Shown one piece after another: positions 1 through 64,000 of a stretch of 64,000 bases of DNA; positions within the stretch are counted from its first letter, which is position 1; every line of letters begins with the position of its first letter. A program made the translations under genes and the position numbers. The notes below the pieces were generated by a model. That model saw nothing but the letters and a program-made list of their open reading frames with translations. It ran no database searches and had not been told where the DNA came from. Where the stretch lies: NCBI GenBank assembly GCA_000934665.2, contig KZ538396.1:1-64000 (forward strand), read 5' to 3'. The DNA comes from Catajapyx aquilonaris. Lineage: Eukaryota.

Positions 1-1831
1 CCGCGAGGTCCCGCGACGTGGCGGCTATCCTGAGGCGAGCTCGCCAGCTTCTGGCGACCTAGCGGCAAGCTCGCGGCTATGTTAAATTTTGGTAAGGGCT
101 GTATAAAATATATTAATTTAAAAGCTCATTTTGTAGGCCGGTAAAATTGAGCTTCTGAATAAGTCTCTATGAGGACATACCATTATAATAGCTATACACC
201 CAGCATTCAAATTAATAAACCGATTATTTTTCCGCTTTAATACTTCACGTTCCACGAAAATGTTCTTTCCACCATTCGCCCTCTCCACTAGTATGTTGTT
301 GCAAAATTCTAATTCCGAGGTACCAGCACATTCGGTCGTCTAGAGGTCCCGTTTACCTCGGATTTATCGAATAACCTTCTGCTCCGTAAAGCCAGAGTCC
401 ACGAGCAGGGGAGGTGACTGGATGGGGTGCACGTGCAAGTCCTAATAATTATCACAAAATAATCATGTTGTGCTAAGTTTCCCCCCTGAGGATATTCCGT
501 GGTATATGCCACCCGAGACTATCTGGATCGGAGGCGACCTAACCCCGAGAGAATGAGGACTTGGAATTTGAACTTGTGATCCTGTGCACGAGACACACCC
601 TGCACCATGCAATCTTCTCTGACGTCATATCTCATGAACTTGAAACGATTTTATTATTTTATTGTATATTATTATTTTATCGTCATCTTTATGATATAAT
701 CAACAAACGATGGAATAAATTTTTTTGCGCATGAGGTCATTTTCACAAGTCAGAATGTGTATATATACAGTAGGAGGTACCGGTACATAGTTTAGTACAG
801 TAATATAATATGATAAAAATGGCCATCATGCCCACCGGGGTAAAATAAATAAAAAATAAAAAAATAAAAAAATAAAATGATAGCTGAGGAGAATAATATT
901 GGACACCTCGATCGGGCGAAAAAACCCTACACAAAAATAACAGCTTCCTCGGGCCGGCGAAAGTTTCGATAACGAAAATACTTGGAACACAGTGTAGGCC
1001 TACATATCAATCATTATTATTAAAGGGAATGACCGAAGGGAAACTGAAAATAATGATGGCATTAATTTTTATCAATTTGAAATAAAATTTGAATGAGAAG
1101 GATCCAATAATTATTATTGGATCTTTCTCATCTACACCACTTGTTACATATTTTACGTGCAAAATTTCATGACCATGCACCTAAGTAATAACCTTGGAAA
1201 TTATGAAAAAATTATTCCGAGAATATTTCTAAAATCACGATATTTTATGATTTTATGATTTTTGGATAATTTTTTTCGGTTAGTGGAAGTGGTCAAAACC
1301 CAATCAATATAATTATATTCATCATATGAAAGAGAAACGCCAGTGGAGTGCGGCCATGAAATTTGTTTTCCTCTGAAATGTAACCCAAAAAAACATGTGG
1401 GGCATTTCATCAGTCACATGTCCAAGAATTTGCCTCCATGCAAAACATAATTATTATCTATTATTAATTTTTCTCGCGAGCCATGCAAGACCCAGGATTG
1501 AAACTGAACATATTGAATCTTGTATGGGTTGCAACTTCTGTCACCAAAATAATATGGCTGCATTTAGGCCCACTTGATTGGGAAAAAAAACCCCGCTCAT
1601 ATAGATTAAGGTTAATCTATGCCCCCGCTATATTCAATGAGGATTTTCGTTGTTTGACTGCCTCGAGGTCAAAAACAATTCGAAGACAAAATGAATGGTC
1701 ATTATGAGTTACGAGTGACCTCAGGAACACGAAAATGGCGATGAATTCCCATGTAGGCCTACAGAAAAAAGTTGATTTTTGTTGCATAGTGTAATAATTT
1801 ATGTTAATCAATACTGTATTGGCATAGTTCT

Positions 1832-1956
1832 ATCTTCAATGACACAAGAACGACTGAACTCACTTGCCGTTATGGCCCACTGAATACGATGTCTTGCAAA
1901 AGGCAGACTTCCAAGATATCCTGAAAGATTTCATGACTAAAAATTGTAGAAAGTGA
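1832..1956 (+). mobile_element. hAT transposase C-terminal (dimerisation domain) remnant
   Basis: Manual translation with one frameshift: SSMTQERLNSLAVMA..EYDVLQKADFQDILKDFMTKNCRK*, typical of hAT/ZMYM1-like C-termini. Confidence 0.6.
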
Positions 1957-2029
1957 ATGTTTAAAGTTTTCCCTTGGTTTATTAAAATAATTTTTATGTA
2001 ATATTTGTATAATAATGTGCAATATTGTG

Positions 2030-2242
2030 TAATAATATTTAATAATTGTTGTTTAATAATGTTTAATAATTGTTGTTTAATAATGTTTAATAATTGTTGT
2101 TTATTAACATTTAAAAATTTATTGTTGTTGTTTAATAATGTTTAATAATTGTTTATTAACACTTAAAAATTTATTATTGTTGTTTAATAATGTTTAATAA
2201 TTGTTGTTTATTAACATTTAAAAATTTATTATTGTTTAATAA
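2030..2242. repeat. AT-rich degenerate tandem repeat (TAATAATGTT / TTGTTGTT units)
   Basis: Repeated tttaataatgtttaataattgttgt blocks are directly visible. Confidence 0.8.
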
Positions 2243-3269
2243 CAACATATACGGTTTATTTCATGACAATAATAATAGTTGCTACCGTTTGTTTTAGTGT
2301 AAAAATTGGCTTATTAAAATAATTTTTGTTGGTTGGTAAAATCAAAAACGTATTATGAGATCATAGCATTTGCGAGGGCAAGGTCGTAGGTCGGTGGAAG
2401 CACTTCATACCTATAATAACAAGTTATTAGCTCTTGATAATAATAATAACAAAATCATGAATATGAATGTCGTATAGTCCTGCACTCCTGCTGCGCTTCG
2501 TGCGTCAATAGGTTATCGCTAATATACAAGTAACTTACTTAGTATCGCCCGTTGTTCTTTTTGTGTAGCTTTTTGCGTTATTTGGGTTCGTTATAAATTT
2601 ATACGGTACGGTATATGAATGGCCTAGTGTTAAGTATACATGTTCAGGCGGGGAGGTCGTGCGACCTTTCATATAGTGTTGAACTTGTTAATTCATGTTG
2701 GTATAGGCTATTCCAAAGCTTCAACCCCTATGAGCAAAGAATATTTTTATTATTGGGAGGCTGTGCATTTTAATAGACAGGCTCATTATGTTACCACAAT
2801 TAAATCTACGTCGACCATTTTCATGCTGTCTATAGCCTACAATAGAGGGCCTATGGTTATTATTAATGTATATGAAAAGGCCGGCACTGTTCCTGTTCGC
2901 AATAAACTCAACCGGGCACTAATATTGCCCAAGCAGGCAAATGACCGTGCCCATATCTCCCTCCGTGGTATTTTCTCATGAGCAGCTCCAACCATTGTGT
3001 TTTTTGTCACCAATTCATGTGCATGCATATAGTTGTTATTGTTAATAATAAATTCTGAGATGCTCGCGCCAGCACTTTTTCTAGGTATTACCAACAGCTC
3101 TTGGTATTACTGCCTGAACTGATGAAAGGAAAATGATGTCCCCATATCCAATGCTGGATTGCTGGTATATAGGCCTACATGACTGATAACTCAGTACAGT
3201 ACAGTCATATATAGGCCTACTGTAGGCTATATTTTGAAAATCAATCTCCAATCATTATGGGCAGGTTCT

Positions 3270-3500
3270 CTCTATGTCACACGAAAGTTTTCGGCGGACG
3301 GAATGGCGTGAAAATCAGGCACATTTCTGCGCCCGTATGTCCCACAATTTTAATGCAAAATATCGAGTATGGTACCATTGTAGAGGCGAAACCTTTTCGC
3401 AGTGCGCCAAGTTCGTGATTTTTCAGATTAACGGCGCGTTTCGCGACAAAAAAATAAAGTTCCCTCAAAAATGCGCCCACCGAATTTTTGATAATGCCTA
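3270..3500 (-). mobile_element. Fragment of the TTAA-target non-autonomous element family also at 51690-52144 and 55446-55954
   Basis: Reverse complement matches cgtgccgttaatctgaaaaatcatgaacta...tacaatggtacc of the other copies. Confidence 0.6.
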
Positions 3501-4428
3501 CTGCCTGTACTTTGTCAGTTACATTCACCTAAGCCTGTGTGACCTTGAACCCAAATTTTTCGCTTGCGGCGGGCTTGTATACGCTCTTTGCCGATTTCCC
3601 ATTTTACGACATGTTTAATATTAACATGTCTTTCATGCAATTCTAAAAATAAAGCTTATTTCGATATATCGATATTTTCGTTGATATATCGGCATATGAA
3701 TATAGTAAGATCCAAGAGTAAGATAGTCGAAGATAAGTTCACTCCCAAATATAAGATAATATCGGCTGGTTGGTACCTTGTTGGTACCGGTTGGTACCAG
3801 TTGTACGTTGTACCTGGTTGTACGGTAATGAGTTAATGACATATGTACGGTATACGGTAAAGTCGCTTTTGTGATGTAGGGCCTACTCAAAATAAAATTA
3901 AAATTAAAATTAAAATATATCCGACGTGCTTATTACAGCTATAGTATAGGAGGATTCCACTGTACGTGACTGTACTCTGTCAGTTACATTCACCTAAGCT
4001 TGTGCGACCTTGAAATCCCCCCCCCCCCNATCCCCCCCCCCCTTTCCCTCTTTGCTCGTTTTACCTTGGTTTTTATACCCTAGCTTTCCAGCGGCCGGGT
4101 TGCACATGCACATTTTGTCGCATTTTGTGCTGTTCTGAAAATTCCTTAGGCATATTTACGTGTATCTCATATTTTAACCTAATGTTTAATTCACAAAATG
4201 CCATGTTTTAAAATGTACAGTAATTTTTAGGCGAAATACGGTCAGTCATTTTGACACTCTAGTGGTGCGGTTGCTAAGGGTCAGGTTGCTGTCAACGCTG
4301 GTTGGCAACACTGTCCGGCGTCAAGATAAACAATCATGGCTTGAGAAGAGAGAACAATCACGGACGTGGAACAATCATGACAAGAGATTTACCTGCTTAA
4401 GCCTTCCGCCATAACTACAACTGCTGAA

Positions 4429-4659
4429 ATGCCGGTTCCATTGCCTCCATTTCCACTGGCCCAGGGCGAAGAACTCGCAACCTGCCCATACAACTCACAT
4501 CACAAGATTTTGAAGAGCAAACTTTCCCAACATATTGTGAAGTGTCGCCGGATGAACCCGAGCATGCACTTGGTTGTGTGTAGTTATGATGCCAGCCATC
4601 ACGTGCGGCCAGAGCAGCTTGCGGCACATGAGGCTACCTGTCGGTCCCGTAGACACTAA
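4429..4659 (+). CDS. GTSF1: GTSF1/Asterix-like protein with two CHHC U11-48K zinc fingers (76 aa, single exon)
   Basis: CPYNSHH-KILKSKLSQ-HIVKC and CSYDASH-HVRPEQLAA-HEATC both fit C-x5-H-x9-H-x3-C; ATG to TAA with no intron needed. Orthology within the family is not resolved. Confidence 0.75.
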   Translation: MPVPLPPFPLAQGEELATCPYNSHHKILKSKLSQHIVKCRRMNPSMHLVVCSYDASHHVRPEQLAAHEATCRSRRH

Positions 4660-4926
4660 GGCAACGAGGTCTGTGCCCGAGGCCTCCCTGTGTGAGTGTT
4701 CTCATTATCATTATTATTAATGTGATTTTCTAAACATTTCGCTTTGAACCTCCCCATATGTTTATTTCCATCATGTCTATTGATGGCGGTGTAGGAGAAA
4801 CCATTCAAAGATGTGAAAGGAAGAGCCAAGAGGGGAGCCTCTACGCCAGACGACCAACAATAACTGTCTTAGCAACAAAAGGTGAAGTAGGCCATAATCC
4901 AAACACAGAATAAATTACAATCTATA

Positions 4927-5261
4927 CAGGGTGATCAAACTTTTTTGTTGTTTTAGTTATTGACAAATTCGGCCTTAGCTGCTATTGTAGCCGTGGCTAG
5001 CAACCAGTTGTTGAAATAAAAAATCGGAAATAATTAACAACCGTTGATATTAGGGATTAAACAACACGAAACAAATGAAGAATAGCATTCTAATTTGTTC
5101 GAATCGATCTTCATTTGTTTCGTGTTGTTTAATCCCTAATATCAACTGTTGTTATTTCCTATTTCTGATTTCAACAACTGGTTGTTAGCCACGGCTACAA
5201 TATAAGCAGCTAAGGCCGAATTTGTCAATAACTAAAACGACAAAAATGTTTGATCACCCTG
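4927..5261. mobile_element. Palindromic MITE with CAGGGTG termini (Tc1/mariner-like)
   Basis: TA|CAGGGTGATCAAAC...GTTTGATCACCCTG; arms pair almost to the centre (~5080-5107). A right-arm copy lies at ~60890-60957. Confidence 0.85.
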
Positions 5262-5262
5262 A

Positions 5263-5265
<3 letters not shown>

Positions 5266-5349
<84 letters not shown>
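5266..5349. repeat. (AAT)n microsatellite
   Basis: Pure AAT run. Confidence 0.95.
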
Positions 5350-5350
<1 letters not shown>

Positions 5351-5351
5351 C

Positions 5352-5735
5352 GAAGCAGTAGTGGTGTAGTGGTATGGTGTCCGACTGCTAATCGGGAGGT
5401 CCTGGGTTCGAATCCCGGAGGCCGGCGACCCTGACCATGGTTTTCTGTGGTTTCCCATGGTCCTTGCAGGATAATTCCGGGGTCGTTACCGTAATATAGG
5501 CCACAGCCGACTCCTTTCTTCCCTTTCCCTGCTTGATTCCGGTGATGAGAAAAATAGTAAAAATGGAAGAGTTCCAGACAAAAAATTGGGAGAAATCCCC
5601 CCCTAGGAAAGCCCGTAGGCTGATAATGGGGTATCAAATTATTATTATTATTATTATTATTAATAATAATAATAACAATAATAATAATAATAATGATAAT
5701 GATAAAAATAAAATAAAATAATAATAATAATAATC
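5352..5735 (+). mobile_element. tRNA-derived SINE with (TTA/AAT)n tail
   Basis: A box TGGTGTAGTGG, B box GGTTCGAATCC; body ggttttctgtggtttccc shared with the 43805-44225 copy; GGGGTA then simple-repeat tail. Confidence 0.8.
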
Positions 5736-5929
5736 CAGGTAGTGCTAGACCGTATCAGGTATGGAGCACGGACCTTTATTATACTATTGAAGTACAATGC
5801 AGTACAATGATGGAACCTTGAGCGAATCGCCTGGGCCCACAGGCAGGATGACAGGAGGGGATGTGCAAAGTGTAGTGCAATGTCATTGCTAGTGTCATTT
5901 TGTGAACTCTCCCCGGTAGATTACTCTAA

Positions 5930-6065
5930 GGAAATTCCACCCGAGACGACGCCAGAGACGACCCAACTCTGCACGAGATGAAGGGGGGAAACCTGGGCTG
6001 GGATCGAACCCGGGACCTTAACATCTGTGGGCACATACGTTACCGCAGCACCACTCTGCCTCCCG
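5930..6065 (-). mobile_element. tRNA-derived SINE head
   Basis: Minus strand has A-box-like TGGTGCTGCGG and B box GGTTCGATCCC. Confidence 0.6.
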
Positions 6066-6082
6066 TATTGCAATCTATATAT

Positions 6083-7332
6083 ACAACAACAACAACAACA
6101 ACATCACGACATTTCCCTATGAGGGGTAGTCAGCGATGAAGGGAGACGCAAGCTAACCCAACATATGAACTAATAAAACTCATGAGAATAATCCTAAAAA
6201 CAACCTGTCCCACCCCCACCCCTGCCCACCTCAGACATCACCTTATCCTCAGACATATTTACCTATTTACCCATTAATTAACCTATGTCATTTACACCTA
6301 TCCAAACAAACAACCCTAGCCTCAGCCACGTCCATGGTCCTATTGACACAAGAACGTCTCGGCTTAACACTAAAGACACTGACCCACCTGGTCCAACCAT
6401 GTCTTCCTAGGCCTACCCTTGCCCCTCTTACCAACTACTCCACCCAAATAAACCTTCTTCACAATCGCCTTCATCCTCTCCTCATGGCCAAACCACCTTA
6501 GAGTAGACCTACACACCTTATCTTTAACAGTCTCCTTAACATTACACCTCTCCAAAATCTCCTCATTCCTAATCCTATCGAACTTGGTAACCCCACAAAC
6601 AGCCCGGAGATAACGCATCTCTGTAGCCAACACCCTACTCTTATGCCTATCTGACCAAACCCCCGCTTCACTACCATACATAAGTGAAGGAACAATAACG
6701 TGAGAGTCGACAGACAACCTACAGGCAGAAGATAAGTCCTTATTTCTAGAAAACTTACTTGTGGCACCTATTACTTTCAACCCAGAACTGACTCTCCTGT
6801 CTATTTCCCCATCAATTCTACCATTACTCTCAAGGACACCACCCAGGTATACAAACTGGCTGACCTGCTCAACAAGCTTTCCTCATACCTGCAACATACA
6901 AGGAGAAACCTGCTGTCCTCTCTCAAATACCAATACCTTAGTCTTATCTACATTAATCCTCATACCCCTCTTTTCACAAACATTATCTAACTTGCATAGG
7001 ATCAACTGTAAATCAGCCTCACTCTCCGCCAGAAGGGCAGAATCATCTGCATATAGCAAGTGACTATCTCCTCACCAAACTGTACTCCTACGCCTTCAAC
7101 CATAGCTTCCCTTACACATGCATCTAAGTACAAGTTAAATAACCAGGGAGACATGATGCAACCCTGCTTAACCCCAACACTAATGTTAAACCAGTCAGAG
7201 AAACCCCCACTAGTTCTAACACAAGCTCTATTCTCTTCATACAATGACTTTACAGCCTCCAACAGGCGACCCTTCACTCCATAGAGACTCAGAACTTCCC
7301 ACAAACCTTCCCTACTTACTGTGTCATATGCT
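6083..7332 (-). mobile_element. RTE-clade LINE, 5'-truncated, frameshifted RT
   Basis: ORFs 7002-7304 ([18 protein letters not shown]) and 6370-6780 (LRWFGHEERM..GKRGKGRPRKTW); (TTG)n tail on the minus strand. Confidence 0.9.
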
Positions 7333-7689
7333 TAATCTATATATGTGCAGTACATATTATGTGTATATACATGCGTGCAATATTTGTCAATAATAATTAA
7401 TAAGAATGTTAAACCAGTAATTTTGGACAAAACCTGCATTGGTGCAACCCCAGTTAAGTAGGAGTGTAATTCCATTATTGTGTCTGATACTGATAGTCAT
7501 AAATTACAAATGTTCACCAAATTGTTGAATATTTCAAAATAATATAGGTGCAACCTCCCTGTAAAGTGCAATGTTCATGTGCTTGTCAATCCTTTATTGT
7601 TCATGTTCAACTCATGCAGTTAGGGACAGGTGTAATTAAAAGAAACAGTTCCACTTGTGTCATGAGGATGTGACGATGCTCTATTTTAA

Positions 7690-7971
7690 CCCTGGAACCG
7701 TGCCGTGGGGTCTTTTTGGACTCCAAGGAATTAAAATGCATTAAAATGATAATTACAATGAATTTTTCCAATTTTTTTACAGTGTATAACAGGAAGTGCA
7801 TGTTTATTTTGAATTAGCAATCATTTTAGGCATTTTTCAAAGAATGATTGTATAAAGTCAATACATTGAAAAGTATTATATAAAAATTACTAAAAATTAA
7901 AATATGAATGGGGTCTGAAAAGACCCCACGGCACGGTTGCCGTAACTTCCAGGCACGGCATGGTTCCAGGG
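7690..7971. mobile_element. piggyBac-like MITE
   Basis: TTAA|CCCTGGAACC...GGTTCCAGGG|TTAA, plus a subterminal inverted repeat accgtgccgtggggtcttt. Confidence 0.85.
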
Positions 7972-9167
7972 TTAAATGGCATTAGTTGCATTCCCAATGG
8001 TTACTTGGATGGAAAAATAATAATTAACGTGGACATATTTCTTGAGATTGAACGATTGAATTGTTGTTGTTTCTCTGTCTGTTCATGACTCTGCAAATCA
8101 ATGTGAGCACTCAACAATGTGGATTCAGAAAGGAAAGAAACATAACCCAATGACCACCAGTTACCATATTACCTCACTTAAAGCGGCATGCCAGTGTAGT
8201 CGAGGTCGACCAGTTTTAGACTTTTCAAGAAAAAAAGTCTCATGGAACAGCTCTGTGTGTCTGTCTGTGGACAGGTATCAGACAGACAGACAGAGCTGCA
8301 GTGCTATAAGACTTTTCGATTTTCTTGTTCCGGGTTCACTCTATCTGCGCCATCCGCCTGGCTGCCACGGCTTCTCAGACAAATTGATACCACTACGCAA
8401 CGTGATCATCTGATTGCCAACAAGATCTGTGACCAGCGAACTATTGATAGCAAAGCAAAGGACTGAAGGAATTTGCCTTGATCCTTTGCAGATCCTTTGT
8501 AATGATTAGGGTGCCCCTCTCAGAGCAGGCTGACAGTCGGATTGGTCACACTCTGTGAAGGCGCGTGTGCAAGGCTGGCTGTTCAGAAGTAGCTTCCCTG
8601 TCAAATGAAATAATGTCATTAACCACTCGGTGTTTTTTGATTTATAAATTCCCTGGACACTATTTCCAAAAAACCAAAGTGGTTTGCAAATAAATTATAG
8701 AAAACGGGGGCTAAATTTTGAGGCAATAACTCCCAAAGCTGTAGGCCGTACGGTGCAGGAGGAGTTGCTGCCTCAGCGGGTATTAATAATATAGATTATT
8801 GTTATTATAAAATTGTACCAAATACACTTTAAAAGTAAAGAAGTAGGCTTAATCGATGAGGTTGACACTCATGATATGTCATGGGATGAGCTGCTTTGGT
8901 TCTGGACATTTCATTACCGGTATTCCATTCTGTATCAACTGTTCATTAAAAAGTTAACTGCATACTATGTTTAAATAGATTGGATTACAGTTAAATAATG
9001 TGTATTTAGTACAATAAAACTGATTGCACACTTCAATGCCATTATATGTATGGTCACTAACATAATCCCTTTGTGTATGGAAATGTACCATTTTTGTCAC
9101 TTTAACTCGTCATAACTTTTGCAAATATGGGCTTCAGCACACAATGACTGCATTATTGGTTATCATA

Positions 9168-10066
9168 TGAGGGCCGTACCAAAATGATTTGCAATTTATT
9201 ATTTGCTGAAAATACAGGGACCATGCAGGTTGGCAAATAGGCACACACTATCGACAGAACCCTCCCGGAGCTGAATGCACAGGAGTCATGGGTGTGGCAC
9301 CTCTGCAGGCCCCCCAGCAACCACTTTTGGAGGTGCGATGCACCTACTACCGGACAACTGCTCAGTCAGCAACTATCAACAATGTCTTTAAAATGGTGTT
9401 GGTGAAGGGATTTTTTCATGGATCTTGCTTTGAGTGCTTCCACACCCACCGTACTCCCCTGGCCTGGCCTCCAGTGACTTTGTTTGTTTGTTTGTTTGTT
9501 TGTTTGTTTGTTTGTAATACCCCGTGATAGGGCCAGGGGCCCTCGGGGGGGGGGGGAGGGGGGTGTTCCCAAGGGAGGGCACTCTTAAGTAGTCATTTCT
9601 GACCCTCTTAAATATACCAGACCTTTATTCTTGGCCCTGGGCTGAGAATGGGGTGCAATCCTGGCCGGACATGTTGGGTGAAAAGCGGAAACAGACCTGA
9701 CCAAGCGAAGGTATTACTGCCTGACTCGGATGGGAACCCCGGACCTCCCGCTTGACTGGCCAGTAGAATACCCACTAGACCACCATGCCCCCCGCCTCTA
9801 GTGACTTTCATCTGTTCGAACATATTTAAAAAGTCCCTTCGCCGATGCCATTTCGAGGACATTGTTGACTGTGAAGAGCTGTCTGGGAGTCGGTGCGCCG
9901 CACCACCCAAAAGTGGCTCTTGGAGGGCCTGGAGAGGTTGACCAGTGCCAGTGCATTCGGCTCCAGGAAGATTCTATATATAATGTGTGCCTATTTTCCG
10001 ACCTGCATGGGAGCTGTGTCTGTGGCAAGAAAAAACAAATTGTAAATCATTTTGGTACTGCCCTCG
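9168..10066 (+). mobile_element. Decayed mariner element interrupted by a SINE
   Basis: TA-flanked TIRs (TGAGGGCCGTACCAAAATGATTTGCAATTT / AAATTGTAAATCATTTTGGTACTGCCCTCG); YSPGLASSDF(HLF) remnant of the mariner YSPDLAPxD motif. Confidence 0.8.
9482..9793 (-). mobile_element. tRNA-derived SINE with (CAAA)n tail
   Basis: Flanked by a 15-bp TSD gcctc(c/t)agtgacttt; A/B boxes on the minus strand; related copy at 63225-63469. Confidence 0.85.
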
Positions 10067-10699
10067 TAAAATTGTCATTTCTTTGAGTTGATTTTTGACA
10101 AATCTTCTGGAAACAGTATTTAAGAAAGGTTGATTGTAATTGTCTTTTAATATGAAATCAATATTATTTTCATATGTTGTCGCAGGGCCCCTAAAAGGCA
10201 TGGGGCCCATAGGCCAGTGTCTATTCTGCCTATTGGGTAATCTGGCAGGGTGTAACAGGAAGTGACCGAAGCGATGGACGTATTGCAGGTTGTATCCACG
10301 ATACACAGTGTGTTTGGAGTCGTTTTTGTTATAGCTAATATCGCCTGAAGTACCTTTTGTTTAGCCTTGTTGCGGCCAGAACCAAGTGCTCAATTATTCC
10401 CAGGTAAGATCGAATAGATCAATATCAATATCTGTTGTCTGCAAGTTGTGAAAATCTGAGTTTGATAGTCATGAATTCTCAAACATTTGAAATGCCCACA
10501 GAAAGTCTAAGAGAGTGCACCAAAAATTATTATCAAGCTTCAGATCAATCCGGACCGATCCGGACCAATCTCAATAATACTGGAATGTATCATTTATTGT
10601 CACATTGATGATTTACACATCCCACATCCCTGCGAGATGTTATCGTTAAATATGGAAACTAAGTAAGATGATTTTTAAAATAAAAATCTGAAACCATCC

Positions 10700-11350
10700 A
10701 TCCACAAACAACTACTGACGTGTAATGAGTGATAATGAGAGAGACCTTAATCTGAATTGGCGGTTGGCAGCAGCTTTTACAATCCGCCACCAGGTTCGCA
10801 AGTCACTGGGCGCCTCGTTGATGGGCGCCAACGCTGGGCGCCAAAACCATCCTTGTTTGGAAAGGTTTGGAACACATCGACCGAGGCGCCACAATCGGAT
10901 AATAGCCACTGCACGCTGCCATATTTGTACACCGAACACAAATCGGCCAATAGGAACAGGGATATTTGGGTATGTAAATCGTTTCATTCCGCTCCGCATA
11001 TGGGAGGTTGGCGCTAGTTGTGGTTGCATTCAAATGCTAACGTATTTTGAGATTTGCGCGCTCCCGGCCATTTGCCATGGGTTAACCGACGGCGTGTTGG
11101 GACTTGGTCCCAATCCCGCCGGGGTCTTCGATGGTGTTGGGTGTTCAAGGAGCTGCTCCACATTATCTTGGGAAGCTCTGAGGATAACCTGAGGTCGGAA
11201 GCAAGAAGTGAAAAGGTAATTGGGGTTCGATGCTAGGGCCGTCCGATCGGTGTGTGGAATCCCTTTGTCACTTTTCAACGCTGAACTAGGATGCAAATGA
11301 TGGTTCTTATTACGCCTGCTGCAACGTATTACCTGATTTGGAATAGGGCT
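10700..11350. promoter_or_regulatory. CpG-rich segment; candidate promoter or unannotated exon region
   Basis: Locally high CpG, repeated GGCGCC including E2F-like TTTTGGCGCCC (minus strand, 10836-10846), CCAAT, and a strong minus-strand splice acceptor at 11189-11190. Confidence 0.3.
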
Positions 11351-11479
11351 TACGAGGAAGTGTCCACTTACAAAAACAGGTTGATTATTAGAAAATCAAT
11401 AAGGAAATTTTCAATATAACTGGAAATGCATTTGAAATGTAGCGGAACATATCATTCGTGCAAGATATTCTATAATTAT

Positions 11480-11780
11480 TTTGTTTTGTATTACCCCGTG
11501 ATAGGGCCAGAGGCCCGCTTAGGGGGTGGAACACCATATATCGCATTCAATTTTCGTGTTTTTCTTCATACTCCATGCAAGGAAGGACATGGGGATAAGG
11601 ATGGGGATTTTTGGGGAGGGGAGAAGGTGCAGGTACAATGTCTGAAAATGGGTCATGTGCAATACCCCTGGAGGCTAGGTTGCCAGACGCCTCCAAGGCG
11701 CTGTGACGCAGGCGAAATTGAACTCCCGGGTGGGGTTTGAATCCGGGACCTTTCGCAAAGCAAGCCGAGACGTTACACCT
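11480..11780 (-). mobile_element. tRNA-derived SINE
   Basis: Minus-strand B-box-like GGATTCAAACCC; 3' end ggccctatcacggggta followed by an A-rich tail. Confidence 0.65.
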
Positions 11781-12576
11781 CCTTTGATGTTTTATTAATT
11801 TATTAGCCAGTATACTGTAATGGGTAGTGCAGTAGTCTCAGAGTGCAATGATGTCACAGTGTAGATGGGTGCAAGGAAGGCATTTTCCAGCCACGCATGC
11901 TCGTTGCAAACTGGTAGCTAGTGCTGCATTGGTGTAACATCAGATCTTACAATGGAATTTCAAGGAAACATTGGAATTGGAAGTTTTAGTGTATTTATTT
12001 GCAAGGTTGTACTTTATACAGGGTGGACGGAAAGTTTTGGACCCCCCCAGGTTTTTAAACCCTCCTTTTCACAGCGTTTTTTCACATCTTTTAAAAGTCC
12101 ACAAGCAGTTCTAATGTGCACTACCTTTTGAAGCATAATCTTGAGAACATCTGAGCACCTTCGCTCTCGCAATGCCATTAATAACTTCGCCTCTGTGACT
12201 CATCTAAGCATCCTGTCCGTTTTGCGTTTATTTTGCTTGTTGCCTTGGAGGACCCCTGGTCATATTCTGCGTCAGATAAGGTTTTTATGACCCTTTTACA
12301 TGAGTTCCCCTTCATGCAAATGTTGCGAACTCACTCCTGACCTTATTTTTCGCATTGGTCCATAACCTGGTCCAATAAAAATTTGAAAAGGAATGCATGA
12401 AATGGCGGACCCGGATGCATTACTTTCGAATTGGTACCATCACATTTGTCTCCATTTTTACTTGAAGCTAATTTTTTAGTGGGAAAGGACAGTAAACAGT
12501 CCTACCTTGGTGAATTAATCAACATGACACATCCTTTCGTTCACGTCCTTTCGCACCAAAAAATTATTTCAAAGTA

Positions 12577-13426
12577 GGGAGAGGGCTGTACCTTGAGTAC
12601 AACGTACCTTGGAACACTCAATGTATCACAGCTCGTGTTGACATGTACCGGCCACTTTCTGAATCGAAGGATGCTTATGCCCCCTAGTTGGAAGCAGACC
12701 CTAGCAGGTAGCCATTTTGGAGGTAGTGAGTGGCGGAGGTGTTTTTTCATACTCAAAAGTAAGTTTTTTGGCAGGCCTTTTGTCGATTATTGCTCCTGTC
12801 ATATAACAGATTTGTAGTAGATGAAGTTCTGCTCTGAAGTGTACACCAATAGTCTACAGTGCTGAATCATTATTACCTACCAATCATGTAATGCACGAAA
12901 GAGAGGCAAGTTCATTTCTAAAAGTAGCCCTGCATGTACTATATCGCCCAAAAAGATAAGAGACGATTTTGCATTTGACTCAAGTGCAACTTGCACTTGA
13001 ATCAAATGCCAATCGTCTCTTATGTTTTTGAGCGATATAGTACCTTGGAACACATCAGCTAGGGTGTTGTGTCAGGGTGTCATCAAGAATAGTGTTCAAA
13101 ATTGGCTTTGAAAAGAATGAAAACTACAACGTGAAATAAAATATTTGCATTGTTGAGCCTAATATCATGCTGGAAAATAAATTGTTCCAAGGATACATCA
13201 GATTGTTCCAAGGTACATCAGCATGTTGTACCATGGAACATTTGCAACACTATCACATATTAATTATTTTTAGTAAAGTTATTAGTGACTTACAAAATGA
13301 GTAAGTTCCATTGTGTGGGCAACAATATGCTTTATACATGGACAGTTTCACATGTTGAAAACATGAACAACTTTACTAGATAAAAATAAATGTTGAAAAA
13401 GTGTTCCATGGTACAGCACTCTCCCC
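12577..13426. mobile_element. Nested TA-flanked non-autonomous element with internal GTACCTTGGAACA repeats
   Basis: TA|GGGAGAGGGCTGTACC...GGTACAGCACTCTCCCC|TA. Confidence 0.7.
12939..13040. mobile_element. 102-bp hairpin mini-element (CTAT..ATAG termini)
   Basis: Near-perfect palindrome; removing it plus one TA restores the host motif GTACCTTGGAACAC. Confidence 0.85.
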
Positions 13427-14149
13427 TAAAAATGGAGACAATTGTGATTGTACCAATGTGAGAATTCGAAAGTAATGCATCCGGGTCCGCCATTTAATGC
13501 ATCCCTTTTCAAATTTTTATCGGACCAGGTTATGGACCAATGCGAAAAATAAGGTCAGGAGTGAGTTCACAACATTTGCATGAAGGGGAACTCATGGAAA
13601 AGGGTCATAAAAACCTTATCTGACGCAGAATATGACCAGGGGTCCTCCAAGGCAACAAGCAAAATAAACGCAAAATGGATAGGATGTTTAGATGAGTCAC
13701 AGAGGCGAAGTTATTAATGGAATTGCGAGAGCGAAGGTGCTCAGATGTTCTCAAGATTATGCTTCAAAAGATAGTGCACATTAGAACTGCTTGTGGACTT
13801 TTAAAAGATGTGAAAAGACGCTGTGAAAAGTAGGGTTAAAAAACCTGGGGGGTCCGAAACTTTCCGTCCACCCTGTATGTATCTCTTAGCGAATCTGCTG
13901 AGAAAAACACAATTTCAAGGCAGAAATCAGAGGTGATGCGATCACGCGTTTTTCATTCACTAAGTAGGCCATGAATGGTAAATATGCAGTGATCAGTCAA
14001 CCCCAAAGGGATGTGAAATGATGCCAGATGTCTCATTTCCACTCAATATTGCCGCATTCCCGTTTTATTTAGGTTAATTCTCCGGCGTCCACCTTTGGGA
14101 CCACGCCCACTACTGGTACACCTACCTTATGTCTAAAGTGTCAGTCATT

Positions 14150-14490
14150 GGGGAGGTGTGGTGGCCGAGATGGTAACGTCTTTGCTTGCTGAGTGGAGGT
14201 CCCAGGTTCAATCCCTGCCTGGGAGTTCCCTTTCACCTGCGTCAGGTGGGTCTCTGACTCGCATCTTCGAGGTGTCTGGCAACCTAACCTCCTGGGGAAC
14301 AGCACAAGACTCGTTTAACGATATTGCACTTGCACCTACATTCCCACCCCTAAAATCCCTATCCTTACCCAATTTCCCTGATTTCCCTGCACCAAAGTTT
14401 GAAGTAAACATGGACATTATCAGAGAAAACTAGTGGTGTCCCACCCTCCTAAGAGAGCCACAGGCTCTACCATGGGATAAGTGAAAAAAA
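14150..14490 (+). mobile_element. tRNA-derived SINE
   Basis: A box TGGCCGAGATGG, B box GGTTCAATCCC; 5' part repeated at 18399-18560. Confidence 0.75.
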
Positions 14491-14603
14491 AGTGCCAGTC
14501 ATTAAATTATGATCATGATAATTTCAGTTCACGACTGCAACTACATTCCAGAAAATATTATTATTTATTACCCCTTTTCTTAGGTACAGACATTCCAGAA
14601 AAT

Positions 14604-14831
14604 ATGGCACTAGCATCACTTCAGAAGACGAATGAGTCCATAGCAAGCGAAGACTTAGAGACTAACTTTCCCCAAAAGATTGAGAAATTGATGGTGCATG
14701 GGATAAATGCAGGTGATGTCAAGAAGCTGGCTGAAGCAGGCTTTCATACAGTGGAATCTGTTGCTTTTGCCCCAAGGAAGCAGCTTATTACCATCAAAGG
14801 CATATCAGAGGCCAAAGCAGACAAATTAATG
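14604..14831 (+). CDS. RAD51: RAD51 coding exon 1
   Basis: MALAS...[19 protein letters not shown]...ADKLM; donor GTATGT; acceptor at 14582-14583 implies an upstream non-coding exon. Confidence 0.92.
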
Positions 14832-17800
14832 GTATGTTCAGTCATTTACGCCTTGCACGTATATTAATTAGTATACTTGATAACATTTACTCCTTTAGGC
14901 AGAAGCAAAGAAAATGGTCCCTATGGGATTCACAACTGCTACAGAGTTCCATCAGAAGCGCTCAGAAATAATCCAACTGACAACTGGATCCAAGGAGTTG
15001 GACCAACTCCTGGGTGGCGGGATTGAAACAGGATCAATCACAGAGATGTTTGGAGAATTCCGTACTGGGAAGACACAGCTCTGTCATACCCTTGCTGTAA
15101 CCTGCCAGGTTTGTATTAGTTCAGTTGTGGTTTTAGATCCTTGCTATACTTGAACATAAATATTTACTGTATACTTGGCTAATACACATGTTCCACATCT
15201 TATTGCAAGCAGATTTTGAAAGCGTGCATTTTACAAGTGCATCAAATTTTTTTTCCCCTCGTGATTGTCTAGGCCAAGAGAAATTGTTGCATTTTCCTAC
15301 ATGAATTAGAATACAGTTTTTATTTAGTTGCTACTTCACTCTAACAAGAATATTCCCCCATTGTTTTGTATTGATTTGCTGGCAAACATGGTGGCAGCTA
15401 TGCAAGGCAGGGGACAGGGCCCAAATCAAATTATGGTAAGACTGAGAAGTCCAGTTTCATGTTACAGGTGCTAGATACCCAGTGACAGCTAGTAGCATTT
15501 GGCTCATGCTCCTTTTTTAAAATGCAGCTGTATGAATGGGTGCTCTAAAATGAGCTTGTGTTCGTTTGTGTGCTTCTGGAAAGAGTTGTGGTTATTCCAT
15601 AAGGAGATGGTAGCATTAAGGCGTGTTCCAAAGCTCGCAAGAATTGATTGTAGTGAAAGCATCAGCAAGCCAATACTCGAAGCCCATTGTGGTCTGGGGA
15701 TTCTCGCTCGTGTTTAGAATTTGCTCCAGAACTCGCATTCTCATGAGCTTGGGAACACACCTTTAGGGATATCCATTAAAAACCTTTTGGTAGGGCTGCA
15801 AAAAATATCATGCTAGTGGTGCAGTTTGTTGTCTCACACAAACCTTTCACTGTTTAAAATTTTTAGTACCTTAATAAAAGCTCGTAAAATTTAGAGTTTT
15901 TAAAATTTTTATTGGTGGGATCAGGCCCTGCTGCATGTGGCTCTGCATGACATGAGGGGTGGGGTACCCCAAGAGTCAGTGGGACATACTGCTTGGGTGA
16001 CCCATAACAAGGTCTCCAGTATGCAGGGTTCTTGTCATCAGAGTTGTAGACAAGTTCATGTTATTAGTGCTTTCCTGTACATTGTTGAAAATTAAAGGAG
16101 TAGCACAAGTAATGCCTCCTAGCGGAGTTTTTCCTTTACATGAAGCAGCTTCATATAAAGGGAAAGCTCTGCCAGGAGGTGATACTTGTGCTTCTCCATT
16201 CATTTCCAACACTGTACATGTTTTCATTTTTTATAATTTATTATATTGATTTGGTTTTCAGCTCCCTATTGAGATGTGTGGAGGTGAGGGAAAATGTATG
16301 TATGTGGACACAGAAGGTACCTTTCGCCCAGAGCGCCTCTTGGCAGTTGCAGAAAGATATGGGATGTCAGGACCTGATGTCCTGGACAATGTAGCTTATG
16401 CGCGTGCCTACAACACAGACCATCAACAAGAACTGCTCATTCAAGCCAGTGGTATGATGATTCAGTCCAGGTAAATATCTGTCAGTGAGGTGGATATGTT
16501 CTGAACTTTAAAGTTGTGGTCTTCACAGGTACGCTCTTATGGTGATCGACAGTGCGACTGCATTATTTAGGACTGACTACTCGGGTCGAGGAGAGCTTTC
16601 TGCCCGGCAAATGCACTTGGCTCGCTTCATGCGCTCACTTTTGCGGATTGCTGATGAGGTAGGTGCTTTCCACTTCACTACTGGATCTGGTTACAATGAA
16701 TCTGATGGTGTGTAAAACAGTACCTATTTCATAGTAACAAGTTTTGTCTTTTGTATCAGCTGTTCTGCTCATAAGCAAAGAAAAAAGGTTTTCATGAACT
16801 GACACTCCAATACAGCTCAGTCACTTACATGAAATCTTGGGTGCATGTGGTTCCATCACACACACGCACACCAGATGAATGCATAAAGCTTTATGGACTC
16901 GTTTCTGATCGGATTGTGGAGTGAATTACAACCTGTAGGATGAAGTGAATTAATGCAACATTGGGCTCAGGCTGAACATATCAGGATCTGATAGGATCTC
17001 ACAGATTTCATGCAATATTTTGGGAGGAGTCTTGATCAAGAGGTCCAGACATAGCTGATCGTGTGCTAAAATGACTGGGTAGTATGAAAATAGACGAAGA
17101 AATCCTATACGGAATACATTTTTATTGCAACTGCCATTTTTATACTGGGGGTTGGGGGAGCTATTATCAGTATAACCTGAGACCGGGTAGGAAGAGGTCT
17201 CCTGAGGGACAAGTGTGGAGTTGTGTTTTGTCACCATGGTTTTTAGTAAGGTCCGGGCACTCCCTTTTTGCATGCACTTAGCTTTTCCACCCTACCCCCC
17301 ACCTCCTGCGGTCAGTGTCAGGGGACTGTTCTTACCAATCCCACCACCCTCACAAGTTTCTGAAAAGTAGGAAGCCAAATAGATTTCTGAGCAGGAAGAA
17401 AGAGTCTTAGACTAAAAGTCATGCAAAAACTCACTGCATTTGCTAACTCATTGGAGTTGTTTATGTGACATTTTACTGGCATTGGGGGCAGCCAAGAAAT
17501 TGCTGCTTTTCTGCCTCAATCTGATTGCTTCCCTACTGACATACTATAGTCATTTTGAGATCTACTTTCACACACCATTTTACTGGAAAAGAAGTATCCT
17601 TGGGGGCATAACACAACAACACTTTATGAAGGGACATTAACCCTTAGTGTGAGATTTATTTTAGTGCTTTACTCCAAGGGAGCAATAGGAGCAAGCAGCA
17701 TGTAATGCTTGCCAGTAGCACCAGCATCCAGACAGCTGGTGGCTTGGATTTTTTGCCGGTTTTTTAATCCCTTTGGAAGAACGGTTTATGAAATGATTTA

Positions 17801-18648
17801 AATTTACACAATCGTGATAACTGAGTAGCATCAACAACTGTGCTACCAGATAGACCCGAACCACATAGAATTTGGCTTATGTGTACTCCAAAGATACGCA
17901 CAAGATATTCTACAAATAATAACAGCTATACTTACCTGATCAGGGAAAACACTATGAATGTGTATGGAACAATTTTATTCGTCTAGAAGTCCCTAAATTA
18001 ATTACCCAAAAAATGTCATAAAAACTCGAAATTAGAGTACTGCCGACCAACTGTTTGGCTAATTTCATTACGAAATGCGTGAAAATATGCAGAATAACAA
18101 CCTTCAAAACAGTGACAGCTGAATTTGTTGAAATCGTCGTTCTTTGCGAGAAATAAATTAATACTTATTTGCGGGTTAGAATCCAGTCGATGAGAACTCA
18201 GCTCCAGAGTACCAGCGGTACTGCCATCGCCTAGATTCTAGGTGGCTGGGCCCGAAGGATTAAAATTATGAAATACATTTAAATAAATATCCTGAATATG
18301 TACCTGGAGAACAACATGGAAATTGGAGAGCCATATGAGATGAATTTGCTAAAATTGTCATACTTCGTGAGAAGTAAATAAATTTGGGAGTCTTCCGAAG
18401 GGGGAAGGTGTGATGGCCGAGATGGTAACTTTCTCAGCTTGCTGAGTGGAAGGTCCCAGGTTCATCCCCGCCTGGGAGTTCCCTTCCACCTGCGTCGGCG
18501 AGGGTCTCTGACCCGCACCTTGGAGGCGTCTGGCAACCTAACCTCCTGGGGGACTGCACATGACTCTCACATACACTACCAGTCAAATGTTTAGCATCAC
18601 CCCCATGCAGAGGTTTTTTTATTTCTCAAACCTAAACGTACAATACAA

Positions 18649-18687
<39 letters not shown>

Positions 18688-18689
18688 TA

Positions 18690-18756
<67 letters not shown>

Positions 18757-19218
18757 TATTATTATTATTTATTATTATTATTATTATTATTTATTATTAT
18801 TATTATTTATTATTATTATTATTTTTATTTATTTTTATTATTATTTTTATTTATTTTTATTATTATTTTTATTTATTTTTATTTATTTTTATTTATTTTT
18901 ATTTATTATTATTTATTATTATTTATTATTATTATTATTATTATTTATTATTATTATTATTATTATTTATTATTATTATTATTTTTATTTATTATTATTA
19001 TTATTTTTATTTATTTTTATTATTATTTTTATTTATTTTTATTTATTTTTATTTATTATTATTTATTTTTATTTATTATTATTTATTTTTATTTATTATT
19101 ATTTATTTTTATTTATTTTTATTTATTTTTATTTTTATTTATTTTTATTATTATTTATTTTTATTATTATTTATTTTTATTATTATTATTTATTATTATT
19201 ATTATTTATTATTATTAT

Positions 19219-19249
<31 letters not shown>

Positions 19250-22200
19250 ATTACCCCTTAGGTACATACCTATTTCTGGGGGGGGAGTTGCCCCTAGTCG
19301 GTTTACAATTTTTAATGACACATTATGAGGTCACTGATCTAGACAACTTGCATGTTACATACTGACACCTTTTTTTTCTTCTTCCAATTTACAATCTTTG
19401 TTAGTAGAAAAGAAAGAGGGGAGAAGGACAGAAATTATTGTAATTTTGAAACATAAAATAAAGTAATTACCCTTTGGAGTGGACCGGCCCATTGATCAAG
19501 AGATCTGGTATTTTGATTTCTTCTCAATGTCGCAAAAGATGAAATTTTTATGGAGCGTCAGAAAAAAACCATGGAGGGAGTAGATATTCATTTTTGTAAG
19601 ATCACCAAAAATTTTATGTATCAAATCCGGTGGGACCAATGGAATTTCTGCTAAGTGCTTTCGTCGTGCATGAAGCTGCATTCCTAAAGCAAGTGGTGTA
19701 GGGACCATAGGAACAATAATCATCGTCATTAAAATTTATCCTACTTGACCTTATTCCAAAACCCTCCGATTTGTTTCTCAGGTTGATTGCTAGTCTTGTC
19801 ATTTCAATTGGTAAGTTAAACTGTAGATAAAAAGCTGGAACGAGTCCGTTATAGTAGTCCTTGCTTGAGGATTTCTCGTATGCAAGGAAATCCAATTGTA
19901 TAGAGAGGTCTATTATGGTTTGTATTAGAGTCTTTGAATTAGCACTTCCGGGATCAATAAGCCAGCAATCCACGTCAGCACCCATGTTACGGAATAGCTT
20001 CTTTAAGTTCCACATCCAGGGAATTTGGCTTGAGGAGGGAGATTTTAAATAAGATAAGGCTTGATGTGACGGTAGACTAGGGTCCTGACAGGATATTTTA
20101 ACAATCATTGCTACCACTTGCTTCGCAATACAGTAAAACTTCTATAAGTCGAATCTCCATGGGACCGGAAAAAAACTTCGAGTTATAGAAGATTCGAGTT
20201 AGAGAAGTTTGGCGTTTTTTAAGCACAAAACTATATAAGGAAGCCTACCTTTATATCCAGCGCCGAAAGATGTTCAAAACTTCTGAATAACATACTGTCA
20301 CTAATACACTACTAATGTTCCTTATTGGCTTATTGCTGCTTGGAAAAAAACAACTCCGTAATGGCCATCTGCCTAGCCTTCGATCTACTTTCATTCAGAA
20401 TGAACGATTCTATAGTAACAATTGAATCAAACACGTCTCTTGGAACGTCGGATCTCGATTCCAGCCACACACGGAGACTTGACACTATTCTATTAGCTTC
20501 TCTCACTGTCGGGGGCACTGTCTGTGGTTCAGGGTCATCGTCTGAGTCGTCATGTAAATCTTCGCCTTCAGACTTTTTTTTCTGCGCCACACTGCGAAGA
20601 ATATCTTCTTCCGTGGGGTGGGCTGCAACTGTAACTCAACTATCAATGTTGGCGTACACATCAAATGTGACCTCGTCAGGTACGCTCAAATACTCGCGCA
20701 CTCGTTCCCAGGATTCGTCATTTTCGTTGCAACTCTCTTCATTTTCTATCTGTTGATCACCTTCCCTAATGAAGCCAGCTTTATGGAAGCAGTTGATTAG
20801 CGTCGATGTCTGGACTTCTTTCCATGCTGCCGCGATATGTCGGCAGCAATCCAAAAGAGAAATAGGGGGTGCACTGCTGGCACCGTCATCCAAAGCTTGT
20901 ATGATCAGCTGAATTATTCTTCTTCGGTACTTGTGCTTCAGGTTCTTAATGATACCCTGATCCATGGGCTGCAGCTTGGACGTAGCATTCGGAGGTAAAA
21001 ACACGACCTTGATGGCCTTCAACACTACTGACGTTATTTTTGGATGGGCAGGGCAATTGTCGACAAAAGGCAAAATTTTTCGCCTTTCGGATGCAAATTT
21101 TTTGTCGAGACTTACCAACCACTCCTCGTAAATCTCCGAAGTCATCCATGCCTTCTTATTGTTTTTGTACGTCAAAGGCAGAGATTTAACGTGCTTAAAG
21201 CAGCGGGGGTTTTTCGACTTGCCAATTAGAAGAAGCGGAAGTTTTTCGGTACCTGCCATGTTGGATCCCACCATGATGGTAACCCGCTCTTTGCTATGCT
21301 TTCCACCGTAGCACTGGTCATCTTTGAAAGCCAATGTTTTGTCAGGAAGGCATTTAAAAAATAAACCCGTTTCATCGGCGTTGAAAATGTCACTGTCACT
21401 GTATCCACGTAATAAATCTTGTAACACTTCCGATCTCCATTCTTCGCAGTCACTCTGATTCACATCTGCACTTTCCCCACAAACCTTTTTGAAGACGATG
21501 TTATTTCTCGTTTTGAACTTGTCCAGCCACCCGACACTTGCTTGAAAATCGTTGTAGCCAAGTTGTTTGGCAAAGTTTTCAGCCTTTTCCCGCAGAAGAA
21601 GGCCAGACAATGGAATGTTTTTGTTCCTGATTGTCGTCATCCATTTCAATACTGCTTCTTCCACGTCGGGATATCTCACCTCTTTCATGCGCTTCCTTGA
21701 TGACTCACATGTTGACTCCACTGCTTCTAATATTGCTTCTCTGTTCTTCAAAATTGATGAGAGAGTGTTGGCAGGTATTCCGAATGCTGGGGCAATATCT
21801 TTCTTTTTTCCACTACCCCTCTCCACCTCCCGTATTAATTTGGCCTTGTCTTGCAGGCTCAGTGTCTTTAGCTTGCGCTTCGCCATTGACATCTATTGAC
21901 AGGCACGAGCCCAGCCACTGTGGTGGAGAATACTGACTGCACTGAAATTTTGAACACAACAGTTTCCACGACCAATATCTGCACCCAAACCAATGACGCA
22001 TATGGCATAACATACTGTTTCGTTTAAGACGGCCAGGAAAGCGAGGATTACACGTGGCGAGATACTCGGTGAAGTTGGGGGTTACGCATGCGCAGTCGCC
22101 TACTTTTCCGAGAGGTGCCCTGTGAATCAGTGGCCAGCTGATTCGGGAGGCAAGTGAGCATGCGCTCGGCCGAGTACCTCGTCTCATGTAAACCCTGCGT

Positions 22201-25200
22201 CAAACGGAAATTCAACCGCAGATGGGAATGTCTGTGTGGACCCATATGGGACCCGGTGCGAATGGCATGAGCCATTGTTAGACTGAGATCAGGAAAGTGC
22301 CTTTCGGTACATGTGGCCTACTCTCGACCGTGGGAAATGAAAAAAAAAAGAAAAAAAAGGAAAAGAAAAAAAAAAGTGCTTGCCAACCTGAACTTCGACT
22401 TAGGGAGACTGAAAATGCATTGATATCCTTCCCTAAGGCCCTTCCAGAACTTCGAGTTATGGAGAACTTCGAGTTATGGAGAACTTCGAGTTATAGAAAT
22501 TCGAGTTAGGGAAGTTTATTTCCTATTCTTTTACATTGTGACCAACCAAACTCGTCATTTTATTCGACTTATAGAGAAGTTCGACTTAGAGAAGTTTTAC
22601 TGTATTTATAAACAGGTGGCGTATTCCCGTTTTGAGCCTCATGAAATAGGTGGCTGTGTTTCTTGGGAGTGTAAAAAATTTCCTGATAAAAAAAGATTGA
22701 ACCTTTTCAACCTCCAGCAGATAAGCTAGTGACCAGATCGGAGCTGCGTATAATGCATATAGAAAGTAAGTCCTGGCACTCCCTGATAGCCTCCTCAATT
22801 CCTAGACCAGCAATGTTCCATGAGCTGCATTTATACTTCTGGATAGACGGCCTTGCACTAGTATTGGAAGGGACAGAAACGTGAATGGCTTGCGCCATCC
22901 GCATGGGGAAACAGGGGCACTGAATGCATCGGGCTTGGTATGTAATTTGGGGGCTGAAACTGCACCGACACTCGGGGACAGGGCCGTAGCAAAACTGACT
23001 CGTGGGTTAATTCTAGTTGGATCAGGTGGAGAAATCGGAATAACACATGCACTTGCACTCCACGTTGAAGATTCTGATACACTAGGTGTAACACTGGCGT
23101 TGGAGGGTGAACCGAACTGGACCATCACTTGTTGGATGATCACACCGCTGTTGCATAGGTACAGGGTGTCCCACTACCTCCCGAACCGGGAAAATGGCGC
23201 ACAACTGGTAAACCACTTGATGTAGGGCGATGAAATTTTACGGGTACATACCTTGGTCTGTGAAAGTAACATATTGTCATAGAAGATGCTGAAAGTGGCC
23301 CCCGTTTGCCTCCAAGCAGGTCTGAACACGACGCTCCATGTTCGCAGAAATGCAGGCCAGCATCTCGGGAGTTATCCCCTCAATTGCGGAACGGATATTT
23401 TCCTGCAGTGCTGGGATAGTTCTTGGTTTGTTTTTGTAGACCTGTCCTTTTAGGTAACCCCACAGGAAATAATCCGGTGGAGTTAAATCGGGTGATCGTG
23501 GTGGCCAAATCCTCTTGGAAATGACTCGGCCTGGGAAGAAGGAATTGATGCCGGCCATGCTGACCCTCGATGTGTGGCATGTTGCTCCGTCCTGCTGAAA
23601 GTAGCCAAATCATGGATACACGATTTGACCGGAGGCTTCCGGCCACGAAACTTCTTCACGAATTCCACTTGACACTGCTTGAATGACTGGGTTCTCCAGT
23701 ACGTGCGCACCAGAAACACACGCTCTTCCAGAGTGTAGTGGTACATGCTTGCGCCTTATTCCGCTCAGCACACACCTGCAGCCAGTTTTTCTCATGGATC
23801 AAGCTATGTCCCCGTAAAATTTCATCGCCCTACATGAAGTGGTTTACCAGTTATGCGCCATTTTGTCGGTTCGGGAAGTAGTGGGACACCCTGTAGAAGC
23901 TGCTCCTGATGCTCCTTTGCTGTTTTTCTTTGTTGACCTTCGGTCCAAGGGCGATGTTGAACTGCCCCTTTTATTTCGAGTGGTAGTATGGAGCTTGTTC
24001 TGCAGTGGTTCAACGTGGCCCTCACCAGATTCATTGTTCTGAAGTTCCTCTACAACGTAATAAATCTTCCATCCACCCTTAGTTTGTCTCGTCAAATAGA
24101 CGCTTTCTTGCCCATCTCCTTGAACTGCCGCATATATGGTAGCAATTTTTTTCGTATATCTCGGGTCTCGAGTGAGAAATCCTCCGATATAGAAAGGACC
24201 TGTTCAAGTAGCCCCGCTACCTAAATGGCAACCATCTTGCGCATCTTGTAGTGTATAATCTATGCACCTAGTTTTACGCTAAAGGCCGCTGTGTTCGCCA
24301 CTGACTATCTTTGATGTGGTAGGGGTTGCTACCTAGTGGCCTTGGTAGGAATCAAAACATGTTGTCACGTGGTGAACTGTTTTATTAGTTGATTTAGAGG
24401 CAGGAAAACTTGTGTGGTTTTTACCCCGTAAAAATGTTGTAAGAATATTCGTGCGAGACAAATGCCGCCTCAGGGAACCGATATGCGAAATGCAAGCCCC
24501 ATCGAGATATCACGCGTTTGCACAATCGCATATCTCTCCCTCTCTCCCTCTCCTCTCTCTCACTCTCCCCTAAAAGAGAGACAGGAGCGAGGGGCGGACT
24601 CAGCATGGCGTTCGTTGGCAAAGCAAGGGCGTACTCTTTCTCCAAACTGATGAAGGTCACCCTTTAGAAGCATTCTTCCATTGAATGACATACATTAGAG
24701 TGGCTGGGCAGCAACATTTTGATCCAACTCCCCTGCTTTGCCAAGTTTCAGTGATCTGCACTAATCTAATGACACGAATCATTGAGCCATGTGGGTGGCC
24801 TTTCTTTGCCAGGATAACTTTGAACAGGTCCTTTGCGAGGACTTCAATTTGTATGCGTTCCTCAAAATCGCTTCTTTATCTTTGTAGAAGTAGCATTTCA
24901 GGATGATTGGTCTCGCTCGGTCCGGGATGATTCTTCCCATTCGATGGCTGCGCTCAATAGGTAAATTGGGATTGGGGAGTACCCCAAGGTCAGTCAGGGT
25001 CTTCACTACTTTGAACTCTGCATCCCCCCACATTTCTTGACCATCAGGAGCCACCCCAAATATAACGCTATTTCTTCTTCTACCTCGGTCTGCCATATCC
25101 ACGATCTTGGATTCCAACGCCAAAATCTTGGTGATCGAGAACTCCAGTTGGTTGGCAAGGTCCGTCATTATGGACCGTAGCTCGTTCACTTTTTCACTTT

Positions 25201-28200
25201 GTTCTTCTGCCTTCTTGTCTAAGATCTTGGTGAGCTCTGACGTCACCTTCACTGCCACCAGCTCAATTGCCCCCTGGATTTTGGAGTCCAACTTCTTCTC
25301 GAAAGCTTGTAGTAAGTCGGCCATCTCTTCCTTTGAAATCCCCATTTGGACGGATTTGGCTGCCTATATGTGGCCTTGTGGATGAGCGCCCCTCACACGT
25401 CCTACTGCTTTGCTAGCCAGGAGGCAACTCCCGTACAGTACAAATTGAAAGTGGGAGGCACCCTTGAAAGCGTCCTGAATAACTCTACAAACCAAAAAAG
25501 AACCGGTCATTCTAGGTTCAACAGAGGTGCAGATATTACCTATTTTGTTTTTTAAAAAAATCTCAAAAACCTACATTTTCAATTTTTTGAAGTTAATTTA
25601 GGGACTTCTAAACGAGTAAAATTGTTCCATACACATTCATAGTGTTTTCCCTGATCGTATAGCTGTTATTATTCGTAAAAATTGTGTCTTGTGTGTATCT
25701 TCATAGTACATGTAACCCACGGTCTGTGTGGTTCGGGCCAATCTGGTAGCGAAGGTCCTACTTTCATAATGTTGGTTAAACCCTATGTTTATGTTACTTT
25801 GTGTGTGTGCAGTTCCCATTAGGTACCTCGGTCTCTGAGGCGACAAAGCCATTCCAGCTGCTGGTTACTATTGATCCTGATTCTTCAGACAATGGCTTAA
25901 AATTTTGTCTGTAACCGTTGTATTGTGAAGGGAATTTCAAAGGATAAAGGAAGGCTTACAATATTACTCACTTTACAAAAATTGGCTTGTTTAATCTGTG
26001 CTTAGCTTATTTAGATTGTGCCAGAATTAACTCTCTCTCTTATGTTTTTAAAGATCCATGAAATTGTCAAGCAAAATCCCATGGGGTTGAGCCTCCATGG
26101 GGCTGAACAATATAGGATTTACACTCTTACCCTGGAATAACTCAGCATCTATTTCTTAGCCCTTATGCCACCATTCTGTCCCAACTTCATTTGATTTTCT
26201 CTTGCTTGTAGTAGAGAACTTGTAGATGACATGTATGCAACCAAATCTAGATACATGTACAGCCAGCTCCTGACTTGTCTAACAAGGGAAGTGTCTGTAG
26301 GGGTATCGGCCAATCGGCCCGAAAATAACACTTAGGGTAAATCGCAGGCCATAAATTCATTGGTGAAAATAAAAAGTGCCAATAGCCAAGCGTTTTCGAG
26401 ATATGAGCGACGTTAGGTGCACGGCAAACCTGCGAGGTGACAAGGGGCGCATTCGGGGTAAGAAATGATAAACAGTCTTTGTGGCTCAGTCTGTAGAGCG
26501 TCCGTGTCATGTTCCAAAGTCTCCCCATTCAAGTCCGAGGGAAGCAACTCTCTCTCCTCTCTCTCTCTCTCTCTCCCNNNNNCCCCCCCCCCCCCTCGTC
26601 TTGGAGCATCATTTTCTTTTTCTTTTTTTCCCAACACCGTTTATCACCTCATATCTTCCCCTTTGCAATCAACAGGAATAAAACAGCTTGCTGGGAAATG
26701 CATTACTTTTTTTTTCTCCTGCCGATTCTTACCTACTCTCTCCATGGCTTCATATTCGGAAAAATGAATAGTCACAAGCTCAGTAAATAATAAATTATTC
26801 GTGTCCCTTCGTAATTATTTTTTTACGTATACTTTTCATTTATACTTCATTTATGGTTGCGGTTTCATTGAACACTTATTGTGAGTTGACACCTATCATC
26901 ACTCATATCTCGCAAACACTTGGCTATTGGCACTTTTTATTTTCACCAATGAATTATTTCTGGCCTGCTATTTACCAGAAGTGTCATTTTCGGGCCAATT
27001 GGCCAATACCTGTACAGACACTGCCCTTGTAAGTGGGTAGTTCCATGACAGTTCACCCCAAAAAAAATCCAAATGGCACCCTACATATTCCAATTTTTAC
27101 GAAATTTGGCACATGTGTTAAGACCGACATCAGTAGTACGTCTGAATATTTTCAAGTAGCAGAGGTCAATAGGTCAGGAGGTCAAAAATGAAACAAAAAA
27201 TGCACATTTTACAACATCGTGCCTTATATCTTCGGAACTATACATGCTAGGAGTATGGCCAATATGTCATTTGATTCACAACATTATGGAGAATCTACCA
27301 CATACCTTGATAGAATTTAGTAGCGTAAACTACCCGCAAAAAGTGGGAGGTCAGTGACATGACCTTTGACCCTTTGAGTATGATGTAAGGTAGAAACCTG
27401 AAAAAATATCCACGTGTACCTCTGCTGAATGCCTTTCATTTAAAAAAAATTAAGATGAGCAATATGTTTTGTTTTAGAGAAAAAAAATTCGAAGCGTAAC
27501 CCCACCCGACCCACAACCATCTCCCCGCAACCGTCGACGCGACGGTTGCGGGCCGGGTCGGGTGGGGTTACACTTCGGATTTTTTTTCTCTAAAACAAAA
27601 CATATTGCTCATCTTAAATTTTTTTAAATGAAAGGCATTCAGCAGAGGTACACGTGGATATTTTTTCAGGTTTCTACCTTACGTCATACTCAAAGGGTCA
27701 AAGGTCATGTCACTGACCTCCCACTTTTTGCGGGTAGTTTACGCTACTAAATTCTATCAAGGTATGTGGTAGATTCTCCATAATGTTGTGAATCAAATGA
27801 CATATTGGCCATACTCCTAGCATGTATAGTTCCGAAGATATAAGGCAAGATGTTGTAAAATGTGCATTTTTTGTTTCATTTTTGACACCTGACCTATTGA
27901 CCTCCGCTACTTGAAAATATTCAGACGTACTACTGATGTCGGTCTTAACACATGTGCCAAATTTCGTAAAAATTGGAATATGTAGGGTGCCATTGCTTGG
28001 GTGAACTGTCAGGGAATTACCCAAGTGTATCGTTCTACAACATTATAGCCTAAAAGTTGAGCTTCACGTACCTGTAACTCAGAATTATTTTTTAAATTAC
28101 ACAGGATATTGTACTGTACCTTATGTGTCTATGCTTAAATCACTGTTTTATTCAATTGAACCTGTCTCAAGCGGGAAGAGTTTCCTAGGGAGATCCAGAA

Positions 28201-29244
28201 GCAAGGGACAAATGTGCCTCGAACATGTTAAGTGAGTGATGGAATGAGTAAACGGTGCTTAGGCGGGAAGGTCCGAATTGCCACATGCTGAAACTTTACA
28301 CGTTTTGTCTTTATTGGCGGCATTTTACTTTACCAGTTTGTTCCCTAGATTCTTTGCAAATCTGATTTTTTTTTACATCATTCCAAATCATCATGTGTTT
28401 GAGCTACATTAAGTTGGGGGCTGTCTGAATATTCCACTTTTAAGCAACAAAGTAGGGAAGTCATGTGCTACTTTCGTCATTTTTTAAGATCCAGGCATGG
28501 CATGTTGGTGGTATACCCCATTGAAACAAATAGGAAGCATGACTCGAACATAAGCCTATACAGGGTGGCCCAACTTCAAGTGTAGTTTTATAACGGCTAT
28601 TAATAGAAGCGCTTTACAATTATCGTAGCAGCCACGTGTAAAATGGCCCGCTTCGGCGCCATCGAAAATATTAGCTGTGTTTTGTTTGCAGGCTTCCCCC
28701 TTGCATTACAGGTCCATGGTCCATCTGGTGCCTTGGACGTCACCCATTTCACCCAGACGCATCGCAGATCATGTGTGCACCTCCTTTTTTCCAGGTCAAC
28801 CCAGCAGCAGGGTTGATTACATGTGTGCTGCTATTGGCAGCTAATATTTTCGATGGCGCCAAAGTGGGACATTTTACACGTCGCTGCTACGTCATCGCAA
28901 AATCACTGCTATTAATCGCCGTTATAAAACGACACTTGAAGTTGCACCACCCTGCATTGTTCAGTGCTTCCAGCTAACATTGGGTTTTTGTCTTTCAGTT
29001 TGGTGTTGCAGTGGTGATAACAAATCAGGTAGTTGCACAAGTGGATGGAGCGGCCCTGTTTGCTGCTGATCCGAAAAAGCCAATTGGGGGTCACATAATG
29101 GCCCATGCATCCACAACTCGTCTGTACCTCCGGAAGGGGCGAGGGGAAACACGTATTTGCAAGATTTATGACTCACCTTGCTTGCCAGAATCAGAGGCAA
29201 CATTTGCAATTACCAAGGACGGAATAAGTGATGCAAAAGATTGA
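14604..29244 (+). CDS. RAD51: DNA repair recombinase RAD51, 5 coding exons (14604-14831, 14899-15108, 16262-16470, 16529-16658, 28999-29244), 340 aa
   Basis: All introns GT-AG and phase-compatible; FTTA oligomerisation motif, Walker A GEFRTGKT, Walker B LMVIDS, loop 1 [20 protein letters not shown], loop 2 [12 protein letters not shown]-terminal IYDSPCLPE. Confidence 0.97.
14899..15108 (+). CDS. RAD51: RAD51 coding exon 2
   Basis: [14 protein letters not shown]...[19 protein letters not shown]. Confidence 0.96.
16262..16470 (+). CDS. RAD51: RAD51 coding exon 3
   Basis: [26 protein letters not shown]...; donor GTAAAT. Confidence 0.96.
16529..16658 (+). CDS. RAD51: RAD51 coding exon 4 (not in the ORF track)
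   Basis: Manual translation [43 protein letters not shown]; donor GTAGGT. Confidence 0.95.
18650..19250 (-). repeat. Expanded degenerate (TAA/TAAA)n tract, probable LINE 3' tail
   Basis: 600 bp of T/A only; on the minus strand it follows AAGGGGTAAT directly downstream of the LINE ORF2 remnant. Confidence 0.85.
20131..22602 (-). mobile_element. Full-length pogo/Tigger DNA transposon (2472 bp)
   Basis: TA|CAGTAAAACTTCT..AAGTCGAA TIRs; subterminal TTCGAGTTA repeats; transposase inside. Confidence 0.95.
20330..21892 (-). pseudogene. Tigger/TIGD-like transposase (HTH_psq, CENP-B HTH, DDE_1; DD32D) with one in-frame stop at 20636-20638
   Basis: FNADETG / FVDNCPAH / QPMDQGII; ORFs 20636-21892 and 20330-20590 are in the same frame. 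Confidence 0.9.
23162..23893 (-). mobile_element. Internally deleted Tc1/mariner-superfamily element (rosa/maT-like)
   Basis: TA|CAGGGTGTCCCACTAC ~80-bp TIRs; N-terminal [16 protein letters not shown]..; C-terminal [28 protein letters not shown]. Confidence 0.9.
24196..24831. mobile_element. Non-autonomous element inserted between AAA and TTT with no TSD (Spy/PHIS-like)
   Basis: AAA|GGACCTGTTCAA...TTGAACAGGTCC|TTT; excision restores the LINE ORF1 frame LKSSQISISEDFS. Confidence 0.8.
26283..27029. mobile_element. Non-autonomous TIR element, ~130-bp imperfect TIRs, TAA flanks
   Basis: TAA|CAAGGGAAGTGTCTGTA...TACAGACACTGCCCTTG|TAA. Confidence 0.7.
27035..28022. mobile_element. ~990-bp foldback element, 4-bp TSD, GGG..CCC termini (Sola2-like)
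   Basis: AAGT|GGGTAGTTCC...GGAATTACCC|AAGT; arms pair to the centre ccgcaaccgtcg-acg-cgacggttgcgg. Confidence 0.85.
28561..28954. mobile_element. CAGGGTG-terminated MITE with ~120-bp arms
   Basis: CAGGGTGGCCCAACTTCAAGTG...CACTTGAAGTTGCACCACCCTG. Confidence 0.75.
28999..29244 (+). CDS. RAD51: RAD51 coding exon 5 (terminal)
   Basis: [17 protein letters not shown]...[38 protein letters not shown]...DAKD*. Confidence 0.96.
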
Positions 29245-29446
29245 CAAGGGGACATAAGTACATCTCAAGCTCTCAAGCTGTGACATTTAGTGATGTGCGT
29301 GTGGTTGTCAGGCCAAGGTCAACATGCCTGGTCTTGTAACCTATATCATGGTGTGATAAGTTGTATGTGCGTGTTTTAACTTTGTGCCTTTTCCCCCCCC
29401 ACAAACGTATGAAGACTCTTTTTTTGACCATGAATACGTAGGCTAC

Positions 29447-29602
29447 ACTGCTGTCCCAAGCTGAAACACCCTATCTCCAAAACTAGTAAGGGTGAAGGAT
29501 GTGTGCATGGCCTGCAGTAATCCTCCCAGGAGTGCAGGGCATGAACGAGACTTTCACCCTGACTAGGTTTGGAGATAGGATGTTTCTCCTTGGGACGGCA
29601 GT
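29447..29602. repeat. Imperfect inverted repeat (small MITE) in the probable RAD51 3' UTR
   Basis: actgctgtcccaag..cctatctccaaa..agggtgaa versus ttcaccct..tttggagatagg..cttgggacggcagt. Confidence 0.7.
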
Positions 29603-30084
29603 ACAGTGGTTCTTACAACTTGAGGACATGACAGAATGATTGTTTGTAAACACTCCTAGCCATATTCTATATTTAGTATATTTTTAAATCAACATAAGCC
29701 AAGTTCATGCAGTGGTGTTAATCAAGTTCTTGATGTTATGCATTCTTTTTTCTTTTTTCTTTTGTATTTTTTTATTGTATACCCAATATCAATGACGAAA
29801 ATACCTGATCCCACCCATCATGATATTTGAATGCCACCCACTCTACATAACCCATTGCAATAATTTAGGGCAGAATGTGACGCTTGGCTGGGAAGGATGA
29901 ATATGGGGAGATTGAGGGATGGGGACATACATTAATGCATACATGATCACCTTTTGTATGATGTTTAAAAATGCTCTTTTCCTGTGCACTTGTGGTAAAA
30001 TCATCACTGATTCATTGTTGCAATTTTTGTTGTGTGGTTCGTCATAAGCAGTGTATTTCCATGTCATTCTCTCATAGTTTTACA

Positions 30085-31000
30085 TTATCAACTTTGCATT
30101 TCATGTTCAAAAATTCCAACGTGTCAATGTGTACAGTGTTGTGTAGTTCTTCACTAGGAGTGTGTTTCCCTTTGTCATATTTTTCACTTTGTCATATTTT
30201 TCACATGATCAACTTTGCCTTTCACGTTAAAAGTTTCATGTTCAAAACTTCTGTCAATGTGTACAAGATCAACTTTGTGTTTCACGTTAAGTTTCATGTT
30301 CAAAACTGCAACTTCGTCAATGTGTAATAGATCAATTTTGTCAATGTGTAAGAGATCAACTTTGCCTTTCACCTTAAAAGTTTCATGTTCAAAACTTCTG
30401 TCAATGTGTACAAGATCAACTTTGTCAATGTGTACGAGATCAACTTTGTGTTTCACTTTAATAGTTTCATGTTAAAAACTGCAATTTTATCAATGTGTAA
30501 TAATGTTCAATGTGTACAGTGTTGTGTAGTTCTTCACTAGGAGTGTGTTTCCCTGTCATATTTTTCACATGATCAACTTTGCCTTTCACGTTAAAAGTTT
30601 CATGTTCAAAACTTCTGTCAATGTGTACAAGATCAACTTTGTGTTTCACATTAAGTTTCATGTTCAAAACTGCAACTTCGTCAATGTGTAATAGATCAAT
30701 TTTGTCAATGTGTAAGAGATCAACTTTGCCTGTTTCATGTTCAAAACTTCTGTCAATGTGTACAAGATCAACTTTGTCAATGTGTACGAGATCAACTTTG
30801 TCAATGTGTACGAGATCAACTTTGTCAATGTGTACGAGATCAACTTTGTCAATGTGTACGAGATCAACTTTGTGTTTCACGTTAATAGTTTCATGTTAAA
30901 AACTGCAATTTTATCAATGTGTAATAGATCTTTGTGTTTCACATTAACAGTTTCATGTTCAAAACTGATACTTTGTCAATGTGTACAAGATCAACTTTTT
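30085..31000. repeat. Modular minisatellite with a 24-bp core (GATCAACTTTGTCAATGTGTACGA) and a ~390-bp higher-order duplication
   Basis: Tandem 24-mers at ~30765-30870; block 30124-30500 repeated from 30507. Confidence 0.9.
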
Positions 31001-31021
31001 GTATGATTATTAAAAAATGCA

Positions 31022-31237
31022 CTATAGATCAGTCAACATATGAACGCAACTGAGTGTGGCGCACAGGATGCAATCCTAGAATGAGAAGTGATCTGTGCTC
31101 AAGCACGATATGATCTGTTGCAGGATACACTAACGTATTTCTGACACTGGAATGGCCATACAGATCACTTCTGGTTCCAGTATTGTGCACCACGGCGATG
31201 CACACTCGGTTGCGTTCTTATGTTGACCGATTTATAG
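31022..31237. mobile_element. Degenerate hairpin element with CTATA..TATAG termini
   Basis: ctatagatcagtcaacatatgaacgcaactgagtgtg versus cacactcggttgcgttcttatgttgaccgatttatag. Confidence 0.7.
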
Positions 31238-31337
31238 TAGTAAAACCATCAATGGCTCATTACTGAGATTTTTGTTATGCAGTTCTTCACTAGTAGTGTA
31301 GTGTTTCCTTGCCCTCTTGTATATAGAAGCAGTAGTG

Positions 31338-32084
31338 CAGGGTTATTCAACTTGACAAGGTCCAGTATATTACCTTTCCTGGGCCATTGAAGGTCCGGAC
31401 CCCCCCCTTCCCCCGCCCTCCCGGGTAAAGATATGGATTTTGCATGGTACCACAGGGTTCATTTTTGAAAATAGAAACATGTGCAAGTGCAACAAGGGTA
31501 CAAGGGTCTATCAAGACAGGACATATTAAGACATTTTCGCCCTTTACGATGTCCTGTACAGGAGCGTAGGCAGAAGAAATTTCGAAGGGGGGCCCATTAC
31601 ATAAGCACAAGGTGAACGAGCCCGCCGCAGGTGGGAATTTTTTGGGGGTTCAAGGTCACACGAGCTTTAAAGGTGAATGTGGGAGTTTTGAATGGGTGTG
31701 TATTTGATGAAATTAGTAGCACTTTTTACAAAAAATCATGAGTTAGTAATTGTGGCGTCCAAAGTCAAAAGGCAGTATCTGGACTTTTGGGGGGGTCCGA
31801 GAAAAAGGCACTTGAAGTTCAACATGGTTTTTTTCGCATACAGTAAGAGCTACCTAAATGAAAATATGATGGCACATGTATGTTTTAGCGCCGAATTCAA
31901 CGGAAGACATATTTCAAAGGTGACATAACTCCTTCAGACAATTTTGTAAATACTGCCTTCTGCACGTGCAGATACTGCCTTTTGCCTTGGGACGCCACAA
32001 TTTCTAATGCTATTTCAAATTGTCCCATATATCGTCGCAGGTCCGGACAAAATTGTATAGCGGTGCGCCAGTTGAATAGCCCTG
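31338..32084. mobile_element. hAT-like non-autonomous element
   Basis: CAGGGTTATTCAAC...GTTGAATAGCCCTG; imperfect 8-bp TSD; internal segment shared with 60253-60716. Confidence 0.6.
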
Positions 32085-33859
32085 CAGTTGTAGTGTATGC
32101 CAAATGTCAGTGTGTGCACTACTGCTCATAAGGAATGGTACGACTCTATGGACACAGTGTTGATCCTGTTTCCAACCCCTGGGTTCCCAGCATGAGTGGA
32201 ATTTTCATTGCACTTCTAGTTACTGCTAACTTAACAGTACCAATGCACTACACTGGTACTGCAATACACCCCATGTTTTTAAGAGGGGGGGGAAGGCCCG
32301 GAAAGAGAAATAAAAATAAAGAAAAAAAGAGAAGAAAACAACAAGGCAACGAAGGAAAATTTTAGGGAGGAAATTCATATAAAAAATCTAAGCATTGTAC
32401 AGTACCAGTACCGTTTATAGAGAATTGTACGACTCTATATGGACGAAATGTTTATTCTGTTCCCAACCCCTGGGTCGCCAGCATGTTTTTAGGGGTCACG
32501 AGGAAGTCCGGGAAAAGGTAATCAAAATAAAATAAAAAAGAGAAGAGAGAAACAAAGCTAAGTATAGGAAAATTTTAGGGGGGAAATTCACATCAAATCT
32601 ACGTAAGCATTGCACCGGGTTGAACATTTTGGTCATTAAAATTTTAATTTAAAAATCGGGATGGGTCATACGAGTCACCAGAGGTCCAGAAAAGGTTGTC
32701 CATAGGGTTTTGTTGAATTAAGGTTGGGAATAATGCTCGACAATCAGGATAAACATTTCGTCCATAGAGTCGTACCATTCTTTATGAGTGGGACTGTACA
32801 TAGGGTTGTGATGAAAACAGGTTGGGAACCACTGCTGCACCATCAGGATAAATATTTCGTCTATAGAAGATGAGCTCAATAATTTTACATGATCATCTTT
32901 GAAACCCCATCCCACTGACAACACCGAAAGTGTGGCTGGATTGGAATGGTGGTGTGTGTCAGCCCACTTCTACTGGAGAGATCAGAGACCATTCATAGAA
33001 TTTGCTGGCCGTGTAAAGGCATTTATCCCATCCCAAAGTTGTCCTATTTTAATATGCAAATATACAAATATTCCAAAAATCTTAAACACTTCCAATCCAA
33101 GGATTTTGGATAAAGGATTTTCAACCTGAATTTTCATATGTTGCAAAAGTTGCTCTGACTGCCATTGTTTCTGCTTATAGAGTGGTTGCTGAGTAATCAC
33201 GTTTAATTTCCCCTTCTATGGTCCTTGCTCTTGGTTTCATTTTGTTGGGTCGGAGCAGTTACTGAGTAATTGTGCTGGAAGTTTTTACATTTTCAAGGCA
33301 TTTCTCATGGAGTCTGCTTGGAATCATGTCATATGTAGGATCGGAAATGTTTTAAGTACAGCAGGTCTAACGCAGCAGTCATAGTTTTCTTCATTTTCTG
33401 TTACGAGGCATGTCCCACCCATTGCCATATCTGAATACCAACCACTCCCCACAAACCAGCTCTTAGGACCTGGTGTTTGAAAGCAAAATGAGAAAATTGC
33501 CAGTTACTTCCATGTATGTATTGTGAATGTTTGTATGTTACTTGTTACATACACATGATTGCTTCCTTAATTTGCTTTCGTGAAAAGCTCCTACTAAGTC
33601 ATTGCAGCACACACTCAGTATCTACTCCTAAGTCTTAACACTGCATGTTCTTAATAATAATTGTTGAGTCAGTCCAGCTTTGATGCAGTAGGCCTACAAT
33701 ACTTCATGAAAGGCATGCATAGTAGATACCAGTAGATACCCTTCTAAGACATGGTGCCATTGATTGTCAATGTGAAGCAGGTTGTTCACATTGATAATCA
33801 TTAGTAATATTGATTGGTTTTTAATAAAATTTGGCTTTTCTTAACAAGTACCTTGTATT

Positions 33860-34400
33860 GAAGATTCCACTGGAGGGACACTGGATAGAGGAAGGATCAC
33901 CTCTGCTCACCCGTCCGCGGCAATAATTGCTACTTGAAAGAATATTGCCATTAACACGAATCTGTTGGCTAACTCGAGATCATATTCGCAATACTATGAG
34001 ATCAAAACATCCCGCGAAGTAGAACCATACTGGTCATTTAATTTGCCCTTGGCCCCTTTACTCACCTGGGTGTGCTTGCATGGTCTCTCAGTCTATCTCT
34101 GGTGTGATGGAGTTAAGACTGAATTTACCGAAACCAAATGTGAATGGTGTAACGCGAATTTGAATATGGACTTGTTTCATTTTTGTATGTGTGTCCATAT
34201 TTTCGCACCCCACGTTTTCAATTTCTCTCTTGTTTACCAAAGGTCCCACACGACAAAATTTTACAGGCTTTTTGTTCTCCGAATCCTCTTATTTTTAGTG
34301 CACATAATTTTTTTTGCAATGTATCGAAGAGAATTCAAATGTCCTGGGTGTAAGCAAGTGGAGGTGTGTGCCCCGAAAAGAGCGCCACTCTAATAAGGGG

Positions 34401-34440
<40 letters not shown>

Positions 34441-34445
34441 AAAAC
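33860..34445 (+). mobile_element. LINE 3' end (ORF2 C-terminal CxxC region) with (TAAA)n tail
   Basis: YYEIK..EPYWSFNLPL..CEWCN resembles 39794-40108 and 19614-20117; AAGGGGTA then (AATA)n. Confidence 0.65.
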
Positions 34446-36205
34446 ATTGCCATTAACACTTGAAATTTGCTGTACTACGCATGATGTGTGGAATTGTTTG
34501 TGATGGCAACCTGCATGTTTTCCATCTATTCGGTTGATCACAGACATGTTAATGGCGAAATTTTGGGCGTAATAATTATGAGTAATGGCGACGCACAGTG
34601 TGACATTTCAGCAATCCAGCGGGATTTAAATGGAAAAGTGACCCCTCTCTAATATACGAAAACACAACTTATTATTTAGGAAGAGTCATGTCTCGTTGTT
34701 AATAAAATGTGGGTTAAGTTCATTTTAAGAGTCCCACATCACCTAAAAAAATGGACCTATCCATACCCCCACCGGACCACATTACGAGATACTTCCACGC
34801 AAGCGATTATCATTCATTTACTTTGCTGGACAAGTGTGCTGCATGCCCACATTGCATCTTGGTTAGAATTTTGTTTTCTGCAACTTCAGACCTGGCAAGG
34901 TAAGTTTACTGGCATTTATATTACTCTCTAAACACAGCATTGTATAATATATTATAGCAAATTTTCAAAACATATTGCCTCAGGAATCAGTGTTGCGCCA
35001 CGAGGCATTATTTGACACTTTTACTATATTTTACCGTGTTTTACCCACCTCATACCACATGTAGCCTACACAAAAGTAGGGCATATGGGCTATTCAAAAA
35101 TGTAATAAAATTTTGCCGAAGTTTGCGCAACTGCCTAAAAGTTACTCGTTTTCAGAATGTGCCCCCGCATTCACACGTTTTTTTTTGACATAATATTTGT
35201 GTGTAGCATTAATGACAGAAGCAAGAGTTATAATCATATTTTACCGTATCAGTTTTGTAATTATGTGAAATAATGGCTAATAAAATTGCACAATTATGTA
35301 GGCTAATTATTTTAAATGTGATTACTATAAATGCCTATAAAGGCATTACAAACCGTTTCTCATGTGCAGTATTATTCATAAAAATAACCCATTTAAAAGT
35401 ATTCCCGCACATAGTTTTTCACACAGGAATAAAATCCCGCTGGATTGCCGAAATGTCACACTGTGCGACGTGGGTAGAGGATGTTTTTTTGGACTTTCTC
35501 ATGGGCCTGGCCTTTTCAACGGGATATGTAACTATGCTGTATTTGCAGTTGAAACCACAGGCGCAACTGGAAAGGCTGCCACTGGAAATGAGTTTCCGTC
35601 ATATATTTACAAGAATGTGATCTCAATTCTGAACGATTCTGAATCACGAGGTCAATTGCCAAGTCTGACCGCTTGAATGCGCCACCCAACAGCAAATATT
35701 TGGAAGCACTCTTTCACGCCAAATCGTTATATATTGTATTCGACCACCTGTATCTCAATAAATAAACCAACCATTGCCTTTAGTTTCATGATAATTCTCC
35801 CACAAAATGCAACATCTCAGGTTATACCCAAATTCTGCATAAATTCAATGCATGGCAGTATCGTAGCAAGGCGCAAAAACAGGTGGTGCCGTGCGCATAG
35901 AATTCCATACTACTGCGTTGTAACCTATGTGCGCACGCAAGGCCGCAAACGTAGGGAACATCACTACGCCCATGACTACGCCACACGATGGAATCTGACA
36001 ATGCGCAAAGTGCTGTATTAGTAAGAAATATTCCCCTTTCGGTTCGTTCCTGCTGTCTGTTGCTAACACTCGTCGGAACTCGGAACCTGCTTACACATTG
36101 TTGAAACCGTAAATCTCGGATGTGGGAAGCGGTGCCTTCGTGAGTCGACAGGTTTCATCCAGCGTTCTAAGTTCTAGCAAGCCGTCCATCGAAACCAGCC
36201 GGAAG

Positions 36206-36264
36206 ATGAGTGCGCCGGCGAAAACGAAGACAGGGAAGTCGAAATCGCCTACGAGTAACCAGAG
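36206..36264 (+). CDS. DPP3: DPP3 predicted first coding exon
   Basis: AAGATGAG start in a CpG-rich stretch, [19 protein letters not shown], donor AG|GTATGA; phase 2 matches the downstream exons. Confidence 0.6.
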
Positions 36265-39200
36265 GTATGATGTTAATATGATGGATGGTTGATGAAGCTG
36301 ACTTGTGCGTTATTGGCACAACCATTTTGTGGCCTGCCATTAGATATGGCCTTGAGGTCAGATGGCAATATCATTTAACTTAAGCACATTATGTACTGGA
36401 GGTAGAACTTGTCCAGTTGCTTTAGAGATGAGGAGTTTGGCTTTCTGACAACCGAAGAGACCATGATTCACCCAATACGCTTTATAATTTTTATGGGCTT
36501 TTGTCCACCAGATTCGCCTGATTGTCCAACCTCTTGATTAGAGCATATCCACCCAGAATTTTGTTCATAACCTCATGGAATAGGCAAGGCTGCACCCCGG
36601 GTCACCCAATGGAGGTGCCCAATTATCTGCTATTTTTACACGCTTTATCACATGTGGGAATAATTGTGCACCCCTGTTGGGATGCAAAAAGCTGCACAAA
36701 AATAACAACTTCAGGCAAAATTTGCCGTAACTTTTTTTAAAAGGGTGTGAATACTTGGAACACACTGTACAGACACATCCTGCTCTAAATTGGCATACCT
36801 TGCCTTACACTCCCATACCAGTATGGCCACTAGAAAGGCATTTCCTAGAATCTGTTCCCCCATATTTTTTCTAATATGGTACTATGGGCGCCAAAAAAAT
36901 TGACCGGAGTTGATGGGTATATGGCACTATATACCCATCAAATCCGGTCAATTCTTTTGGCGCCCATAGTACAATATACTTTGTAATATTATTAGCTCAA
37001 CAATCTCACTAAAAAATATTATCATGATATGGGGTGACACCAATCCTGCAACATACACTTTCCATACTATACTAAAGGACGTGGCACAAAAAGTATGGGC
37101 CAGTGGCCTTCTGTTCAATTTGCCTGAAAATTGGATGTGTTGTAGCCTAGACCATCCTGATCAATGTTGGATAGGGATATATCGAGGTAGGACATAGGGA
37201 ACGTGCTAATGACCTCCGGAGGTAATATGGGGAGTAGTAGACTACAATAATCTTGATTCCAGGAACTCACTGGTTGTTGCATGAAATTAAAATTAATCCT
37301 TATTACCAAGTCATCGGGTTCACATTCTACTCCTTGAAGGTTGTCATCTGGAGTTTCCTCCAGCTGCACTTCAGCATCCATTGGGTCAATGTAAGGAGGC
37401 TTTCTCTCACAGCAGTCTTCCATTGTGTTGAGTAGCCTCCTCGATGGATAGCCGATATTTTCCTGGTGTCTAGCAAAACCTAGATACCACAAGTCACTTG
37501 CCAAGTGAGCACAACAGCCAAGCGTTCAAGACTTCCTGTCTTACACTTGCAGTACCATCCAAGAATTGGTTCAAATCCATCGTCACCGTTCTGTTGATCA
37601 TACAGAGCATCTTTGTACGCAATCCACAGGTTGTATTTGGGGGAGTTGGAAAACCTGGACTAAATTCTGGCTCTCAGGAAACCTGGCTCTTGTAGTAAAT
37701 CTCAATGGACCATTCTGAATCTTTATCAAGTTTATCCTGAACATAGGACTTTGCAAGTTTGACTTGGCACACTCCGTAAATTATGTTAGGTTCCTTAAAT
37801 CAAACTTGCGAAGTCCTATGTTCAGGATAAACTTGATAAAGATTCAGAATGGTCCATTGAGATTTTACTGCATGAGCCAGGTTTCCTGAGAGCCAGAATT
37901 TAGTCCAGGTTTTCCAACTCCACCAAATACAATCTGTGGATTGTGTACAAAGATGCTCCGTATGATCAACAGAACAGCGACGATGAAGACAATGGATTTG
38001 AGCCAATTCTTGGATGGTACTGCAAGTGTAAGACAGGAGCTCGAATGCTGGCTGTTGTCCTCACTTGGCAAGTAACTTGTGGTATCTAGGTTTTGCTAGA
38101 CACCAGGAAAATATCGGCTATCCATCGAGAAGGCTACTCAATACCATGGAAGAGTGTGGTGAGAGACACCTTCCTTATATTGACCCAATGGCTGAAGTGC
38201 AGCTGGAGGAAACTCCTGATGACAACTTTCAAGGAGTAGAATGTGAACCAGATGACAACTTTCAAGGAGTAGAATGTGAACCAGATGACTAGGTAATAAA
38301 GATTAATGTTAATTTCATGCAATAACCAGTGAGTTCCTAGAGACAAGATTATTGTAGTCTACTACTCCCCCTATTACCTGCGGAGGTCATTAGCATGCTC
38401 CCTGTATGTCCTACCTCGAAATGTCCCTATCCAACATTGATCAGGACGGTCTGGGCTGCAATATATCCAATTTTCAGGCAAATCGAACGGAAAACCAGAC
38501 CATGTCCCATATTACCTTCGGAGGTCATTAGTACGCTCCCTGTGGGTCCTACCTCGAAATGTCCCTATCTTCAGGATGGTCTAGGCTACAACATATCCAA
38601 TTTTCAGGCAAATCGAACGGAAGGCCACTGGCCCATACTTTTTGTGCCATGTCCTTTCACCAGAAGTAGAGAAATGAAATGACCTTGTAACTGGCAACCA
38701 TGCACCAAGTGTACAATACACTCCCAATTATCTTTGCTAATTAATGCACAAGTGCATCTGACAGATGATTGTAAAATACGGATAATAATTCAAAAATGGC
38801 CCTAGATATTGTAAAAAGGATCTATTCAGAGGTTTTAAATGAAATACTGGAAATATTGTATTGTGTTCTGGTTTAAATAAGGTTTAATCAAAATAATAAA
38901 ACCTACTAGATTTTTAGTTTCTCTTCTGGAAAAAGTCTGTTAGGCGATTTGTTTGTGAGACATGTTGACATTCTTTTAGACTTTTCTTCCTAACTTCCTT
39001 TTTGAGAAGGGCAGAGGTCAAGTCATAAAATTCCGACCTCACCGATGTTCTTGAAATTCGGTACATTGGTAGCCCACCCCAAGGGATGAAAAACGCACCT
39101 AAAGTGACCTGCTCACAATGACCTAGGGACCCCTTTTGGAGGACAGAGGTCAACTCGTAATTGGGGAAAACTCACAGATTTTCTTGAAATTCGGTGCATT

Positions 39201-42200
39201 GGTAGCCCATAAAAAGGGGTCACCGGGTCATTTTGAGCAGGTCACTTTAAGTGCGTTTTTCATCCCTTGGGGTGGGCTACCAATAGAATTTCAAAAGTTC
39301 TTGGAAAGTGTCCCTTGTGAGTTCAAGAGGTCATAACTTTTGACCTTGCAGGCATTAGCCGAAACGGTTTGCATTTTCTTTTATATCTTACCTCCCTATA
39401 TTATTGTGCCAAGTTTCATTGAGCAACTCCATTTACAACACTTACAGTTCCCTTGTGAGATATTCCTATTTTAAACTTCGACAGCCCATAAGGTTCCATT
39501 GTAAATTCCACTTTCTTGGCCTTCCATTGTGACCTATGATCATTACTCCACAACCACGACCAAACCATCATATTCTACAGTCTACACTATTTTTTATTTT
39601 ATTTATTTAATTTTATTTTTCGTACCCCGTTGTTAGGGCCGTGGACCCTTTTGGGGGGACACACACACATAGAATACAGGCAATACACAAAAGAGGAAAA
39701 AAAAGGGGGAATACATCATGAGTAGTTAAGCATATGCCTATGGACATTGGTTAAATATTGATGGAGCTGGAATATTTGCAGTTTCGATAAATTTTAAAGA
39801 AAAGAGGAGAGATGATCAGGTGGGAAGCGAGGGAAAGTATGTAGGTATGTATTACGGGGTGTGTTAAATATTAGGCATTCAAAAATCAAATTATATAAAT
39901 CTAATGAGCGGTTCATATTGCACCAGTCACAGTTGTCATCACTAAGTTTTATACCCGCGCCTGCTTTTACCGGGATGTAGGTTGACATATTTCTCAAATT
40001 TGTATACATTCTAAGGATAGGCAAAGGTAAGTCGACAGAAAAATATGGTTCTTGAACATATGTTGTTTTGTATGGTTTGTAATAAATGTATCTCTTCGTA
40101 TTGGACAACCGATCCAGAAAAAGGTTTTGTTACAGTCTACACTACACTGCAAATCACAAAACATTAAAAGAGCATCACTGGTGAGTCTCTCATGGAACAT
40201 AAATTTTTAATCCTCTTCTAATGCTCTGCCACTGCTCTTCTAATGCTCTTGTGATGCTCCTGTGATGCTTTTTTAGGTAAAAAGTATCACAAGAGCAGTG
40301 GCAGAGCATTAGAAGTGGATTAAAAATTTATGTACCATGAGAGACTCACCAGTGATGGTCTTTTAATGTTTTGCGGTTTACAGTGTAGTGAAATTATCTT
40401 CTGAGATATGTAACTCATTTTGGACAAAAAGTGGACCTTGATCGTTCTTCCCCCGAGGTCTTCATATACAGGGTGAAGGGAAACTCACAGACAATCGCCA
40501 GGTAGACTGATAGTACTCATAAAACTAATTTAGGGATGTGCTATTCGTTTTGGGCTCAGTTGCATAGTTCATGCGTTCAGTGTCAAAGTTTCGTGATGTC
40601 ACATCTGTTCCGCCAGCTATAAAGAAGCAAGTCAGCTCGAGGGCCTCCAGTCCCTTGCCTTGGTCACATCGTCCATGGGGAAAAGGCGATCAAATCCCGT
40701 CAGAGTAAGAATCAGGGTACGACACCTGTGCACTTTGTTGTTTTTACCTCGCATTGTACCATCCGGCCCTCTACACTTAAAGAGGCGCCGTACACATTAA
40801 CTACGCAACGGAGCCAAAAACTAATTGCACATCCCTATACTATTTAATTAGTTAAAAATTAATTAGTTAAAAAAAACTTCCGTGGTGAAATTTCTCATAA
40901 AATTTATTGCAAGGAAAAATAACCCCGGGGACCGCGCGACCCCTTGGAAAGGGGTTAACTTGGCAGTCCGCCCTCCCAACACTCCCAGCCAATGGCGTGC
41001 CTGGATTGGGATTGGGGGGGGGGGGGGGGGNNNNNNNNNNNNNNNNNNNNNNNNNNNNNNNNNNNNNNNNNNNNNNNNNNNNNNNNNNNNNNNNNNNNNN
41101 NNNNNNNNNNNNNNNNNNNNNNNNNNNNNNNNNNNNNNNNNNNNNNNNNNNNNNNNNNNNNNNNNNNNNNNNNNNNNNNNNNNNNNNNNNNNNNNNNNNN
41201 NNNNNNNNNNNNNNNNNNNNNNNNNNNNNNNNNNNNNNNNNNNNNNNNNNNNNNNNNNNNNNNNNNNNNNNNNNNNNNNNNNNNNNNNNNNNNNNNNNCC
41301 CCCCCCCCCATGGGGCAGCACTTGTTGACTGAAAGAAAATGCATTTCTGCACAACTTCTGTGGAATGAAAGGAAAATTGGGTGCAAAATTTGTACTCTAG
41401 TTGAGGTCAAAATACCAAGAAACATTTTGTAAAGGTCAAAGTTTTGAAATTCAGTCCCTTCCACACACCTCCCCCCACCATCCCCAGTTTTAAACTTCAA
41501 ATGCAGAATTTATCGAAAATAACTTTTAAGATTATTCATTACTGAAGGTGGACTACTACAACAAAGTTTTTAGAGAATTTGACTGTGAGCGTTAGGCTTG
41601 GTAAATGTCCATTGCAAGTACTGGAATATGACTGTTTGGTCTATTTGCATTAAGTTACTTCATGGTGGACCCATTTCTGCTTTACTGGGGCCCAACGTTT
41701 GGGACTAGACTGATGCTGCTTTTGTACCCCCATGTAGTACTCCCATTCCTTTTGTCTCTTCCTCACTCCTTTTTCTCCCCCTCAGGAACCAGCAAGACTT
41801 CAACATGCATGACATTTCTGCTGATACGAATGTAAGGTGATATACGAAGTGTCTGTCATGTGGACATTTTTAAAGATATTTTTGAGGGTGGTCCAGCAGG
41901 GGGTGACAAAGGAAGAAGCCACCATGCATCCCAACATTGTAGCAATTTCTGGAGCCATTCATGCACGCCACAACGGATGGCCTGAGCGGTTGGCTTTGTC
42001 AGTAGTTCCTGCAACCGAGTGAAATTGTGCAAACACCCCCATTTTTTTTTGTTTCTTTGTCATGAAAAGGGACCAGTCCGAGGAAGTTATGGGTCTGTTG
42101 ACCCCGGCTGACCTGGGGAGGGCACTGGAGACCTAAAAAAATGACCTAAGGGTGGAGATCGGACAGGACATAGTGAAATGTACTTCCGACCTCACAGCTA

Positions 42201-45200
42201 AATGTCTCAACGCTCAAGGCGAACTTTTTGCGGAGCGAACGGTGATCAACGAGCTGAAGGTAGAAAATCCTTATCTCAAGGAGGTTGAGTACCTCTAACA
42301 GCGCATGGTTCAGTTAGAGAACTAATCACGCCGATGCAACCTTGTTTTCTACGGCCTAAAGGGTGTGCAGGGAGAGTCATGGGAGGACACTGAGAACAAA
42401 GTCCGATCGACAAACTCCACCCTAATTCTGGAAGTATCGAGTTTCAATGGGTACACTGGCTGGGTCACAGGGTCATTTTGAGCAGTTCACTATAGGTGCG
42501 TTTTTGATCCCTTGGGGTGGGCTACCAATGCACCGAATTTCAAGAAAATGGGTGAGGTCAGAATTTGACCTCTGCTCCCTTCAAAAGTGGGTCATGGGGT
42601 CATTTTGAGCAGGTCACTATAGGTGCGTTTTTCATCCCTTTGGGTGGGTTACCAATGCACCGAATTTCAAGAAAATCGGTGAGGTTGGAATTTTACGAGT
42701 TGGAAAATGTCCCAAGTTGTCAGGGCAAATCTCAAGACATCATAAATGATGTCCGTAGGCCCTGCAGGAAAGTATGCTCGGACATCATATGATGTCCGTA
42801 GTCGTCCAAGGGTTAAGGAATGCAAATCAAGCTTCATAGAAATTTTATTTACTATTTTTGACAATAGCCTAAATACTCAGGAAATACCGTCGAAATGGGG
42901 GCAAGTGAGAGTAACCCCAATATACAAAAGCGGCGATAGAGCGCTTCCTGAAAATTATCGTCCAATCGCAATTTTTCATGATACTTTTAAGTTATTTACA
43001 TCAATTTTGACAATCAGATTACAAAGTTGGGCAGAAGAATATACGATTCTCCCAGATTGGCAGGCTGCTTTCCGTAAATCACGTGGATGCATGGATCATT
43101 TGTTTACTTTTCATATCTCATCATTAGCCCTATACTAAAGAGAGATACCATTCTTTCCTCTCTTCTTTTTCCTCTTTGTTTCTCTCTCCATCTGTCCCAC
43201 CTCTGCATCTTCTTATAGCCAGATAGCCATAGTTGCTTTGGCTTCTTCTTAATAAACCTAAACCTAAACAAGTGATTGTAATAAGGTGTATAATTCAAAG
43301 GGGAGTGGCAAACTTTTGGTATGCCTCTGGTTCAATCTGTTGATGATAATCTCCATCGTATGTATCAGAAAGAGGCTTATGCATGCTCTTTATGGAAAAG
43401 CACTTATATCATTTTTGCTCCACAGGATTGCAAACCTGCCAGATCAAAATGAAGCTGAAGATGAACTGAGCCGTTACGACATATCATCTGTCCCAAAGCA
43501 GTTTCTTTTTCCAATGGACCAACCAGTGGTACAGATGGAATGCCAGACTGCTTTTGACAATTTAAAATATGATGAGAAAGAATACGCACACCATCTCGTT
43601 TGTGCAGCCTGGACAGGAAGTCTTATTGTGACCTTGCAGGTAGGATCAAAAATGCCCATGACTCATGTAATTTACCTAATTGATTCTGGTACATTGTTGG
43701 ACATAATCTCGTCGTACTGCTAGCGACATTTTCCCAAGCGGCAGAAGAACGAATCTTGCTCAAACGGCTTGCACTATCCATTGCTTCAATTAATTCTTCT
43801 GCCAGCAGCAGTAGGCAAGGGGATTTGGTATCCGGCTGCGAATCGGGAGGTCCAGGGATCGAATCCCCAGGCCGGCAACTCTGACCGTGGTTTTCTGTGG
43901 TTTCCCACGGTCACCCCAGGTGAATACCGGAGTTGTTTCCTAAATTAGTAGGCCACAGCCGCTTCCTGCCTTTCCTATCCCTGTCCCATACTGGAGGAGG
44001 TGCGGCGTTTGCGGGAGGTCTCTGCTCCGCATCTAGAGGGTCGTCTTGTCAACCTAGCCCTCTGAGGGACTGCACACGTCCTCCACCATGAGACATTGCA
44101 CTTGCACCACTGTCCCCCCCTCTATCCCAGCACTGGAGAGTCAGAAAATGGTGGAAAAAAAAATCTCCCCTACATTGGCCAGAAGGTCTCAAGGGTGTAA
44201 ATAAAAATAAATAAATAAATAAATAAATTCTTCTGCCACTTTGGAAAATGTCGCTAGCAGTAAGACGCGATTAATGTCCAACACTGTACCATGGTCTGCC
44301 TAAGTAGACAAGGATAGACATATGGATTAGCTAACAGTGCTGGGAAATGGGAGAGAGCGAAATCAGTTATAACTAAATGGAATGTAACAGATTTGATGCC
44401 AATTTTTATCATGATCAAAACTCATCACTTAGCATGCTGGACTATATTCGTTTTATTTATGTCCATGTCTTATTATCCCATGCTGTAATGACATGGCATG
44501 GTGAGCACAGTATAACTCCTGAGCTAAACACGTTACCCCCTATTTGTTCCTTGGTTTTGTGTCTGCATAAGCAACATGGTCATTCACTAGTCTATTTGAA
44601 AATGTCAGAATGGACTTGGGCACATGTACTTTCCAGCAGACGGAGGGCAGGGTCAGTGTGTATGGGCCTTTAAGGGGGCACTACAGTCATCGACCTTCAA
44701 AACTTCGTTTTTTTGTTGTTTTTTTTTGATAAAAAAATCAAGCGTCTTTTCCTTCGTCGAATGCAGCTAACCGCGTCCCGAAATTCAAAAAATTGGAGCG
44801 TCGGGAGCGGACACCTGGCAACGACCTTCGGTTCCCCCTCCTCTCCCTACCTACCACTGGCATGAGCGCCATCAGGTGCTGCTCCCGCGCGGATGCGGAG
44901 GCACTACGCCGGTCCTGCTGGCCACAGCTTGTCTGTGTGACAGTAACGTATTTTTTTGAATCGCATTATCGCTCTGTTACATTACCCTACTTTTAACTTT
45001 AAACGCGTTTTTCTCAGTTTGCCAGATTTGGACACTGTCGACATCAGCCAGGCCACAAAAATGTAGCTGCGGACTTCCCACTTCACCAGATTTATCCTCA
45101 AACATGGCGCTATCATTCAGCCCTAAAGAATTAGGCTGCTCGAACTACTTCTATTTTTACTTTAATTAAATGTTTTCTCAAAACTGCTTAATTTGGTACT

Positions 45201-48200
45201 TATCGTCAAAAAAATACTAAAACGATTTCAAAAATGATAATTCTGGGTCAAATGAAAACTACATGCTCAAGTAAGCCTGAGGTCCAATCTGACTGTTGTA
45301 GGGTGACCCCAGCGTCCTAAATTGTGTCGACAGTGGCGTGACGTCACACGGCCCTGGAGGCCCTTGGACACACGAACGTGATTCGATTATAGGCGCTAAT
45401 AGGTCTTTGACTTATGTACTATATACGCCAAATTGTTTCATACCCCCGGGGTATGAAACAATTTGTCGTATACCTAGGTATAGTGCTATACGACAAATTG
45501 TTTCATACCCCGGGGGTATGAAACAATTTGGCGTATATAGTACATTCATGAAAATGAGGTCCCAACTTCTTGTCTCTAATGGGTTTTTTTTTTGGCGATT
45601 TTTTACAAAACCCTTGATTTTGACTGTAGTGCCCCCTTAATGTCTAATTGTGTCCTGTCAAGGTGTGTCATGGATGCATTTTGTAACCTCTTTTCAGACG
45701 TCACCAGAGTCTCCATTCATCTTTGCTATGCTTCGTCGTCTGTTCACCATCCAGCCTCCACATGTACTAAAGCCTGCTCTCTTGGAGAAGGGGTTCGACG
45801 AGGATGAGATCCAGGCATTCATGGTCTACACTTCAGCAATCTTCACCAATATGGGGAATTACAAGGGGTTTGGGGACACCAAGTTTGTGCCCAACCTCTC
45901 TCCAACCCGGTTTGAGTCTATCATCATGGCTACTGATGCATGGGAATATGAGGACCAGTTGGTCTTGGAATGCTGGTCCTTGATCAGAGTACGAATGTAT
46001 ACCATTCATGACCATGTGCAACAGCTAGGCTTGGGTGAAAAGGGAATAACCACCTACTTCTCTTCTAACTGCACCCCAGAGGATGCAGCCAGGGTGTCAT
46101 CATACCTAAAGGATCGAAAAATGGAGGCATACAACCAGCGTGTGTTCAAGGTAGAGGAAGAAAACAGGATTACTTACTTCATCAAGCTGGCTTCTGTCAC
46201 TATAGGCTCAGAGACAGAGGTGACTGTGATGTCTGAAAGGCATTCAAGGACTTCAATAATATCTGAAAGGATTTCAAGGACTTCACTAATGTCCAGAAAG
46301 GCTTCAATAATGTCCGGAAAGCCTTCATCGATTTCAATACACTCTGTATTGCCTTCAATGAATTCAATGACTTCAATGACGTCTGAAATGCCTTCAATGA
46401 CATCAGTAACGTCTGATGTACCTTCAATGACTTCAATAATGTCTGGAAAGCCTTCAACAATGTCAATAGTGTCTGGCAAACCTTCAGCAATTTCATTAAT
46501 GTCAGGAAAGCATTCAATGATGTCAATGATGTCAACAATGTCTTCAATGCCTCCAATGCCTGCAATGCCTGCAATGCCTGCAATGCCTGACATGCCTGAC
46601 ATGCCTGACATGCATGAAAAGCATGAAAAACCGGAGGAGCCTGAAACCCCTGTAACAACTGAAACCACTGAAACAGGTGAAATTCTTGAACCTCCCGAAG
46701 ATGAAGAAGAAACGATAGTAATATACGAGGTGTACAGGGGTGACTACTCACCTATCTTGGATAGGGTCAATATGGCCCTGGATAACGCAATAGAGTCAAC
46801 ATCTAGTGCTCTGCAGAAGAAAATGTTGGGTGAATACATGCGGAGCTTTGAAACTGGTGTACTTCAGGTGAATATTTATACAGTGTGATTTAACTAAATT
46901 GACAATAGCAGTTAATTTTTCTTTTTTTCTTTTTTTAGCTCGAGACTATTTATTTTAAGCTGCTTTATTCAACAGTTACTATTAAGCCCTGTTTCCAGTG
47001 GCACTATTTTTATTCTGGACAAAATGCAAGCCAGGAAACGCTACAGTTTCACCTGCAGAATTTTTCAAAGTTGCTGTGACATACCCGTCCTATTAGGGTT
47101 AAAATTAAAGCCAAAATTCCTGCATTCCAGATCTCTTATTGCAGGAATGAGTAGTAAATGTAATGCATATTTACTATTGTCTGATAGTGATAACTTATCA
47201 CATTTTCATTCCAGTCCTATGGATGGTGACCTGTTGATATTTTTAAATGGATACACATTCATAAGCTTACACTGTATTTTGACAATTCCTCCTAACCTCA
47301 CCATTTTTTCCTGTGTTCCAGCATCACAAGGAGGGTTCACGCCTGTGGATCCAGGACAAAGCTCCAGCCGTTGAAACATACATGGGCTTTATTGAAACCT
47401 ATCGAGATCCAGATGGACAGAGGGGGGAGTTCGAAGGGTTTGTGGCTGTTGTCAACAGGCCCATGTCAAAGAAATTTGCACATCTTGTGGAGAGAGCTAG
47501 TGACTACATTTCAAGGCTTCCGTGGCCCAAAGAGTTTGAGAAGGATGAATTTCTCCAGCCAGACTTTACTTCACTTGATGTCATTGCCTTTGCTGGGTCA
47601 GGAATTCCAGCGGGTATAAACATCCCAAATTGTGAGTCCGGTGGAATGAAAGCTTGATGTAGTTGCATGCACTATAGGCATTGAATTTGGCTGTACTGAA
47701 AGTAATTAACCCAATTTTCATACTGGAGTTAATTTTGCGACAGTAATGTACTGCTCTCCAATAACCTCTGCATTGCTTTATTCCCATTTTTATGACTCAT
47801 CCATCCTGATAGATGCATTTTTATTACCTGCACAGGAATTTTAAAATCCATATGCAATGGAACACCATTCCAGATGTTTGTAAACATTAATGTGCAGCAT
47901 TCTGGACTGTATCATTAGTAGAGGTCACTTAGGTATGTGTGTACCGTGGCAGGCATAAAGATGTGGACAGTAGTACTTCCCTTGCTAGTAGAAGCGCAGC
48001 CAGTGTCATCATTATACAATCGACATACAGTATTCTTGGCATGTCCTACTAGTATGCCTACCTTGGTGCTGTTGGTAAGGGGTGAAGGTCAGGCTAGGAA
48101 GCCCCCAGGCAGAGGAAGACCTCAGGTATACCGTCCACGTTTTTATGTTTGCGACTGTACATACTATTTGCCCAATTTACAGGAGCATGAATCATGACTT

Positions 48201-51200
48201 ACTGAACCCAACAGTGGATTTTTGGTTTGCATATAAATGCATATTTAAGGTTTTACAATATTTGACTAATGATGAAAAATGCATGTTTCAAGTTTTTTAT
48301 GTAATCAAGTTTTTTTTTTTAACATTCGAAGAACTATTTTTATTGACTGATTTGTTTCCCGCTCCATTGTGGACTCTTTGTGTGGGGGTTTACAAAAGTG
48401 CCCTAGGTGAAAATCACTGGATCTGGCACCATTGGTTTCGCTCTAGATTCATGCACCCGTCCTATTAGGGCTGAAGTGTCCGAGACATACAAACCCGAGT
48501 TCCATCTCGAGAGAGCCATGTACCGCCTCATATGCTATGCACGAGAAGGTGACGTCATCCTATTCCGACATCTATGCGGGGTTTTATATGCCGCTTCCAC
48601 CCCTCGAAAAAATCCAAGATTATTGATTGCTCAGACCCTCTGATGAATTATGAAAACATTAAGTGTCTGTTAAAAATTTGTATAGGTCTTGTTTAAATGG
48701 AGGTAATGTGAGTTACCAGGTGCAAAAAATTACATTAGGTTGTGTCGGGGACACAAGCCGCAGCATTGGCGGGCTCAACCTACATTATGTTTCACTTTTC
48801 TCGACTATAATGGTGGGGGCATGCAGGCGTGGATACGTCTTTAAAATCGGATCAGGGGGCATGCAGGCAAACTCGAGCATTACAGAAAAGCGTCGGCTAT
48901 AGCATACTCAGTTATAATAGACTGTAACGCTTTTCTATAACGCTCGAGTTTGCCTGCATGCCCCCGCCATGGGCCCCCTGGTGGGCCCCTGCTGTAACGC
49001 TTTTCTGTAACGCTTGAGTTTGCCTGCATGCCCCCTGATCCGATTTTAAAGCTGTATCCGCGTCAAAAAAAAAGTGGCTCAGGTGGCAAGGGGGCACCCG
49101 CCTAGAGCTCGGAGCACACAGTGGTCAATATCAGAGAAAACACGAACGAACATTATAGCTCCTCAACTAAACCGTTTAAGTACGTAAAAAACACATCTCC
49201 CCATGTTTTCAGGGTCGGCTGATTCCAATTTTTAGGTTATTTTGAACATAGACCTACAGGGTGTACCAAAAACAGGATGGAATTTAATAATCTGCAGAAT
49301 AAGCGGTACAAGTAAGTGAATCAAATGTTTCCCCTGTTTTTATGGTCGCTGATTTCGATTTTGAGGTTATTTTGAACCTAATTTGATACCTACAGGGTGT
49401 ACTAAAAACTCACTATGGAATTTAAGAACGTGTAGAATAAACATTACAAGCAGGTGAAAATAACATTTCCCGATGTTTTTGCGGTCCTAATTTTGATTTT
49501 TAGGCTATTTTGAACCAGGTTGTCAGCAAGTAATAAGGCCAGTGTTGATGTATCTGTAAGCTTAATTGGGGATGTTGTATAAGTAATGATGGTTGAGGGG
49601 ATATTATTAAGAAGGAAGTTGCAGCTGCTGCTTTAGAACTTTAACTAGGTAAATCACCTGGGGTTGATGCTATTTCTTCGGAAATGGTGAGGTGTGGCGG
49701 GGATGATGTGGTTAATTTTTTGGCTAATTTATGTAGGGTTTCTTTTGATAATGGTGTAGTTCCTAGGGATTGGAGGGATGCTATTATAGTACCTCTGTAT
49801 AAGGGTAAGGGAGATGTGTGTGACCGCAAGAATTATCGTGGCATTAGTTTGTTAAGTGTACCAGGGAAAGTGTATGCTAAGGTTTTGATAGAAAGAGTTA
49901 AGAGGGTCACAAGTCAGAGAATACTGAATATTCAGAGTGGGTTTATGTCGGGTAAGAGTTGTGTAGATCAGATATTCTGTATGAGACTCGTGATAGAAAA
50001 GTATTTAGCTGTAAACAAGAAGGTTTTTGTTGCCTTTGTAGACTTAGAGAAAGCATATGACACAGTGAGTAGGGAAGGTTTGTGGGAAGTTCTGAGTCTC
50101 TATGGAGTGAAGGGCCGCCTGTTGGAGGCTGTAAAGTCATTGTATGAAGAGAGTAGAGCTTGTGTTAGAACTTGTAGGGGTTTCTCTGACTGGTTTAACA
50201 TTAGTGTTGGGGTTAAGCAGGGTTGTGTCATGTCTCCCTGGTTATTTAACTTGTACTTAGATGCATGTGTAAGGGAAGCTATGGTTGAAGGTGTAGGAGT
50301 GCAGTTTGGTGAGGAGATAGTCACTTGCTATATGCAGATGATTCTGCCCTTCTGGCGGAGAGTGAGGCTGATTTACAGTTGATCCTATGCAAGTTAGATA
50401 ATGTTTGTGAAAAGAGGGGTATGAGGATTAATGTAGATAAGACTTAAGGCAGTGGCGTAGGCAGAAATTTTTTTCGGGGGGGGGCCATGGCCGATCGGTC
50501 CGTTTCATAATATTGTAACCTATTGTAAGACTTTTTTGACGTATCATAACAGTATTCGAGTCGGAGAGGGGAGGGGGAGGATTTCATAAACCGCGAAAAT
50601 TTTCTTTACTGTTACATAATGTAATGCATTTATTGCTTTTTCTTAACATTTCGGGGGGGGCCCGGCCCCCCCGGGCCCCCCCCCCTGCCTACGCCACTGC
50701 TTAAGGTATTGGTATTTGAGAGGGGACAGCAGGTTTCTCCTTGTATGTTGCAGGTATGAGGAAAACTGGTTGAGCAGGTCAGCCAGTTTGTATACCTGGG
50801 TAGTGTCCTTGAGAGTAATGGTAGAATTGATGGGGAAATAGACAGGAGAGTTAATTCTGGGTTGAAATAATAGGTGCCTCAAGTAAGTTTTAGAAATCCA
50901 CGATCTGGTGGCTATACCAGCATGCTGGTCTAAGCGAGGTATACCAGTATAAGGTGAGGTTTTCTTACCATCTCTATGACAATTATTATTACTCAAAGGA
51001 ATGCACCATGTTCTACGGTACAGATACAGCCCAGGACACTTCTATCGCCTGAGACATCCCCATAAGATCATTCGTTAAGTTCAGATTTCACAGAAACATT
51101 TTCAATTAAAAGTGCAAGGGTGCAAGAAGGGAAGCATACCTACCAGGATATTTCACACGTTTGGTTTGGATGTTATTATCTGAGTGAGGCTTCTCAGACA

Positions 51201-54200
51201 AATTTATACCACTACGCAAAGTGATCCTCTGAATCTCTGATTGCCATCGAGATCTGCGAGCTAGGGGGGTTCCTCTCTCAGAGCAAGCTGAATATAGGAT
51301 TGGTCAGACACTATGCCCTGTGCAACAGATGAACTTGCAATTCTCACAGCCCTGTACTCGCACATTTTTCACCATAACATTATTTTAGTACAGTATCAAA
51401 TGCATTCCAAAAAAATTTGACAAGCATCAAAATTATGGAAATGTACCTTGGTTATTACGACGTGCCGGCCACCCGTGGGTTATACCGGCATACCGCTTTA
51501 AGTGAGGTAACAGGGTAATTATTCAATTTACAGGGTGTTTTTTACTAGTGTGGCCAATGACCGGCAGCACATTCCTTGAGAGCCTAAACAAGACAAAAAT
51601 GTAGGGGGGAGAAATGTGGAGGGACCAACCATTAACGAGGTAGATGACCAGAAACATTGACCAGTGGTTCCCTGGGGGGACTTTGAGGTAACTTAATTTT
51701 TTTGTGGCGAAACACGATGTTAATCGAGAAAAACATGACCTAGGCGCCCTGTGCAAAGGTTTGGCCTTTACAATGATACCATACTCGACATGAGTGCATT
51801 TAAATTGTGGGCATACAGCCATAGAAATGTGTCCGATTTTCACGCGATTTCTGCCGCCATGTTATATATAAAATGGACTTTTCGAAGGCGTCGTTTTCCA
51901 CTCACTTCAACTCGTCCTAACTCACTTTTAGGCCGCAAATGGGAAAAAGACAAACTAGGGCACCTGCTCGAGATTGTCTATTTTTTGATGCAATTTCTGT
52001 GTCAATTGAACCATTTTTGCGGTCGTACGGGCGAAATGTAGACATGTCGAATCCCCCTATGCTGCCTATGCATAAGCAAGTTTGTTTTGGTCATTCATCC
52101 CCAAGGGCTCCGCATTGTTACCGTATTTTCGCTAATGCGCCACCTTAAGAGGGCCGGGTCATTAGTTTCCCGCCACTTTCTGGGCGGCAGCAAGCGAAAA
52201 TCAGATGCGCTGACTCGTCTTCATTTGAAGAATCCTGGCGCGCTGTTAGAGATACGGACACTCGGTTTCTTGCATCGTCCGGAGAAAGAGCTGGCGCTTG
52301 TTCTGGTCGCGGAACTGTTCTAGTCGGCCAATCAATATTCAATCGGCGAAGGGAAATGCGTTTGGAAATTGACGTCACAGGGGCGTCCCAACGGAGTCGG
52401 CCATTTGAATTTGGCGTCTTAGAATGTGTAGCCCCCCGTTGATCTCCGTGCCGACTGATTTTGGAGTCATTTGGGCAGTTTTCATGGCACATATGGTGTA
52501 AACGCTAGACCCCCCGCCACTAACCCCGAAACTAGGTCTGCCGATCGGAGGGAGAAAGGCAACAGCGCCGCCCCCGGCAAAGGTTGCCAATTCAGATACA
52601 AGCTGCCTGTATGACCTGTCATTGTTATATACAATAATGGGAAATCAATGAGCGACAGGCTCTATTATTCTATTATATATGTTGTTTATTGATTTCCCAT
52701 TATTGTATATAACAATGACAGGTCATACGGGCAGCTTGTATCTGAATTGGCAACCCTTGCCGGCGGGGGCGTTGTTGCCTTTCTCCCGCCGATCGGCAGA
52801 CCTGGTTTCTGGGTTAGTGGCGGGGGGTCTAGTGTTTCCACCATATGTACCATGAAAACTACCCAAATGACTGCAAAATCGGTCGTCACGGAGATCAACG
52901 GGGGGGCTACACATTCTAAGACGCCAAATTCAAATGGCCGACTCCGTTGCGACGCCCCTGTGACGTCAATTCCCAAATGCATTTCCCATCGCCGATCGAT
53001 TATTTGTAGGCAGATTAGAACAGTTCCGCGACCGGAACAAGCGCCAGCTCTTTCTCCGGACGATGCAAAAAACCGTGTGTCCGTATCTCTAACAGCACGC
53101 CAGGATTCTTCGAACGAAGACGAGTCAGCGCACCCGATTTTGGCTCGCTGCCGCCCAGAAAGTGGCGGGAAACTTAATGGCCCGGCCCTCTTAATGTAAC
53201 TGGTATTTTTGGTTGTGCAAGTGTTCTGATGCAGATTCATGCCTGGAAGTGCAACCAAAGCATAGATGGTCGGTAGCACTGTCTAGATCTCAAGAACATA
53301 AAAAGCAAGTTCCAGATAGAATATACATCCCCATTTTATCAAATACAAAGAATTCTACTTACATCCTTGTTTATGAAATACAGCATGAACTGTTGCATTG
53401 GAGTCTTGCCTCAGGGGAATTTTGAAGTCCTGTGCAGGTGGCAGAAAAATAACTTACATTGACTGGGGTGGAGATTTTGTTGACAATTGAAGTAAGGAAC
53501 ACAGAATGATGTGATTGATGTTGCAATGGGGAAGTAGCCTTCATTTTGGAAACTACATAATAAATTCGCCCATATTTTTTGGATTTTTTTGGCATATTCC
53601 GTTTTAAGATATCAGTTTCAGTTCCGGAGATATTGGCGTTTTTTCATAGGCAAATGGTGACGTCACTGTTTGCCTCGAAAATGTTGACGTCACGCAAAGT
53701 GAAATGAACGCAAAAATGGTGTTATAGAATGCGCCCCGTCATTGTCGTAAAATGCTTCGCTGTTGTTAGCAACCGTCCCATTCCGTGAGCAAGATAGCGG
53801 CCGGGGCGCATAATTATTCCAGGCCGCTCAAACCGCTTCTGGGCTGACAGTGGTGCCAACTGGTAGGAATTATCTGTCTCCCGAATTAGGCACATAAAGG
53901 CCCCCCTTCTCCACCTCGATGGCCTGCAGTCGCCTTGCGAATGCTTTCCGTCGTGTCCACGGTTAATTCAAAGTCAAATTCCTGATATCTCGCAGTCAAC
54001 CAGTCATTTCAGTGTACCCTTTCGATTGGCACCACCCGGCTTCCCCGTTTTTCCCGCCAATTTTGAAGGCACTTTTAAATGTGCCGTAATTTATCCAGTA
54101 ATGTCATTTTGATGCAACAGAGTGATGGAATGTATGTTTACAGGCATGGGCTAGCTAGTTATGAACAAAAATCCCAAATCCCAGACCAAGGCTACTTCCC

Positions 54201-57200
54201 CATTGTAGTGCATCATTCCTTTTCAGAATGGAAATTTTCTGATTATCTCTTGCTGTGGGCTTTGTAGCACTATTATACAGTTTGAATAATCATGTTGTTA
54301 CTTATATATTGAATAGAAAGTTAAATCCAAGAATATAGAATATGCATGGAATATTTAAGGTTGAAGATTTTAGGTCTACAAGGTGATAATGTGACCTAGA
54401 AATGTGAAAGTAGAATTGCAAGAGGTTCCCTCTGTTAATAACCATGGTTGTTGTGTTGCATTTGTACTTTTCTCTTTCATATCATCATTATGCGCAATAT
54501 CTTAAATTTTAATGTGGAGACAATATCATTGTGCAGTGGTGTCAACAGGCTGTGAAAGGATAAAGCAATTTTCCCACAGTAATATTTCGTTAATGTAAGT
54601 TATCCAAAAATTATGGTCCATTGGTGTCTTGCAAGTTGTCTAGGCTCATGCATAATGTTCTTATTTTACTTCACGTGTGAATCAGTTTTATGGAATTCTG
54701 TTTTCTGTTTACTTAACTGTCATTTATGAGTACTTTTTGTTCCAGATGATGAAATTCGCCAGACCGAGGGCTTTAAGAATGTGTCCCTTGGGAATGTTAT
54801 TCCAGCCAGTTACAAGGACCTGAACTTGCCTTTCCTCACCAAGCAGGATCAGGCCATACTTAATTCGTTTCGAGTCCCCGCATTTGAGGTGAGTTTGTTC
54901 ATTTCTAATTGTACCCATGGAATTTTGTCACATTAGGATATGTAGCCTGTAACTGACATCTAAGTTTCAAATTCTCCAATGTGTGTGCTATTAGCCCAAT
55001 TTATACTGAAAGAGTGATGTTTTAAAGGGACACTCCACTCAAAATACAAGTTGGGTTCTAAAAATCGGGCAAAAAATCCTGATTTCGAGGGTATAAGCAG
55101 TTTTTCTTAGAGACGAACGGTAAGGCCAGTGTGAAAGCTGGAAGTGTGTCGTTCGAAAACCGCGCGCGGGGAAGGTGGGCGCAGGTGGCGACGCCACCAG
55201 AGTGGAACCGGGCGGAACTAGAGAATGCATCCTGGCGCGGCAGTTGTTTGTTGAGCACATTCTCTACTTCTCCGGTTTGCCGCGGGGTGCTGTTGTATCG
55301 CCCTTCTTAGCAGACGACGTGTGTAGATATATGATTTTCCGTGTTACCGTTGGGTGTAGGAAAAAACCGATTGCACATTCGGAATCAGGATTTTTTGCCC
55401 GATTTTTGGGGGCCAACTTGTATTTTGAGTGGAGTGTCCCTTTAAGGAGGCGCAGTAGCAAAAATACGGTAGGTGCATTTCGAATGGAACTGTATTTTTT
55501 TGTCACGAAACGTGCCGTTAATCTGAAAAATCATGAACTAGGTGCCCTGTGCAAAGGTTTGGCCTTTACAATGGTACCTTACTCGATATTATTGCATTAA
55601 AATATATTGTGGACATATGGGCACAGAAGTGTGCCTGACTTTGTGCGTGTTTCCTGCCGCCATGTTATTCAAATGGGCTCTTCGGGAACACCAATTTCCT
55701 CTCACTTCAACTTGATGAAAAGGTAATTTCTAGTCCGAAAATGGAAAAAAGATGAACTATAGTAGGTGCCCTGTGCCAGATCATCTACTATTTTTGGGTG
55801 CAATTTTTGTGTCGATTGCACCATTTTTACGGCTGTACAGCCACAGAAGAGTAGACGTGTCGAATCCCCATATGCTGCCTATGCATAAGCAAGTTTGTTT
55901 GGGTTGTCGCCAAAGGCTCCGATTGTTACCGAATTTTTTTGGTACTGGGCCACCTTAACGTGTGTACCTTAATTAAGTTGTATAATATTCTGTTCCACCA
56001 CACACAAAAAATTAATGCTTTTTGAACCACTGGTACTGTACATCAGAAAACATACTAAATATTGATGGCATTCTCTCTCCCCAGGTACAGGTGGGTTTGC
56101 ATGAGCTCTTAGGCCATGGTTCAGGGAAGCTATTCCGTGAGGATGAAGAAGGCAATGTAAACTTTGAGACAGAAAAAGCTGTTGATCCTTTCACAGGCGA
56201 AAGGATATTTTCATGGTACTTACCTGGAGAGACCTATGACTCCGAGTTCACTAGCTTGGGGTCAGCATACGAGGAGTGCCGAGCAGAATGTGTCGGCCTT
56301 CTCCTCTCCCTTGACAAAGATATCCTGGCCATCTTTGGGTATGATGATAGGGTTGCAGAGAATATCAGGTATGCAAACTGGCTGGCTTTGCTGTGGAATG
56401 CTCTGGGGAGAGCCCTTGAGATGTACCAGCCCAGCAAGGGTGAATGGATGCAGGCACACTGCCAGGCTCGCTATGTGATCCTGCAGGTGCTTCTAGAAGC
56501 GGGACAGGGCTTGGTTGATGTCAGGGAGGTGATTGGAACAGATGGTGAACCTGACATTAGGATTATACTCAACAAGGATAAACTTGATAATGTTGGCAGA
56601 GAAGCAATCAGCCAGTTTCTTGTGAAGCTGCAGGTGAGTGGCAATGGTGGGGAAATAATGATAATGCACCAAATAAGTCTGAGCCCTCAATAAGGTTTTT
56701 TCCTTGTCTCGCACCTGCCATATTATTCTGGCAGCATCATTGACATGATTACATTCCCTAATTGACCCACATTATGATGTGTAATTTTGGTTCTGCAGCA
56801 TGGTCTGTCAGCTACAGAGAAACACACTTACAGTGTTGAACTGTATTCATGTTGGTTTGTAGCTTTATGTAGCATGGTGATCAGATTGACTATTAAGGAG
56901 TTCATTGGACTTTCCTGGCCGTTAAGGCTCTTAAGCCCTTCCACTAAAGGAAATACACAAAATCAACTACAACAATAATTTTAAAATCTCTGGAAATCAA
57001 GCGTCGAGCTTCCAGTCAAGTCGTCCAGCCATCAGTCCTATTCTTCCCCAAGTCCATGCATGCACCACCCCGCCCTCAGCCTCAACTCCTGTTCTCATAT
57101 CAGGTCTCAGATAAGACTGACTGTGCGTAGAAGTTACATGAATTATTATGATGAAATAAGGCAGGCCACTGATATCAATATGAGCAAGTCCAGGAACAAG

Positions 57201-58900
57201 TTTGCTAAAAGTCTGGACAATTCATAGTCACTAGTGGATCATATGATTCACGGCCAAGTAGCAGGAGAGCCGGGTGATATTCTGAAAGGAAACCTTGCCC
57301 AAAACCTCTTTGGGTCCAAGTGTGATGAGGGTTGGTGACACAGGGATGTGGGATATAGGGAGACAGCATAAGGAAAAGAAATGTAATAATGACTTGGAAT
57401 GCACTGTTTCCACGATATTTCCATCTGCATGTGAGCTCAATTCTTAAACAGTGTAACCAAGCATTCCTGCCACAGTTTCAGAATCATATCATATGTAACC
57501 AGCTACAGACTGTCAAGCATTAGTGCAGTGCTGCATTACTGCAGAGGTCGTAATATTCTGATGCAAAGATGCAATTTTCACTCCAAAATTGTTATACGCA
57601 CTCCAAACTGAGCCTTGGAGTGCAAACCTTGTGCCTGGACAAAAAAAGAAAGAAAAAAAATCAACATTTCAACCCCAGTTACTGTATGCATAGTTTTCTA
57701 TTAAAAGTCAAATTCCACCCACCACCTTTTCCGAATACTGCCCCCTCCAGGCAATCCACCGTGATAACTGAGGGTGATAAGAATCTCGGAAAGATGTGGC
57801 ATTGCCATATGCCATGTATTTGACAACAAAATACATCAGCAATTATCATAAGCAAGGTAATCTTTCTGAGATGCCAATCATCCTCGGTCATCATGATGGG
57901 CTGTCCGTAGTGGTGGAATTCAGATTAGGCAGTGGGTAGGATCAAGCTCTTGGTAGGATTGATCTCTTAACAGAAGATGAACATAACATGATTAATATTG
58001 GATTGGGCTGAAGCTAAGATTGTTAATTTCAATAGGTGTAAGTTAATTACGCGTAGGTGACCAAGGGCTGTGATGGTATGTTTATTGCATTTGGAGTATT
58101 TCATTTTATTTCACTTTGATAATTGCATTGTTGAGTTCAGGGAACTTGACTGATGGCCAATTGTATGAACACAAATGGGGGACAAAGTCTCAGATTGCCG
58201 GATTATCCATTGTGAATACATTGAGATGAGCAGAGGTTTTCCCTAATTTGCTTTCATACGACTGGCCCTAGTTCATTATGAGGTGAGAACTCCAGCTAAA
58301 ATTGCTAACATCCTGCTTTCTTGGAATTAATGAAAGACTATATCATCACTGAAGGACACTGAATCTATAAATTGCTGCATGTGAATACATCTTTCTCACT
58401 TCACAGGTATACAAGAGCACAAAGAACGTGGATGAGGCCAGAGCCCTGTTCGCGAAGTACAGTGCTGTGACTGATGAAGACCCCTATCCGTTTTTGAGGT
58501 GGAGGGACATTGTCGTGGCTAAAAAGCAACCCATGAAGATGTTTGTTCAGCCAAACACTCGCATGGATGAGAGTAAGTCTTGAAGTTAGGGCCAGTTGTA
58601 TTTGAGGAAATTAGGATACATATCTGATTTTGTGTTGGTATTCATAATACACAAAGCAACAGTGTTGCAGATTTTCTCCTTAATTTACTTTCATACTACT
58701 GGCCCTAAGCTGTCATTTTGCTTGTAATGTCTTGTTACTTACCCTCAATCTTGCTTTCACCTGCAGAAGGAGATATCACCCTTACAAACTATGAGCCAAC
58801 ACATGAAGGCCTGATCCAATCCTGGGTTGATCGTTACACCGAGGAGATGGATGACATGCTGTACCAACTTGCAATGGATGATAAGGAATTCTTTGACTGA
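36206..58900 (+). CDS. DPP3: Dipeptidyl peptidase III (M49); exons 36206-36264, 41786-41836, 43426-43639, 45698-46867, 47322-47631, 54746-54888, 56085-56633, 58407-58572, 58767-58900; ~931 aa
   Basis: [89 protein letters not shown]. All introns GT-AG and phase-compatible. The first two exons are less certain. Confidence 0.93.
36882..36969. mobile_element. 88-bp hairpin mini-element (CTAT..ATAG termini) at a GTAC site
   Basis: GTA|CTATGGGCGCCAAAA...TTTTGGCGCCCATAG|TAC. Confidence 0.85.
37077..38654. mobile_element. 1.58-kb foldback made of two inverted copies of a transposon 3' end with a SWIM zinc-finger remnant
   Basis: AAA|GGAC...GTCC|TTT; both arms translate to [32 protein letters not shown](L)[11 protein letters not shown]. 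Confidence 0.8.
39590..40135 (-). mobile_element. LINE 3' end fragment
   Basis: ORF 39794-40108 ([28 protein letters not shown]); 3' end ggccctaacaacggggta followed by an A-rich tail. Confidence 0.7.
40140..40390. mobile_element. 250-bp foldback with CACTA..TAGTG termini
   Basis: CACTACACTG..CATCACTGGTGAGTCTCTCATGG versus CCATGAGAGACTCACCAGTGATG..CAGTGTAGTG; no clean TSD. Confidence 0.7.
41031..41298. other. Assembly gap (N run) between poly-G and poly-C
   Basis: Run of n. Confidence 0.99.
41786..41836 (+). CDS. DPP3: DPP3 predicted 51-nt exon 2
   Basis: Long polypyrimidine tract plus [19 protein letters not shown]; donor AG|GTGATA; symmetric phase 2-2. Confidence 0.5.
42100..43135 (+). 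mobile_element. LINE fragments (ORF1 remnant and RT N-terminus) with a TTAA-ending DNA element between them
   Basis: [59 protein letters not shown]; the insert ends GTCCAAGGG|TTAA and shares repeats with 39010-39300. Confidence 0.7.
43426..43639 (+). CDS. DPP3: DPP3 exon 3
   Basis: ..[40 protein letters not shown]; donor GTAGGA. Confidence 0.9.
43692..44286. mobile_element. MITE at a GTAC site, split by a SINE (43805-44225)
   Basis: ~60-bp TIRs; SINE flanked by 13-bp TSD aattcttctgcca and ending in (TAAA)n. Confidence 0.75.
44674..45636. mobile_element. TTAA-flanked non-autonomous element (Kolobok-like termini)
   Basis: TTAA|GGGGGCACTACAGTCA...TGACTGTAGTGCCCCC|TTAA. Confidence 0.8.
45419..45540. 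mobile_element. 122-bp double-hairpin mini-element (CTAT..ATAG termini) at a GTAC site
   Basis: A-A'-spacer-A-A' organisation; the whole unit is also palindromic. Confidence 0.85.
45698..46867 (+). CDS. DPP3: DPP3 exon 4 including the Met/Ser-rich repeat insert
   Basis: [30 protein letters not shown]-[insert][20 protein letters not shown]; 1170 nt, phase 0-0. Confidence 0.92.
47322..47631 (+). CDS. DPP3: DPP3 exon 5
   Basis: [32 protein letters not shown]; donor GTGAGT. Confidence 0.95.
48827..49062. repeat. Inverted repeat with a duplicated right sub-arm
   Basis: ggggcatgcaggcaaactcgagc..agaaaagcgt versus two copies of acgcttttct..gagtttgcctgcatgccccc. Confidence 0.7.
49565..50900 (+). 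mobile_element. RTE-clade LINE RT fragment
   Basis: [50 protein letters not shown]; near-identical to the 6083-7332 copy in their overlap. Confidence 0.92.
50450..50699. mobile_element. hAT-like MITE inserted in the RTE copy
   Basis: CAGTGGCGTAGGCAG...CTGCCTACGCCACTG flanked by duplicated cttaagg; absent from the other RTE copy. Confidence 0.85.
52149..53190. mobile_element. 1042-bp foldback, TTAA TSD, GAG..CTC termini (Sola3-like)
   Basis: TTAA|GAGGGCCGGG...CCCGGCCCTC|TTAA; ~500-bp arms and a ~38-bp spacer (~52649-52687). Confidence 0.88.
54746..54888 (+). CDS. DPP3: DPP3 exon 6 (not in the ORF track)
   Basis: Manual translation (Y)[47 protein letters not shown]. Confidence 0.95.
55026..55441. 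mobile_element. TTAA-flanked MITE (Kolobok-like termini)
   Basis: TTAA|AGGGACACTCCACTCAAAATACAAGTTGG...CCAACTTGTATTTTGAGTGGAGTGTCCCT|TTAA. Confidence 0.85.
55446..55954. mobile_element. TTAA-flanked non-autonomous element
   Basis: TTAA|GGAGGCGCAGTAGCAAAAA...TTTTTGGTACTGGGCCACC|TTAA; related copy at 51690-52144. Confidence 0.75.
56085..56633 (+). CDS. DPP3: DPP3 exon 7 (catalytic HELLGH, EECRAE)
   Basis: [39 protein letters not shown]. Confidence 0.97.
58407..58572 (+). CDS. DPP3: DPP3 exon 8 (not in the ORF track)
   Basis: Manual translation [41 protein letters not shown]; donor GTAAGT. Confidence 0.93.
58767..58900 (+). CDS. DPP3: DPP3 terminal exon
   Basis: [23 protein letters not shown]...FFD*. 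Confidence 0.92.
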
Positions 58901-59645
58901 TAAGTTTGTCAAGGGTTTCCCACATCATTTCTACTATCCTTGTTCATAGTGGGTTCTTTGCATTAATAAAGCAAGCACTTGTTTTGATGCATTTTGTATG
59001 TCTTCAGGTTTTCATACCACAGCACAGTGTGGCCAAACGCGTGAATTCTGGGACAATGGCCCCCACTCCACACGTATTTGTCACTATGTGGTCACGACTT
59101 TCCTCTGATTTTCAAGACAAAAAGTATCGAATTTCACTTTGAATGACACTCCAAACGACCGACTAGATTCCCCAGTTATAGATTCACTTTGCTCTAAGTA
59201 CATATAATTGCACCTTTTATCGAGGTAGCATACTGCTACCCTGACAAATGTGACCTCCTTTTGGAAAAATGTGGACTCATGTGGACTTGAAATGAAGTGA
59301 GTCTATAACCGGGGAGTCTAGTCTTTCATTTAATGTGTGATTCGAAGTGAAATTTGGTGTAATCAGCAACTTTTCATTTTTAAAAGGAGAGGATGGATGT
59401 TATGACAAATGCGCATAATGGAAGCCTCAACAGAAGAACAACTGCCACTGGCATTTCGAGGTCACATTCAAATTGCTAAGTGAGAGAAAGGGAAGACCTT
59501 GCGGTGGGTGGGGGGGAAATGATCAAGGTCTATTTCATGTGAAACTGAGATGTTGCAATTTCAAACTTTGAAGGCCCACCACAAATCTTGTGTACATCCC
59601 AACGTTGCTTTGAAAGTCATTATTAATGGTACATACCTTGGGGTA

Positions 59646-59855
59646 CACCTGCGAGCATAAAGTTGGAGACGCTGCGGGCCTTCTCTGACCTTTCTTTATC
59701 CGACTCAAATTAATTGCCTCTTTTTGGAACGAGTTGGCTGTTTCAGGCCTGTGTTCGTGTATTTATAACAGTATATTTGATGCCGTAATAGCCGAGATTG
59801 GAAGAGCACCTTGCCGAAGGTGAGGGCCTGACGTCTCCAACTTTATGCTCGGGTG
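59646..59855. mobile_element. TA-flanked MITE at a GTAC site
   Basis: GTA|CACCTGCGAGCATAAAGTTGGAGACG...CGTCTCCAACTTTATGCTCGGGTG|TAC. Confidence 0.8.
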
Positions 59856-60252
59856 TACATGCAACAATTAAAACCAACATTGTTGTTGCATAGTTTTTTG
59901 TTTTTTTTGTATTACCCTGTGATAAGGGCCATGGGCCCTGTTAGGGGGAAAGGGGAGATTCCGCAGGGAGGGCACTCTTAACCCAGATATGCCTGGCAGA
60001 CAGGCGTGGTTCTGTCACACAGGGCATGGCCTCCATTCGTCTTAGCGGTGGTCGAATGACGCGGAAAAGACACAAAAACCGAAAGAATCCGTCAGTTGAC
60101 GTACTTTCAATTAGCACACCCCTGATCTTAATTGACACTCCCTCCTCAGCGAAGGAATATATTTCGTGTGCAGGTGTGTTGTGGACGAAAACCTTTCTTT
60201 GAGTCCAGCAAGGAACATTTCCCCCAAATGACTTGTTCTCAGTAACATCATT

Positions 60253-60591
60253 CAGGGCCGGCCCTAGGTGGGTGCGGGGCCTAGGGCAAGAACTAAATGC
60301 GGGGCCTATTCTCAGTGAGTGAATTTCTGTACAACAATCCAACAATTTTGTTGGCTGACTTTCTATAATAACGTACAACTGAGGGGCGTATACAGAAAAT
60401 TTTAGGGTGCGGGCCCATAAGCAGTAGAGGGAGGGGAGGAAGCCCGCCGCAGGTGAAAATTTTTTGAAGTTCAAGGTCACACGAGCTTAGTTGAATGTAG
60501 TAGATTTGAATGGGTGTGTATTGATGAAATACTCGTTCAAAATGTCATTAACTCTTGACTTACCGTATTTTATGAGCTCTCTCTCTCTCTT

Positions 60592-60647
<56 letters not shown>

Positions 60648-60716
60648 CGCGGGGCCCCCCAGAAGCGCGGGGCTCCGGGCGGTCGCCCGGACTGCCCACC
60701 CCTAAGGCCGGCTCTG
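60253..60716. mobile_element. hAT MITE with a perfect 8-bp TSD, containing (CT)n
   Basis: acatcatt|CAGGGCCGGCC...GGCCGGCTCTG|acatcatt. Confidence 0.88.
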
Positions 60717-61079
60717 ACATCATTATTTTCCCTGCGTATCCCTTGCTACTGATGTGTAAGCAGGCAGAAGAGACCCGTCGCTGGGTCGTCCGCGTCATTC
60801 ACTCAATTTGTAAACAGTGGCAACAATCAAAGCACTCTCCATGTGCCGATGTTTGAACTGGCCCGCCGGACGGGGTTTCCAGGTAACGGGCTACAATATA
60901 AGCAGCTTAGGCCGAATTTGTCAATAACTAAAACGACAAAAAAGTTTGATCACCCTGTATATAGGACATCTAATTTTGCAATAAGTGATTGAAACAAAAA
61001 TGTGAAATTTTGAAAAATGGCTTCTACACCTCCACTACAGAGGGTTCTTCCAAAGTATTACTAAATACTTGCACAAATG

Positions 61080-62660
61080 GCTTCTCTGGTCTCAGGAGGG
61101 TATAACGGAAACGTGTTCATTGCGGAATTTTAGAGTCGCGTGCTATTCAGATATGTATACAGGTTTCGCTGTATATAAATATACAGTGAAACCCGTCCAC
61201 AAAGGACCCTGTGTATAATGGAAACTTGCCTATTGCGAAATTTTTCTGGTAACTGGTGTATGAAATTTACACAATTTCCGCTATATTCGACACGGAAATT
61301 GTGTACGTTCCATACGCCAGTTACCAGAAAAAATCCGCAGTATGCAAGTTTTCGTTATCCACAGGGTCCGTTGTGGACAGGTTTTACTTCCCATCTAGCT
61401 ATATTCAGTGAAACCTGTGCATATCGGAAGTGCACGGGACTCGAATATTCCGCAATGAACAAGTTTCCGTTATACAGGGTGGTTGGTAAATGGCGCACAA
61501 GCTTCTGGTAGCGAGATTCCTTGTGAAAAACCAGTATATGGAAGTGAAGGTCATATTGCTCTACGAGGCCTGGTTAGGGCTCACGAGGCCTCCAAAGTTT
61601 GGGCCAAATAATGACGTCACATCCGCCCCCGAAATTCAAACACTACCGTATCGCTACTGTCTGTGATTTCGTTGCCAGGGATTGCCATGTTGACATCCCC
61701 CACATTTCCACACAACAATGGTACCGTATAAACTGGCCGGGACGTTGCCAGGCATTGCCATACCTTCGTCGCCGCGTGCCTGGCAACGTCCATATGAGTT
61801 TATACGGTTCCATTGTTTGGTGAACATGTGGGGAATGTCAACATGGAAATCCCTGGCAACGAAATCGCAGACAGTAGCGATACGGTAGTGTTTGAATTTC
61901 GCGGGCGGATGTGACGTCATGATTTGGCCCAAACTTTGGAGGCCTCGTGAGCCCTAACCAGGCCTCGTAGAGCAATATGACCTTCACTTCCATATACTGG
62001 TTTTTCACAACGAATCTCGCTACCTGAAGCTTGTGCGCCATTTACCGACCACCCTGTATACAAGGTCCCTTATGGACAGGTTTTACTTCCCATCTAGCTA
62101 TATCAGTGAAATCTGCGCATGGCGTAAATGCATGGGATGATAAAATTTTCCGTAATGAGCAAGTTTCCGCTATATTCGACGCAGAGATCGTGTACTCTCC
62201 ATACGCCCGTTACCAGAAAAATTCCGCTATAGGCAAGTTTCCGTTATGTTCAGGGTCCGTTATATGGACAAGATTCACTTCAGATCAATATGTAGTGAAA
62301 CCTGTCCATAACGTAGCCTGCCCTGAATGTTACAAAAACTTGTCCATTGCAGAATTTTTCCGGGAACGGGCGTATGCATAGGACATAAATACTGTGTCGA
62401 ATATAGCGGAAACGGCTGATATACCGTACTAGGCCTTATATATCCAACATCGTTAAATGGTTCAAAAACAGCACCACTTTTTTTTCTCCCCCCACTCTCT
62501 ACCACCTCTGCCCACAATGCTTTGCGGCATTGCAGCATTCACTTCCACTCTTACCCGTTTGGTGCTGATGACTAGGAAAATCGTCATTTTCAGTGGAAAC
62601 TTGTCAATTACGATTTTTAGGGGACCGTGCTATTCTGCTATACACAGGTTTCACTGTATC
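61080..62660. repeat. Cluster of short CAGTGAAACC..GGTTTCACTG modules (MITE-derived array)
   Basis: Repeated cagtgaaacc(c/t)gt, aagtttccg(t/c)tat and tggacaggttttacttcccatctagctata units. Confidence 0.65.
61475..62056. mobile_element. 582-bp foldback with CAGGGTG termini
   Basis: TA|CAGGGTGGTTGGTAAATGGCGCACAAGC...GCTTGTGCGCCATTTACCGACCACCCTG|TA; ~280-bp arms. Confidence 0.9.
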
Positions 62661-63224
62661 CAAAAGCGAATGTTTGTATGCATGTATGTTTGATTGTACA
62701 TGGCAGTGGGTTACCATAGCTACGGTGGTTGCCGGGTAACCCTCGTTTTAAAAATAGAGATTCATAAAAATTCAGTTCGACAAAACGCACAAAATCCGCA
62801 CACATACAGTAGCCTAGAGTACCGGTGCTTGACTTGCCGGTCCATTTGTGGTGCATTTGCCGAGTGTCCCTCATAGGGGACACTTGGTTTCAATGCCACC
62901 CTCAGACAAGGAATGTAAAAAATATGCCTATATCTCCACATCGACATCATCATTCATAAGTTTTCTAAGTATTACAAACAAAAAATTACTCATAATGCTA
63001 ATCAACATTCGATAATTAATTACTAATCGTCTTCGGAACGTGGAGGTGCAGCCATTGTTTCCTGCGTTAAAATTCGAACACCTCTATCTTAAAAATCTGC
63101 AGCAATATTGAGCAGGTTTGAACTTGCATCTTTAGCTGGGACTCTCCTGAAGCCCCCGTGACTACTGCCAGCTCTTTAGCAGCAGAAGAACCTGCGCAAA
63201 AAAATTAAAATGTAACAACTGTGC

Positions 63225-63469
63225 AGGTGTCCCCTATAGGGCACACTCAGCATATCTGGGTTAATCGGTTTGTAGTCATTTCTGACCCTCTTAAATACCA
63301 GACCTTTTCTCCTGGCCCTGGGAAGAGAAGGGAGTGAAATTCTTCCTGGACATGTCGGGTGAAAATCAGAAAAAGACCCGACCAAGCAGAGGTGACGGGC
63401 ACGGGATTTGAAGCCCGGACCTCCTGCTTGGCTGGCCAGTAGCATAGCCACTAAACCACTATGCCCCCC
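63225..63469 (-). mobile_element. tRNA-derived SINE
   Basis: Same head and body as 9482-9793. Confidence 0.75.
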
Positions 63470-63480
63470 ATCATAGGTTT

Positions 63481-64000
63481 TTATTTATCAACATCAGTAG
63501 GCCTACCATATGTGGCAAAGGGCAGGTCCACATAAAAATGTCGATAACCCTGGGGTATCAATGGCATGAGGCTCTGCAAATCATTGTATTTCACTTGCGA
63601 AATTGGCAGTCGCCCTGGATATATCTCACGAGACTGACCAGAAGGTGCTACATTCCTCTTCACAACAATCGACAATCCCCATGGCCCATCAAGTGTTCCT
63701 GTGAAAGATAAGCTTGGGTTCATTTTCAAGGATCTTCCACTCTCTTCTTTTCTGAATAGGAAATGATCATTTGGGGACAGTTTTTGTAGGTATGAATTAC
63801 GCAAAACAGATTCGGCTTTCGATGTGCATGTGCAAAAATCGTGGCCCAATCGAAAGGAACAAACATTTCAGAACTCTGGTTTATCAAGCCAAAATTTTTG
63901 TCACACTACTCTATGTAACTGTGACCTCTAGTGGGAAATGTCACTTGGGTTGTAAGAAACCTATGCACAAAGAACTGTAGCATGATACATGCGGCCTCTG
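63481..64000 (-). mobile_element. Decayed Sola1-like transposase C-terminal part (runs off the window)
   Basis: Manual translation FPTRGHSYIE*CDKNFGLI and PISQVKYNDLQSLMPLIP..HFY; family assignment from motif recall. Confidence 0.55.

Follow-up and report, generated by a model that had tools for sequence, protein, structure and literature searches.

A mobile palindromic Spy element with transposase 3'-end sequence in both arms, in an intron of a DPP3-like gene of Catajapyx aquilonaris

Introduction

The first intron of a DPP3-like gene of Catajapyx aquilonaris contains a hairpin of 1578 bp whose two arms both encode the end of a transposase. The hairpin lies within the stretch of DNA analysed here, 64,000 nt of contig KZ538396.1, referred to below as the window. 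A first-pass annotation had read it as a Harbinger/ISL2EU-like derivative that arose at this locus by duplication of one transposon end, and had proposed that transcription of DPP3 would turn it into a source of anti-transposase double-stranded RNA, as with the Mu killer silencer of maize. The locus raises three questions: to which group of transposons the hairpin belongs, how one end of a transposase gene came to be present twice, and whether the resulting RNA is likely to silence anything.

Results

The element (37077..38654, no strand assigned) ends in GGACGTGG and GGACATGG and is flanked by a host AAA (37074..37076) and a host TTT (38655..38657), the left and right halves of an AAA|TTT target; the AAA|GGAC and GTCC|TTT ends described earlier are present. 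The left arm (37077..37765, minus strand) consists of a decayed transposase 3' end at approximately 37765-37307, in which the stop codon is mutated, followed by ~230 bp of 3' non-coding and terminal sequence. The right, folded-back arm (37797..38654, plus strand) contains transposase codons at 37800-38292, with a TAG at 38290-38292, followed again by 3' non-coding and terminal sequence. Each arm thus corresponds to the last ~160 codons of the transposase plus its 3' end, and translation confirmed that both encode the same decayed peptide, reading outward from the centre. Between them is a single-copy loop (37766..37796, minus strand) that is itself coding (…LRNLTYG…), is continuous with the left arm and is common to five copies. 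The unpaired centre measures 31 nt, or 37 nt if an imperfect closing stem is counted, compared with the ~40 bp first estimated; relative to the centre shared by the five copies, the window copy carries a 5-nt insertion in its loop.

Global alignment of the two window arms gave 650 matches and 47 mismatches (93.3% identity) plus indels, a divergence of 6.5-6.7% with indels. Two tandem duplications are found in the right arm only, one of 33 bp (38215..38280, plus strand) and one of ~125 bp in the subterminal region (38368..38622, plus strand; units 38368-38492 and 38506-38622), the latter being present in further family members too. These results bear out the earlier statement that the arms have diverged. 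The mismatches are mostly C/T and A/G transitions, and as genomic differences they are uninformative on RNA editing. The central 1 kb was predicted to fold into a single hairpin at -789 kcal/mol, a raw value without a shuffle control. The duplex would comprise ~460 bp of coding and ~230 bp of 3' non-coding or terminal sequence, and its stem includes nine perfect runs of at least 21 nt, which cover 317 of the 639 matched bases.

The position of the element within DPP3 was derived from one contig of run X5 that joins 36079-36262 directly to 43424-43639, consistent with a GT donor at 36265 and an AG acceptor at 43424-43425. Since a GT-AG interval is skipped in this contig, we took it to represent RNA; the element is missing from it. 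Exon 1 of the DPP3-like gene (36079..36264, plus strand; ATG at 36206) has a 5' limit that is merely the end of contig 25 of run X5. Intron 1 (36265..43425, plus strand; GT…AG) is 7161 bp long, and the element begins ~810 bp past the donor. Exon 2 (43426..43640, plus strand) is defined by the spliced contig and by a match to solved DPP3 chains (E 1e-4). The spliced reading frame from the ATG at 36206 is open, and six Peptidase_M49 matches follow downstream on the plus strand. Together, the spliced contig, the open frame and the exon 2 and M49 matches place the element in DPP3 intron 1, in agreement with the first-pass annotation.

Several other features of this gene were observed. The segments 36206-36264 and 43426-43490 encode an N-terminal extension, ~40 residues long, that precedes the part of this DPP3 matching solved chains. 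Further downstream, an exon consisting of a single 415-codon open frame (45641-46885, plus strand) has a Ser/Met/Pro-rich repetitive insertion of ~150 residues inside the M49 domain (repeats at 46243-46560), which splits the Pfam match. Intron 1 also contains an open frame at 42746-43135 (plus strand), which in its motifs resembles a LINE reverse-transcriptase fragment, and an assembly gap (N run) at approximately 41013-41310, where adjacent G and C runs give rise to spurious perfect inverted repeats.

Long inverted repeats are common in the window. Of 79 stop-free frames in its other hairpins, 44 were scanned against Pfam, and the single match was a DUF4817 HTH remnant (23486-23755, minus strand; E 1e-7) inside an element at 23160-23895. 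That element and those at 4923-5265, 12016-13878, 28558-28957 and 61471-62060 are inverted-repeat elements with TA-CAGGGTG ends, presumably Tc1/mariner-like. A 923-bp palindrome at 27072-27994 (arms 96% identical; no Pfam match in the six frames tested) has AAT|GG…CC|ATT ends that fit an ISL2EU A|AT|T target. Another palindrome, of 1.05 kb (52142-53197; 91%), has TTAA-GAGGG-like ends, gave no Pfam match and is located between DPP3 exons, where it provides a natural control hairpin.

A Pfam search with the arm peptides alone returned no family. The paralogous copy at C4253, however, has kept an open frame of 161 codons, and comparison of this frame with longer proteins gave matches to 17 of 75 candidates, the best with 67% identity (E 7e-50). 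PF13359 (DDE_Tnp_4) was found in 14 of these 17 homologues, and alignment placed the matching region at their C-terminus, beyond the DDE domain. The peptide is thus the C-terminus of a DDE_Tnp_4 transposase, as the annotation had proposed. By eye, the same C-terminal block is present in the Spy_MRo, Spy_SIn, Spy-CGi and Spy_AEc proteins of the Spy supplement (PMC4122938). The block does contain the CxC..CxH arrangement on which a SWIM-type C-terminus had been proposed, but Pfam SWIM scores in the relatives were 12-15.5 bits and below the cut-off of 19.6, so that 'SWIM-like' is the fair term. The proposed link between such a C-terminus and the lack of a target site duplication (TSD) holds, although published Spy sequences already reveal it (PMC4122938 supplement).

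Spy transposons are defined by insertion into AAA|TTT targets without a TSD and by GGANNNNG termini (PMC4122938), and cgSpy is an active member of the group (PMC11304231). Both termini of the window element, as well as most family ends, fit the GGANNNNG consensus, and a silkworm Spy end closely resembles the end of the window element. The element shares with the published Spy group the target, the lack of a TSD, the termini and the C-terminal block of the transposase (PMC4122938). The DDE part is absent from the window element itself; in the distant relative C6655 the catalytic residues are spaced D81D47E (counted by hand), next to the D(79-80)D(44-62)E pattern of the single Spy ORF.

To establish where the element ends and host DNA begins, we scored 20 elements that have both ends, comprising 19 of 25 distinct loci and one sister-family copy; we excluded five duplicate loci and a further six in which an end is missing, displaced or degenerate. 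Flank positions 1 to 3 were T at 40, 38 and 40 of the 40 ends, with mixed bases further out, and one end of an excluded locus (L026) reads AAT instead of TTT. None of the 20 elements had a TSD of 2-10 bp in either register, in line with the no-TSD signature named in the annotation. When the flanks are joined, those of four of the 20 elements can be aligned through the junction with paralogous repeats; AAATTT is intact in two of these cases, and the other two have a degenerate hexamer of equal length. In one further paralogue, a gap of 14 bp covers the insertion site. The triplets are thus host DNA, which identifies the elements as Spy rather than ISL2EU or Harbinger. Insertion occurs bluntly between host AAA and TTT, the empty-site evidence coming from paralogues of copies other than that in the window.

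The terminal motif of the element gave 238 matches genome-wide compared to one in a reversed control. With 20,583 contigs, the assembly is fragmented; the searches score best candidates only and yield lower bounds, and 138 of the 238 end matches fall outside those listed. The same centre junction was found at C709 (the window copy), C4253, C933, C5290 and C5845, whose flanks are unrelated. At least five palindromes with one centre at unrelated sites indicate that the foldback itself transposed. This replaces the view that the foldback formed at the window locus, and we conclude that the element is almost certainly a Spy (PHIS) element that was mobile as a palindrome.

Shorter members of ~140, ~320, ~470 and 500-650 bp are made of sequence that is present in the 3' arm. 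Among 17 short members, the terminal arm is joined directly to 3' coding sequence in 12 and otherwise in one, with no call for the remaining four. No 5'-specific sequence was seen in any member examined, in agreement with the reading of both arms as 3'-end sequence. C3305 differs from the other copies in having ~175 bp of extra upstream coding sequence, the only place where such sequence from the parent was found, together with its own near-perfect fold centre and a second arm that is cut after 135 bp. A reading of C3305 as this palindrome in truncated form was rejected on account of the upstream coding sequence and the separate fold point.

Searches with the DNA of the arm, the C-terminal peptide, the DDE core, two closer homologues and the upstream 150 bp did not find a full-length parent in this fragmented assembly, in which the searches set lower bounds. 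None of 20 further end-anchored regions had a transposase match or contained such a parent, and a 3.5-kb element at C133 likewise had no transposase match. Since the parent was not found, the description '3' end only' applies to the members and has no counterpart in a comparison with the parent's real 5' TIR.

Related sequences are present elsewhere in the assembly. A second Spy family with GGACATGGGTTAAC termini (C164:74325-76515, C5939, C3136 and C4188 of G000; L062, L061, L063 and L059) includes three coding foldbacks, at C164, C5939 and C3136, which differ in arm length, and one copy with non-coding arms of ~470 bp. At C6655, C9113, C4056, C5279 and C2250 of G000 there are Spy-type transposase frames 317-607 codons long, some of them still open where the contig ends; a motif scan did not find their termini.

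Comparison of the five palindromes revealed that the arms within a copy are homogenised. Over 540 alignment columns, 1, 7, 8, 5 and 9 variants were private to both arms of a single copy, whereas arm pairs drawn from different elements (n=50) had 0.1 on average and never more than 1. Given a single shared origin, these shared private variants require repeated copying from arm to arm. The window copy, with one shared private variant, is the least homogenised; at the other extreme, the arms of C5845 are identical (0/506 differences), which may reflect collapse by the assembler. In C933 the ~125-bp duplication lies on the loop-continuous arm and in the window copy on the folded one, a difference that exchange between arms would be expected to produce.

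Discussion

It is highly likely that the window element represents one insertion of a non-autonomous Spy (PHIS) family built from two parental 3' ends. As to how the second 3' end was acquired, we consider duplication of one end a reasonably probable origin. A broken or aberrantly transposed Spy copy may have been repaired by copying or fusing its own 3' end, and a comparable route, fusion of re-replicated broken ends, has been proposed for inverted repeats of maize Ac (bioRxiv 10.1101/2020.01.07.897926). The 31-nt centre could stem from priming at the inverted match of the centre junction, a weak one in which some 8 of 11 bases agree by eye, or from loss of the middle of a longer foldback resembling C3305. 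Palindromes can be unstable in this way. With two good ends, the product would have been moved in trans by the transposase of the family, and further central deletions would have generated the MITE-like members of 140-650 bp. Conversion and crossing-over between the arms may account for their likeness within each copy and for the inversion of the centre with respect to the ends. The parent may have decayed later or be absent from the assembly. Double-stranded RNA made from DPP3 pre-mRNA would, on this account, be a passive by-product.

The alternative that fares best is an internal deletion of an autonomous Spy whose TIRs already measured 700 bp or more and included the end of the ORF, as in a Galileo-like extension; we regard it as possible, though doubtful. 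Published Spy TIRs span 9 to 1474 bp (PMC4122938), and by our own arithmetic on Table S3 of that paper, under the assumption of intron-free genes, ORF and TIR must have in common at least 746 bp in Spy_RPr, at least 638 bp in Spy_MOc (693-aa ORF) and at least 154 bp in Spy_MRo. Galileo is likewise described as taking more than 500 bp of its ORF into its TIRs (PMC4168063), and the junction would look identical under either route. A fixed long parental TIR, however, would predict neither the absence of 5' sequence from the members examined nor fold points that vary, and these do vary, with that of C3305 ~175 bp further in and the arm lengths of the sister family unequal. Even with such a parent, the 3' coding end would still have to have been copied to the opposite end at some stage. 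We therefore retain one-end duplication as the preferred origin.

By analogy with Mu killer, transcription of DPP3 might yield a hairpin RNA that, once diced, acts in trans against the Spy parent, silencing it now or having done so in the past. The setting fits such a role, in that transposon sequence duplicated in inverted orientation lies in the spliced intron of a conserved gene and is predicted to form a single long stem rich in perfect runs. One maize Ac killer is itself located in a host gene's first intron and transcribed from the host (10.1101/2020.01.07.897926), and the missing parent would be compatible with past silencing. The element is nonetheless quite unlikely to be a silencer of this kind. 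At twelve loci that carry Spy ORFs or remnants of the sister family, exact matches to the hairpin do not exceed 10-14 nt, an intact cognate element was not found in the (possibly incomplete) assembly, and upstream parent coding sequence was confined to C3305. The window copy belongs to a set of at least five mobile copies rather than being a locus-specific rearrangement, its arms have drifted with no sign of maintenance, and long hairpins are frequent in the window, including another of ~1 kb in a DPP3 intron. The maize killers, moreover, duplicate the 5' end (10.1101/2020.01.07.897926). As in the window, one of a DNA transposon's ends, together with a portion of its gene, is inverted and duplicated inside or beside a host transcription unit in Mu killer as well as in the killers of Ac, but these are single loci shown to give dsRNA and siRNAs and to silence an active element in trans (10.1101/2020.01.07.897926), whereas the window element duplicates the 3' end, belongs to a dispersed mobile family, is known from DNA sequence and has no known active target.

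It is very improbable that the element is of the ISL2EU, PIF/Harbinger or Kolobok type with a short TSD, the AAA and TTT forming part of its TIRs. DDE_Tnp_4 is common across PHIS, and some Spy families are filed as ISL2EU in Repbase. ISL2EU, however, inserts into A|AT|T targets with a 2-bp AT TSD, and PIF/Harbinger has a 3-bp TWA TSD (PMC4482050). Neither was seen at the ends of the 20 elements scored, and the paralogous empty sites keep both triplets. The termini and the C-terminus fit those of Spy. ISL2EU is recognised by a THAP-DDE transposase together with a second, YqaJ ORF; the partial relative C6655 gave no THAP match, and the parent that would carry such ORFs was not found in the assembly. 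Elements of the Kolobok type have TTAA TSDs with AGG ends; this reading was rejected since the fourth flank base is mixed.

That the palindrome is an artefact of read mirroring or assembly is scarcely credible: none of the listed public contig pieces bridges the element, whose reality is therefore judged from other evidence, and one relative (C5845) has arms that are 100% identical, but the window arms differ at 47 sites as well as by indels and arm-specific duplications, and the identical centre recurs at four other loci, each with its own divergence and flanks.

Coding sequence in long TIRs is known already. It has been described for Galileo, a member of the P superfamily in Drosophila willistoni, in which each TIR has taken up the final part of the ORF, with more than 500 bp of it in one copy, and changes pass from one TIR to the other, as between the arms described here; Galileo differs in superfamily and in having a 7-8-bp TSD (PMC4168063). 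It is also implied by the Spy tables, since in Spy_RPr (3192 bp, 1474-bp TIRs, partial ORF) coding sequence must be in the arms too (PMC4122938). Compared with Spy_RPr and other Spy elements, the spacer in the window is 31 nt only and the arms hold solely the post-DDE part, and a nested series of fold points and homogenisation of the arms are visible in Catajapyx aquilonaris. Recruitment of ORF sequence into TIRs has been called unique to Galileo (PMC4168063); the window element and the published Spy tables show that it is not. Our literature search, which covered sources other than Repbase Reports and most subscription papers, found no published palindromic Spy family made of 3' ends only. 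Palindromic MITEs and foldback elements in general are gene-less near-perfect palindromes with two good ends that are moved in trans; the window element is larger than most and still recognisably coding.

As an annotation, a dead Spy derivative within an intron is nothing unusual. What modest value the element has lies in mechanism, as the expansion of Spy TIRs is left unexplained in the Spy paper (PMC4122938). The fold-point series, the homogenised arms and the flipping of the centre point to one-end duplication with central deletion as a route to long TIRs and to palindromic MITEs. A more speculative and rather unlikely extension is that Spy families repeatedly spawn mobile foldbacks of two 3' coding ends, with arms kept paired by conversion, whose intronic copies act as 'mobile killer' hairpins against the parental mRNA. 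If true, such elements would spread on a transposase and then shut it down, which would explain the long and variable TIRs of Spy and the loss of the parent in two foldback-bearing families, while foldback-free Spy families keep long frames (C6655, C9113). If small RNAs came from such copies, they would constitute an animal counterpart of the maize killer loci that is itself mobile.

Follow-up and report, generated by a model that had tools for sequence, protein, structure and literature searches.

The plus strand of the analysed window, a stretch of 64,000 nucleotides at the start of Catajapyx aquilonaris contig KZ538396.1, carries an eight-exon DPP3 (peptidase M49) gene with a product of 914 amino acids (Table 1). 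AG/GT borders were found at all eight exons and the open reading frame is intact. The assignment to DPP3, already made in the original prediction, was confirmed by a match to Pfam family PF03571 (Peptidase_M49), by the zinc motifs and by tblastn of the exons: exon 3 alone reached an E value of 5e-20 and 71.9 bits against PF03571 (gathering cutoff 21), and all other exons align to DPP3. According to tblastn, the window contains one DPP3 gene, and a search of it with the Strigamia fused model P0084 gave no POLA2 neighbour.

Table 1. Exons of the DPP3 gene and segments of its insert (positions in the window)
Feature	Position	Strand	Evidence
DPP3 exon 1	36206–36264	+	ATG at 36206 and GT donor read directly; joins exon 2 in frame
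DPP3 exon 2	43426–43639	+	tblastn with homolog P0001; AG/GT borders
DPP3 exon 3, bears the insert, 390 codons	45698–46867	+	Pfam PF03571; X5 contigs
Segment without human DPP3 counterpart	46223–46723	+	phmmer alignment to PDB 3t6b_A; pLDDT 33–66
Basic Ser/Arg/Lys block	46229–46330	+	Codon print; TRF period 30, 81% matches; charge counts
Ser/Met/Thr block (SMTS, MSGKPS, SMMSMMS) with 30- and 60-nt higher-order units	46331–46546	+	TRF periods 30 and 60, 76–78% matches
Met-Pro block: MPP, MPA x3, MPD x3, then MHEKHEK	46547–46630	+	TRF period 9, 8–9 copies, 91–92% matches
Acidic Pro/Glu/Thr block, ETGE at 46670–46681	46631–46708	+	Codon print; TRF period 9/18
DPP3 exon 4	47322–47631	+	tblastn, 72% identity to homolog P0001
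DPP3 exon 5	54746–54888	+	tblastn; X5 loose end past 47635 continues into exon 5
DPP3 exon 6, HELLGH and EECRAE zinc motifs	56085–56633	+	tblastn, translation, residue comparison with Pan sequence
DPP3 exon 7, Arg669-equivalent codon is Met at 58533–58535	58407–58572	+	tblastn, translation, alignment column
DPP3 exon 8, stop codon included	58767–58901	+	tblastn, translation

In order to assess the status of the insert in exon 3, contigs from two further runs were compared with the window. Run X5 stems from another sample and study, and we consider it transcript-like solely on the basis of its spliced contigs. These join 43636 to 45695 (exon 2 to exon 3) and 46864 to 47319 (exon 3 to exon 4), each over a GT..AG intron, and the loose 5' end of an X5 contig matches exon 1 exactly. 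Two contigs, 45695–46316 and 46312–46864, showed 0 differences, are spliced at both ends and keep the whole insert. Because contigs that skip both flanking GT..AG introns carry it whole, the insert is exonic. The same contigs answer the concern, raised together with the original prediction, that the insert might be spliced out or the gene silent: it is present in spliced contigs and therefore retained and transcribed. From DNA run X1, which may derive from the source sample, an independent contig spans 45624–48000, again with 0 differences. At the level of contigs, of which those from X5 end inside the array (46312–46316), the two samples showed no difference in the copy number of its units. 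The array is thus real sequence and not an assembly artefact.

Composition, repeat structure and predicted disorder of the insert

Alignment to the human enzyme (phmmer, 3t6b_A) left query residues 176–342 (n = 167) unaligned against human residues 227–243 (n = 17). The 175 codons between IKLASV and YEVYRGDYS encode 25 Met, 35 Ser, 19 Thr, 19 Pro and 18 Glu, with no Phe, Trp, Tyr or Cys at all; outside the insert, DPP3 has 22 Met in 739 residues. Charge is unevenly distributed, with seven Lys or Arg against four Asp or Glu in the first 50 residues and two against 17 in the last 50. Read codon by codon, the array drifts from SERHSRTS through SMTS, MSGKPS and MPA/MPD/HEK to the acidic end. The MPD x3 and MPA x3 stretches are identical 9-nt copies, and five His lie in or adjoining the Met-Pro block. 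We also counted 10 overlapping motifs of the form MX1-2MX1-2M in the insert versus none elsewhere in the protein; shuffled sequences averaged 1.6, and none of 2000 shuffles reached 10.

In the interval 46232–46675, Tandem Repeats Finder reported periods of 9, 18, 21, 30, 60 and 69 nt (67–100% matches). The spacings in all repeat families are multiples of three, and a CTGAAA core is common to units at the start and at the end of the array. These results agree with the original prediction in the position and frame of the insert, in its about 170 codons with about 25 Met, in the 9-nt unit and 30-nt higher-order unit and in the drift from basic to acidic; the figure of about 25 residues given there for the human loop is also in agreement with the 17 residues of the alignment.

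The units differ in age. Older ones diverge by about 24–29% and stand alongside the identical MPA and MPD copies, and this coexistence indicates continuing slippage. The diverged units further suggest that the array has been kept for a long time without deletion. Differences among the 30-nt units number 18/14/19 on codon positions 1, 2 and 3. Between adjacent units pN/pS was 0.96, and over all pairs it was 1.20, values that are based on seven short units with 41.7 synonymous sites, that compare paralogous units rather than orthologs and that are blind to selection on composition alone. In this small sample, the divergence of the units is neutral-like.

The earlier observations of an intact frame, diverged units and preserved catalytic motifs were all confirmed, but the conclusion drawn from them, that the intact frame reflects selection on the insert, was not supported by the even spread over codon positions, a pN/pS of about 1 and the finding that the array can be read without a stop in three of the six frames. 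Because of these three open frames, the openness of the coding frame is in part inherent to the repeat. The remaining two sense frames contain 15–16 stops, and a frameshift would therefore destroy the catalytic C-terminal half of the enzyme, whatever the insert's own value.

Structure prediction with AlphaFold yielded pLDDT values of 88–98 for the flanks and 33–66 for the insert, with values below 50 at residues 209–286. A weak helix was predicted at exon-protein residues 184–205, within the basic block. The flanks fold as DPP3, with a Foldseek match to 3t6b_A (E 8.8e-17). Folding was based on an alignment of N-terminal homolog fragments (A2); another alignment (A1) was rejected because it placed the insert wrongly, against the C-terminal half of homologs of full length. 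The insertion site corresponds to human residues 217–236, which are described in the available text of PMC9079729 as one of four surface regions in which H/D exchange is fast, with over 60% of the amide hydrogens exchanged in 10 s. Both the surface-loop location and, as a prediction, the disorder of a largely unstructured insert are thereby in line with what had been proposed.

The enzyme body and its homologs

In the enzyme body, the HELLGH and EECRAE motifs (HEXXGH and EEXR(K)AE) are intact. Alignment with the Pan sequence (MAFFT) showed that W300, E316, Y318, E327, E329, N391, N394, R399 and F404 are kept (human numbering), as are H450, E451, H455, E507, E508, E512, H568 and R572. These are catalytic and substrate-binding residues, among which E316, Y318, N391, N394, R399, H568 and R572 bind substrate in the lower-lobe beta-core and the cleft; this latter set was chosen in part after PMC9967118 and PMC9079729. 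The Pan isoform used (P0065) has an internal insertion, and its numbering past about residue 600 was not used. The enzyme would probably still be active.

The equivalent of Arg669 is a Met, whereas the alignment column holds Arg in 114 of 119 homologs. Arg669 is conserved in metazoans and binds the substrate C-terminus (P3'). According to PMC9967118, the human R669M variant shows a Ki raised about 5- to 10-fold with function not abolished. At columns conserved in at least 95% of sequences, 10 of 203 positions deviate here (rank 2 of 120; median 0.5%), and four of these ten deviations are changes to Met. The folded body as a whole contains 2.98% Met compared to a homolog mean of 1.60% and a maximum of 2.59% (z +4.2), an enrichment for which a purely mechanical origin of the Met in the insert would not account.

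The acidic tail of the insert contains an ETGE, at residue 416, and the canonical vertebrate ETGE site reads FTGE here. ETGE is present in 78 of 197 homologs, mostly vertebrates. The chance of its occurrence in the insert was 0.6–0.8% by shuffling, for a motif noticed after the fact, and it may have arisen by chance. Human DPP3 binds KEAP1 via an ETGE loop at residues 462–484, and mammalian DPP3 has been linked to oxidative-stress signalling (PMC10532290, available text). Like the vertebrate loop, the insert presents ETGE in a flexible, acidic and exposed DPP3 segment, but in another lobe and position, here the lower lobe. Block-wise charge segregation and the ETGE could indicate function and would then speak against a plain passenger. 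Compared with canonical metazoan DPP3 (3FVY, 3T6B; M49, PF03571), the flanks have the same fold, and neither the zinc motifs nor those substrate-binding residues that were checked differ, whereas a 17-residue loop is replaced by 167 repeat-built residues, Arg669 by Met and the ETGE site by FTGE, and the body is Met-rich.

We compared the length of the loop across DPP3 proteins. The segment that starts at the V of LASV and runs to RGDY measures 18–35 amino acids in 119 of 119 homologs versus 179 here, and the gap between the flanking anchors is at most 25 amino acids in 81 further homologs versus 175 here. The insert is therefore absent from all 200 homologs (119 + 81), and the possibility that it is a known widespread feature, considered at the outset, did not hold. 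The best identity to any homolog was 56% over 713 columns. In the tree, the gene falls within the arthropod DPP3 clade (SH-aLRT 100) on the longest end branch (0.70 versus a median of 0.24).

Searches for relatives of the insert gave no further member. A protein search with the insert only returned one weak PDZ match (E 1.1e-3) from 2853 candidates and no relative. Among the 150 representative matches listed, no best stretch extended beyond query residue 197 and none was more than 61% identical; the representative fragments retrieved (P0121, P0251 and others) were distant or duplicated. With exon 6 as query, the best full-coverage identity was 63% (P0274), and the loop of this protein is normal. 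A metagenome scan gave four loci, each matching the Met-Pro repeat alone and none of them DPP3; at one of these (L003), a copper-resistance multicopper oxidase (TIGR01480, 869 bits) has a closely similar Met-rich loop. The ESM Atlas yielded no usable match, and nothing on such inserts appeared among the papers listed for DPP III insertions in arthropods. In these searches the insert had no relative, and it is unique among the sampled homologs.

Origin and possible role of the insert

We consider it probable that the insert is a lineage-specific coding minisatellite expansion that the enzyme tolerates in a flexible hairpin loop. Its starting point would have been a 9-nt unit with a CTGAAA/TCAATG-type core, which expanded by replication slippage or unequal exchange in a beta-hairpin turn; this turn belongs to the lower lobe of an arthropod DPP3 that is otherwise complete and is expressed. 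The 30- and 60-nt higher-order duplications would have come later. The array would be translated as a disordered loop of about 150–165 residues, with a high share of Ser, Met, Thr, Pro and Glu. We infer that the enzyme tolerates it because the unit lengths are multiples of three and the exposed, flexible loop lies far from the zinc site. An ATG inside the 9-nt unit mechanically produces both the abundance of Met and its regular MxxM spacing. Low-complexity and tandem-repeat insertions are known from surface loops of conserved proteins, for instance in housekeeping proteins of Plasmodium. The DPP3 insert resembles them in a period that is a multiple of three, in its position in a flexible loop, in predicted disorder, in absence from homologs and in neutral-like units; it differs from them in that Met is rarely dominant there and in its ordered drift from basic to acidic.

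In an alternative reading that we regard as rather unlikely, the insert would be a functional disordered module under selection that regulates DPP3, whether through reversible Met oxidation with or without self-association, through Ser/Thr phosphorylation or through partner binding (e.g. Keap1 via ETGE). The 25 Met in 175 residues free of Phe, Trp, Tyr and Cys, the segregation of charge and the Met enrichment that reaches the folded body are all consistent with this, as is an array old enough for its units to have diverged and yet kept. The insert also holds an ETGE, while the canonical site reads FTGE, and the ETGE loop is what binds KEAP1 in human. However, the pN/pS of about 1 argues against such selection, as does the lack of a surplus of changes at third positions; the regular spacing of Met results from the 9-nt unit, and the ETGE was spotted only after the fact.

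A documented example of a Met-rich, low-complexity redox sensor is the domain of yeast Pbp1/ataxin-2, which forms a redox-controlled condensate (PMC8394241, available text). It shares with the insert the low complexity, the richness in Met and the scarcity of aromatic residues, but there is no sequence relationship, and Pbp1 carries a C-terminal domain of an RNA-binding protein, whereas in DPP3 the region is an internal loop of an enzyme. A more specific version of the functional reading, which we consider improbable, joins the loop with the Met enrichment of the body into one selected, redox-responsive module: reversible Met oxidation would switch self-association or the intramolecular pairing of basic and acidic segments, and the ETGE of the acidic tail would be a Keap1-binding site that evolved independently of the vertebrate ETGE loop. 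If true, evolution would have linked DPP3 to the oxidative-stress response on two occasions.

It is quite improbable that the gene represents a diverging extra DPP3 copy whose constraint has been relaxed or has changed, that a canonical copy exists elsewhere in the genome and that the insert is one symptom of this relaxation. Such a copy could account for the longest end branch, the high number of deviating conserved columns and the replacement of Arg669. The branch may equally reflect an unsampled lineage, though, and the intact reading frame, the eight exons with AG/GT borders, splicing and transcription, the preservation of all zinc and catalytic residues and the single DPP3 in the 64-kb window argue against it.

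We judge it very unlikely indeed that the insert behaves as an exitron or regulated retained sequence and that a substantial share of transcripts lacks it and encodes DPP3 of canonical length. Minor isoforms would be invisible in contigs, and donor-like sites at 46220 and 46677 (7/9 each) as well as an acceptor-like G at 46700 with 10/14 pyrimidines do occur. Nevertheless, the sole bracketing pair, 46220 to 46700, would remove 481 nt and lead out of frame to an early stop, three in-frame GT..AG pairs have weak donors (6/9) and none of them excises the insert cleanly, and the X5 contigs run uninterrupted through both candidate splice sites with no joint listed inside exon 3.

Finally, the Met arrays could form a Mets-motif domain that binds Cu(I) or Ag(I), like those of CopA/PcoA, CueO and Ctr1, which would render DPP3 copper-responsive; the overlapping Met motifs, the five His near the Met-Pro block and the near-identical local DMPDMPDM pattern of the L003 oxidase (CopA/PcoA, TIGR01480) would fit. 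Mets motifs typically occur in oxidising compartments, for instance the periplasm or the extracellular space. Since the proteins that carry them are periplasmic or extracellular, whereas DPP III is described as cytosolic and the N-terminus here, read directly from the translation, is hydrophilic with no signal-like hydrophobic stretch, and since the likeness is one of composition and not of homology, with a Met periodicity that follows from the 9-nt DNA repeat, we regard copper binding as extremely unlikely.

The insert provides a clean, transcript-supported case in which a conserved metallopeptidase has taken up about 150 disordered residues at the loop where it is most flexible. This loop marks a natural permissive site that would be useful for loop engineering of DPP3, and the case serves as a warning that an intact frame over a repeat is not evidence of selection. 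If the Met enrichment of the whole protein, R669M at the S3' subsite and the ETGE of the insert are connected, they would suggest that the substrate range of DPP3 and its link to redox signalling have been re-tuned in this lineage.

Gene model and the repeat array in exon 3

The window is eukaryotic, intron-bearing DNA, and the DPP3 exons were found in consecutive order on its plus strand by tblastn with a cockroach DPP3 query. Splice borders were set from the genomic sequence together with transcript contigs from a transcript-like sequencing run (X5). All eight exons (8/8) show AG/GT borders, and the joined frame is open over 914 codons with the zinc motifs HELLGH and EECRAE undamaged. Exon 3 matches Pfam Peptidase_M49 (PF03571) at E 5e-20. 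Judged from its sequence, the protein shows every feature examined for DPP3/M49 membership apart from the Arg669 equivalent (human numbering).

Exons of the DPP3 gene in the window
Feature	Coordinates	Strand	Basis
Exon 1	36206-36264	+	sequence borders, X5 contig loose end
Exon 2	43426-43639	+	sequence borders, transcript contigs
Exon 3 (insert-bearing)	45698-46867	+	PF03571 match, transcript contigs
Exon 4	47322-47631	+	sequence borders, transcript contigs
Exon 5	54746-54888	+	tblastn, borders
Exon 6	56085-56633	+	tblastn, borders
Exon 7	58407-58572	+	tblastn, borders
Exon 8	58767-58901	+	tblastn, borders

Exon 1, a separate exon 7 kb upstream that is supported by the X5 loose end, encodes a Lys/Ser/Thr-rich N-terminal extension. 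Intron 2 contains a MITE-like nested perfect palindrome (45404-45548; ...CCAAATTGTTTCATACCCCCGGGGTATGAAACAATTTG...), which DNA contig depth shows to be multi-copy and of which one DNA contig omits 45415-45540, as well as a very high-copy repeat (43708-44323) with a summed contig depth of about 125,000 in X1, a DNA run possibly from the source sample, and about 7,500 in X5. A reverse-transcriptase ORF fragment (49645-50382, plus strand; Pfam RVT_1, E 1.3e-22) points to a retroelement within the 7-kb intron 4. Upstream of DPP3 lie a 600-bp (ATT)n microsatellite (18649-19249) and a 24/84-nt satellite array (30246-30992).

The in-frame Met/Ser-rich repeat that the original prediction placed between IKLASV and YEVYRGDYS was confirmed: the 175 codons comprise 25 Met, 35 Ser, 19 Thr, 19 Pro and 18 Glu, and the remaining 739 residues of DPP3 hold 22 Met. 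Tandem Repeats Finder detected periods of 9, 18, 21, 30, 60 and 69 nt at 46232-46675 with 67-100% matches, and the spacings within repeat families are multiples of 3 without exception. From the N- to the C-terminal side, the array passes from a basic block (including MSRKAS) through Ser/Met/Thr units (SMTS, MSGKPS, SMMSMMS), exact copies of MPA (three) and MPD (three) and MHEKHEK to an acidic tail of Pro, Glu and Thr. The units at its two ends have a CTGAAA core in common, which fits descent from a single 9-nt unit. Ten MX1-2MX1-2M motifs occur in the insert, as many being reached in 0/2000 shuffles; this regular MxxM spacing arises because ATG sits in the 9-nt unit.

Transcription, distribution and position in the fold

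Five sequencing runs matched, none of them recorded as RNA, and X5, whose sample and study differ from those of the likely source, was taken as transcript from the behaviour of its contigs. On 43400-48000 these jump from 43636 to 45695 and from 46864 to 47319 at GT..AG, whereas an X1 DNA contig runs uninterrupted over 45624-48000, where the X5 contigs skip introns. Transcripts include the insert: two X5 contigs with the flanking introns removed span 45695-46316 and 46312-46864 with 0 differences to the window. Both end inside the array with a 5-nt overlap, so that we infer RNA continuity over 46312-46316 rather than see it bridged. Removal of the insert by splicing, which would have counted against the original prediction, was not seen: no joint inside exon 3 is listed among the X5 contigs, a contig-level result that minor spliced isoforms may escape. 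In a crude splice-signal scan, a donor-like site (46220) and an acceptor-like site (46700) bracket the insert at an out-of-frame interval of 481 nt, and the donors of the three in-frame GT..AG pairs are weak, none of these pairs removing the insert cleanly.

The long loop is not a common feature of the family. The stretch that starts at the V of LASV and ends at RGDY measures 18-35 aa in 119/119 homologs (120 less one fused 1371-aa model) compared to 179 aa in the window DPP3, and in 81 further homologs (600-1000 aa proteins from a second search) the gap projected from flanking anchors does not exceed 25 aa compared to 175; a long loop was thus present in 0/119 and 0/81. Relatives of the insert itself did not turn up in any search. 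A word-indexed search with residues 172-345 alone yielded one weak PDZ match among 2853 candidates, and the ESM Atlas gave no usable match. When 1.84 billion representatives were searched exhaustively with phmmer, with output limited to best stretches, no best stretch among the 150 proteins listed extended past query residue 197. The window DPP3 falls inside the arthropod DPP3 clade (SH-aLRT 100, 29 rows), within which the tree does not settle its place; the sampled homologs include no close relative of the gene, the best identity being 56% over 713 columns, and its end branch is the longest in the tree (0.70 vs. a median of 0.24).

Residues 1-175 and 343-389 of the exon 3 protein align to residues 52-226 and 244-290 of human DPP3 (phmmer against PDB chains), so that 167 residues replace 17 in the human enzyme. 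A hydrogen-exchange study counts human residues 217-236 among four regions of high flexibility (>60% exchanged within 10 s), which sit in the hinge loop or at domain surfaces (PMC9079729). The AlphaFold2 model, built on an alignment of the exon 3 protein with 51 N-terminal DPP3 fragments, gave pLDDT 33-66 over exon-protein residues 171-338 (<50 for 209-286) compared to 88-98 in the flanks, with strands at 157-165, 175-180 and 339-349 and a weak helix (184-205) as the sole one in the insert; the model matches human DPP3 3t6b_A at E 8.8e-17 (Foldseek). Based on the phmmer placement, the low pLDDT and the Foldseek match, we read the insert as a long predicted-disordered excursion from a lower-lobe beta-hairpin, in line with the disorder originally proposed.

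Selection, methionine and possible function

The argument of the original prediction that an intact frame indicates selection carries little weight. Three of six frames are open over 46227-46709, and the two other sense frames across the array contain 15-16 stops, so that any frameshift would ruin the catalytic C-terminal half regardless of the insert's role. Among seven in-register 30-nt units, differences at codon positions 1/2/3 were 18/14/19 between neighbouring units and 74/70/67 over all pairings. The corresponding pN/pS of 0.96 and 1.20 (Nei-Gojobori) rests on 41.7 synonymous sites in paralogous units, to which composition-level selection is invisible; within the limits of so few sites and of paralogous units, the divergence appears neutral-like.

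The insert is probably best explained as a lineage-specific coding minisatellite whose expansion took place in a hairpin loop able to tolerate added length. It holds old, diverged units as well as young, identical ones, and would be translated as a disordered loop of a DPP3 that is complete in other respects. Such an insert falls under a known phenomenon, the insertion of low-complexity repeats into loops of conserved proteins; a limited full-text literature search found no report of a comparable repeat insert in DPP3.

That the insert has a function seems unlikely, and this reading is kept alive jointly by the Met-rich folded body, conserved-column deviations, ETGE, charge blocks and a likeness to a copper oxidase. 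Met enrichment extends, by residue counts, beyond the insert: Met makes up 2.98% (22/739) of the folded body (outside 46199-46723), a share higher than in any of the 119 homologs (mean 1.60%, maximum 2.59%; z +4.2). No such rise is seen for the other residues with AT-rich codons, and Leu is depleted. At columns conserved to at least 95%, the window DPP3 deviates in 10/203 (rank 2 of 120), four of the ten changes being to Met. One of these four (58533-58535, exon 7) occupies the Arg669 equivalent, which is Arg in 114/119 homologs. Arg669 is reported to bind the substrate C-terminus or P3', and engineered human R669M to raise Ki about 5- to 10-fold with weaker peptide binding (PMC9967118); by analogy, the natural Met suggests an altered S3' subsite in this lineage.

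Human DPP3 is described as binding KEAP1 through an ETGE loop (PMC10532290). The ETGE tetrapeptide, with which vertebrate DPP3 and NRF2 bind KEAP1, also occurs in the window DPP3, but in the insert's acidic tail (46670-46681), the canonical vertebrate position reading FTGE (residue 668). Composition shuffles yield it in 0.6-0.8% of trials, but it was spotted after the fact and may be chance. Free of aromatic residues and with marked charge asymmetry by block, the insert recalls the Met-rich redox-sensing low-complexity domain described for Pbp1 (PMC8394241).

A Cu(I)-related role of the Met-Pro block is an idea by analogy: a metagenomic copper-resistance multicopper oxidase (contig L003:1846-3699; TIGR01480, 869 bits), recovered because of its resemblance to this block alone, carries a Met-rich loop nearly identical to DMPDMPDM and offers a concrete analogue, whereas the N-terminus of the window DPP3 is not signal-like and published descriptions place DPP3 in the cytosol. 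It is the Met-specific features of this DPP3 that merit bench work.
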